In this document: piece by piece, positions 1-64,000 of the stretch | Layout of the letters: every line of letters begins with the position of its first letter | Numbering within the stretch: position 1 is the first letter of the stretch | Made by a program: the position numbers and the translations under genes | Notes under the pieces: model-generated | Seen by the model: the letters and a program-made list of their open reading frames with translations, nothing else | Told to the model about the DNA's origin: nothing | The model's database searches: none | Origin: Octopus sinensis | Taxonomy: Eukaryota | Direction: 5' to 3' | Assembly: GCF_006345805.1 (NCBI RefSeq) | Contig: NC_043004.1 | Span: forward strand, 91,326,001 to 91,390,000 | Length of the DNA stretch: 64,000 nt

Positions 1-103
1 TTGTCATCTTACAGTATTTTTTTCTGCAGATGGATTAGTTTAGTATTCTGGTCAAGGATGTTAGCACCAGACATAATATGAAGAATGAAAAAGATAGGGA
101 TAA

Positions 104-225
<122 letters not shown>

Positions 226-1069
226 TGAGAGTATCTTCAAAATACTCCTCTTCTTATCATATGAATAATTAGAATCAGTTGTAATTTTGTAATACTTTCT
301 TTAATTTGAATACGATAATTTACCTTATATTTTCTCATGACGTGTTTGATGTATTTGCTCTTTGTTTCTTCTAGCTTACTGAATATTTCCATACCCAACA
401 AGCAGGGAACACTGTCAAGACCCTCCTGGTGATCAATGTGTGCCATACTCAGATCCTTCTTTCTCATCTTATAGTCTTCAGATATAGCTTCATTTACATA
501 TAAGCCTTTATTTATCAGTAATTAATTACTCTCAATAACCATAGAAGCCTTTGTAGCATTCCTTCTGCTCTGAACAGAAGGAATAAGACTCATAAGGCAA
601 TATTTCCTCTCTTCTTCTGAAAATGTGTTATTTTATTCTCCAGGCAAGCATTGATTTTTTTGTGGTAATATTGTCGCTTAGGATTTCTATACTGTCAGCT
701 TGTGGGTATGTAGTTTGGATATTAGATGTTTTTGTCAGTTCTGGAGATTATGACAAAATAACACCCAAATAGCTCAGTGAGTCATTAAAAAATGTTATTG
801 CTGATCTTTCAGTAAATAGTCAAATACTTTTGGCCAGTACTTTGTATGTACATCATCATCATCATCATTATGTTTTAATATCCACTTTCTGTGGATTAGA
901 CAGAATTCATTCAAGAGGATTTTGTATAGTTGAATGGCCTTCCTTGTTACCAATCCTCACCTGTTTTCCAGCAAGCTGGTATTTCTCCATAGCTGGACAT
1001 GTTTTTATGGAAGACTGAAAATAAATGACACCACATATATGAAGGTGACACTTGTTTACAACTATTATG

Positions 1070-1930
1070 CAATGTCAAGATGTGGAGATACATGCACACA
1101 CACACACGTGAAGGCTAGAGAGGAATGAGGCTAGTATGCTCTACTGGATGTGTAATGTAAGTGTACATATGCAACAGAGAGTTAGTGTATTGAGAGAGAA
1201 GTTAGGTGTAAGAGGAATTAGATGCAGTGTGCTAGTTTGGTCATGTGATGCAGAGGGATGCCATCAGCTCCAGAGAAAAGTGCCAAAGTAGATGGAACTC
1301 ATGGAAGAGGGTGACCCAAGAAGATATTGGATGAAGGTGGCGAGCTGGCAGAAACGTTAGCGCGCCGGGCGAAATGCTTAGTGGTATTTCGTCTGTCACT
1401 ACATTCTGAGTTCAAATTCCACCGAGGTCGACTTTGCCTTTCATCCTTTCGGGGTCGATTAAATAAGTACCAGTTATGCACTGGGGTCGATATAATCGAC
1501 TTAATCCGTTTGTCTGTCCTTGTTTGTCCTCTCTGTGTTTAGCCCCTTGTGGGTAGTAAAGAAATAGATATTGGATGAAGTACTGAAGGATGAGATGACA
1601 AAGGACCAAGATACCTGGTGCCTTGCTGTACTCAAGAAAACCCATCTCCCACAGCAGAATTGTTAAGGCTGCATTCCCTGGTGAAGAGGAATGACCTGCA
1701 AGAATACTGTGCTGGTGCCACATGAAAATGCTCATGCTGATGGAACATTGAAAGCGCCCAGCACACACTGTGAAGGGGTTGACATTAGGAAGGCAGCATC
1801 TAGCCAGTGAAACCAAGCCAAATCAGGCTGGAACTTGGTGCAGCTTTCCAGCTTGCCAGCTCTGATCAAATTGTTCAACCCATGCCAGCATAGAAAATGG
1901 ATGTTAAAGGATGATGATGACGATGATATA
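1070..1930 (+). mobile_element. Degenerate RTE-clade LINE 3' end, interrupted by a SINE
   Basis: Frameshifted translation gives EASMLYWMCNVSVH...REKLGVRGIRCSV..FGHVM...GRG*PKKI(W)DE, typical of an RTE ORF C-terminus. It ends in AACCCATGCCAGCATAGAAAATGGATGTTAAAG followed by a (GAT)n tail. Confidence 0.7.
1337..1565 (+). mobile_element. tRNA-derived octopus SINE, well preserved, with 15-bp TSD
   Basis: A-box-like TGGCAGAAACG and B-box GAGTTCAAATTCC. Flanked by the direct repeat AGATATTGGATGAAG at 1322-1336 and 1566-1580. Many decayed copies occur elsewhere in the window. Confidence 0.85.
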
Positions 1931-1934
1931 CATA

Positions 1935-2322
1935 GGCACAGAAGTGGCTGTGTGGTAAGTAGCTTGTTTACCAACCACATGGTTCCGGGTTCAGTCCCAC
2001 GGGCAAGTGTCTTCTACTATAGCCTCGGGCCGACCGAAGCCTTGTGAGTGGATTTGGTAGACGGAAACTGAAAGAAGCCTGTTGTATATATGTATATATA
2101 TGTATGTTTGCGTGTCTGTGTTTGTTCCCCTAGCATTGCTTGACAACTGATGCTGGTGTGATTATGTCCCCGTCACTTAGCGGTTCGGCAAAAGAGACTG
2201 ATAGAATAAGTACTGGGCTTACAAAGAATAAGTCCCGGGGTCGAGTTGCTCGATTAAAGGCGGTGCTCCAGCATGGCCGCAGTCAAAATGACTGAAACAA
2301 GTAAAAAGAAAAAAAAAAAAAG
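1935..2322 (+). mobile_element. Second octopus SINE family (tRNA head, CORE-like GGGCAAGTGTCTTCTACTATAGCC, A-rich tail)
   Basis: Pol III-like head GTGGCTGTGTGG...GGGTTCAGTCCC. A near-identical reverse-complement copy lies at 48675-49016. Confidence 0.8.
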
Positions 2323-3335
2323 AATGCATATGCAGATATATATGTTGAAATTATTTAACTTTACATCTACCAAATCCATTCAAGGCTTTGGTCAGTCCAA
2401 GGCTATAGTAGAAGACACTTTTCTAGGGTGCCACACAGTGGGACTGAACCCAAAATCACACAGTTGGGAAACAAACTCCTTAGTGAATCTGCCTTGTCTG
2501 TGCCTGTTAGATATTGCAGCCAGAAATTTGAACTTCATCATTTCCAGTTGATTTCCATTTGTTCAGTTTCCCCACAGAATTTCTGGTTCAGCCCTTGAAA
2601 TATTTCTTCCTAGCAGTGTTTAAGTGTTACACTTGTTATTTTTAACATTCTCATCCATTGTGACCTTTTCACTGTCCATATTCCTCCCCAGAAAATTTTC
2701 AACTTCTCTTGTTTTGTTAGAACTACAGTATTAATTTATGAGTTTCTTTTTTGTTTTCTTTTTAAAAAAGCCCTTGATAATAATGTTTTGGACTGGAGTC
2801 AAACTGTTTGTTTCACTCAAAAATTCTGCAACAAAATCTTTGTGATTTGGCAAGAATCTCTTCTTCAAGGTAGTTATTGACTTCAGGTACATTTTTGTTG
2901 TATATTTAATAATGAAGATCATCATCATTGTTTAGCCTCCACCTTTCCATGCTTGGACGGGTGAAATGGGATTTGTTGAGGTAGATTTTCTTCCCATTGC
3001 AAACCTTTAACTGTTTCCAAGCAAAGTAATATTTCCTTATGGCCAGACATGTTTTCATAGAAGACTGGAAATCAACAACATCACTTATATGACAGTGATG
3101 CTTCTTTACAATCATTACATGATATTGAAACAAGGGTCAACACACATCCACACTCATACACATATGTACATACATACACCCTTACACACATATACATACA
3201 CATACATATACAATGGGCCTCTTTCAGCTTCTACCCACCAAATCCAACCACCCACAAGGCCTTCTTCAGCTTGGGACCACAGTAAAAGATACCTGCTCAA
3301 GTTGCTATGCATGATGGCATTGAACCCTGTGGCTA

Positions 3336-3405
<70 letters not shown>

Positions 3406-3420
3406 ATGTATGTATATTTA

Positions 3421-3985
3421 TGTGTCTGAGACATCTCTGATGAAAACGTTCAAGGACCCTTACCTGACGTTTGTACAGACTCCATGTCTCACATGAGTAG
3501 AGAAGCGATGTCAGTACATAAGCACGGCACACAGCAACTTTTGTTCTCCTTGCGATGCCATGTTGGGACTAGACACGAGACTGAAGAGACCGGAAGGAAT
3601 TAGTTGCTCTCTGCAACCGGAAAGATATTTCCTCATCCAAGGACTGTGTCAAGTCCTCATTAAAGGCCTGTGATATGTAGGACACTGACTGGGAGAACAA
3701 TGCCTGTCATCGCCAGATGAAGGAAGCAGGTTAAGGAGGGAATCAACACTTTTGAGAGAGCACGTATCCAGCATGAAGAACTTAAGCGAGCTGCACGAAA
3801 GCGCACGGCTTGTATAGTGAATGGGGAAAGCTTGGTCTGCAATGTTTGCAGTCGTGTATACTTGTCAAGAGCAGGGCTCATTAGCCACCAACGGAGCTGT
3901 AAATGCAAAATATGTTAGTCCTAGAGCACACAATGTTCCTGAAGGTCGGCAATGGTCTTCCTCGGTCACAAGTGGACGGCCATCA
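3421..3985 (+). mobile_element. RTE-clade LINE 3' fragment with an inverted 5' segment
   Basis: Minus strand 3421-3531 encodes VLTSLLYSCETWSLYKRQVRVLERFHQRCLRHI. Plus strand from about 3532 encodes QLLFS...KDCVKSSLKACD...RKQVKEGINTFE...CNVCSRVYLSRAGLISHQRSC (C-terminal zinc knuckle). Confidence 0.8.
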
Positions 3986-4222
3986 TGTATATTTATATTC
4001 ACATGCACAGTAAGTATGTGAAAGTAAAATAAGTGTGGTACAGATAAAACTGAGTAGTGCTTGATAGGATGGGAACTTAAACTCCGTCTTCATCCAGGGC
4101 AAGCACCTCTGCATTGGAAACTATAAGAACAATCCTTATTGAGCTTTTATGGAGGTAGACAGGCAGATACATCAGTAGGCTCGAAGTGTATATTTACATG
4201 TAGTACAATTAGTACAAAATAT

Positions 4223-4543
4223 GGCCTCGTGCCGGTGGCACGTAAAAAGCACCATCCAATCGTGGCTGTTGCCAGCCTTGCCTGGCCCCCGTGCCGGTGG
4301 CACGTAAAAAGCACCATCCGATCGTGGCCGTTTGCCAGCCTCGTCTGGCACCTGTGCCGGTGGCATGTAAAAAGCACCCACTACACTCACGGAGTGGTTG
4401 GCGTTAGGAAGGGCATCCAGCCATAGAAACACTGCCAAATCAGACTGGGCCTGGTGCAGCCTTCTGGCTTCCTAGACCCCAGTTGAACCGTCCTACCCAT
4501 GCTAGCATGGAAAGCGGATGCTAAACGATGATGATGATGATGA
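4223..4543 (+). mobile_element. RTE-tailed non-autonomous retroelement with internal 62-bp tandem units
   Basis: Units GGCACGTAAAAAGCACCATCCGATCGTGGCCGTTTGCCAGCC...; 3' end ACCCATGCTAGCATGGAAAGCGGA plus (GAT)n resembles the RTE tail at 1860-1930. Sibling copies at 16133 and 16715. Confidence 0.75.
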
Positions 4544-7480
4544 TTAAAAAAAAAAGACAACAAAAGAGGGGAATTATGTAAAGTCTTATCTTAACAGCTG
4601 TTTAAGGATAAGTATAACTTATGTAATAACCACATTCATACATAATAAGTGCATAATGTTGCAGGTGTGTACCAAATCACAAATTCAGATAGAGTTGTTA
4701 AAGTAAGTTAGATGACCCTCCTCAAGAGAACTTTACCTAACTTGCTTTAACAATTTCATTGGAGCTTATGGTGGTGCATACATATGACATTATACAATTA
4801 TTGTGTATGAATATGGTTATTATATAAGTCATGGTTTGTCCTGAAATAGCTGTCAAGATAAGACACTACATAATTCCTCTGTTTTGTTTTTTATGTATTC
4901 TGTAATCTATACTTTGTACTCCATGTACATATACACTTCAAGCCTACTAGTGTTTATCTGCCTTTCTACCTCTTTCTCTTTGTCTGTCTGTCTCTCTCTC
5001 TACCTATCTATTTATCTATCTATCTTTCTATCTACCTATATGTGTGTTTGTGTGTAACCTTATCTTGACATCATATGATAGGTGCAAATGAGCATCACCA
5101 TATTTGTGTAATACTTTTCTCCTTCGTTCTTTTTTTTTTTATTTTACTATGTACATTTCCATTTTTGATTTCTTTCAGGATTGAGAAAGATTTTTCATTT
5201 ATTTTATTCTTTGTATGTTTGTTTTCCAAATTGTTTTATTCAGGCTTAGCCATTCCTGTACGAGAAATTTTTTGGAAGATACTCAGTTTTCTCCATGTGA
5301 CCATTGTTGCTGTTGCCTGCAGAGATTATTTGGCTTAACCTTCGGATATTGATATTCATATTTTTTGTCCACCATCTCTACATCTTAGTTGTGTTTTTAT
5401 TGATGTTGCTGTTTTACCATTAACTTGTATACTTCACTGGTACATGGGAAGGTTATCGTCCTTTTCAAAATTTCCAGCTTTGTAATTTTCTCCTCTTAAA
5501 TCATTTTCATATTCATATTTTATTTTCATATTCATATTTTCATTTCTATATGTCTTGTTCAGCTTTTGTTGATTATCAATATCCTCTTAGGGTTTGTGTT
5601 TTAATATATTTTTTCTTATTTTTATGCTGTGTCAGCTTTCAAGATTGATATTCTCAATGTTAATAATCTCTATATTTTTATATTTGTTCTTTATTTTCAT
5701 TTGTTCTTTGTATTTTCATTATGATGCCATATTTGAATATCTGATATCATTAATTTTCTGAGAATGTATCTTCTTAAACTAGCTAGTTAGTTGGGATCCA
5801 AAGTTATTTCTACATCTGAGTTATTTTACTCTCCATATATATGCATATATTGTAGCAGACTCATTTTTAGGACAGTGTTTAGCTGTAGATTATACATGTT
5901 GTATGGAAACATTCTTTTCATGTTCATTTATTTCTGTATTTTATTTCTTGGTCAAGAGTAGTAAAATGCAGTCTCACCTTTTCTTTCAGTCAGGTACTAA
6001 CTTATTTGCATATGGCAATGTGGAATTCCATATTCTGTACCCATTATGTATAAAGTCCAAAGAACACATTCTTCTTTTAACACTGGTCCAAATGATAAGG
6101 TTTCCATTTGTAATGATTGTTATGCTTTATTTCAGAAGGAATTTGTCTGTGTCCCTACACAGTTCTGACAAAGCAAACATCAAGGACATTTTAAGTGAGA
6201 CCATCCAGTCTTTTTCTTAGGCGCAATGACCTATGAGAATATTATCCAATGCATTCTTTTTATAGGATGAAAGGGGGTGTTTAGCAAAAGACTTGGTTTC
6301 TATATTTTTCAGATTGAGTGACCTTATAGAGTGATCTCACTGATTGATGTTGATTTAATACTGGGGTTGCTTAGCTTAATTGTTCACTTCTAAACTCAGA
6401 ATATGTGACCCTACACTTCTGTTTCGAAACATTAATATTATCACTGCACTAGGAAGAATTTTATAAAAGTTTGTTTTTGTAGTTTAACCTCAGCTTAACA
6501 ATGAACAAGCAAATCTATTATCACAGATATTCCAGCCATGACCATGCCATCTTTTTCCTAAAAGCAGGGAAACTAGGTCCACATTATTCAATGTTTCCTT
6601 TCTTAAAGATGGTAGGAAGTGATTTGAGGGTGATTTTACTGCTATTCCTTGCAGGATGCATGGCAATGTGTTGGTTGAAACGTTGGATGAAAATGGTAAA
6701 ATTAGCTTGGCCAGATGGTCCTATTTTAACCATGCAACTGTGTGAAGATATTTCAAAGTAATTAGAGGTTTTGTCTAGGTTGTCCCAGTTTGTCTGAAGT
6801 ATCTACTCCAACTCTCTTTTGACGATTTCTTCTTGCTGTTCTCTTCTCTATTATATTTGTTATTTATGGTTTATTTTTACTTTTTATTGATGTTACTGAA
6901 TTTTTTCCTCTTTCAGTTCAATGTAAATAGCTCAGTTAAACAGCTCAATGTTCTTTCATATATTCTTCTTGCTTTGTTCCTGTCTTGGGCCTTTGTAACC
7001 AATAGAAGAATCCCCTATCCTCCTCCTCCTCCTCCCCTCATCATCATCTCTATTGGAGTGGCACACTGGTAAAGTTGTCAGAGTATCAGAAAAAAATGCT
7101 ATACGGTATTTGTTCCGACTCTTTAAATTCTTAGTTCAAATCCTACTGAGGTCATATTTGCATATCCTCCATCCAAGGTCAATAAATTAAAGCAACATTC
7201 AGTGCTGGAGTTGATAGCATTGACTTATCCTAAATTACTAGCCTCATGCCAAAATCAGAAGCCTTCATTATTTTTATTATTGATTGATTTGACTCAGGTT
7301 TGTTCTTATTACTGGTAGAATTTATGTCGGTAGCAGGTTACTACCTTGGGTAGTAATAGTCAACAGTCTTTCAAGTGCTTAGAACCTACCTGATAAGCTT
7401 TCCTGTTCCTAAGAGGCAAACCTTCTATAAAAACTCTACAAGACATTCTGTTCCAATCTCCATCAATCATTTGTCTATAT

Positions 7481-7669
7481 CAGTGCTTTTCAATCTTTTT
7501 GCTGGAGTGGAACCCCAAGGAAACATTCCACTGGCTCGGGGAACCCCTGTGCAATAATTTAATAGTCTTCTGCACAGGAGAATTAAAAATTACTGCTGAT
7601 TTTAGAAGTTTTGTAACTTCTTGCGGAACCCCTGGACTGTACTGGCGGAACCCTGGTTGAAAACCACGG
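7481..7669. mobile_element. hAT (Charlie/Buster-like) MITE
   Basis: Imperfect TIRs CAGTGCTTTTCAA / TTGAAAACCACGG. 8-bp TSD GTCTATAT (7473-7480, 7670-7677) with central TA. Internal GGAACCCC repeats. Confidence 0.85.
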
Positions 7670-7929
7670 GTCTATATCTTTACTCACAGTTCTCAATGCA
7701 CCGATTGTTATAGGCACAAACTTTACAGTTTTCATACTCCAAATTCTTGCAAATTGTAATTATTATTACTTTTCATCTGCATGTTTATTTCAATCGCTTG
7801 CCAAGACACACCCAATACCCTGAAGGCAAGTGAAGGATAAGAGCTGTTACAATATAACTGAAGTCTTGGAAACGGGAAGTGGCAGGGGCAGTAGTGAAAT
7901 ATCTCTGTGTAATACAACAGACATTTAAA

Positions 7930-8200
7930 TTGATAGGATCTTTCTAAGGATGTGGGCAGCACTTATCAGCACAATCTTTTGGATATCTCTGAGACATGGT
8001 TCTCCTGGGGTGATGTCTAGATGTTTCTGACATCCCTTTTTATCATACCTTGGGTACCTACAATAACAGGAACAGTTTTTGCTTTAAGATGTCACATCTT
8101 TTGTATTTTAATTTCCTGGTCCTTATTTTTACTAAGTTTGTCAAATTCCTTTATTTTTATCAGTAGGAACATTTACATCTATTAGTCTACAAGTATTTTC
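7930..8200 (-). mobile_element. Decayed R4/Dong-like non-LTR element, restriction-like endonuclease fragment
   Basis: Translation EENTCRLIDVNVPTDKNK...KLSKNKDQEI...KTVPVIVGTQGMIK...IQKIVLISAAHILRKIL is homologous to the 8.8-kb copy. Confidence 0.7.
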
Positions 8201-8353
8201 TTCCACCACCACCAGCACCAGCATCACCACCAGCACCGGCACCACCACCACCACCACCACCACCACCACCGCCACCACCACTTCCACCACCACCACCACC
8301 ACCACCACCACCACCACCACCACCACCACCACCACCACCACCACCACCACCAC
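8199..8353. repeat. (CCA)n/(GGT)n trinucleotide repeat
   Basis: Directly visible; source of the poly-G and poly-V ORFs. Confidence 0.95.
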
Positions 8354-8739
8354 AATCATCGACACATAATCTGATACATAGACACATTGTTAACTCCAAG
8401 ACAAATAACTACAGCAAATATTGGATGTCACTTTCACTTTTCATTACCACACAAAGATAAAAATTAACTCACAAGTGGCTGAGTAATCCACAGACATGCA
8501 TATCATTAATGTAGTTCTCAGGGAGATTCAACCTCACACAGAATGTGACAAGGCTGGCCCCTTGAAATTACAGCTACAACTCATTTTGGCCAGCTGAGTG
8601 GACTGGAACACGATAAACTTTCAGGTGGTTGGAAGAAAATGATAAAAGATCCTATATAGGGGGCAGGAAAATCTTTTTAGTCATTAGGGTCACAATGGGT
8701 GTTAATAACAATAATAATAATAGTAATAATAATAATAAT

Positions 8740-8776
<37 letters not shown>

Positions 8777-8785
8777 GTAACAATA

Positions 8786-9487
8786 AAAACAATTGATCAT
8801 GTTGTCTGCAAGTGCAGTCTTCTTGCGCCTACAGAGTATCTCAACAGGCGTCATAGAGCTGCACAATATATTCACTGGGTAATTTGCAAAAGCCTGGACT
8901 TGCCCCATGATAAAAACTGGTGGGAACACAAACCATCTCCAGTGCTTGAAAATGATCACATCTCACTCATCTGGAACTTCACCATTCAAACTGACAGAAA
9001 GATAGATGCGAATAGGCCAGACATCATAGTAAAAGACATCAGACAAAAAACATGCCTCCTCATTGATATAACTGTCCCATTAGATATAAACGTATCTGTC
9101 AAGACCTATCAGAAACTGAGCAAATATAAAGATCTGGAAATAGAAATCAGCAAAATGTGGAACCTGAAGACTAAAACAGTGCCTGTTGTCATAGGTACCT
9201 AACTCAGATACCAGGAAACCCAAAAATGGCAGAAATTCAAAAGATAGTGCTCATGGGAACTGCTCATATCCTACGGAAAATACTTTCTATGTAATCTCAA
9301 GTTTTAATACAAACATAATTTTCGTATGGTTTTTTAGGCATTCACTAGTACAACACTAAATACAAAACCAAATATATGTCACCCTAGGCATAACACCAAC
9401 ACGAACTTCCAGCCTGTTGTCTCTTGAGGTCTCTGGGTGAGACTTGGAGCCAGCTTGTGCAAATGTAAAGCAAAAGTCAAACATGGA
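8786..9487 (+). mobile_element. 5'-truncated R4/Dong-like non-LTR retrotransposon (RLE domain plus 3' UTR) within (TAA)n
   Basis: IDHVVCKC..LAPTEYLNRRH..AQYIHW (zinc knuckle), then RPDIIV..CLLIDITVP.D.NV..KLSKYKDLEIEISKMW..KTVPVVIG (PD-D/ExK endonuclease). (TAA)n lies on both sides. Confidence 0.85.
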
Positions 9488-10074
9488 ATAATAATAATAA
9501 TAATAATAAGGTGAGCTGGCAGAATCATTAGCACTCTGGGTGAAATGCTTGGCAGTATTTTGTCTGTCTTCATGTTTTGAGTTCAAATTCTGTCAAAGTT
9601 GACTTTGCTTTTCATCCTTTCAGGGTCAATAAATTAGTCGATATAATTAGCTAGCCCCCTCCCCCAAAATTTCAGGCCTTGTGCCTTTATTTGAAAAGAT
9701 TATTATTATTATTATTAAGGCAGCAAGGTGATTGTTAGGTCACCAGATAAAATGCTTTGTGGCATTTTTTTGGGGGGTTTTTCATTCCGAGTTCAAATTC
9801 TGCCAGTTAATAATATCAGTGCCAGCACTTTACTGGTACTTTATTTTAATGACTTACTAGTACTTTATTTTAACAAAAGGCGAAGTGGCAGGATTTGCAC
9901 TGTCGAATACAAAGAGCCAGTGCAAATACTGGGTTCAAATCCAGGTGAAGCCAACTTTCACTTCATACCCATCCAGATACCAATAACATAAGTTCTAGTT
10001 ACATAATGAGGTTAAATCAATCTGCTATACTTCATTCTCTGTTCAGCTTTGTGCCAATGTAAATAAAGATGATT

Positions 10075-10635
10075 ATTTGATACCGTTGTTGTCGTTGTGG
10101 TTATTGCGTAATAGCTGTTGGCTGCTGTTTGTTACAGCTATTGTTGTGATGCTGGTGGAATTGTTATTGATGATACTGTTGCTGTTGCTTTTACCACTAT
10201 TGTGTAACTGTGGTTGTTGTTGTTGTTGTTGTTGTTGTAATAGCTACTGTTATGGTGGTGGTCTTATTGTTGTTGTGGTTATTGTTTTTATTGCTATTAC
10301 ATAAAAACTGCTGCAGTTTTTGTTATTGTTGCTGTGTAATAGCTATTGCTGCTGCTGTTGTTGTTATTATTATTGATGGTGTTATTGTTGTAGTAGTTGC
10401 TGATGGTCTCCTTATTGTTGTTTCTGTTACTGTTATTGTGTTATAGCTGCTGTTATTATAACTGTTGTTGTTGTTCTTCTTCCTGTTGCTATTGTTTTTG
10501 TTGTTGCTGCTGCTCTAGATATTAAGGATGTTGCTGTTGTTGTTGTTGTTGTTGTTGTTATAGTTACAGTTGTTGTTATGATTGTTTTTGTTGTAATGGT
10601 TTCTATTGTTAGAGTTGTTGTTGTTGTTACTGTAA
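10075..10635. repeat. Degenerate (GTT/GCT/ATT)n low-complexity tract
   Basis: Directly visible. Confidence 0.9.
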
Positions 10636-11269
10636 TTGATTTTTTAATTTTTTTTTTGATCGAGATAATTCTACAAACCACAACACATCAGATCACATCA
10701 AATCAAAGTCGTAGACGGAAGCTGCGAGAAAAGATGGACACTTATTAATCTGTGAAGAAACGGTGTTAGTCCCTTGGTTCCTTATCTCGGAATCGCTGGA
10801 CAATAATCGTCTTAGCTGCTTTCTTTGATTCTTTGAAGAATTAATCGTTTCGAATTATGGGGTGAAAAACAACCACAACACACCAACCCCACCACCTTTA
10901 CAAAGAAGACATAACTGTCAATAACCAAAGATTTACTTTTTCACTGTGGCATCATGTCGCTTTTCATTTTCCCTTTCATATCTTGGAGTTCAGTGCTTTG
11001 GCAAAATCAATAGAATGTCGGACAAAATGCCTTCTTGTATTTAGTTACATCCCTTAACATTCTCTGTTTAAATCTCTCTCACTTGACTGGCTTGACTTTG
11101 GTATTTAAGTTTCTGAATGGTTTGATCCTTAGTATGCTACTGGTACATAATTTATTGATTTTATTCCCATTCCCATGGAGAAATGAAAATCAGTTTATCA
11201 TGGATGAGATTTGAAGTCAAAAGAGTGAAACTAAGTATTGCTTTTGTCACTCTACTACCATAATAACCC

Positions 11270-12110
11270 TTTCTAATATAGGCACAAGGCCTGGAATTTG
11301 TGGGGAGTGGGATTGTTGATCACATTGACCCCAGTGTTTTACTGATACTTAATTTATCGATCCTGAAAGGATGAAAGGTAAAGCTGACCTTGGCAGAATT
11401 TGAACTCAGAATGTAAGGACAGACAAAATTCTGCTAAGCATTTTGCCTGGCATACTAACAACTCTGCAAGCTCGCCATCTTAATAATAATAATAATAATG
11501 AGGAGGATTTTAAATTTTGGCTCAAGGCCAGCAAGTTCAAGGGAGGGGATAAGTTGATTAGATCGGCCCCTGTGGTCAACTGTTACTTAATTTATCAACC
11601 CTGAAAGGATGAAAGGTAAAATCAACCTTGGCGGAATTTGAACTCAGAACGTGGTAGCAGACGAAATCTTGCTAAACATTTCATCCAGTATGCTAAGGGT
11701 TGTGCCAACTTGCCACCTTTCTCTACTACCATAATAATAACCCTTTCTGCAATCGGCACAAGGACTAAAGTTTTGTGGCAGAGGACTAGTCGCTTACATC
11801 AACCCCGGTGCTCAACTGGTGCTTATTTTATTGACCCTGGAAGAATGAAAAGCAAAGTCGATCTCAGTGGAATTTGAACTCAGAACATAGAGACAAATGA
11901 AATACCACTAAGCATTTTGTCTGGCATGCTAGCAATTCTGTCAGCCCACCACTTTTACTATCACAATAATACTGATAATAGTAGTTTTAAATTTTAGCAC
12001 AAGACAATCAATTTATCAACCCCAAAAGAATGAAAGGCAAAGTCAATCTCAGCAGAATTTGAACCCAGAATGTAAAGGTGGATGAAATGCCACTAATAAT
12101 AATAATGATA
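11270..12110 (-). mobile_element. Head-to-tail array of about 4 decayed SINE copies (family of 1337)
   Basis: GGATGAAAGG..AAAGT.GAC..GGAATTTGAACTCAGAA recurs about every 240 bp, separated by (TAA)n. Confidence 0.8.
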
Positions 12111-12388
12111 ATTATAAAATTTCTGTAATGATTATTATTATTCCAGGCCTTGTGCCTTTAGTAGAAAAGATTATTATTATCTGTCTATTTAAAACTCACA
12201 ATCTGGAAACATACATTACTTCTGTTCCAGAAATGGTTTTAGACTCTTAAAATTTTTCACATAATGAGTAATGAGGCCCCTGAGGGCAGAAAACTCCCTT
12301 TCCTGGGTAAACAATACAAACTATTGTACAATTTGGTTGCTTCGTTGGTTCAAGGGACATTACTTGTGATGACGTACTTGTGTTAATT

Positions 12389-12469
<81 letters not shown>

Positions 12470-12486
12470 CATATATAAAAGTGAGG

Positions 12487-12517
<31 letters not shown>

Positions 12518-12643
12518 TGTGTGTAAACCCACACAACTTCTGAAGTTTGCAGCTGATTTTCTGAAAACTGGAAACACACATTATATATGTTCCAGGAATG
12601 GTTTTAGAGTCTTATAATTTTTCACATAATGAGTAATGGGGCC

Positions 12644-14846
12644 CACTGTGCAACGCTCAAAAAAGTACAAGAGATCTGTGGCCATTTTTATATGCAAAAT
12701 GACATGGGAAATCCATTTCTGGCCTTCTTTTTGTTGAATTAGGCGTGGTTTCTACAGAATTGTCACTGTGTACCATTTTTGTCATTATTATTAAATAAAA
12801 TTTTCTACTGCATTGTAAAATAGGATTCAACCCAGGGCTAGAAAACAATCTTAGTAACACCTGCAGTGTGATCCAAAGCTTGTGTTTAATGTTATTTTTT
12901 ATTTGTTTTCAACAATGAGTACAAGACAGTGCAAAAATGATCCAAACAGATTCTGTTATATCTGTGGGGAACCGACTTTTGCTATAGAAATGCGCAGTAT
13001 TACACGCCATATATAGAAAATATACAAGACGTACTTCGATTGTTACTTAGGAGACCAGGATAAGTCATGGGCTCCTCAAGTGTGTTGCCTTACATGTGTG
13101 AAGACATTGAGTGTCTAGCATGCAGGAAAAAATGTTCACATGAAGTTTGGTGTGCCAATGATTTGGCGTGAGCAGAAAGATCACTCTAATGATTGCTATT
13201 TCTGTCACCATGACTTTACAGGCTGTACTACAGCAAAGGAAAAGAAACACATTGTTTACCCAAATTTGCAACCAGCAATGCGCCCAGTAGAGCACTCAGA
13301 AAAATTACCTGTGCCCAAACCTCCAGATCAAGAAATGCAGAGTTCCAGCAGTGCTGATGAACATTCCAGTGGTGAATGTGTGGAGCCCAATGATCCAGAA
13401 AGTGAGAATAAACCAATACCATTTTCTCAGGAGGCTCTAAATGACTTGTGCAGGGATCTCTATTTAACCAAAGAGAAAAGTGAGTTTCTGGCATCAAGGC
13501 TTCAAGAATGTAATCGTCTTGAGAAAGGAGTGAAGATAACACTACAGAAAACGTACTGAGGATCTGCTTGCATTATTCACCATGAAGGATGACTTATGCT
13601 TTGGTAATGACATCACAACTTTTTGAGCAACTGGAAATACCATTTGATAAAACCAACTGGCGACTTTTCATAGATGCATCCAAGGACAGCATCAAAGCTG
13701 TTCTGCTACACAATGGTAACACTCTGCCTTCTGTTCCCATAGCTTATAGCACAATCATGAAAGAATCATATGAAAATCTGAAAGCAATTCTAACATGCAT
13801 ACACTATGATAACCATACCTGGCATATTTGTGCAGATTTTAAGGTTGTGGCCATGCTTACTGGCCTTCAGCATGGCTATACTAAATTTTGCTGCTTCCTG
13901 TGCTTATGGAATTCCAGAGCAAGAGCTGAACATTATGTACGCAAGGATTGGCCGATCCAAGATAAAATTGAACAAGGAAAACACAACATCATGCACAAAC
14001 CACTTGTGGAAAGTGATAAAAATTTTTTGCAACCTTTGCATATTAAACTTGGTTTGTTTAAGCAATTTGTGAAAGCCTTGGACAAGGAATCCTCTGCATT
14101 TGCATATCTTGCAGAAAAATTCCCTTCCCTGAGTCAAGCTAAAATTAAAGAAGGTTTCTCCATAGGTCCCCAAATTTGAAAAATTGTACTTGATGAAACC
14201 TTCATCACACATTTCAAGAGAAAAGAGAAGCTTGCCTTTGAGTCATTCAAGAAAGTTTGCGATAACTTCCTGGGCAAACATCGTTCAGAAGACTATGTGT
14301 AAGTTGTGAATGATCTGCTGAGTCATTATCATGATATGGGATGTAACATGTCTCAAAAAATTCATGTGCTTCACTCTCATTTGGATTTTTTTGTGGAAAA
14401 TCTTGGTGATGTGAGTGATGAACATGGCGAAAGATTCCATCAGAATATTTCAGTGATGGAGCGACGATTCAAAGGAAAATGGAACCCTGGCGTGTTGGCA
14501 GACTACTGCTGGAGTATGAAAAAAGAAGATCACACTCGGCACAAGAGGCTTTGAAGGACAAAAGTTGTTTAAACTGACAAGTGTGTTTTTAATTCATAAC
14601 CAATATATGCTTTATTATATCAACTAAATTTTTGTTTTGTTTTTCTGAAATTTACAGTATTTGCAATGTTGTGTTCAATACGCAATATTATGCAGTATAT
14701 TATAAAACGTATGGTTCATGGTACAGGAAAACGGTGCCTAATCTGGAGAAATAAAGGTCAGAATCAGAATCAGGACAATTTTTTGACCCAGAAACAAGTC
14801 TTACTTAACTTGTACATTTTTTGAACCTGAAATTTGTTGCATAGTG
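12644..14846 (+). mobile_element. Full-length Chapaev-like (CMC superfamily) DNA transposon, 2203 bp
   Basis: Termini CACTGTGCAAC...GTTGCATAGTG, with further imperfect TIR (TCAAAAAA.GTACAAG). 4-bp TSD GGCC (12640-12643, 14847-14850), supported by an empty paralogous site at 12203-12307. Superfamily assignment is from motif recall. Confidence 0.8.
12915..14554 (+). pseudogene. Disrupted Chapaev-type DDE transposase
   Basis: N-terminal Cys/His-rich region (CKNDPNRFCYICG, WAPQVCCLTC, WREQKDHSNDCYFC) and catalytic-domain motifs LFIDASK, ICADFKV, PLHIKLG, SDEHGERFHQ, LADYCW. At least 4 in-frame stops and a frameshift near 13550-13610. Confidence 0.85.
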
Positions 14847-15021
14847 GGCCCCTGGGGGAAGAAAACTCTCTTTCTTGGGGTGTGTATGACTGCCCTCATG
14901 GTCCATGCATTGCTTCTGTTCAAACTAGAAAAACAGCTACTGAAATGATATAAGTAGGTTGTATTAAATGGATGAACCGATGTCAACTTGAAACTGCATT
15001 GTCTGAGTTGTAGCAATAATA

Positions 15022-15403
15022 TGGAAGCACTCCGTCGGTTACGACGACGAGGGTTCCGGTTGATCCGATCAACGGAACAGCCTGCTCGTGAAATTAACGT
15101 GTAAGTGGCTGAGCACTCCACAGACACGTGTACCCTGAATGTAGTTCTCGGGGATATTCAGCATGACACAGAGAGTGACAAGGCCAGCCCTTTGAAATAC
15201 AGGTACAACAGAAACAGGAAGTAAGAGTGAGAGAAAGTTGTGGTGAAAGAATACAGCAGGGATCATCACCATCCCTGCCGGAGCCTCATGGAGCTTTAGG
15301 TGTTTTCGCTCAATAAACACTCACAACGCCCGGTCTGGGAATCGAAACCGCGATCCTACGACCGCGAGTCCGCTGCCCTAACCACTGGGCCATTGCGCCT
15401 CCA
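15022..15403 (-). mobile_element. tRNA-derived SINE (possibly tRNA-Arg-related, OR-type), well preserved, 13-bp TSD
   Basis: Minus-strand head GGAGGCGCAATGGCCCAGTGGTTAGGGCAGCGGACTCGCGG...GGTTTCGATTCCC (A and B boxes). TSD TGTAGCAATAATA at 15009-15021 and 15404-15416. Confidence 0.85.
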
Positions 15404-15667
15404 TGTAGCAATAATAGCCTGTCTCTGTAGTACCACAGGTAGCAATTTGTTCGAATAAAAACTGTTTGGAAAGCACCATATTTATTATGAAAAATATGCT
15501 AAAATATATTAAATCCTGTGCAACTATTCAACTATTTTCTTTTAACTTTAGTATTAAAGGCTTCCTTCTAAGCATAGACGAAGCCCATACAAGTATTCTT
15601 CAGCTATTGAATAAAAACTGAAATATCTCATGTACATTAGCCTACTAATTTTTGATTTCTAAGACAT

Positions 15668-16001
15668 AACCACATTAGTTAGAGACTATGCCCTTAATGT
15701 GGCCTTGCGTGCCTGGATGCTGCATACAGAGTTGTTTTCATTTGGGAATTGAGTTGTCCTCATAATGTTTACACAAAGGAGTGCACGGTTGAGCCATGAC
15801 TATTGATTCCCAACCATGTCAACAACCCAATGTCATGTTACCCAACCACGTTTGTTAGAGACCATGTCCTTAATGTGACTTTGTGCGCTCCGATGCTGCA
15901 TGCAGAAGTGTTTTTGTTTCAAAGCTGAGTTGTCCTCACAATGGTTGCATGCTGTTTACACAAAGGAGTGCACGGTTGATCCATGACTATTGATTCCAAA
16001 C
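15668..16001. repeat. Diverged tandem duplication, about 176-bp unit
   Basis: AACCAC..GTTAGAGAC.ATG.CCTTAATGTG...ACACAAAGGAGTGCACGGTTGA.CCATGACTATTGATTCC occurs twice, starting at 15668 and 15844. Confidence 0.8.
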
Positions 16002-16132
16002 TGAAATATCGCATGACAGTGTTGTTTCCAAGTGCTTCCTTGCCAATCCCCCACCTTCCACATAATTACTTTCATATACATTTCTCTCATGTGGTGCTGT
16101 TGAGCATGCCCACAGGCTTAATTTATCACATA

Positions 16133-16489
16133 GGATTGTGGCCGTTGCCAGCCTCGTCTGGCCCCGTGCCAGTGGCACATAAAAAGCACCATCCGATCGT
16201 GGCCGTTTGCCAGCCTCGTCTGGCTCCCGTGCCAGTGGCACATAAAAAGCACCATCTGATCGTGGCCGTTTGCCAGCCTCGTCTGGCACCTGTGCAGGTG
16301 GCACGTAAGAAGCACCCACTACACTCATGGAGTTGTTGGCGTTAGGAAGGGCATCCAGCTGTAGAAACACTGCCAGATCAGACTGGGCCTGGTGCAGCCT
16401 TCTGGCTTTCCAGACCCCAGTTGAACCGTCCAACCCATGCTAGCATGGAAATCGGACATTAAATGATGATGATGATGATGATGATGATG
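16133..16489 (+). mobile_element. RTE-tailed non-autonomous element (family of 4223)
   Basis: Same 62-bp internal units and (GAT)n tail. Confidence 0.8.
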
Positions 16490-16714
16490 TAGTTCCTATG
16501 TCTGCTAATTGTTCAGTGTGGTAGTGGCAGTGCCGACAGCTACAAAGGAGAGCCTTTTGGTGTGTTCAGAAATCACATATCCTCCACCCACTTTTCCATA
16601 AAAAGGTTAGGGCCTGGAATCTTCCAAACAGATGCAGGATATGTCACTTAGTCGAATTAGCCCTTCATTTACTCCACAAATGTTTTGTTGTCAATGCTGC
16701 ACTTCACCATATCA

Positions 16715-17031
16715 CATCATCATCATCATCATCATCGTTTAGCGTCCGATTTCCATGCTAGCATGGGTTGGACGGTTCAACTGGGGTCTGGGAAGCCAGA
16801 AAGCTGCACCAGGCCCAGTCTGATCTGGCAATGTTTCTACGGCTGGATGCCCTTCCTAACGCCAACCACTCCATGAGTGTAGTGGGTGCTTTTTACGTGC
16901 CACCAGCACAGGTGCCAGACAAGGCTGGCAAACGGCCACGATCGGATGGTGCTTTTTACGTGCCACTGGCACGGGGGCCAGGTGAGGCTGGCAACGGCCA
17001 CAATAGGATGGTGCTTTTTATGTGCCACTGT
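16715..17031 (-). mobile_element. RTE-tailed non-autonomous element, inverted relative to the 16133 copy
   Basis: Reverse complement of the 16133 copy, with (CAT)n at its left end. Confidence 0.8.
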
Positions 17032-17284
17032 AGCTTAACTGTGCCATATATAAAAACTATGCCATTTAAATCCTGAGCAACGCCGGGTATGTCTGCTAGT
17101 TATGAATAAGGCAGTAGGTATATCTAACTAGCTGAATCTCAGTATGCAGCTGATATTTTATCTGATAGACCCTGGAGGGGCCAACCTCAATGGGATTTGA
17201 ACTTAGAATGTAAAGTACACAACAACTAAAATATTGTGGTTGTTTCAGTCCAGCACTCCAGCACTGACATTATTGCTGATGTCG

Positions 17285-17575
17285 TTGTTGTTGATGATGA
17301 TGATGATGGTAGTGGTGGTGGCAGTGATGATAGTAGTAGTGATGATGGTGATCATGATTATGATGATGGTAACGATGATGGTGTTGATGGTGTGGTGATG
17401 GTGATGATAATGATGGTAGTGGTGGTGGTGGTGGTGGTGGTGGTGGTGGTGGTGGTGGTGGTGGTGACGGTGGTGATGATTTTGATGATGGTGATAGTGG
17501 TAGTGATGTTGGTGGTAGTGGTGGTAATGACAATGATGATGATGATGATGGTTGTGGTGGAGGTGATGGTTGGTT
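17285..17575. repeat. (GAT/GGT)n low-complexity tract
   Basis: Directly visible; source of the poly-H, poly-V and poly-P ORFs. Confidence 0.9.
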
Positions 17576-18029
17576 GTGGCAGCAGCAGTGGAGGTGGCCA
17601 AAACAAATCATTGGCGTTTATGACAAGAATGAAAGATAGGATGAAATCAAAAGCCAAGTGAGAGAGCCTTAGCAATGCGGATTATTGTAGTTTGTTTGAT
17701 GGCCAAACATGGAAGATTATCTCGAGGTGCTTCTTTAGTGCACAAAAGAAAAGAAAAATACCCCTTCCTTCAAAAGAAAGAAAAAAAAAGCAAGACCTGA
17801 GGATTTGCTGATTTATTTATTTAAGTCATCTAAATTTTTTTGATGGAGGGAAAAGAGTGAGTGGGAAAAAGAAAAAAAAAAAGGAAATATCTTCACTGTA
17901 TTAATCCAGAAGATGGTAAAGCAAATGAATTTGTATGAGTCATAAAAGCTGCTCTGATTGTATTCTGATTGGTGAAAACTGACAAAGAATTTGTTGGATC
18001 TATCTCTTCTTATCTTCAAGTATAATTTT

Positions 18030-18468
18030 CATTGTGTGAGTTTGTGTGTGTGTGCATGTGTGTGTGTGTGTGTGTGTGTGTGTTATGTGTGTGTGTGTTA
18101 TGTGTGTGTGTTATGTGTGTGTGTGTGTGTGTATGTGTGTGGTGTGTGTGTGTTATGTGTGTGTGTGTGTGTTATGTGTATGTGTGTGTGTGTGTGTTAT
18201 GTGTGTGTTATGTGTGCATGTGTATGTGTGTGTGTGTGTGTGTTATGTGTGTGTGTGTGTGTGTTATGTGTGTGTGTTATGTGTGTGTATTATGTGTGTG
18301 TGTGGTTATGTGTGTGTGTGTGTGTTGTGTTATGTGTGTGTATTATGTGTGTGTGTGTTGTGTGTGTGTGTGTGTTATGTGTGTGTGTGTGTGTGTTATG
18401 TGTGTGTGTTATGTGTGTGTATTATGTGTGTGTGTGTGTTATATGTGTGTGTGTTATGTGTGTGTGTA
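18030..18468. repeat. Long (GT)n with periodic TTA interruptions
   Basis: Directly visible. Confidence 0.95.
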
Positions 18469-19776
18469 GTTAACTTCTAATCCTCACTTTGGCCTCCTAT
18501 TGGTCTGTTGGCCATTATATTCTCCCCAATCTCCTTTTAACATCAATACTCGGCTTCCTTGTTGCTGTTTTTCTTTTTAATTTCGCTTTTATTTACAAGC
18601 TGGCAGAATAGTTAGTGCAACAGTCAAAATATTTCAAACTCTTTATGCTCTGAGTTCAAATCCCATTGAGGTCAACTATGCCTTTTGTCCTTTCGGGGTT
18701 GGTAAAATAAAGTACCAGTGATGTAGTGAGGGCAATGTAATTAACTAACCCTCTTCCCCTAAAATTTCTGGTCTTTTGCAAAAATTTGAAATCATTAGTA
18801 TGCCAGACAAAACGCAGCAAAGCATTTTATCTGTCTCTATGTTCTGAGTCCAGATGCCATTGGGGTTGTCTAGTTTTTTCATCCTTTTTGAGTCAATAAA
18901 ATAAATACCAGTTGAGTATTGGGGCTGATGCAATTGACTTACCATCTCCACCAAACTTGTGGCAAAATTTGAAACTATAATAATAATAATAATTATGTTT
19001 ATATATTTGTTTTGCAAGATTTTTAATGTGAAATCATGTGTTGAAACAGATATTATTGTATTCAGGAATGGTGATTTTGCCAGTTTAGCCAATAAAAACA
19101 CACGCACTATATATTTGGTGTTACTTTGCTTCAGTGCTATTTACTTTTTACATTAATCTTAATCTTATTTCGGCCAGAGTTCTTTCGTCACACTCCTGTG
19201 ACCGCATCAGTAGTCCTTTGCTTTCTTCTTTCTTATTTGTGTGTCTCTCCTTACCAACGGTCAGCCATTTTGTATTTTGTATTTCTATTGTATGTGTCTT
19301 CATTTGCGTATGCGTATACCTCTATGCGCGTCTATGTTTAGTTAGTGTGTGTGTGTGTGGGGGAAATGCCCGTAATATTTGTATCTCCTGTTTATATATG
19401 TTCGTGTTAATTATTATTGTTGCTGCTGTTGTTGCTGCTGCTGCTGCTGCTGTTGCTGTTGTTGTTGTTAAGGCAACAAGCTTTCAGAATCTTTAGCATG
19501 CCAGGCAATGTTTAGCGGCATCTGAGTTCAAATTCCACTAAGGTTGACTTTGCCTTTCATCCTTTCAGGGTCAGTGAAATAAGTATCAGTTACTCACTGG
19601 GGTCAATGTAATTGACTAATCCCCTCCCCCACAATTTCAGGCCTTGTTCCTATTGTAGAGGGGATTATAATACTATTATCATTTGTTTCATTTGTTTCCA
19701 TTGGGTATTTGAATATTCTTGCTTCAAATTCTTAGCAATGATATCTGTTAATACCCCAGCTACTCAACCATCTTAA

Positions 19777-20174
19777 CCCTTTTGTTACCAATCTATCCAG
19801 GGTCAGACCTGCTTCTATGATACAAATTTCCAATTTTAAGTAGATCTAAATCAAAATCTTGCATCAACATTTCAGATTAATAAAGGCAAAAATATTTTGA
19901 TAAGTTCTTCATTGTTTTCAAAATTGATTGAACAAAAGTAGTGGTTTCTCACTTCTGGAATAGTTGGTGATACAAGGTAGGTGACCAATAGTACAATCCC
20001 TGAAGTGGTTGCTGAAATGTCTTGTGGTATTTAGTTATGTTGATTTACCATATGAGATTGAATCCTACCAAAGCATGCTGTGACTTTCAACTGTCCAGGG
20101 TTGATTAAAATAAATTACTAGTTAAATTTACAGTAGTTGACTGATCCCTCCATCTAAAATTGGCAACAGAAGGG
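19777..20174. mobile_element. Probable piggyBac-type MITE containing a SINE fragment
   Basis: TTAA-CCCTTTTGTTACC at the left and GGCAACAGAAGGG-TTAA at the right. Confidence 0.5.
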
Positions 20175-21329
20175 TTAACCAGTGCCTTCTTCTAACAGAA
20201 GTTAAAGTCCCATAGGGTACAGCCAGCATATGGAACAGAGAACATTGCAAGTGAGAGGTGTCAATACTCTTATGATAGAGCATAAAATCCTACAGTTAAA
20301 AAGAAATGATTAATTCTATCAGTCAGCCGTAACTATTCAGAGATCTGTCTCACTAACATCAATAGAAAGATTGATTAGAAACCAATAATAATGATGCATG
20401 TATGCAAGGCTTGAAAACTTCTACTAGAGAATTCATATCAGTGCCAGAAGGTCGATTGATTTTTCTTGTTGATTTCTAAGAATAAAGCTCTCCGTTTCTA
20501 TGAACTTTATAATCCAATATTGCTTCTTCACTTTGTTCAGTCTCATGGTTTTTGCACAAAAACCTTCTTCATTATTCCAGAATAAACCTTTAATGAGTCT
20601 TTGAATAACAGGAACTGGATATTTTCAACAAATCCCAAAAGCTATTTAGGTAGTCTCCTGGAAATATCTTTTATTCTTATTATGGATCCAAATAACTATC
20701 TGACCCAAATAAATATTAAAGCAACTTATTGATTGAGCTTTCCAAATTGATTTCTATAACTAGCATCCCCACCACTTAATATACTTCACTGACAAAATTT
20801 GGATACCGCATTTTACATTGTCTTTGTTTAAACCATTCCCACAAAATCTTACCAAATAATTCTTAAGATAGAGTATAATGGAGGTTTTTCAATAACGACA
20901 ATTGCTAATTACTAATGAGATGTGGATATTTTGTTCTTTCATAGAACATTACATGCTACAATCTCTTGAGCACTGATAAGCCAAATGGAGAGGCCACTAC
21001 ATGGTTGATTGCCTAAATGCAAATTAGGCAATCATAGTCATACAGTTATAAATTCGACTTAAAATGCATATACATATATTAATACATATCAACACATATG
21101 AATATTTAAAATATATTTATAAAATATAAATATATATATAAATATACATAAAAATACATGTAAATAAAACCAATGTGGTATACATATGGAAGGAAGTGTG
21201 AGAAAAAGAGAACTAATAGAATTTGTTTTTACTAAAATTAAGAGCTGTTAAGAGTTTCAATTAAAAGAGTTCGATGTATTTAAAAAAATATATAAATAGT
21301 ATATAATGTATATAATACAGTTTGAGGAG

Positions 21330-22278
21330 GTCCACCTTCTATGGCTGTTTCCAGAGTTCATGTCCTGGTAGAAAAATTAATAATACCATTCAGAATATGG
21401 CCAATTCTTGATGGAGGGTATTCTCTTGGTTGCACGTCACTGAACGGCTTCCAGACGATTAATATCCTGGGCAAGATAGGGGTTCCAGACCGGTGATGCA
21501 AATTCCAGGTGAGGTCGCACCATAGCTATATAAAGCCGCAGATAGATTGCCGGAGAGCTGCTCACAAAGGACTTGGTGAGTGATGCCAAGACACCCTCAG
21601 CCTTCTTGGCAATTTTAGCAATGTGTTTTGTCCAATGCAAATCTTTGTCAACAATAATGCCCAGGTCACGTTCACAAGAAGACTTTTTGAGATTAGTGTT
21701 GTGGAGGGAGTAAGTAGATGCTGGGTTTTTCCTCCCAAAATGCATGGTGGTACATTTGTCCACAGCCAGCTTGAGTTGCCAGTCCAAGATCCACTGCTGC
21801 ATTGTGTCCAGGTCTGATTGCAATAGAGATCTATAGTGTATAGGATCTGACCTCTTTATTTCGAGGTACAGCTTGATGTCATCTGTATATTTCAGCATTG
21901 TGGCATTCTTTAAGTTGGCATCTATGTCATTAACATATGCAACAAATAGAAGGGGGCCAAGAACAGATCCCTGTGGTACACCAGATGTCATCTCAAAGGG
22001 TGAAGAGTGCTGTGCTAGAACTGTGACAACCTCTTTTCGGCCAATAACGAAGAACTTCAACCAGTTATAGAGATCATCTCTTATGCCCAATGCAGAGAGT
22101 TTCACCATAAGTCTTTTGTGTGGCACAGAATTAAAAGCCTTAGCAAAATCCAGGTAAACAACATCCACCCAAGAGCTGCCATTAGTGATCCAGGTAATGT
22201 CCTCAAGAAACTCAATGAATTGATTACAGCAGCTGGAGTTGGGAAGAAATCCAAATTGTGACAGCTGGATGAGACCTC
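21330..22278 (-). pseudogene. CR1-clade LINE reverse transcriptase fragment
   Basis: VDVVYLDFAKAF..VPH, TSGVPQGSVLGPLLF, YTDDIKLY, ERDLGIIVD, VRPHLEFASPVWNP. Degenerate YADD motif and a premature stop. Confidence 0.9.
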
Positions 22279-22636
22279 ATATATATATATATATATATAT
22301 ATATGAGGTCTCATCCAGCTGTCACAATTTGGATTTCTTCCCAACTCCAGCTGCTGTAATCAATTCATTGAGTTTCTTGAGGACATTACCTGGATCACTA
22401 ATGGCAGCTCTTGGGTGGATGTTGTTTACCTGGATTTTGCTAAGGCTTTTAATTCTGTGCCACACAAAAGACTTATGGTGAAACTCTCTGCATTGGGCAT
22501 AAGAGATGATCTCTATAACTGGTTGAAGTTCTTCGTTATTGGCCGAAAAGAGGTTGTCACAGTTCTAGCACAGCACTCTTCACCCTTTGAGATGACATCT
22601 GGTGTACCACAGGGATCTGTTCTTGGCCCCCTTCTA
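21947..22636. repeat. Perfect 690-bp palindrome centred on (AT)13
   Basis: The arms were exact reverse complements in every segment I compared. Mirror ORFs 22102-22344/22239-22481 translate identically, and the RT ORF start is mirrored at 22168/22415. Confidence 0.95.
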
Positions 22637-22777
22637 AGAAAGTTTTTCTAAAGCCAATATACTGAAATCCACGTTTAATCTACTTGCTACAGAAAGTTGA
22701 ACTGAAGTTCAGTTCAACTTTCTGTAGCAAGTAGATTAAACGTGGATTTCAGTAATTGGCTTTAGAAAAACTTTCTT
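22636..22777. repeat. Second palindrome, about 70-bp arms, 1-nt loop (22707), one indel
   Basis: AAGAAAGTTTTTCTAAAGCCAAT...GTTGAACTGAA G TTCAGTTCAAC...ATTGGCTTTAGAAAAACTTTCTT. Confidence 0.95.
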
Positions 22778-22911
22778 TAGCCCTTGCTTATAAGATATTT
22801 ATATTTTTAACCGTAAAGGTTCTTTTAATATGCTGCCACAATTCCTGATGGAGTTTTTTTTCTGTAGAGAAAAAGGCTACATCCCTTTTAATAGTATATA
22901 TATATTATATA

Positions 22912-22942
<31 letters not shown>

Positions 22943-22943
<1 letters not shown>

Positions 22944-23499
22944 GAGGTATGATCAGGACTGTTTCTATGGTAATGAAGCTAAAGTACACATAGTGAAGTT
23001 GCTTGGTACAGATTTACATTGAACTCCTGCCATGCATGCACACGGAGTTATAATGTTCTCATTCACTTCCCTTGTTTATAGAAGTGTTAGGAATTAAAGT
23101 GTATAGAGTGTGATCATCTTAAAAAAATTGATTGGTTATAGCTGCATAGGATCTCCTTGATTGTATTGAAGGAGATGAAAACGTTTTGAAAACAGTTGTA
23201 ACAGGTGATGAATCGTGGGTCTATGGCTATGACCCCTAAAACCAGGACACAATCTTCACAGTGGAAGAATCCAACAAGATTTCATGATGATAAGAAAATT
23301 CAAGAGAATGCAATGAGGCAGCTGCTCACTATCCACGAAAATGAGAAGTTCCAGGAATGCTTCCATCAATTAAAACGACACTGGATAAAGTGTGTGGCTT
23401 CAGAAGGAATCTATTTCAAAGGAGATTAAATCCAAAATTGATATGTATTGTAGTTTTCTTTTTATAGCACCAGTCCCAATAGTTTTTGATCAGACCTCG
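22943..23499 (+). mobile_element. Internally deleted mariner (Tc1/mariner) element
   Basis: Termini TA-TGAGGTATGATCA / TGATCAGACCTCG-TA. Residual motifs VVTGDESWVYGYDP, QSSQWK and a C-terminal RHWIKCVASEGIYFKGD. Confidence 0.8.
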
Positions 23500-25227
23500 T
23501 ATATACTGTCTATCTATATCTATATGCATATACATACACATACATACATACATACATACATACATACATACATACATACATACAGACATGTATACATACA
23601 TACATACATACATACATACATACATACATACATGTGTGTGTGAGTGTGTGTATTTAATAAACCTTAACACTGTTGCATATTTTATACTTTATGTAGAGGC
23701 TCACCTATACATACAGTTCAAATTCTACTCACAAAGGTATTAGTGTATATACACTTCACGTACATGCACATACAAGATTATACATATTACAGGCTTTTAA
23801 TGGTCTAAGCTGTTATTGATCGGAAATAAAGGGAGAAAATAAGAGAAATCAAAGCTAAAAACTGAACTTCAGGCTAGCGATACAAATTGAAAGGAAACAC
23901 CATATTGAATTTGACCAAGTTACTATAAACCTATGTGTTAAAATGGAAAAATGAGCTCAAATGAGATAATAGATCGATATTAAAGAAATTCAGTATACAG
24001 AGCTCTGATTAGTGAAATATTCTGTCATACTGCAGAATGGTGCAAGACTGTTTTATATACCATAGCCTCTCTATACAGTATTCTACACAACATACTTCTA
24101 TCATAATTCTCAGTGTTCAGCTTCTTGAGCTCATAAGTTTTGTTTTGAATTTTTTTTCTTGTATTCTTGTTTTAGTATACTTAAGTTGTTGGTTTTGGTT
24201 TCTCTGATTGCTAGTGTCTCAGACTGTTTGTCTGCCTACTTGCCTACAGATCTGTCTGTCTGCTTAGTTGTATCAGACAGTCTGTTTGTCCATCTGTATG
24301 TGGTACATATGTGTATATGTGTACTGATGTATGTATGTTTGTAGGCATGCATGTATGTGTACACACATACACATACCTGTCTCTGTGCACATAATAATAA
24401 TACTAATAACAATGATAATCATCACAATAATAATAATGGTTTCAGAGTTTGACACAAGACTGGCATTTCAGAGGAGGGATTAAGTTGAGTACATCAACCC
24501 CAGAGTTCAACTGGTAACTATGTTATCGCCCCTGAAAAGTAAAGTTCTGAAAGGTAAAGTTGATCTCAGTAGAATTTGAACTCGGAAGGAATTACAACTG
24601 TATTTCGTGGTCTGCTACCACAACAGCTCCTTTATAGGATCCAGTTAGTTCAAGACATCATCAGGAGGAACCACGTCCGGTTCTGGCCCCTACTCCTCTA
24701 CCGTTTTGACATGGTGGCCCCCCCTCCTTTTGGAGGTGTCTTCAGCTCTGGTGTTGGGTGCATGTCTTCTTTCTTCTGTTCCCTGGCCTCTTCGATGTAT
24801 CATCAGCGAGTGTCAGCTGGTGACTGACTGTCTTGTCAAATTTCCCCTTTAAATACCTGTCACTAGGCTCCAGCAGGCAGCCCCAGCAAGTTGTCACATG
24901 ACACTGTCTCACCTTAACTGACTAGTGAAGGAGCGTAGTTTTAGCCCGCGCTTTTTCTAAACGACCATCACCTGAAGACAGGTGAAATGTCACCAAATAT
25001 TTTGCCCAGTGTGCTACTGGTTCTGCCAGCTTGCCACATTTTGGTTTGTATTATAGGTACAAGATCTGGAATTTTTGGAGAGAATATTTGCTACCTATAT
25101 CATTTATCCTGAAAGGATGAAAAGCAAAGTCAACATTGGTGGCTTTTGAACTCAGAATGTAAAGATGGAAAAAATGGCACTAAGCATTTTGTCTAATGTG
25201 ACAATAATTCTGCCAGCACACTACATA

Positions 25228-25676
25228 GTAAATATTCTGCTCGATTCTACTGATTTGCTTGTCAGTTGCTTGACTGTAACCAGAAGAGCATGTTCCTTAG
25301 TGGCTGATATGTGCTTCTCTGATCATGAATGGGTGTAGTGGTGGAACATCATAGCCATATGTTGAGAGGGATTCTTTGGCATTTGAATAATTCACCCCTG
25401 GAAACATAGATATTTTGTTCATAATCCATAAACAACCCTTATTCAGGGATCTTTTCAGCAGGATGGGCTACTTGACTTGAAGAAAATTCTAACTGGGCTC
25501 CATCTGCAAGGTCATGCACTGTTTATCTTTGTATGAGGTCATCATGTCATGCACACATGGCTGTGATGTGTGCACCTGGTGTACCTTATTAGATGGGTGG
25601 TCATTATGGGTATTTTGGGCTTCATATATTTGTATCCCAGTGCCATTTTGATGGCATGCAATGCTCTCTTACTCAA
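25228..25676. mobile_element. Dispersed repeat family associated with (TAA)n, copy 1
   Basis: Clearly similar along its length to 35020-35452 (GTCAGTTGCTTGAC...CTTAGTGGCTGA...GTTGAGAGGGATTCTTTGG). Confidence 0.7.
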
Positions 25677-26501
25677 TGATAATAATGGTTTCAAATTTTG
25701 GCACAAAGCTAGAAAGTTCGGGGGATAGTGTAAGTCAGTTACATCAACCCCAGTACTCAGCAGGTACTTATTTCATTGATAAATGACAGACAAAGTCAAC
25801 CTTGGCCCAGTTTGAACTCAGAATGTTAAGAGGGAAAAATGCCACTAAGCATTTTGCCCAGTGTGCTAGTGATTCTGCCAGGTCATGCCTTTCACTCAGT
25901 AATAATAAATTCATGGAACTTTTCCCGAGTCAAAAACTAAAAAATGAAAATGCATATATGAGACAGAAAAAAAATAATAGGCACAAATAAAAACAAGTGA
26001 ACAACAACAAAAAGCTCAAAGAAAAATATAATTCTAAAATATGACTGAACAAACAAAATTTCATTTTATAAATTTATTTTATTTCAAATAAAAAATATCG
26101 ATAGGAAATAAACAGTATTATAATGTAGTATATTCAATACATTATGAAAGAAGTTTAGGAAAAAAATTTTGAAAAAAAATAATAAATTAAAAAAAGGAGA
26201 AATTTTCCGGTGGAGATAAGTAACAATTAATTATTCATTTAGACTTGATAACGATTCGATTTGAAATCACTTCATCTGCATTTGAAATTAGCGTCTGTTT
26301 GAGCCACACTGAGGAGTAAAAACGAATGCAAATATCGTCCTCTTTGTAGAAACGCGTGGTTTTTTTTGGATATTTTTTTAAAATTGTAATTTGTACATGG
26401 ACTTACTGAGTGGACCTTTTTTGTGGGTTTGAGGTTGTTTTTTCTTCAGATATTGAAGGCTGTAGAATAACAAAGGTATAAATATATACATACATGTATG
26501 T

Positions 26502-26554
<53 letters not shown>

Positions 26555-26655
26555 TGTATATATATGTGTGTGTGTGTGTGCGTGTTTGTAAATATATGCA
26601 ATAAAACATATATGCATACATACAAGCACACAAACATATACATATATATTATATA

Positions 26656-26696
<41 letters not shown>

Positions 26697-26708
26697 TATA
26701 CATATATA

Positions 26709-26760
<52 letters not shown>

Positions 26761-26813
26761 TATACATATATATGCATATATGTATATATATATATATATA
26801 TATACTATATATA

Positions 26814-26854
<41 letters not shown>

Positions 26855-27262
26855 TGCATGCATATACATAGATATGTATATTTGTTTTGATTTTATATGT
26901 TGAAATAATAGAAAGACTACTAAATACCTAACAGGAAGCTTTTCAGTCAGGTTTATCCATTGAAAAGCTGAAGTTTCGTTTCCAACATTACCCAGGGTTT
27001 CTTGGTAAAATGCTCTTCAGGACATGTCTGAGTCACTGACTCATCTGATGATCGGTCTAGTAAGAAACTGTGTATAACTACGAAGTGAAACTTTACACTT
27101 GAATAAATGTACACACACACACCACACACACACACACACACACATGCACACAGACTTATATACACATATGCATGCACATACAAACAAACACACACATATA
27201 CACACATGCATGAATATGCATGCACATAACTTAAATATACACAACTACAAAGATACATACAC

Positions 27263-27307
<45 letters not shown>

Positions 27308-27368
27308 GTACATATATATGCATATTTCTTGCAAAATAACAATAACAACAAAAATAATGATGATGATG

Positions 27369-27414
<46 letters not shown>

Positions 27415-27864
27415 TGATGATAATACTAAGTAAAAATTTTTTAAATCGCAGTAACAACAGTTAACAATTTTGTTTTCAATAAACAGGATGTTATTTTTTT
27501 CTTTAGAAATTTTTAATTCTTGAAAATTAATAATCAAAGGGGCCTGAATTTGTGAGAGTTAAACACACACACACACACACACATTGATAAATATATCTCC
27601 TATATTATGAATCAATACTAATTTACTAAAATTAGGAAATTTATTTACCTAGAGCACAAACACATAATTGATGGTGGTAGAAACTGAACTAGAAAACCAT
27701 TTGAGATTATCTCTACAAATGCTACATTTGCCCCACACATTCTCAATCCTCCACTCAAAAGAGAGGCCTAGAATTTAGCACTATAAAGTAACGAAGGACT
27801 TGTTAATGAAAATGTCTACCATTTGTTTACCGACATTTCTTTTCTCTCTATTCTGTTAAGCTAC

Positions 27865-27896
<32 letters not shown>

Positions 27897-28182
27897 TATA
27901 TATAGATATATATATATATATATATATGTATGTATATATAATATGACAGGATTCTATAAACTTTGAACACCTGATTGTGATCCCTTCATAGTAATCCCAA
28001 ATGAGTGTTTTGTTTGATTATCTTATATATATATGTGTGAGACACAAAATTTTGGAGCATTCTGAATGTGTCTGTAAGTCTATCTATCTATCTATCTATC
28101 TTTTATGCTTGCTATTTTATTTATATATGTATATATATATATATATTATATATAATATATATATATATGTATATATAGTATA

Positions 28183-28235
<53 letters not shown>

Positions 28236-28485
28236 CTTGAATTGATCTTTTATTCAGTTAATCTATGTATATTAAGATATATTGCTCTGAATCAAGTTCA
28301 TCAAGAACTTTCAATGGATTCTGCTTTAACGATACATGCATAATGTATTTTATAAAAATATACACACGCACGTGCATACACATCTATGTTTGGTTACAGG
28401 AAGGGCATCAGGCTGTTAAAAATCTGCTTCAAATTAGGTCTGACTGAAGCATGAAAAAGTGGTTGTTAAATATGTTGATTATATA

Positions 28486-28575
<90 letters not shown>

Positions 28576-29162
28576 TATGCATGCATGCACATATATATGT
28601 ATGGTGGTGGTAGTTGTTTGATGTTGAGGATTCACTTGTTTGATCAACTGGATTATTTGCTCTTGGATTTGTGATTGAGTATTCCACAGACATATACCCT
28701 TAGCATAATTCACAGGCATAAACAGCATTGCACAGTGTGTGTGACAAGACTATACCTGTTGAATTGCAATTACGGTTACAATCCACCTGACAGAGACTTC
28801 TATATAGTTTCTGTCTACCCAGTTTCATTGACAAAGTATGGGTTGACCCAAGGTTATAGAAAACAACACTTGCCCAAGATGCCATGCAGTGGAATCAAAT
28901 CTGGGATTGATGATACCAGTGGGAACTTCTTAACCATTTGAAGGTGTGTGTGTGTGTGAGAGAGAGAGAGAGGGAGAGAGTGAGAGGAAAGGAGATAGGT
29001 AGAGAGAGGTGTTTGCTGTAATGGACGGTTTATTTCTTAATTTCTAAACTTCCTGAGATCTAAAAACAAGAAAAGATAAATATAATAACAGTTTATTATT
29101 ATCATTATCATCATCATCATCATTATTATTATTGTTATTATTATTATTATATTATTATTATA

Positions 29163-29201
<39 letters not shown>

Positions 29202-29585
29202 GTTATTATTATTATTTGTGTTTCTCTTATTTAAAAAAATTATTAATAAATGGAGGAATACCTCATTAAAAATGTCAGTAATTTAAAATTAATAGCTTAT
29301 AAATTTTGTGTTTTCTCTCGTTTCTTTTATTTTTTTCTTGTTTTTACAGATTGAAATTGCGTGCGGTGTTAAGAAATCTACAAATTAATAATTGATAACA
29401 TCCCATTTTAACTGATTACTTTTGGTTTTTTGTGTATTTATTGTTATTATGCTTTTTTTGTGTGTGTGTGAAAAAAGAGGAAAGAAAAAGAATTGATAAA
29501 AAAATGTAAAACAAAACAACAAAACAAAAAGTAAACGAGAAATTTGTTGTAAATGATTTATAATAATAGTAGTAGTAATAGTAGT

Positions 29586-29620
<35 letters not shown>

Positions 29621-29725
29621 TAATAGTAGTAGTAGTAATAATAATAATATAATAATAATAATAATAATAAACTAAAACAGATACTGTAGGCTAAGCCAAA
29701 CGTTACACAGCATAAAAATGCAGTT

Positions 29726-29995
29726 GGCACAGCGAAAGCGAGAATGTGACACGTCGTCGTCTCGCTCGCGAGACGCTTCGAAGCATCGTTCCCGGGTCGG
29801 GTCCGCGCGTTCGCGGCCGCCGGCACGGATTCGTTCCGCACCGGTCCACGCCACGTTCCCGCTCTGACTCAGGTGTAGCAGGTGGCTGGGGACCCGAAAG
29901 ATGGCGATCCACGCCCGGTCGGGACGAAGCCAGAAGAAACTCTGGTGGAAGTCCGAAGCGCCTCTGACGTGCAAATCAATCGTCGGAACTGGGGT
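29726..29995 (+). pseudogene. 28S rRNA fragment (D3 expansion segment and following conserved core), dispersed copy
   Basis: GGGACCCGAAAGATGG...CGAAGCCAGAAGAAACTCTGGTGGAAGTCCG...CTGACGTGCAAATC matches the conserved eukaryotic LSU sequence GGACCCGAAAGATGGTGAACT...CGAAGCCAGAGGAAACTCTGGTGGAGGTCCG...CTGACGTGCAAATC. It is a GC- and CpG-rich island with no neighbouring rDNA. The upstream boundary is less certain. Confidence 0.85.
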
Positions 29996-30669
29996 CATCA
30001 TATGCTCACAGATGACAATATGCAGTTAAACTTTGTGACTTTTGGCTCACCCTATAGCACCCACACACCCACATATACTTGGTGTTGCTTGGGTGTGCAC
30101 TCCACAAAGGCACTCCTTCCCATTACTGGATTTAAATAATTCATTCAATTTTAGGTTTATTATTTAATTTTTTTTATTGTCTGATTTGATAGGAATTTAT
30201 TAAGTTCTTTGATGAAGAAATAAGGTTTGAATATACATACATATGTACATACATACAAACATACATACATACATACATACATACATACATACTCATATGT
30301 ATTTATCCCATCACCATATATATACATATATATGTATATATATGTGTATGTGTGTGTGTGTGTATACCATATTTTCTGGTTTACAAATTGATGTAGTAGT
30401 AAATAGTTTAAACATATTGTAAACATGCTTACAACACCAATCCATGTGTGTGTATGTGTATATATACACACACACACACACACATACACACATACATACA
30501 TACATACCTACATACATACATACATATTTATAAAATGATGAATAACAGATGAATTACTGCTAAATACTCAATAGATGATGCAGAGTCAAATTTGTTATGA
30601 AAGAACGATTGACTCTGACTTTAAATTTCATCTGCCTTGAAGCTTGTTCAAACACATCTACCTGGCTCT

Positions 30670-31296
30670 TTGTCATTTACAATGATGAGTATTCTGGTTG
30701 ATCCGATCAATGGAACAGCCTACTTGTAAAATTAACATGCAAGTGGCTGAGCACTCCACAGACATGCATACTCCCAATGTAGCTCTCATGGAGTTTCAGT
30801 GTGACACAGAATGTGACAAAGCTGGCCTTTTGAATAACAGGTACAATTCGCTTTTGGCAGCTGAGTGGACAGGAGCAATGTGAAATAAAGTGTCTTGCTC
30901 AAGGACCCAGTGTGTTGCCAAGAATCAAACCCACAGCCTTATGATTGTGAGCTGAATATTGTAACCAGTAAACCACGTGTGGCATATGGTTAAGGATGGC
31001 AGATCATGTTTGTAAAATCATGAGTTCAATACCCAGAGACGAATTGTGACCTTGAGCAAGACACTTTATTTCACATTGCTCCAGTTCAATCAGCTGACAA
31101 ATATAAGATGTACCTGTAATTCAACAAGCCAGCCTTGTCACATTTAGTGTTATGCTGAATCTCCATGAAAACTACACTAAGGGTACACATGTCTGTGGAG
31201 TACTCAGCCACTTGCGTATTAATTTCATGAGTAGGCTGTTCTGCTGACTGGATCAAGTGGAACATTTGTCTTCATAACTGACAGAGTGCCAGTTCA
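30670..31296. mobile_element. Two decayed tRNA-SINE copies abutting head-to-head
   Basis: The left copy (minus strand) resembles the 15022 family. The right copy (plus strand) is its diverged reverse complement (GTGACCTTGAGCAAGACACTTTATTTCACATTGCTCC versus GGAGCAATGTGAAATAAAGTGTCTTGCTCAAGG). Confidence 0.8.
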
Positions 31297-31309
31297 AACA
31301 CACACACAC

Positions 31310-31347
<38 letters not shown>

Positions 31348-32149
31348 ACATACATACATACATACATACATACATACATACATACATACATACATACATA
31401 CATACATACATACATAACATAACGTTAGTGACTGCAAAGTCTCTGACTGAATACTGTTAGTGTGTAGATATGAAGATAATAATAACATTTTCGAAATCCT
31501 TAAAAAAGCATATTTTAAGGGCTTAACTTTACCAACAGTTAGGGTCAAAAGGTTAAAGTATACAAACAAAACAAAATAAAACAACTAATCCCTTTATGGA
31601 ACTTGAGAATCCATGGGACTAGGAATTTATTTTAGTTGCTGCAGTGTTGAGCAAATGAAAGATAAATCTCTGTATGGATGAGACACTACTCTATTGTATG
31701 GAGTATTTCTCCTTAGCAAGAATTGAACCTGGTATTGCAAATCAAAAAAATCACTTACCAATTCTTCAATTCCACAATGCTACTTCAGCAATATATTTTA
31801 TGTCTTGAGAGAGTCATTACATACATGTGTCCGTATCCTCACTACAAAATTCTAGGCAATCACCATCACCGACCTACACTTCCAACATGTCTATCATTGT
31901 CATCATATCTACATTCCATCACTCCCAGTTCCTCTCCCCACCCAGTTAATCACTAACTCCCTCTATTACAACTAGTGTATTCTACACTTTCCAAAGAAAA
32001 ACCCATTTTTAAAAAATAAATATATCTTGAAGCTCACATAATGTTCACTTGTTCTGAAGAGTCACAAGATGAGAGTGCCAGTTTCTGGGTTACACTGAAC
32101 TTTCCAATTCCATATATAGATATGTGCGTGTGTGTGTGGTATGCATGTG

Positions 32150-32182
<33 letters not shown>

Positions 32183-32231
32183 ATATATATATATATTATA
32201 TATATATATATATATATACATATATATATAC

Positions 32232-32297
<66 letters not shown>

Positions 32298-32823
32298 AAC
32301 TTTTTTCAGTTTCAGAAACCATTATTAATACAGAACCAAATGAACAAATAAGAAAATGTAAATGTAAATTGTAAATAAGTTAAATAAATAGAAAAAAGAA
32401 AAGGGTGAAATAATGAGATGTTGAAACATTGATGTAAAATTGATCAAAAATAATTTGAAAAGAAGTTTCAATAGAAGATGTGTTATTTCAGTGTATGTGT
32501 GTGTGTAGGGGTATACACTAATTTTTGTGTTTGGTTTGCAAAGAAAATAACTACAAAATTGTTTATTTTGATAGTTTTCATATTTATGGAACTGAAATAT
32601 AGTTATTTCATTCTTTTTTTTGTTGTTTTACTTTTGACATTTCTGTTGTTCATAAAGCGAATAATTAAGGTCGATGTAGAGGTGGTGATGGTTGTGGAGA
32701 CTGAATTGAAAATTTAAAAGGAAGTAAAATAACACAAGAAAACTGAAATTAAATTTGGACTCCAATCAATATACAAAAAAGGAAATAAATAAATAAATAA
32801 AACTAAAACATTTTATTGGAATC

Positions 32824-32894
<71 letters not shown>

Positions 32895-34835
32895 TAATAA
32901 TAATAATAATTTCTAACATTATAATGATAATTCATAATAAAAACAAGAAAAAATTTGTCTTATTTAAAAATTTCAATACGAGTTTGAATCTTAAATTCAA
33001 ATGCCATCCCTATCCTCCACCTGGACTTCAGTTTAGGAAAATATTGAACCCCACCACCATAAAAAATACAGAACATCTTTTTTGTTTAAAATTTCAAAAT
33101 GAATTTTGAAGTCTTACAAAACCCATCTGAATCGTAAACAAATATATCCATGTTCAAACAAGTCTGAAGTTCAGGTATTGGTAGAAGATAATGAAGGCCA
33201 CTTTACAACACTGAATGAAAGAGAACGGGGGCCTATTAAAGGTTGAAATGCTGAATTAACCTATACATCTTGTTCTCTTACATTTTGTAGTGTAAAGTGG
33301 TTTTCATGCCTTTCCTGCACTTGAACTTACAACACTGCTTCTTACTGTAGATATAAGTTGTTGGTGTTATAAGTTAATGTAAAAGTAAAGGATGGCATTT
33401 GGTAGTTCCGTTGAAAAGCACCCATTGTAAATATATTGTTATGTAGGCACAAATGTTTTGACCACCTCTGCGCATAGCTGATATGATGTTCTATACAAAA
33501 ACTTAAATACATGCAAACACAAAACACAAAAACGGGGTTATCCACATCAGAATTTTTGCTTAGTCCTTCACTAACATTATAAGTGACCACATCTATATAT
33601 TGTATATTTACAATAATTCCATGCTATATTTTGATTAGTTCAATATACAATCATCTTCAGGTTTTTTTTTTCTTATTTTAACTGGTAAATATCGTTATTA
33701 CTCTTAATTTAGAAATGAAGGCCTCTAGTTCAAATCCAGTTCAGGATCATATATATATATATATTCTTTTGGGGAACAGTGAATCTTGAAGCGCATAAAG
33801 CTTTAAATAGTAGCATGTAAATACTGGGCTGAAAAACCGTTTTGATTAAAAAAGTCAAAAGTTGTCAATGATATGTGTGTGTGTGTGTGTGTTTGTGTGT
33901 GTGTGTATGTGTGTGTACAAAATTTAATAACCCTTGCAAGGAATGGATACAAGAAATCTGATGCTGGAATGAAATTAAATACAGTGAAGAATTTACTGGG
34001 GTGCTCAACTGGTTGAGCCAAATAGCTATCTTATTGATGGTTGTTTGTTGGGTCTTTTTTTCCTTCAATATCTTTTAGCAATTTTCAAGGTCAAATCTTG
34101 ATGATGGCTAAGTTAAGTCAACAGACTTATCATCTGCTCCACCATATAATTGTTGTAAGAGATGCAGGGAAGTCAACAGTAACAAGGCAGAAGATTGGTG
34201 ATCTTGTTATTGTCTAACTATTTCTACACCAACTAAATGGGAAGTTTACAAGGACCACTTGGAATTAAAACATAGCTGAGTGGAACTGAAACATTTAGGC
34301 TACTGCCTATCTTAACTTCAGTAAACCCTTCAACTTATTCTGTGTTCGATATCTTGTAGAATTAGAGTAGGCACAAGATTAGTTATTTTATATGAGGTAG
34401 GGTACAGTAAATAGAACATCAAGCATAAAATCTCATTCCAGTTTGGGTGGGCTTGCAAAGGTTACCTAGGGGTTCAGCACTTTTCTCTGCGGCTAAACAA
34501 CTGAAGTAAAAATAATAGCAATGATAATAATAACAATAATAATAATAATAATAATAAAAAAAGAAAAATAATTGAAGAAAAGAGGAATTAGTTATGTGAT
34601 TTATTATATTGATGTTGAAACAATGAAACATGCAAAATTGATATTGTTTATGATTGAAATTGGGATTGGAAGGTATGAAACTATATACTGTAGTGTATTC
34701 AGTACAATATTCTACTTTTGTACCTTTTTGCCTTAAACAGCTCCTATCTCATTCTCTAGAAAGTTTTATCATCATCATTATTATTATTATTATTAGAATT
34801 ATTATCATTATAATCATCATTATCATTAATAATAA

Positions 34836-34898
<63 letters not shown>

Positions 34899-34930
34899 TA
34901 ATAATGATGATGATGATGATGATGATAATA

Positions 34931-35452
34931 AATGCCCTGATGCAGTATCAGGCAGTGGCTCTCGTGACTTCTGTTCTTAACTGATTGGAAGTGTTGACAT
35001 ATACATGTACCTTTGTTAAAGCAAATATTTTGCTTGTCAGTTGCTTGACCTTCACCAGTTGAGTATGTCCCTTAGTGGCTGATGATATGGGCATCTCTGA
35101 TCACGAGCAGGAGTAGTGGGGAAGCATCATAGCCATGTGTTGAGAGGGATTCTTTGGGGTTTGAATAATTCATCCCTGGAAACAAGGGTGTTTCATTCAT
35201 TATCTTCAAACGACCTTTTTTCTGGAACCTTTTGAACAGGATAGGTTATTCAACCTGAAGAAAATTCTAACTGGGGTCCACCTAAAAAGATTATGCACTG
35301 TTTATTTTGACATGAGGTCTCCATGTCATGCACATATGGCTATGATGCATGTGCCTGGTGTATCCTTATCAGATGGCTAGTCAAGATGAGTATATTGGGT
35401 TTCATATATTTGTAACCTCATCATCACTTTAATGGTATGCACTGCTCTCTCA
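34931..35452. mobile_element. Dispersed repeat family associated with (TAA)n, copy 2
   Basis: Homologous to the 25228 copy; flanked by (TAA)n/(GAT)n. Confidence 0.7.
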
Positions 35453-37041
35453 ATAATAATTGTAATATATTGGAATTAACTGATGTGCAGTATATTCTGA
35501 TAATTCACCAAACATTTGGTGTTTTATCATCAGCTCATCAGTCTAAGAATTAAGATGACTAATGACTAATCTCACAATTTCAAACAACAGCAGAGCTGAG
35601 TTATTATTTCAAAGTAATGGCTGATGACTAAGCTGAAGTTTTCACAACATGACAATAGTCTCAAAGAATGATTTAAAACTATGACTAATGACCACACCAA
35701 TATTTCAAAGTCATAAATAAAAATTAGTATTGATGATTGATAGACTAGCTGATGGCTTAAAGTTATGATTAATGACAAACCTAAACAACAAATCAAACAT
35801 TTAGAGATTGAATTTTAATGAACCTACCTACGATTTATTTTATTCATAATTATCTACTGTTTGTTTTGGACATGTTGGATAACCATAGATCACCCACAAA
35901 CACATCGACATTTCACACAATGGTTTACGAAACATAAACAGCAATAACAATCATAGAGCAAACAACAAAGGTTGTAAACCAGTTACTTTGTAAAGATGTC
36001 TGTGTTGACACCAGGAGTATCGATAATTGAAAACTTGCACCTTTCTGCTTGTTTCTTGTATTGTAAAATGCAGGCTTGTGTGAAGGTAAAAGTTATAAAA
36101 ACACACAGAGATGAAAGCATGCGTTACAATGACATACACAAACACCCTAATCACACCCACACACCCTAATCGCACCCACACACCCACCCACATATATGTA
36201 TATACTCACACACACATGTAAATATATATACACACAATACATAAATACATTTATATACATATATATGTAAGTATTTATGTATGTGTGTATGTAGGCAATG
36301 TATGTATCTATATTTGAATTGCCTACAAATTTGAAGCTAGAGTCCTTAAGGTGGCAAAATGTCATCTTCCCCTTCTTCCGGGTAAATTCCAGTGATGACG
36401 TTGTTGCCAAGCGATAGAGGGTCTTTCTCTTCCTTCGAAGAATATCGGCAGCAAGGAGAAGGGAGAAATCTGGGCAACTTTTGATTTCCCATTTGAAACC
36501 TGCTCAGGACTACAATCTCAAGTGGACGTACCAGTGCCAATCACTGGATACCAAAGCAAGACTTTCCAGATGCGCATCGATGATCTAACAAGACCATATA
36601 CAAACGCACACATACATATTTGTGTGTATACATACATACATACATACATATACATACATATACACACACATACATATATATCTATATGTATGTGTGTATA
36701 TATATATATATATATATGTATATGAATGTATGTGTGTGGCAATATACTTGTATAATTACACAAATGCTCCTGCTTATGGGTATTTGTGCAACTCACACAC
36801 ACACCCATACACACATACACACTCACACATATCATCATCATCATCACCATCCATTATTATCAACATCTGTTATATGTAGTTCTGTTACTCTCAGACATGT
36901 ATGTAAATTAATATAAAAATTCAACGGAATAAAAAGGTGGAATTTTGCTATATCAAATAATTCAAACAGCACTTCTTTTTGTTAACATCTAGATGGATAT
37001 GTAACATGTATATACATACATACATACATACATACATATAA

Positions 37042-37077
<36 letters not shown>

Positions 37078-37293
37078 CATATATAAATATGACTTTTTTC
37101 TATGAATTTTTAAATATATGTGTAAATATACATGTGTGGTTAAAAAGGGTAAAGGTTATATATGTATGTGTGTGTGTGCGTGCACGTGTATATATATATA
37201 TATATATATAAATAGAAATCTAGGGATGTATGTGTGTATGTATGTATGTATATATGTGTGTGTTTGTGTATGTAAGTATTTTATATATATATG

Positions 37294-37333
<40 letters not shown>

Positions 37334-37899
37334 TATATATGTATGTGTGTGTGTGTGTGTGTGTACATGTATAAATATACATTGTGTGTGTGTAATGTAT
37401 TTATTCCATTTTTTCTTCACTCAATTCTGCTGCAAAGGATTTTCAAAAATATTTTTGGCTTTTTTATTTTATTTTATTTATATTTTCACATTCTTCATCC
37501 ATTTGGTTTCAATTTGGCAGATTGTTAAATTCACCAAGAAAACAATCAAACAAACAAAAAATTAACAAAAATTAACAAAAAGATTCAGAAATCTTTGTTT
37601 CATGTCATCACATTTGATGTCACACAAAAAAAAAGTATAAAAAAAACGAAAGAATTCTTCTGTACCATTTTCACAAATCTTCTTCTATCCTTCTTGATTT
37701 CATTTTTGTATCATCAGAAAGGGGGTGAAAAAAAATGTTCCCCCAAAACATTTTGGTTCACTGGTAGAATTTAGTTTTGTATTTTGATTATTATTATTAT
37801 TTCGTAAACAGTGAAAAAAAAAAACTTCAATATGCGACAAGGCTTAGGCTCAATGAACCAGAAAAACAAAACTAGAAATTAAAGAGATCTGACATGACA

Positions 37900-38015
37900 A
37901 TAGTATTTACACAACTACGCTGCATACATCATACATAATACATACACACCCACACGCACATAATATCTATATATGTATATATATATATATATATATTATA
38001 TAGATATATATATAT

Positions 38016-38059
<44 letters not shown>

Positions 38060-38169
38060 CTTTATATATATATATAAGTACATATATATATCCTATATCT
38101 ATATATACATATATATATATACATATATTAATATATATACATATATATATATACATATATGTATATTTC

Positions 38170-38237
<68 letters not shown>

Positions 38238-38332
38238 TACACGCTCACACCCAACACATATATATATACATACATACATATATATATTATATATATATAT
38301 ATATATTATATATATACACACATATATATAAG

Positions 38333-38369
<37 letters not shown>

Positions 38370-38780
38370 GCAGGCATGCATGTATATATATACACATACA
38401 GACACACACGTATAAATGCATTGATGATAGGTATGCATTTATTATATATATGCATGTGTATGTGATTGTGTAAGTATGAAAAATTGATGCATTTGCATAA
38501 GAAATTCAGCTAATTTCAAAAATTCAAATATGGTAATATAATAAAACAACAATATATAAATTAAAAAGAAATTAAATATTAGCTTAATTTCTCTAAATGT
38601 TAATAATGGTTGCAATACCTGATTGTCAGGTATTGTATTATACGATAGACAACAAACACACACACTCACACACGCACACACACACACACACACATCACAT
38701 ACATATTTACTCACATAGATATGTGGGTATTTATATATATATGTATATGTATGCATTTATATATATATAATGTATATATT

Positions 38781-38811
<31 letters not shown>

Positions 38812-38854
38812 CACATATATTATATACATATAAATATATATATAAATATATATA

Positions 38855-38899
<45 letters not shown>

Positions 38900-39392
38900 A
38901 TATAAATATATATATATATGTATATATACATATATATATATATAAATGCATACATATACATATATATACATACATACATACATATACATGCATACATACA
39001 TATATATATATATATACACATACATATATGCATATATACATATATATATACATACCTATTCATATACACACATACACACACATACACACATATGTATGTG
39101 TGTGTGCTTGAGTGTATGTGTTTGTGTATGTGTATGTGTGTGTGTGTGTGTGTCCATATATGCATCTATATTTCTGTTTTGCTGTTGGATATAAAGAAAA
39201 AAAAAGACTTTTGAAAAATGACAAACCAATTCTTTTAAAAACTTCCATTGAGACAAATGTTTTGGAAGACCTGGTCATTGAAATGTCGACATATACGCAT
39301 ATGCATCAATGTATGAATATATTCACACACTCACACGCACTCATATATATATATATATATATACATACATACATATGAATATGTATATATAA

Positions 39393-39451
<59 letters not shown>

Positions 39452-40387
39452 TATATATATATACATGCATATGTAAAATGTATATACATATTTATATATA
39501 TATATAAACACACATTTCTACAATTACATACATACAAAGTGTGTATTTTAATGTTAAAAATATTATAACAAACGTTTTTGTAAATTTGCACCAGGGTGGG
39601 CAATTTGCTAGTTTCCATCCCAAAAATGACAAATACAATCGACTAGTTTATAATACAGATATCTCATATGATACAGTATAACATTCTATACCACAGAGGA
39701 ATATCAACTATGTCAATAAATGTTACAGTATTCTGTAGGATTTTTTGAGAGAGATTAAAAAAAAAAGATTATTCAATGCAAATTTGGTTGTTAATAATTA
39801 TATTATATAAAGAGAAAACAGTTACTTATGTATTTGTGTTTCTTTACATCAACCACTATGAGTAAATATGAAGATTTTTCACATAAAATGATAAAATATT
39901 GCTACCGTTGTTCGTGTAGGACTGTGTGTGTGTTTGTTCATTTATATATACATACTCACACATATTCATACATACAGATATGCATGCATATATATATGTG
40001 TGTGAGTGTGTGTGTGCTTGTATGTATATATAAATATTTGCACACATATATCACATATATATATATATGCATTTGTATACACACACACACATACACAAAT
40101 TTATATTTAAATCCTTCATCATAAAAATGGAGGACTTTACTCAAAAAATCAAATTGAAGATCATTATCTAAGTATACTGACACAAGGTAACACACACATG
40201 CACTATACATACATCAATAACCCACCACAAATATACGTAAATACATGTGTATGTATGCATACATATATATATATGTATATATATATATGTATGTATGTAT
40301 AAACATGTATGTGTGTGTATACATATGTATATATTTATACATATATGTATTACATATATATATTTATACATATGTATATATATACAC

Positions 40388-40428
<41 letters not shown>

Positions 40429-41196
40429 TATATACACACATATATTATACACATATATATATATACACACATATACATGTATATATATACATATAGTTTT
40501 ATATATATAGATATATGTATGTGTGTATATATAACATACGTATAAATAATATATATATATATATATATCTATATATATATACACACATAAGTAATATGTA
40601 TATATATATTATATATATATATATTTATATTTACATATACACATACGTATATATATAACATATATTATATATATATGTTATATATTTACATATATATATT
40701 ATATATATATATGTAAATAAATATATACGTATGTATATATACACACACATATATATATATTTATATATATACACATATATGTGTATATATATACATATGT
40801 ATATATAGACATATATATGTGTGTATATATATATACACACATATGTGTATATATATAGACATATGTATAAATATATATATGTAATACATATATGTATAAA
40901 TATATACATATGTATATACACATATGTATAAATATATACAAATGTATATGCACATGTATAAATATATACATATGTATACACACACACACACATATATATA
41001 TATACACCTACACATATGTATATACATATATGTGGATCTAAATATATATTTATGTATATATATATTTATATATATGCATATATGTATAAATGTATATTTT
41101 ATATATATACATTTTTTGTGTACATATATGATGCAGGTCTGTGTAATGTTTGCATCTATCTATCTAGCTATCTATCTATGTATCTATCTATCTGTC

Positions 41197-41245
<49 letters not shown>

Positions 41246-41273
41246 TATTATTATATATATATATAAATATATT

Positions 41274-41304
<31 letters not shown>

Positions 41305-41427
41305 ATCTATATATATATATATATACATACATATATATATATTATATATATAATAAATATATTTATATATATATATATTATTTTATATATTATATAAATA
41401 TATTATATATATAGATATATTTATATT

Positions 41428-41466
<39 letters not shown>

Positions 41467-42071
41467 CATAAGAGAGAGGGAGAGAGAGAGATACACGCCA
41501 TGCATACATATGTATATGAGTATACATACATATGTAGATATCTATGTATACATACATATCTATCTATATATCTATACACATACACACAGATATATTTATA
41601 CACACATATATATATATACATATAAATCTATGTTTTAAATATGTATCTATATATATATATACACACACACAGATATAGATATGTGTATGTTTATGTATAT
41701 GTGTGTGTGTATATGTATATGTGTGTATATATAGATACATATACACATACACATATACACACACAGACACATACACACACATAGACACATACAAACACAC
41801 ACAGAGACACTCACACACATACATATATGGATACCCCATGTATTGTATTGATACACGGCTTCAATCATACGTTTTTGTGTGTTGTAGAAATTAACCGTAG
41901 CCATTTTTGCTATTATCTAGAATATGGAAAAAAGAGTCAGAATTTTGATAGAAAAAGAACATTGTGCTTGAATAAATGAAAGACTGTTTTGTTATTGTTG
42001 ATTTTTGTTCATAGATAGAATTCAAAAAGTCTTATAAAAAACGTATCTTCTAATTTACATACGTACTCCAA

Positions 42072-42116
<45 letters not shown>

Positions 42117-42247
42117 CATACATTATATATTTATATATATATACATACATACATATATTATATACATATATGTACATACATTATATATATATGCATATAT
42201 ATATATATGCATATTTATATATGCTTACTTTTATATGCATATATATA

Positions 42248-42294
<47 letters not shown>

Positions 42295-43431
42295 TTATAT
42301 ATACACATATATTGCCTGAGGGAATTGAAAGTTTGTTGGGGGTGGTTTGTGTTTGTAATATACATAAAATTATGTAATATACATAAAGTTATATAACTTT
42401 CTTTTGTTGTTTTACAATGCTCTGTGCACATATATTCAACAAGGTGTGTTTCTTTCTTTGAAAAAAAATGGATTTTCATTATTATTATTATTATTATAAT
42501 AATAATTATTATTTTTGTTATTACTATTATTATAATTATTATTATTATCATTATTATTATTTATTCTTTATATCATTATTGTATGTTCTTTTTTTACATG
42601 GATGCAGCAAAAAAATATCAACGTTTATTTCGAATATATCTTTTTGCTTGTTTTATGCATGTTGCGGGAACTTTTGCTTTTCTGCTTGTGAAATATACTT
42701 TTCGCTGGCTGTTTTGTTCAAAAATCGCATTGGAGGTGGTCGTGAGAGTCTTTTTTTAAAATCTTTCTTCTTTATTTTTGTTTGATTTTTGGCTTGTTTT
42801 TGTTTTTATTTCAAAATTGAAATAATTGTTCTTTTTGCAAAAATTCCATGTAAAATCATTTTCATTTTCCAGTTTTTGCCTTCACCCCTTTCACCTTTTC
42901 ATGTGGGCTGCTAGTAAGAAATATATTTAGTTCAGGGTATATGGAAGTTTTGTTAATCATTTTTTCAAATGTAGCTGAAAAATAATCACAAAACCCACAA
43001 AATATGAACATGAAGTAAAGAAAGAAAGAAAACTAACATGTGGCAAAATATGGAATCCTCCAAAGTAGTTTTTATCTAATTTTTAAATATTTTCCCTTGT
43101 ATTCCCTTCAATATTTAACCCATCCCATGCATTTGATTTTACCAATAGACAAAGTCTTTATATGAATGATACAATATATTTAAAATTTAAACTTGAATTT
43201 GAATAAAACTTTTGGTTTGAAATTTCTATTTGACTAATAAAAACTGTTTTCAGTGATTTTGTTTCAACAATTTAGGGGTAAACTGTACACATACATGAAA
43301 TTATCAAGGGTTGCTTGTTTCAAATTTTTTTTCCCCAAAGTAACAAAGAAAAAATATTTAAGAAAATGGAGAAAAATGAAGTAATTTGTGCAGATATTTT
43401 CATATATTAAAACAAGAAAGTATCAGTAATA

Positions 43432-43489
<58 letters not shown>

Positions 43490-43768
43490 TACATATGTGT
43501 GTGTGTGTGAATTTTTTTCTTTATATTGTGATAGAAAAAACATAAACTACACAATACACCCATTGCTGAGAAATGTGGCAGAGTGTTAGATACATTTGCC
43601 ATATGAAAAGTATAAAGAGCGCTGCATATTTCAACATAATATTCAGTTCAACCAATGTGTGATTGTATATCTGTGTGAGGGTCAACTTTAACCACGAAGC
43701 AGTTGATATGTCTGGTTGGCCAAAGCAACAATTTGAAAAACATGTTGATGTATGTATGTGTGTGTATG

Positions 43769-43820
<52 letters not shown>

Positions 43821-44132
43821 TTTATACATATATATGATATATATATACATGCATGCACATGCAAATGTATTATATATATATATACATATTAGTTATATTT
43901 ATATATATATGTATATATATATATATATATACACATACATAGATATATACACGCACATATATACATATATATGTATATATATATATACACACACATATTC
44001 ACATATACATACAAACTATATATATATACATATGTATATATATATATATATGTATTTACATACATATATGTGTGTGTATATATATATATATGAAATATAT
44101 AATACTGTATCAATACTATATTATTATTCTAC

Positions 44133-44171
<39 letters not shown>

Positions 44172-44473
44172 CTGTGTGTGTATAGATTATAAAAAAGTTT
44201 TATCAATAATGTATGGGTGGTTCTTTGCATCAGGCATAAGAGAAGTTTTCTTTTCATTTTTCATTTTAAGACAGAAATAAGATACAGCGCTGCTCATGCC
44301 TTTCCAACAGAAGGCAGTTTACAGCTTTGGAATTGGGAAATGAATCAGAGAATTAGTAAAGGAAACTTTCATCTCTGTATGCATGCACTTATAGACATAT
44401 ACGCACACATATATGTATGTATATGTATACTTTACACACACACACATAAATGATATACATATGCTGTCATACA

Positions 44474-44530
<57 letters not shown>

Positions 44531-44560
44531 TATATATATATACAAGCATATATGAACTGT
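37900..44560. repeat. Multi-kb region dominated by degenerate (TA)n/(CA)n/(TATG)n microsatellites
   Basis: Directly visible; explains the poly-IY/HT/CV ORFs. Confidence 0.95.
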
Positions 44561-45771
44561 ATATGAGTATCTAAAAGTAATCCATAACCAAGCATGTCTG
44601 ATGTATCCCATGAAACCATATCAGTAATGAACGCTGTAGAAATGTTGAAATATTAATGAGTATATGTCATGGTATTGACAAAGAAGTTTGTATATAGATT
44701 AGAGTATCTGAGAAATGGTTTTCTTGAAAATATTATCGCTAATTAACAAAAGGGAAATGAAAAAAAAATTATAAATCTGAGCAGGTTTTGAAAATTTATA
44801 CCTACAGATGTACATACATGCATACATACATGTATATATGTATGTATGTTTGTGTGCATTTGTGTACACACGCACACACACACACACATAAATATATGAA
44901 TGACTATGTGGGCCCATGTAATTTTAATGTCTGAATGCACATAAATTAGTAAGTACTGCTCTGTTTGCATATTTGTTTGCGTATATGTCTGTGTGTGTGT
45001 AGGGTGAGAAAGAGAGAGATAAATAGACGCACAAAAACAGGCAGGCATCAGAAAGACATACAATCAGATAAATAGATAATTATCTAAATACAAGCACATG
45101 AAAACTTACAAAATATATATTTGTTTCTGTTAATGTAATGTTGTCTTTGATATGAGGGCTTTCTAATCCATACTACTTATCTTTAGTATGATGGCTTGGA
45201 GCATGTAAAAGATAGCACATGAGGCTATCACATCTATCAACATTCCCAGATGCTTTTGTGCTACTTATTGATGTTAAGGGTCTGATGAGCCGAAACAATC
45301 TACAATATAGTTGCTTGTTCAAAAACACAATAGAGATGAAGCGAAGTAACCCCCTCTAGGATAGTACACCAATCTGTCACTGACACTTTAATGACTGATC
45401 CTACCAAGAACTAAGATAACACTGTCAAAGTGAATTGTTTTAAAAACAAATCCATCTCCTATTCCTCTCAAGAGTCAGATGCACTAAAGTAATATAGAAG
45501 AAAGTGTATTCTGTCCCAGAAACACAACAAAATGCATCAGCAATTTTGTTTACCACATTTCTGTTGAAATACACTGCCCTTTGCTTCAATTTGAAAATAA
45601 TGAAAAATTTAATAAAATAAGTTTGCCATTATTAAGCTGGTATTTGGAACATAAATAAACATGAGATTTTGATGGAAAGTGTTAATTTAGGTCACTTTAA
45701 AACAGAAAGTTTGTATTTTAGAACCAGAAACATTTCCAGGCATCCAGGCAGTTGGTATTAAAATGGTTTAA

Positions 45772-46044
45772 CCCTTTCATTACCAACCCGGCCAAAACCG
45801 CCTCTGGCTCTGTAGTACAAATGTCTTGTTTTCTTAAGTTTTGAATTAAAATCTTCCACCAAACCTTAGTCACATTTCATGTTCCTAACACTAGCTTAGT
45901 TATGTTTGATGATAATCAATCATTATTGTTAAATTTACCTTACTTTCTCTCCAAAAACTAAGTTATTTTACTAAATTCTTTGTAATATTTAAAATAATTG
46001 AAAGAAACACAGAGCATCTCAACATAAATAAGGTAATGAAAGGG
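45772..46044. mobile_element. piggyBac-type MITE, 273 bp
   Basis: Perfect 13-bp TIR CCCTTTCATTACC / GGTAATGAAAGGG with TTAA TSDs (45768-45771, 46045-46048). Confidence 0.9.
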
Positions 46045-46619
46045 TTAATAGATTTGAACTTAAAGCTGATGACCCAATTGTCAATACTGCATCCATACGG
46101 CCATGACCTTTGCTTACATTTGTTTCAAATCTCTAATTATATGTTATGCCATACCATGATCTGTCAATCACTTTATACTTCCAATATGTTATGGAATTGA
46201 GAACAGGTCAATCAGCTACGCAATATAGGTTATATCAAGCTCATTATATCAAGCCTTATAGAAATAAACAACCTGCATAAATGTCTATTGAGAAGTGTCA
46301 TAAACACCTCACAGAAATGTCTTAAAGCCATTATGAAAATATCATAATTACAACAAAAGTGTCACAAACTAAACTACCTATGTTCATTATCAGCAGTCAG
46401 AATCCTGCATCATTCAGGAATTCAATGCTTTCAGAAATTCATTGACACCTTTCCTAATACGCTGATGTATTCTTTTCTTTTTATGACTCTTTTACTGTTT
46501 GTTATGCTATCTTAAGTTTTACACTGAGTACTAACCATGTATTTTTGGCTATCATTGCTGATTTTCTGTCCTTTGCCAATTGCTTCTTTCTGTCCCTTTT
46601 ATGATGAGTTGCAGTTCAT

Positions 46620-47085
46620 CTGAGTACAATATACAATAAGTTCATAGAAATATCACATACAATTTATTGAAGTGCTTTACAGATATGTTATAAATACCTA
46701 CAAAAATGTTATAAAACTTCTAGAAGTATCATAAATACTTTATAAAAATGAGATGAATACCTAATTGAAAAGTCATAGGCACCATTACAGAAGTACCATA
46801 AAGCTTTAGAGAAGTATTGTTAAGACTGTATAAAAATGTAATGAATTCTATTAGGGAAATGTTGCAAACAGCATTATGGAAATGTCATAACTAGTATCAT
46901 AGAAACATCAGAGAAATGTCATAAAAGCTTTCCAAAAGATGTCATAAACACCATTATAGCAATCTCATAGAAATAATTGCAACAATAGATATGTCATAAA
47001 GAGCATTATAGAAATGTCATAAGCAGCTTCTTGATGTGTCATAAATATCATTGGGATGTCTTAAGCACCCTATAGAAGTATGATA
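46620..47085. repeat. Degenerate minisatellite, about 21-23-bp unit (CATTATAGAAATGTCATAAA-like)
   Basis: Recurrent AGAAATGTCATAAA variants; further units at 46255-46370. Confidence 0.75.
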
Positions 47086-47316
47086 TGTAAGAGTATGAAC
47101 AGGCTTTTTTGGAGAGAAAGTAAGGTAAATTTAACAATAAATGATTGATTATCATCAAGCATAACATCATTTATTGGTTTTGTTGCTGTGTACCAGTTCT
47201 ATCAGTTTGTCACTATCAATGACTGTTTGAACAGAAAGTTTGAGTTATAAAGAGAAGGAAGTAAAAGAAATGGGTGAGAAAGTGTGTGCATATGTATCTC
47301 TCTCTCTCTCTCTCTC

Positions 47317-47363
<47 letters not shown>

Positions 47364-48674
47364 ACAATTTAATAAATAAAACATATGCATACATACATAC
47401 ATATATATATACATACCTACATCGACATGCATATATGAGTACAGGACACCACAAATAAACGTAGAACACAACGAGAAACGAAAACATAAAATCAAACAAG
47501 GAAACAGACTTTTTTTTAACAACGAAAAAACAGAGTACAAGACAAACAATACAAGGAATATTCCCCTTCATCAGCTGCCCCTGTTTCGACTCAATGCGTG
47601 TTTCGTAGGTAAGGGCAGAACACGATCCTGCAAAATGAATTAAATAAAATTCTTTTGCAGAGGAGTAAAAAAGTGACAAGAACAGGACATAAAAGCAAAT
47701 ATATATATATCACCGTGATCACCGTGACTGACCAGGCCATCAGATGTTGTTACACATCGCTGGTCACAATGCGCTTCGCATTGTTTTAGCCTTCAAATGA
47801 TGCCACCCCGCTGGCTAAGCGAGCAGGCCAAATATATATATACATATACATATATTGGTTGTAACATGTTAAAGCAATAAAATTTGTTCTATCTTGTATT
47901 ATACCTACTGCATATAAAAATGTATTTTTGTGCACTATGTTTTTATAATAGATACTTAAAGATCCTATTATTATCATCATTAACAATGTTGTGTCATTGT
48001 AGATTGAGATTTTGTGTTCAGCTGAGCTAACATTTGCAATAACGCCCATTAATTTGCCAACCACCTGTTTTTTTTAATTCACATGATGAAATTAGAAGTT
48101 TCTTTTCTATGCTAAATAAATTAAAAAGAAAGCATAGCATATGAGGGGTTTCAAGCTACCAAAAACACACAAACACATGCTTCTACATATGTATAAATGT
48201 GTACATGTGTGAGCATGTATGATGTATTTCTATTTCTCTCTCTTCCTGACACACACACACACACACAAATATACACACATACACGTAAAGAATTCGGCTA
48301 TCAGAGTTCCAGAGATGTTGAAACCAGCTACGTTATAGCTGATGAGGCATTATGAATGAAATATAAAATATGCCCTTAGGACCGGGTCACGAGTCAAATT
48401 TAACACACTAGAATAAATAGTATAAATTTGTCTACAGTGATGAGAAAAGAATTGAAATATACATGGTAGGGTTCCTCTTTGGAGAACAGTCAATTGTGGA
48501 ATGATATTTTGCAGTCATGATCCACCACACCCTCTATTCAGTTGCAGAATTTTAAAGTTCTGACATCTGTTCAAACTGAGCAACAGAAACAATAAATTTG
48601 GAAATACATTTACATAAATCATACATTTAAAAAATAAATTCCATACACAATATACTCTCTCTCTCTCTCTCCCT

Positions 48675-48872
48675 TTAACTCTTTTACTTGTTTCAGTCAT
48701 TTGACTGCGGCCATGCTGGAGCACCGCCTTTAATCGAGCAACTCGATCCCGGGACTTATTCTTTTGTAAGCCCAGTACTTATTCTATTGGTCTCTTTTGC
48801 CAAACCGCTAAGTAATGGGGACATAAACACACCAGCATCGGTTGTCAAGCAATGCTAGGGGGACAAACACAG

Positions 48873-48909
<37 letters not shown>

Positions 48910-49016
48910 CATATATGCGACGGGTTTCTTTCAGTTTCCGTCTACCAAATCCACTCACAAGGCTTTGGTCGGCCCGAGGCTATAGTAGAAGACACTTGCC
49001 CAAGGTGCCACACAGT
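48675..49016 (-). mobile_element. SINE of the 1935 family, 5'-truncated
   Basis: Reverse complement of 1935-2322. Confidence 0.85.
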
Positions 49017-50527
49017 ATATAAATACTATGTATTTATATAAACATATGTATTTACATACATGTCTGAATAGGACACATGCACATACACACATCTTTATAT
49101 TGTTAGGCCATATATTACTGGTCATGTCATATAACTGATCAGAATGTTAACATTGATTTCATACTGAATATTGAATCAGCATGAAACCAGAGGTAATACT
49201 GTGACCAATGACATGTCATAATCAGTAATGTATATTTTGAAATATAATATACCTACTCTATTACATGTTACTGAGTGTGCCCATAAAGCAACACCAATCC
49301 ATGTCTGAATATTAATGATCCAAGTAATTCAGTACTTAACTCCAATTTCTATAGTGACTGATGTATAAAACCCTCTCTCGTATATTTATCTGATATGCAT
49401 TATACCTTAGAATTCAATTAAACACCCAGTGGGTTTTGACTTCATATAGACTGGAGGTTGTTCTTACTTGCAGTGAGACATATAATATATACTTATGCTG
49501 ATATGTGTATGTGTATATATATATATCAATTGAGTCACCTCTCATTTGTAACACCTTCCTTATATTCAAATACTGAAATAATCAAATCCTTATTTTTTCT
49601 CAATGAGGTTCTAAATATATACAACTGGAGGTATTTGATGAAAAAGGTAATATATACAATTACCAAGCATATGATACAAGTGAATACAAACACACAGTTT
49701 TCAGTGATAATGGCAATACTAGCACTACTACTAATGATAAGGATTTCTTTTAATAAGGATATTTGTCTCTAATTTAGGCAGAAGGCCAGGGGAGGAAATT
49801 AGACAACACTGTTAACCTCCACTATATGACTGGTATTTTATTTTATTGATCTCAGAGGGATGAAAAGCAAAGGTGATCTCCACAGGATTTGAACTCATAA
49901 TGTCTGATGAAATATTGTGAAGCATTTTTCTGATGTTCTAATGATTCTGCCAACTCACCACCTGATGCAAATGATGATGATGATGTTGATGATAACTATA
50001 ATAATTATTAATTGCTTCAAATTTTGGCACAAGGCCAGTAATTTTGTGGGGAGGATGTTAGTTGATTACATCAACCCCAATTCTTAATTTATACACTATT
50101 TTATTGACTCCCCCCACCCCAAGGCAAAGTTGACCTCAGCAGGATTGAAGTTAATCACAAAAAGTTCCAGAAGAAATGCTGCTAAGAATTTTGTTTGACA
50201 CACTCATAATTCTGCCTTATGATGATTATAATAATAAAAACAATAATGATTTGTATATTTGGCATAAGGGCAAAACAAATACAAAACAGTAAAATACATT
50301 AGGGTAGCATAATCATTTAAGTGTATATAAAAAAAAATAAGTGCACAAAAAGACATAACATGAAATATATATATACACACATGCACACTCTTACATCTAT
50401 ATTTGTATTGAAATACATTCCTGCAAGGTCATAAATTTAAATTTAAAAAAAAATGATCTACATAAATAATGTACTGAATTTTTAATAAGTTCTAATTTGA
50501 GAGCTACACTGAACATATATGTATGTG

Positions 50528-50560
<33 letters not shown>

Positions 50561-50690
50561 ATGCATGTGAGTATGTGTGTATATACATACATTCACACAA
50601 ACATATCTAGATATACATGATGTATATATAGGACCCGGTGATATATATAATGCATGTTATATATATATATAGATAGATATAGATATGATG

Positions 50691-50724
<34 letters not shown>

Positions 50725-53700
50725 GTGAGAAAGAAAAGAAGAGAAAGATAGATAAAAGAGAGGGAGAGAGATGTATGTGGTCACATTAATTTTTAGTACA
50801 AATTATGTCTGAATGTAGGTTAATTAAAAAGCATTCCAGAGCATAAATGCTTGAACACACACACAAATATTTAGAAGGCTGGATAGCATATGTAAGATAT
50901 TATTATTATCATTATTACCACTACTACTACTACTGTTATATTAATTAAATGATATGTTATGTAATAGATATTAGTGATATATTTGACAAGATGAGAGGGC
51001 AAGAGACCTGAATGCATGGAGACAGGAATAATATATATATATAATATATATCTCATTGATTCAGAAAAAATATTAAATATCTGAGGCAGAAAGAGCTTCA
51101 GATTTGAGTTTCTTGCAAAATTGTAAGGGAAATTATTTTGGTCTTCCTGTGAACATTAGATTGCAATCTTTTAAAAACCATCTGATACCTAAGACCATGT
51201 AAAGCAATCAAACTCAAAAGACAGGTAAACATGCACACACGTGCACACACACATACACACACACACACACACACAAACACACACATACACACACACACAC
51301 ACCACCCTTCAATGAAGACTGCATGCTCGAAATATATAAATGCATTCAGGGAATGTTTGAAAAATTCCAGTTTCACAGGGACATATTTTTCAGCCTGCTA
51401 AAGGTTGAAAATAATTTCCAAGTTGATTTCAAAGAAAATTCATCTGAAACATGGAAATTGCTGTTTCTGACTTAGTAATTCAATATGTATCTCTCTGAAT
51501 CAATAACAGCTCACCACTATATATCTCGTGTTTAAGTGTGCTTATATTTTTGACTTACCAACTAACAATCACTATATATATATATTATATCCAAGTTGAC
51601 AGTTTACTCTGAGTTCCAATTTTAGCTGGGCTGTTTATGATAGAAGTGAACAGCCCAGCTGAATGTAAAACTCAGAGAAGACTATCAACTTTCATGTTAT
51701 AAAGATATATCTAGCCAGTCTTTCCAACATATTGAGTTCTATTTCAGATAATGTTTGCACAATGTAAAACATATTCATGATATATTTTACTACTGGTACA
51801 TTTATAAATACATACATATATACATACACATATATATACATATATGTATACACACACACATATATATATCAATACACACATACATATGTACACACACATA
51901 TATATTTGAAACTTTAGTTTTTAATGAAATCTATATTTTCTGTTTTGTGTATTGAGTACATTTTCCTATTTGCTAAAACAAATGTCTATCAACCCATATG
52001 TATACATACATATATATGTAAGTCAGAACTGCTGGAGGTAGCTGTATCTACTAATATAGTTGTGCTCAGGTGAATATTTAATAAGACAGAGCACCTAGCG
52101 ATAACAGAAACTGCTAAAACAACTATTACATTGCTAGAGAGAGTAGATACATCTTACGTGTGAAGTACTTCATATTAGCTGACTGCTACAAACATCCTCC
52201 TCGGCTTCCATCCACTGTATCTAACCATAAAAATACTAGGTGTCATGATTTTTATCATGTTTGTTTGCTTGATGAATTAACTAGTTGTTTCAGAGCCCTG
52301 TACTCTAATAACCTAGAAACTACTGAAGCTAATAACATACAACTTATGCATTTACATCTACTGAGCAAACTAATTTTTAAAGTTTGTTTTTATATCTATT
52401 AAGTTATTTGGCTTTAAATTATGTTGTCGTTTTCTGTTGAATTTAAGGAACACTATGATTTAATATACAATAAGTGAATTAAAAAGAAATCTGTCAACAC
52501 ACATCTAGATGCAAGATAACACAATATCATTTGCATATTGATGGTTATAAGGGTTATTTCATGCTTCCCAAAATTTGCCAACAATATTCTTGAAGTGTCT
52601 ATGCACCCTTTTCCCCTTACGGCTCTTTTACTGTTCCCTTTTTGTGTACTGTGCATGTACTTTTGGCTATCATTGCTGTTTTCCTATCCCCCCTTATACC
52701 CTTTTTCCTGTGAGTTGTAGTGTACCTAAGCACGATATAGAATAATCTCATTTGTTATCATTTTTATCATATATCAAGAAATATATTCACACACATGAGT
52801 ACATAACAACACAATATTGTCCTGATATTGTTGGCGATAAGTGTATATAATATAAAATATTATAATATTTACCAAATATCAAAAAAATATATTTACACAC
52901 ACAACACATTGTCTTTAGAAACTAATCAATGTGTCCTTACATTTTTTAAGATGGTAAGGGTATGATGAATGAAATTCAGCTACTATTTCTAGCATGTTAA
53001 ACAAACAAGTGTATAGTCCCTAATTTACTTGAGATATTGGTGGTTTTCATAGTTTAGCAGTATAAAATATATTCCCATTCTGACCAAACATATAGAGAAA
53101 TACATTCACACATGGGTGTACACAAACACAGTTACTTTCAGATATTTCTCTTTATAATAATTCTTTTTAATTTTGGACTAAGGCCAGGAGAGGGGGTAAT
53201 TTGATTACATTGACTCCAGCACTTGATTCATACTTTATCTTATTGACCCTGAAAAGAGGAATTGCAAAGTTGACCATGACAGGATTGAAACTCAAAACAT
53301 AAGGAGTCAGGAAAAATGCCACTAAGTATTTTGTCCAACCCACTGATAGTTCTGCTAGCTCGCCATCTTGATTTTGGGTTATAATAATAATTACTAACAA
53401 GGGAATAAGGTTACAGTTATTAGGGTATGAGAACAGTTGGCATTTATTCTGTTGACTATCAGTAAGAATTTGAATCTAGAAAGTGAAGAGATGGAAGTAA
53501 ATACTGCAAAGCATTATGTACAATGCTCTAGTGATTCTGTCACTAGTTACCATATATCAGTAGTTATAATATAGTGTCTATAATAGGGTATTTGGCTAAA
53601 ACAATAGTTATTTGTCTAAGATACATTCAAATGCTGATCAGTCAATCATGACTTTAACTTCTTTCAGCCAGAGATAGTGACCATGCTGGGACACTTCTAT

Positions 53701-55418
53701 TAAATGCTAATAGTGTTTATGTGGTGGGTATCAAATCCAGGCTGCCTTGCCGAAAGCCAGGAACCCTAACCTCTTGACCACTCATTTATTTTATATATAT
53801 TGTTCCATGTTAACATGGTTCAAGAAATAAATTATTGAGATGTTGTTTTAGAGATGGATGCCCTTCCTGTTGCTAACTATTCTCTGTTATTCAAGTAATG
53901 GACTTTTCATTTCACTTGTTTTCAAAAGAGCAAAGTTATCAGACAATTTGTTGACTGAGAAATGGCAATAAACAACATTGTCCATAGTTCAGTTCAGCTC
54001 AAAACAAATATTCACACACGCACATAAATGTGTGTGTGCATGTGTGTGTGTGTGTTATATGGCAGGCTTTGTACAGTCTCCATCAATCAAATTCATTTGC
54101 AAGGTGTTGGTTGGCTTAGCGCTTATAGTAGAAAGCACTTGCTCAAAGTGCCATGCAGTGAGATTGAACCTGAAACCACATAGTAGCAAAGCAAACTTCT
54201 TAACCATACAGCCATGGCTGCATCTGTGTATATAGAAGAGAATTTGTGTCTTGTTTTTCATTTGTTAATTTTTTTGGTTAACATTGGGTAAAACATTTCT
54301 TCTGAATATATGGATAGGTGTATATCTAAGATTATCCCAATTATAATTCTCAGCTGTACAAGTTTCGATATTTAGAGAGCAATATATATTCTTTCATGAC
54401 AGCTCAATAAACACATGTCTAAATACAATTGCATGCATAAAGCTTATATGTGAAATGTACCAACACATATAAAAACTCTCCTTAATTGAAGTGGTTGACA
54501 TCTTTCCTTTGCAGAAAAAAGTGAGAGAAAGGCAAAGAAGAGATTGGGTGAGGGAACTATTTTTACCTTAACTAATGTTAAAGAAGCTTGAATGAAATAT
54601 AGATCAAAATGAAACCGATGACCCAGTTTCCAGTGATTTGATAATGCTAAAAGTAATGATTTCTAACAGGCAAAATTTGGTAGGATTATTGTCTGTTGAC
54701 TGGCTGGTACTGACTTGAGAATAATGAAAAGTGAAGTCAACATTGGTCAGATATTAATTGAAAATGAAAAAGGAAGGCTAAAAAAACAACAAAAGGCATG
54801 TTGTTCAACACTATACCAATTCTGACATTCTAACATCCTCAGAATAACAATAATATTGATTTCAAATTTTGGCAAAGGGCAGCAATCTTGGGGGAGGAGT
54901 AAGTCAGTTACATCAACCCAACTGTTCAACTTGTATTTATTTTATTGACCCCTAAAAATGATGAAAGGCAAAGTGGACCTGGCAGAATTTGAACTTAGAA
55001 TGTGAAGACAGAGGAAATGCTACTAAGCATTTTGCCCATTGTGCTAACAATTCTGCCAGCTTGCTGCCTTCAGAATAATAATAATATTAACAATAGCAAA
55101 AGCAATAATAACAATATCAGTAACAATAGTGGTCTCTGATTTAAGATACAAGACCAGCAATTTTAAAGGGAGGAGATAGTCAATACTATTGACCTCAGCA
55201 TTTGATTGGTAATATATGCTATTAATTCCGGAGGGAAGAAAGGCTAAGTTGACCTCAGCTGGAGCTGAACTCAGAAAGTATAGGGTCAGAGAAAATAGTT
55301 AAAGGCATTTTCTCAGATACTCTAATATTTCTGCTAATAATAATTTTCATTGGTACTAGGTACATACTAAAATGGAAACAATAATGTATATTGGTGTTTG
55401 GTTGTGTGTATGTATGTT

Positions 55419-55453
<35 letters not shown>

Positions 55454-55852
55454 GAATGTATGTATGCATGCAAAATAAAATATGTAAAAATGCCTGTAAT
55501 GCTATAAAATGAATAGATACACTGTATGATCACCCATACACATACACATATAAACACATTGCATATTATATTACATATATGTATATATGTATAAATATAT
55601 AAATATATTATATATTATAATTTAGGGTTTCTAAGAGATACCACCACGCTGGAAATAGCAGCCAAAACTTGACTCTAAAACCACATTACCTTTGAAGGTT
55701 TTTATTCCCATGCTGGCCACCTGATAAGATCGGTATTTAAATAATCATCTTATCCTTATTTATATAAATATATTATATATTATATAGATATATGTAAATA
55801 TATACATTTGCATAAATCTGTACATGTACATACAGGTATGTACGTACATATG

Positions 55853-55892
<40 letters not shown>

Positions 55893-56504
55893 CATACGTA
55901 CATATACACACACATATATAATGGTAATGTAACTGCTCAGACTTTAAATTCAAGTAACATTAAACATTGTAACTTACTCTACTCTGCAGAAAAAAAAGAA
56001 ACAAAACAAAAGAATCTATAAAAACAAACAGGTTTAATAGCAAATTTGAGAGAGAGAACACAGTCATAATGTTGCATAACTAGTAGTATGTTTACATGGT
56101 TAGTGACAGTGGTTTGTGGTAAAGTTAGTACCAGTACTATCTACCAGGCATTTTAAAACTCTTAACAATCAATACACACATGCACACATATATATCATTT
56201 AGCATAGTGATACTAATAACCTGGTGCTTAGAACTCAATGTACATATGCTTTAGAACAAAGTATCGGTCAAGTACAAAGTAGTAATAAGAAATTGTCATG
56301 AACTTTATTATCTTGAAGCTGCTTCAGCTATAAGATGCAATGCACTCATAAATTGAATGCTTGTGTATCACCCGATAACTTCATTGGAGCTTCAAACATG
56401 AAGAGCACTTCATGACTGAAGAAACAGCTGTAAGCTATTGAAGTTCATGAAATAATTTCTTATTGCTTTGTCATTTTAATTTCTTATATATATATATATA
56501 TAAT

Positions 56505-56612
56505 TAGGGTGTTAGAAACACCTATATTGCTATAAACAAGAGCTAAAATGCTCTAATACTGTAGAGCATTTTAGCTCTTGTTTCTAGCAATGGAGGTGTT
56601 TCTAACACTCTA
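56505..56612. repeat. 108-bp fold-back: 51-bp arms, 4 mismatches, 6-nt loop
   Basis: TAGGGTGTTAGAAACACC...AAAATGCTCTA atactg TAGAGCATTTT...GGTGTTTCTAACACTCTA. Confidence 0.9.
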
Positions 56613-56883
56613 GTCGCATTTAGTGACAATTATAGTTTACCTTTTTGGTAAAACATTGCACACTACTGTGTATATTAATTTTATATATATATATATACAC
56701 AAAATTTAAAGGACTGACATATATATATATGTACACATGTATTTATATATCTATTGTCGTGCACACACACACACACACACACACATGCACACTCACAGGC
56801 ACACATGTATATGTACTAACTTTTGGTGAATAGTTTTAAAAAAGTTATCAAGCCAACAATACACTGTGCATATGATGATAATG

Positions 56884-56921
<38 letters not shown>

Positions 56922-57588
56922 TCTTTCTACTATAGGCACAAGGCCTGAAGTTTTGTAGGAGAGGCACAGTCAATTCCATTGGCCCTTAGGCTCAACTGCT
57001 ACTTATTTCATCAATTCTGAAAAGATGAACGGCAAAGTTGACCTTAGTGGAATTTGAACCCAGAACATAGACAGCCAGAACAAATACTGCTCCTCATTTT
57101 TGTGGGACAGTCTAATGCTAGTAATATCAAATACTAATTTTAATACAGATTTTCAACAGCATTTGTACATTAGGTATTATCCTGTGACTTGTATCAGAAC
57201 TGAAGGTCACCCTACCTCTGTGTGTGTGTGTGTGTGTGTCTGTATCTTTTATTCTTTTCCCTTTTCAGTCAATGGACTACAGCTTAGCTGGAGCCTGACT
57301 TTGAAGGGTTTCATTAAACAAATTCACCCCAGTACTTATTTTGTTTTAAAGCCTGGTACATATTCTGTCAGTCTGTTTTTGTCAAACTGCTAAGTATGTA
57401 TACAAATTGTTTTAGTGGCATGAGGGTTAATGAAGGATGCTTTAGTGTCTTCATGTGAAACGAAGGGAAATGAATCTATATTGCAGACTCACCTTGACAG
57501 TCATGTTTACTTTGCATAATAATGCTCACCAATTTGATAAATATCAATGGAATTTCATTTGACCTACTTATTCCATCATATGCATGCT

Positions 57589-57658
<70 letters not shown>

Positions 57659-57777
57659 CATATACATACATCATATCAAAAGGGAAATGGAATTTAATTA
57701 AATTTAAATTATTCAATCAAAATTTACAATTCCAGTGGTCTAACGTGCAAAAAATTTGTCAAAAAGACTATATATCA

Positions 57778-58027
57778 ATTATACGATAGTGTATATTTAT
57801 ATACACATAAGGAATCTACACTTAGGATGAAGATTCAGCACATTAAGAGCCACAAAAATAATGGACAAGATTCGACAGGAACAAAATTTGAAATGGTAAA
57901 TGTTTTTCATTTTCAAATTTTGTTCCTGTCGAATCTTGTCCATAATTTTTGTGGCTCTCTAATGTGCTGAATCTTCACCCTAAGTGTAGATTCCTTATGT
58001 GTATATAAATATACACTATCGTATAAT
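57778..58027. repeat. 250-bp fold-back: arms of about 117 bp with a few differences
   Basis: ATTATACGATAGTG...GAACAAAATTTGAAA / TTTCAAATTTTGTTC...CACTATCGTATAAT. Confidence 0.9.
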
Positions 58028-58586
58028 GTATATACATACATATATATATGCATACATGTACACGCATATGTATGCATATCTATCCATCTGTCTATCTATC
58101 TAGCTACCAATCTATCTATCTATCTATCTTGACGTTTTTATTGTTGCTGTTCTTGAAGTTGTAAGCTAATCCCAATGTTCATCTTTTGCTATTATATGTG
58201 CTTTTTCTTTTTGATTTCTTGTTAATTAATAAGTAATTTTAAAATACTAAGATTACTTTTAATTAATTCCCTAACCACACTTTTTTTGTCAGAACAAACA
58301 CTCATTCTCTCTCTTCTCCCTCTTGTCTCGCTCTCTCTTATCTTTGAAAATGCCCATGACTCTTGGGTGTGTTTACATGCATATGTGCATGCATGTGTAT
58401 GTAATTATATATATATCATATATCCTTGTTTATGTTTTCCTTGTAAGAAATATATATATAGATCAAAACAGTTTGATTAAAATTTGTTAGTACTCTTAAA
58501 ACTCAAGAGTACCAACGAATTTGAATCAAACTGTTTTGATCTATACATGTAACTCCCAGTGGCTTTCTTTCGTTTGTCAAGTCACT

Positions 58587-58655
<69 letters not shown>

Positions 58656-59077
58656 TACAAGGAAAATGTAAGCAAAGGATATCTATGTTTCACCTCAGCG
58701 GGCATTGACAGACAGTTGGTAAACTGGTAGTTTGAAGTAATAGTCAACCTTTTCTTGGCAAAGATTATTAGATATGTAGTCAACTAACATCTACTTGATT
58801 TTACTTTAGTTTAATGTCAATTTTTTTTGTTATATATAACATTACATAAATACAGGTGTACATGCATACATATAAACATATATATACATATATATATATA
58901 TACACATGCACTACATATATGTATGTATGTATGTATATATATATGTATGTATATACATGTAAACATGTGCATATATATATGTATATGTGCACATATATAC
59001 ATACATGTATATGTGTAAATATATATATGTGTATATATAAATATATGTATATGTATATATGTATATATATACATATA

Positions 59078-59109
<32 letters not shown>

Positions 59110-59230
59110 CATATATGTATGTATATATATATATACATATATGTATATATACAAATGTGCATATATATGAATATGTATATATATATATATATATGTATAT
59201 ATATGTGTGTATATAAATATATATAAATAC

Positions 59231-59274
<44 letters not shown>

Positions 59275-59899
59275 GCATATACATTTATATACATATATAT
59301 ATTGTAAAGGACAAATATTGCAACAATAATGTCCCAGTTCAATGAGTAGACAGTATCCCTCAAGCTGTGATGAATGCAAGAGATTCTGGGAGAAAAATAT
59401 GTGCAGATGATGATGGAATTGACCAACACATGGGAAAAAAAAAAAAAAATATTAAAAAAAAGTCATAAAGAAATCCACACCTGTCTGTTTCGCGATTCTG
59501 CGACCCATTTTTGAAAGAAACTTTTTTATTGTTTAATTAATTTTGCTGCATAATTGTTGCTCATTACTTTATTGTGCTTTTACACACATACATACACAAG
59601 CACACACAAAGAACCAGTTTTATATTGGCATTCTGTAATAATGTACCTAGTCTTTGCTCTTGCTCATTTCTCTGCAGGTATTGCTGTAGTTGACGTTGTT
59701 GTTGTAGTTGTTCTTGCTGTTTCTCTTATTGCTAATTGCTGTTGTTGTTAGTGTTATTGTTTAATGTAGTTATTTTGTTTTTCAGTTTATTTTCACATGG
59801 CCAGTTTTCTTTCTTTCTTTTATTTTGCTTCTGTGTTTTTTTTTTTTTTGCATTTATTTTTTTTATTATTTTTTAAATGTTTTTGGTTAAAAGAGTGTT

Positions 59900-60570
59900 T
59901 AAGTATAGCGGCGATATAATTGATTGAAGTGTATTACTGGTACATGTTTTTAATCGAAAGCCCCGGAAGATGGAAGGCAAAGTAATCGACCCCGGTAGCA
60001 TGGTCGAATAATTAATAATAGTAATAGTAATAATAATAATAATAATGATTTTTTTTTTAGTTTTAGGCAAAAGGCCAGTTTGATGTAAGGAGAAAGATGG
60101 TAAGTCGACCAAATTGAATCCAGTATATTACTGGTACTAATTCTATTTCTCCTTCTTCTGGAGGGGTGAAAGGCAAAATTAACCTCTGGAGGCAAAATGG
60201 GCATACAAATAATAATAATTATAATAATAATAATCATAGTCTGTTTTGAGTAGGCACACAAGGCCAATTTCTGTAGTAGGAAGGGAGTAAAGTTGATTAC
60301 AACTCCAGTGTACCACTGGTATGACTGGTACTTCATTTATCGATCCCCTGAGGGATGAAAGGCAAAGTTGACCCTGGCGGGATTTGATCTCGGTATCATT
60401 AAGAAGGAAGAATTTTAATAATATCGATTTTGTTGTTAGGCAAAAAGCCAATATAATGTCTTGTAAGAGGTGGTTATAGTCAATAGAATCGGCTCCAGTT
60501 TTTTATTCTTCATTGAATCGCACCGAAGGAATGAAAGGCAACGTCACTCCTTCTGGCAAGATTCACACAA
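59900..60570 (-). mobile_element. Tandem cluster of about 4 decayed SINE copies immediately 3' of Kv1
   Basis: Repeated GAAAGGCAAAGT.GACC / GTACTTCATTTATCGATCCC motifs of the 1337 family. Confidence 0.7.
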
Positions 60571-60977
60571 TCAGAACCAACAGGGAAGATATATTATAAT
60601 TGTAATAACTATAACAACAGAAGTTCTCCTGAAAAGTGGTTCTACTGATTTTTTTTTTTAATCATTTTCGTTTCGGTTTAGGTTTTCTGTAAATAAATTT
60701 CCAAATATGTCTTTGATTCCTCTATTTAATCACCATTTAATTATTGAATTTAACTCATTTTTGTCATTCACAATGAGGGCTGTTTTCCTTATGTTACTGC
60801 ATTTAATTAATAAATAGTTTTTCTTAAACTTAATATAATAGTTTTTCTTTTCTAAATAGTTTTCTTTTTTCTTTCTTTCAGACATCAGAAGATTCTATTT
60901 TAGTTCATCTTCATGTTTTGCTTCAGTATCATCATCCTCTACTTCTTTATCTTCTTATAAACAGCAAACTCCATATT

Positions 60978-62409
60978 TCATACATCGGTTTGCATGCTTA
61001 GATTATTTTTGATATGATTAAACCCTATATTATTCGTATTGCTAATATGCCCTTCTTTCCATTTCTCCGTGTACATACTTGCTTCATCTATCTCCATTAT
61101 ATCAGACTCAACTTCCGATGTATAAGAGCTTATCTTTTCATCATAGTAACCCGTCGCTGACGTTACATGGTGGTACCTTTCTTTGTCGTCAGTAGATTCC
61201 GTGTCTCTGTGATAGAAATAATTAAAGTTCGACACAATGACCGGAACGGGCAGGGCAATAGTCAACACTCCAGCAATAGCACAGAGCGATCCGACTAATT
61301 TACCATACACGCCTATTGGCGACATGTCACCATAACCGACGGTTGTCATGGTGACGACGGCCCACCAAAAGGAATCGGGAATGCTTTTGAAATGGCTCTC
61401 TTCGGTGTCCACTTCGGCAAAATATACCGCACTGGAGAACAACACAACGCCAATGACAAGAAAGAAAATCAGTAAACCTAACTCTCGTAAACTGGCCTTC
61501 AAAGTTTGACCAAGGATTTGAAGCCCTTTGGAATGACGTGACAGTTTAAAGATACGGAACACTCTCACAAGACGGATAACCCTTAAAATAGCCAGTGACA
61601 TGTTTTGCTTGTCTTGACTATTTGTATCATTTTGAATGACAGTCCCTAAAGTAATAAAGTAAGGTATAATCGACACGATATCTATAGCATTCATACTGTC
61701 CTTAAAGAAATCCAATTTCACAGGACAGGAAGCGAAACGTATTAACAATTCCATAGTAAACCATATTATGCATCCGGTTTCAATGATGAAAAATGGCGTG
61801 CCGAATTTTGGCATGGCATCATCTACAATAATGGTATCATTGAGTAGTTCATATCGTTTGAATTCCGGTAAGGTTTCTAAGCAAAACGTAACGATTGATA
61901 TAACAATAATGCTGACAGACATTATGGCGATTACACGAGCAGGGGTAGAACTTTCTGGATGCTCAACCAGTAGCCACACACGTCGCTGGAATTCGTTCTC
62001 GGGAAGAGGTTTTTCTTCTTCTTTGATAAATCCCTCTTCTGCACGGTATTTTTCAATGACCTCTTCGCCGAGTTCGAAAAACTTAATCTCCTCCAGGAAT
62101 ATATCCAATGGAACATTAGAAGGTCTTCGAAGACGACCTCCACTGTGGTAGAAATACAGGATGGCATCAAAACTGGGACGATTTCTATCGAAGAAATATT
62201 CATTGCGGTAAGGGTCGTAATAGCGGTTCCGCTTCTTAGGGTTACCTAACAGCGTATCCGGAAACTGACTAAGAGTTCGTGTTTGTGTTTCGAACCTTAG
62301 CCCGCTTACGTTGATGATAACACGATCTGACCGCTTGTACATTCGAAGAGAGCCACTACCAGCATCCAACTGGTTGTTCTCTTCATCCGGGTTTTTTAAG
62401 TCCAGAGAC
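60978..62409 (-). CDS. Kv1.1: Shaker-related voltage-gated K+ channel (octopus Kv1.1-like); large coding exon, N-terminal start codon in an upstream exon not identified here
   Basis: T1 domain ([31 protein letters not shown]), S4 with R/K at every third residue ([17 protein letters not shown]), pore [16 protein letters not shown]6 PVP and C-terminal MQTDV. A pyrimidine tract plus CAG acceptor lies at 62410-62430 (phase 2). The Kv1 family call is near certain; the exact paralog is about 0.75. Confidence 0.97.
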
Positions 62410-63460
62410 CTGTGAGAAAAGAAAGAAAGAAGGTTATGATAAATATAGAGAATCAATTGTGGTTGATATTACTGCAGAAACATTAATAACAATTAATAAC
62501 ATTTAATATTAATAATCATCATTGCAACATAAGAAAGCAAGAAATCATAACAAAACTGAGGTGACTGTTTCAAACTGCTATCATGGGAATGATGTGGCAG
62601 CAGGGTGGAGTTGTACCCATAACAAATAGTCATTGGACCACTTCATTTGATTTAAAGGAGTTAATAACAAGGTACCATACAGATAAATAGTCCTCTGAAA
62701 CAAAGAATTGGGAGAGAGAAGATTATAGTAAAGGACAAAAAAGTGTTAGAGATTGATGAAATAAGAGAGAAAGGCCTGGAAAGGGAAGGAAAGAGATAGT
62801 GAGAGAACAAGGTGAGTAGGAAGGTGAAAAGTCATAGATAAATAAATGAGAGAGACCGACAGAAAGAGAGTAAAAAAAGGGGGGGTGTTGTTTAGATATA
62901 CATGTTAGTGTGTAGAAGAGAATAGAAAGATGTAGAGTGAGACATAGATAAATAGATGTACTAGTGTCAAGAGGAAGAGAGAAAACTAGAATTATAGATA
63001 GATGCATTTGAGTGAAAGAGAGAGCAAGGAGAGAGTAAGGAGAGAGGTAGCCAGACTGACAAACTGACGGACAAATGTGTCAGTGTCCGGATGCAGTGAC
63101 ATAAACATTGATTTTCTGGTTTGGTTGAATGGTTTAATGGATGTGATAGTTTCATATCAATGTAGTTAACATATACCCATGCTCACATGTCCATAAATAC
63201 ATACAGATACACATGTACAGATACATGCATATGACATATACACCTATAAGAATACATACGTGTACATTTGCACAAACACAAACACGCACACACACACACA
63301 CATGCACCAGAGATACGTGTGTAACTGTAAAACACTACTTCACCCAAGTTTATCATTTTTATTTCCTTTGTACATTATATATTGTTTGAAACAATAAATT
63401 AAAAGAAAAATACATATACACCTTCCTATATGTGTGTGTGTGTGTATATATATATATATA

Positions 63461-63690
63461 CTTTATTTAAAGCAGCAGAAAATTCAACAAAACCTGTTAC
63501 TCTGAGTTTCCCGTTGCCGTTCATCGGACAGTTTTTCTAGCAAAAACTGTCCGATGAACGGCAACAGGAAACTCAGAGTAACAGGTTTTGTTGAATTTTC
63601 TGCTGCTTTAAATAAAGCATATTACTCTACCACTGGTATTTGAGTACTCTTTTTTCCACCTTGTTTCACATTTATGTGTTTACTCTGGTA
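63461..63690. mobile_element. Probable Penelope-like pseudo-LTR fragment with an inverted partial copy (76-bp hairpin arms)
   Basis: Arms 63461-63536 and 63542-63617 differ by one mismatch; CTAGC loop; a one-sided tail runs to 63690; flanked by (TA)n; contains a minimal hammerhead-like motif. The PLE assignment is inference. Confidence 0.55.
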
Positions 63691-63716
63691 TATATATATA
63701 TATATATATATATATA

Positions 63717-63790
63717 CTAGCTGGTGTACCCAGTAATTCCTGGGGGTAAAGATGTTCTATTGAAACGCCCTATTACTCCGATATAGGAAA
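63717..63790 (-). mobile_element. Helitron-like 3' terminus
   Basis: The minus strand reads CCCAG-GAATTA-CTGGG hairpin, an 8-nt spacer, then CTAG|T. A similar plus-strand end (GCAACGCCGGG..CTAG|T) lies at 17072-17100. Confidence 0.45.
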
Positions 63791-64000
63791 GCAATTTCGT
63801 TATAACTGCCACAAAAGGTGTATTTTCCATCATGAAAATGTACAAAAACTGTCACCTAGAGAAGGGAGAGGTTGTCAGATGTTGTGGAGAGAGGTTGTCG
63901 GAGGTTGACAAGAGAGGTTGTCGTTCACAGAAAAACTATTGTTTTATCTTGAGAAAAGCACTGTTGAAGTGCTAAGTGAAATTTGGCAATCGAGGATCGA

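What the first reader, a model, noticed from the sequence alone, without database searches (positions are those of the whole stretch)
60978..62409. Unedited genomic template of the heavily A-to-I recoded octopus Kv1.1: five recalled editing sites line up
Seen in sequence: numbering the first full exon codon (Ser, 62408) as residue 8 gives N40 = AAC (62312-62310), S54 = AGT (62270-62268), N105 = AAT (62117-62115), I167 = ATC (61931-61929) and I321 = ATT in S5 GLLIFF (61469-61467). Established (Garrett & Rosenthal 2012, recalled from memory): N40S, S54G, N105G, I167V and the cold-associated I321V are recoding edits of octopus Kv1.1. Each codon here converts to exactly that residue by A-to-G; S54G needs an AGY codon, and it is AGT. 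Inference: this is that gene or a very close paralog, and the genome carries the unedited alleles.
Basis: partly seen in the sequence, partly recalled or inferred. Interest (0 to 1): 0.7.

Follow-up and report, generated by a model that had tools for sequence, protein, structure and literature searches.

The report
Octopus Kv1 channel gene, RNA-edited

Summary
Observation confirmed. Window 60978-62409 (minus strand) is one 1,432-nt coding exon running from a canonical acceptor to a TGA stop. It encodes 476 aa with a T1/BTB_2 domain and a six-TM Ion_trans domain, and all five codons are as stated.

The protein is 100% identical to Octopus bimaculoides/O. sinensis KCNA1 isoforms. It falls in the same 90% cluster as squid SqKv1A. 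The +7 numbering equals annotated isoform X3 (483 aa, MRDLTIG-); other isoforms give +5, +8 or +33, and their first exons lie outside the window.

Four of the five recalled sites are in an independent published RNA-seq table for O. bimaculoides (Zhang et al. 2023, Table S5-1). They map to the predicted bases:
- N40S, 62311, level 0.33
- S54G, 62270, level 0.50
- I167V, 61931, level 0.82
- I321V, 61469, level 0.56

The same table adds I135V (62027), M170V (61922) and I372V (61316). N105G is not listed and stays unverified; the primary paper was not available.

The genomic A is kept at all eight codons in Octopus, Argonauta and Sepia. The dsRNA substrates remain only predicted. Verdict: correct but already known, low interest.

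The parts
60978..62409 (-). Main (last) coding exon of the octopus Kv1 / KCNA1-like gene: third base of a split codon, 476 codons and the stop
   Evidence: 100% identical to XP_036361480 residues 8-483.
62410..62435 (-). 3' splice site: polypyrimidine tract (cttctttctttcttttctcac) and AG at 62411-62410
   Evidence: All four annotated N-terminal variants end in a codon whose last base is G (W, G, G, R), which fits the split codon.
62049..62321 (-). T1 tetramerisation domain (Pfam BTB_2); holds N40, S54 and N105
   Evidence: E 1e-27, exon residues 30-120.
61206..61937 (-). Six-TM voltage-sensor and pore domain (Pfam Ion_trans); holds I167, M170, I321 and I372
   Evidence: E 7.7e-51. Aligns with Shaker and Kv1.2 structures.
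62311..62311 (-). Edited adenosine, N40S (AAC>AGC); published level 0.33 in O. bimaculoides
   Evidence: Table S5-1, CDS position 32, N11S of the 454-aa model.
62270..62270 (-). Edited adenosine, S54G (AGT>GGT); level 0.50
   Evidence: CDS position 73, S25G.
62116..62117 (-). The two adenosines of N105 (AAT).
   Evidence: for the codon. The site is absent from Table S5-1. It lies in a patch with many synonymous changes versus Argonauta.
62027..62027 (-).
   Evidence: An I/V variant occurs at the same residue among cuttlefish-like RNA contigs and in the SqKv1A cDNA.
61931..61931 (-). Edited adenosine, I167V (ATC>GTC); level 0.82
   Evidence: CDS position 412, I138V.
61922..61922 (-).
   Evidence: In a cuttlefish-like species the genomic contigs have A and the mRNA contigs have G at this base.
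61469..61469 (-). Edited adenosine, I321V (ATT>GTT) in S5 (ELGLLIFF); level 0.56. This is the temperature-associated site
   Evidence: CDS position 874, I292V. S5 position from the alignment to Shaker structures. Function as summarised in PMC5705066.
61316..61316 (-).
   Evidence: A in genomic contigs versus G in mRNA contigs of the cuttlefish-like species.
61326..61343 (-). K+ selectivity filter TVGYGD
   Evidence: Translation; aligned with Shaker.
60978..60989 (-). C-terminal T-D-V followed by the stop TGA (a Kv1-type PDZ-binding end)
   Evidence: The PDZ-binding role is from general knowledge of Kv1 channels.
61908..61936 (-). Predicted 5' arm of a long-range exonic duplex that contains I167 and M170 (a lead only)
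   Evidence: the same pairing appears in the MFE folds of Octopus, Argonauta and the cuttlefish-like mRNA. It is not significant against synonymous shuffles and shows no covariation.
61664..61691 (-). Predicted 3' arm (codons 247-256, S3) pairing with 61908-61936 (a lead only)
   Evidence: It lies in the synonymous-change-free run of codons 233-258, which holds no listed editing site.
62199..62408 (-). Codons 8-77: no synonymous change between Octopus and Argonauta; holds N40 and S54
   Evidence: a run of 69 degenerate codons, reached in 0 of 20,000 permutations. The RNA fold has z = -2.99.
61380..61499 (-). Codons 311-350: second-longest synonymous-change-free run; holds I321
   Evidence: P about 1e-4 for a second run this long. 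The local fold has z = -1.56, which is not significant.

Best explanation
Window 60978-62409 (minus strand) is the large 3' coding exon of the octopus Kv1 delayed-rectifier K+ channel gene. This gene is annotated KCNA1-like and is the orthologue of squid SqKv1A. It is the gene whose mRNA editing Garrett & Rosenthal described in 2012.

One of several far-upstream alternative first exons supplies 5 to 33 N-terminal residues. With the 7-residue one (isoform X3, 483 aa) the published numbering applies.

Shown here:
- The genome encodes A at every editing position.
- In neural RNA of O. bimaculoides, by published RNA-seq, 33-95% of transcripts carry G (inosine) at seven positions: N40S, S54G, I135V, I167V, M170V, I321V and I372V.

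Inferred: the editing is done by ADAR enzymes acting on double-stranded structures formed by the exon itself.

From the literature, as summarised in a review: the Ile-to-Val change in the pore domain destabilises the open state, speeds channel closing, and is edited more in cold-water species.

Unverified here: N105G, which needs two adjacent edits (AAT>GGT).
For: Anatomy and codons.

Domains: (BTB_2 at 1e-27, Ion_trans at 7.7e-51). The best structural relatives are Shaker and Kv1.2.

Identity: 100% to O. bimaculoides and O. sinensis KCNA1 isoforms, and the same 90% cluster as SqKv1A Q25376.

Offset: +7 is unique and equals isoform X3.

Published sites: Table S5-1 of PMC9989829 lists 7 A-to-I recoding sites for 'potassium channel Kv1' Ocbimv22027865m.g. 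All 7 codons match the window under a single possible CDS start, the ATG of M30.

DNA versus RNA in a relative: in a cuttlefish-like species, genomic contigs and mRNA contigs differ at only 2 of 1,431 nt. Both differences are A>G, at codons 170 and 372.

Other orthologue variants: among decapod orthologue sequences, 11 of 12 variable residues are of the A>G type.

Conservation: the editable A is kept at all 8 codons in Octopus, O. vulgaris, Argonauta and Sepia. Six of the 7 listed sites lie in the five longest runs without synonymous change between Octopus and Argonauta.

Exonic substrates: PMC7192619 states that mature squid K+ channel mRNA can be edited by squid ADAR2 without intron sequence.

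Function of the pore-domain site: PMC5705066.
Against: - N105G is not in the published table.
- The primary paper and its GenBank records could not be consulted, so the equation of the table's I292V with 'I321V' rests on the +29/+7 arithmetic and on recall.
- No RNA reads from the window's own species were available.
- The dsRNA substrates are not demonstrated. Best-duplex energies are not beyond synonymous-shuffle controls. The S1/S3 helix shows no covariation. The S54 hairpin is not conserved in Sepia.
Confidence: 0.92

Rival explanations
1. The exon belongs to a paralogous octopus Kv1 gene, and the five residue matches are a coincidence of a conserved family.
For: Kv1 channels are very conserved. 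N40, N105, I167 and I321 are also N/N/I/I in the nearest paralogue (P0006).
Against: - The exon is 100% identical to the RefSeq KCNA1 isoforms and clusters at 90% or more with SqKv1A, whereas the nearest paralogue is 78% identical.
- The paralogue has Ala at the S54 position and a different length, so the numbering would not hold.
- Only one offset fits.
- The published editing table for 'potassium channel Kv1' fits the window codon for codon.
Confidence: 0.02
2. The gene is right, but the recalled list is partly wrong. N105G is not a real or appreciable editing event in this species, either because it is specific to other (for example polar) species or because it was misremembered.
For: - It is not among the 7 high-confidence sites of Table S5-1.
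- Codon 105 and its neighbours 106-108 all carry synonymous changes between Octopus and Argonauta, unlike the surroundings of the confirmed sites.
- It has the weakest best-duplex energy of all the sites tested.
Against: - The table's filter removes clustered sites and sites below a level of 0.1, so two adjacent edits could have been dropped.
- With the offset fixed by the other four sites, residue 105 is indeed Asn (chance about 5%).
- Both As are conserved in every genome compared.
Confidence: 0.3
3. The A/G differences reported in RNA are genomic polymorphisms or sequencing artefacts rather than editing.
For: I had no reads. The cuttlefish-like comparison uses assemblies from different runs, possibly from different individuals.
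Against: - All seven published changes are A>G on the sense strand, each seen in 4 samples at intermediate levels.
- The only 2 differences between genomic and mRNA contigs of the cuttlefish-like species are A>G, at two of those same codons.
- The exon is otherwise invariant: 0 of 1,431 differences between two Octopus species.
Confidence: 0.02

Closest known systems
Octopus Kv1.1 (Kv1) mRNA editing, Garrett & Rosenthal 2012, Science 335:848
   Same: Same gene by every test I could run. The numbering fits the 483-aa isoform. The Ile-to-Val site lies in the pore domain (S5). The same four sites are edited in an independent O. bimaculoides data set. The function is as summarised in PMC5705066.
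   Different: Nothing different was detected. The window is genomic DNA from a relative of O. vulgaris rather than their cDNAs. I could not verify their full site list, N105G in particular.
Squid SqKv1A / SqKv1.1A delayed rectifier and its editing (Rosenthal & Bezanilla 2002, Neuron 34:743)
   Same: Orthologue: same 90% cluster and the same single large coding exon. The squid cDNA P0128 differs from related sequences almost only by A>G-type changes, including the T1-domain Arg-to-Gly at octopus residue 82, which is squid 87. I135V, M170V and I372V vary in decapod sequences as well.
   Different: The octopus protein differs from the cuttlefish-like decapod orthologue (P0129) at 25 of 476 residues. 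The N-terminal exon differs: +12 in the SqKv1A cDNA, +1 in the cuttlefish-like mRNA contigs. N40S, S54G, I167V and I321V were not seen as variants in the few decapod sequences on hand.
Human/mammalian KCNA1 (Kv1.1) I400V editing by an exonic hairpin (Bhalla et al. 2004)
   Same: Same channel family; an Ile-to-Val recoding by ADAR; a substrate made of exon sequence only.
   Different: A different residue: S6 'PVPVIV' in mammals versus S5, S1, T1 and the outer pore here. The octopus codon at the mammalian position is not in the published octopus list. Mammals have one site; octopus has at least seven.
Drosophila Shaker editing (four sites; Ingleby et al. 2009, PMC2606942)
   Same: A Shaker-family channel recoded at several positions by ADAR.
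   Different: The sites arose independently. In the stored part of the supplement (the file was cut when stored), the octopus Kv1 gene ID occurs only in Table S5-1 and not in the shared-site table S5-2 of PMC9989829. Shaker editing substrates involve introns (general knowledge).

Membership tests
Kv1 / Shaker-type voltage-gated K+ channel (KCNA) | N-terminal T1 tetramerisation (BTB_2) domain | tested here: met
   PF02214, E 1e-27.
Kv1 / Shaker-type voltage-gated K+ channel (KCNA) | Six-TM Ion_trans domain with an S4 arginine ladder and the TVGYGD filter | tested here: met
   PF00520, E 7.7e-51. [17 protein letters not shown] and TVGYGD are read. Aligned to Shaker and Kv1.2 structures at E about 1e-190.
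Octopus Kv1.1 of Garrett & Rosenthal 2012 (orthologue of SqKv1A) | Orthology to squid SqKv1A rather than to another Kv1 paralogue | tested here: met
   Same 90% cluster as Q25376. The nearest other octopus Kv1 is 78% identical.
Octopus Kv1.1 of Garrett & Rosenthal 2012 (orthologue of SqKv1A) | Numbering that puts Ile 321 in S5 and N40, S54, N105 and I167 as stated | tested here: met
   The numbering equals annotated isoform X3, 483 aa.
Octopus Kv1.1 of Garrett & Rosenthal 2012 (orthologue of SqKv1A) | Sequence identity with the deposited cDNA and genomic records of that paper | not testable with these tools
   Neither the paper nor its GenBank entries are on hand.
ADAR A-to-I recoding substrate | Genomic A where RNA shows G (inosine) | tested here: met
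   Met for N40S, S54G, I135V, I167V, M170V, I321V and I372V: window codons against Table S5-1 of PMC9989829. Not met, or unknown, for N105G.
ADAR A-to-I recoding substrate | Edited adenosine lies in a double-stranded RNA structure | tested here: inconclusive
   - I167, M170, S54 and I321 are paired in the predicted folds.
- The S1/S3 duplex recurs in three lineages.
- The energies are not beyond synonymous shuffles, there is no covariation, and the S54 hairpin is not kept in Sepia.
- Codons 8-77 fold with z = -2.99.
ADAR A-to-I recoding substrate | Editing depends on an ADAR enzyme | not testable with these tools
   Literature only: squid ADAR2 edits mature squid K+ channel mRNA in vitro (PMC7192619).

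The most novel reading that the evidence does not exclude
The exon carries its own editing-site complementary sequences, and these are what freeze its synonymous sites.

Specifically, codons 165-175 (S1; holding the I167V and M170V adenosines) would pair over about 26-29 bp with codons 247-256 (S3), some 250 nt downstream. This duplex is predicted independently in Octopus, Argonauta and a cuttlefish. Both arms sit in runs with no synonymous change between Octopus and Argonauta.

The complete absence of synonymous change in codons 8-77 would likewise mark the structured substrate for N40S and S54G.
Probability: 0.25. Interest if true: 0.4.

Novelty: already known. Interest (0 to 1): 0.2.

Why it matters
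It matters mainly as a control. A reader with no tools recognised a famous gene and predicted editing positions to the base, and four of the five were confirmed against an independent published data set.

Biologically, the locus is the classic example of environmental tuning of a channel by RNA editing, so nothing new is learnt about the phenomenon.

The by-products may help anyone mapping the still-undescribed RNA structures that direct editing in this mRNA:
- synonymous-change-free runs that coincide with the editing sites;
- a candidate exonic duplex for I167V and M170V;
- A>G differences between cuttlefish-like genomic DNA and mRNA at codons 170 and 372.

Tried and rejected
Literature.
- Garrett & Rosenthal 2012 (PMID 22223739 / PMC4219319), their Physiology review (PMC4208822), Rosenthal 2015 (PMC4487009), Liscovitch-Brauer 2017 (PMC5499236) and Albertin 2015 (PMC4795812) are not held.
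- Full-text searches for I321V, N40S, S54G, N105G and I167V found nothing relevant.
- The supplements of PMC8382921 and PMC5850729 had nothing on this gene.

Alternative 5' exons. A six-frame search of the window found none. The gene spans 297 kb in O. bimaculoides and 122 kb in O. sinensis, so their DNA could not be fetched.

Octopus RNA contigs.
- Exact-product look-ups of P0001 and P0122 found nothing.
- A second protein search with the N-terminal 212 aa returned no cephalopod fragments.
- Seven of the 22 cluster members could not be listed.

RNA structure.
- The best-duplex test against 150 synonymous-codon shuffles was not significant for any site. The best results were I372V (7 of 150) and M170V (15 of 150).
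- A covariation count on the S1/S3 helix found 0 compensatory pairs.
- The S5 region fold has z = -1.56.
- The S54 hairpin is broken at 4 of 16 pairs in Sepia.

Proximity test. The permutation test of synonymous differences within +-5 to 15 codons of the edited sites was only marginal for Argonauta (P = 0.04-0.13) and not significant for the decapod comparison.

A correction. The Logan contigs that I first took for squid are cuttlefish-like: 6 synonymous differences from the Sepia pharaonis genome.

Full report
OBSERVATION

On the minus strand, a polypyrimidine tract and CAG (AG at 62411-62410) are followed by an exon beginning with G at 62409. The frame is then open from TCT at 62408 to TGA at 60980-60978, which is 476 codons.
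- AAC, 62312-62310
- AGT, 62270-62268
- AAT, 62117-62115
- ATC, 61931-61929
- ATT, 61469-61467, inside GLLIFF

All five reach the named residue by A>G changes alone.

I scanned 310 numbering offsets. Only +7 matches more than two of the five residues, and it matches all five. Composition predicts about 5e-4 such offsets.

WHAT IT IS

The product has a T1/BTB_2 domain (1e-27) and an Ion_trans domain (7.7e-51). It shows the S4 arginine ladder, the TVGYGD filter and a C-terminal TDV. Its best solved relatives are Shaker and Kv1.2, at E about 1e-190.

It is 100% identical to O. bimaculoides KCNA1 isoforms X1-X4, which are also annotated in O. sinensis. It sits in one 90%-identity cluster with the O. 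vulgaris 'channel Kv1', an Argonauta hians orthologue and squid SqKv1A (Q25376). The nearest other octopus Kv1 is 78% identical. So this is the orthologue of the squid delayed rectifier and not a paralogue.

The isoforms differ only in what precedes SLDLK:
- 33 residues in X1
- 8 residues (MRSFDSEG) in X2
- 7 residues (MRDLTIG) in X3
- 5 residues (MPEMR) in X4

Each variant ends in a codon whose third base is G, which fits the split codon at 62409.

These first exons are not in the window. The annotated gene spans 297 kb in O. bimaculoides and 122 kb in O. sinensis.

SPECIES

The exon DNA is 1431/1431 identical to O. vulgaris. The flanks align almost continuously, with about 2% substitutions. 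The window is therefore from a very close relative of O. vulgaris. I infer O. sinensis, but the tools could not settle this.

THE EDITING SITES

The primary paper and related reviews are not in the library, and no open paper names these sites.

An independent source does exist. Table S5-1 of Zhang et al. 2023, Cell Rep (PMC9989829) lists high-confidence A-to-I recoding sites from RNA-seq with matched genomes. For O. bimaculoides gene Ocbimv22027865m.g ('potassium channel Kv1, partial'; KQ416235, minus strand) it gives seven sites, each seen in 4 samples:

| CDS position | Codon change | Residue (454-aa model) | Level |
|---|---|---|---|
| 32 | AAC>AGC | N11S | 0.33 |
| 73 | AGT>GGT | S25G | 0.50 |
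| 316 | ATC>GTC | I106V | 0.77 |
| 412 | ATC>GTC | I138V | 0.82 |
| 421 | ATG>GTG | M141V | 0.95 |
| 874 | ATT>GTT | I292V | 0.56 |
| 1027 | ATA>GTA | I343V | 0.89 |

If that CDS starts at the ATG of M30 (62342-62340; the 454-aa model P0122), all seven codons match the window. No other start in the ORF satisfies them. Adding 29 converts the residues to the 483-aa numbering:

| Site | Window coordinate |
|---|---|
| N40S | 62311 |
| S54G | 62270 |
| I135V | 62027 |
| I167V | 61931 |
| M170V | 61922 |
| I321V | 61469 |
| I372V | 61316 |

Three further sites, two of them the most heavily edited, were missed.

N105G is not in the table. The table's rules drop clustered sites and sites below a level of 0.1, so its absence is not decisive. 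With the offset fixed by the other four sites, residue 105 is indeed Asn. The site remains unverified.

SUPPORT FROM RELATIVES

The A or As of all eight codons are kept in genomic DNA of the window, O. vulgaris, Argonauta hians, Sepia pharaonis and two Sepia-like sets of public contigs.

For one Sepia-like species there are two kinds of contig:
- genomic contigs, with an intron acceptor upstream (L018-L023);
- spliced mRNA contigs (L003-L012).

These differ at only two of 1,431 bases. Both differences are A in DNA and G in RNA, at codon 170 (M>V) and codon 372 (I>V). So these two octopus sites are edited in decapods too.

Among the squid SqKv1A cDNA and the decapod contig products, 11 of 12 variable residues are A>G-type changes. 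They include I135V and the T1-domain Arg-to-Gly at squid position 87.

HOW IT WORKS

Shown: genomic A, with RNA G at intermediate to high levels.

From the literature:
- Editing of a nonsynonymous site in octopus Kv1.1 is higher in cold-water species, destabilises the open state and speeds closing (PMC5705066). The assignment of that site to I321V is from recall, and it fits the S5 position found here.
- Mature squid K+ channel mRNA is edited by squid ADAR2 without intron sequence (PMC7192619).

Inferred: exonic double-stranded structures guide ADAR.

I looked for such structures.

Full-exon folds pair I167 and M170 with U residues about 250 nt downstream, in a duplex of about 26-29 bp. The arms are 61908-61936 and 61664-61691, that is, S1 against S3. 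The duplex appears in Octopus, Argonauta and the cuttlefish-like mRNA alike. However:
- its energy is within the range of synonymous-codon shuffles;
- it shows no compensatory changes (20 pairs invariant, 2 changed on one side only, 4 broken in Sepia).

S54 sits in a hairpin stem within codons 8-77. That segment folds better than all 200 shuffles (z = -2.99), but the hairpin is not kept in Sepia. The region around I321 is not exceptional (z = -1.56).

The substrates therefore remain predictions.

SYNONYMOUS-SITE PATTERN

Octopus and Argonauta differ at 82 codons, of which 81 are synonymous. The differences are strongly clumped. The five longest runs without synonymous change are:

| Codons | Length (degenerate codons) | Permutation result |
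|---|---|---|
| 8-77 | 69 | reached in 0 of 20,000 |
| 311-350 | 40 | P about 1e-4 for a second run this long |
| 122-150 | 29 | not tested |
| 233-258 | 25 | not tested |
| 163-186 | 23 | not tested |

Six of the seven listed sites fall in these runs. The one run without a listed site (233-258) holds the predicted partner arm of I167/M170. N105 lies in a divergent patch.

A direct proximity test is only marginal (P = 0.04-0.13). Between the window and O. vulgaris the exon has 0 changes, where the flank rate predicts about 31, or about 8 at synonymous sites only (P about 5e-4). This fits the published general idea that editing constrains cephalopod coding sequence. That idea is recalled from Liscovitch-Brauer et al. 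2017, which I could not read here.

COMPARISON AND NOVELTY

This is the known octopus Kv1.1 editing case, the orthologue of the known squid case. It is related in kind, but not in position, to mammalian KCNA1 I400V and to Drosophila Shaker editing.

Nothing in the finding is new. 'The genome carries the unedited alleles' is what RNA editing means. The only possibly new leads are the candidate exonic duplex and the coincidence of frozen synonymous runs with editing sites. Both are unproven.

VERDICT

- Observation: confirmed.
- Interpretation: supported for gene identity, numbering and four of five sites; N105G unverified.
- Novelty: already known.
- Interest: 0.2.

Noticed in passing
window 60978-62408 vs L002 24762-26192; flanks 51186-64000: The coding exon is 1431/1431 identical in DNA to O. 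vulgaris, while the surrounding non-coding DNA differs by about 2% substitutions plus indels. Synonymous sites are frozen, and the window comes from a close relative of O. vulgaris (probably O. sinensis), not from that assembly.
   Followed up: partly
window 62199-62408, 61380-61499, 61980-62066, 61656-61733, 61872-61943 (minus strand): Between Octopus and Argonauta the 81 synonymous differences are clumped. Runs without any change cover codons 8-77, 311-350, 122-150, 233-258 and 163-186. Six of the seven published editing sites fall inside these runs.
   Followed up: yes
L018-L023 (genomic) vs L003-L012 (mRNA), codons 170 and 372; equivalent to window 61922 and 61316: Public contigs of a cuttlefish-like species (6 synonymous differences from the Sepia pharaonis genome) show A in genomic contigs and G in spliced mRNA contigs at exactly two bases, giving M170V and I372V. 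This is evidence that these two sites are edited across octopods and decapods.
   Followed up: yes
window 61908-61936 and 61664-61691 (minus strand): A predicted duplex of about 26-29 bp between S1 and S3 coding sequence holds the I167 and M170 adenosines. It recurs in the folds of three lineages, but it is not significant against synonymous shuffles and has no covariation.
   Followed up: yes
window 61470 (minus-strand base 5' of the I321 adenosine): The I321V adenosine has a 5' G in octopods (ctgATT). By general knowledge this is the neighbour ADARs like least, yet the published level is 0.56. Sepia has ttaATC here.
   Followed up: no
P0128 (SqKv1A cDNA) vs P0129-P0134: The squid cDNA differs from related decapod sequences at D10G, Y31C, I38V, R82G (squid 87), I135V, M170V, I174V, I251V, I255M and I372V. 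All are A>G-type changes, so the 1996 clone is itself an edited molecule.
   Followed up: partly
L003-L012, about 60 nt upstream of the CDS: In the cuttlefish-like mRNA contigs the start ATG is formed across the exon junction: AT comes from the 5' exon and G is the first base of the big exon. This gives a +1 isoform (M-SLDLK...).
   Followed up: no
window 21437-22168 (minus strand): An ORF fragment with a reverse-transcriptase domain (RVT_1, 1.2e-23), which is a retroelement remnant downstream of the channel gene.
   Followed up: partly
window 4228-4378, 16134-16316, 16885-17030: A repeated G+C-rich element of about 63 nt, in both orientations. It is also found many times in the Argonauta and O. 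vulgaris loci, so it is probably a SINE-like repeat.
   Followed up: no
window 40259-41743, 37963-39093, 58866-59302, 18033-18467, 8203-8353: Very long (AT)n, (TG)n and (CCA)n microsatellites. These create the long spurious 'ORFs' in the ORF list.
   Followed up: no
window 13589-14179 (+): A 196-aa ORF of normal composition with no Pfam match. It may be a transposon-derived remnant.
   Followed up: partly
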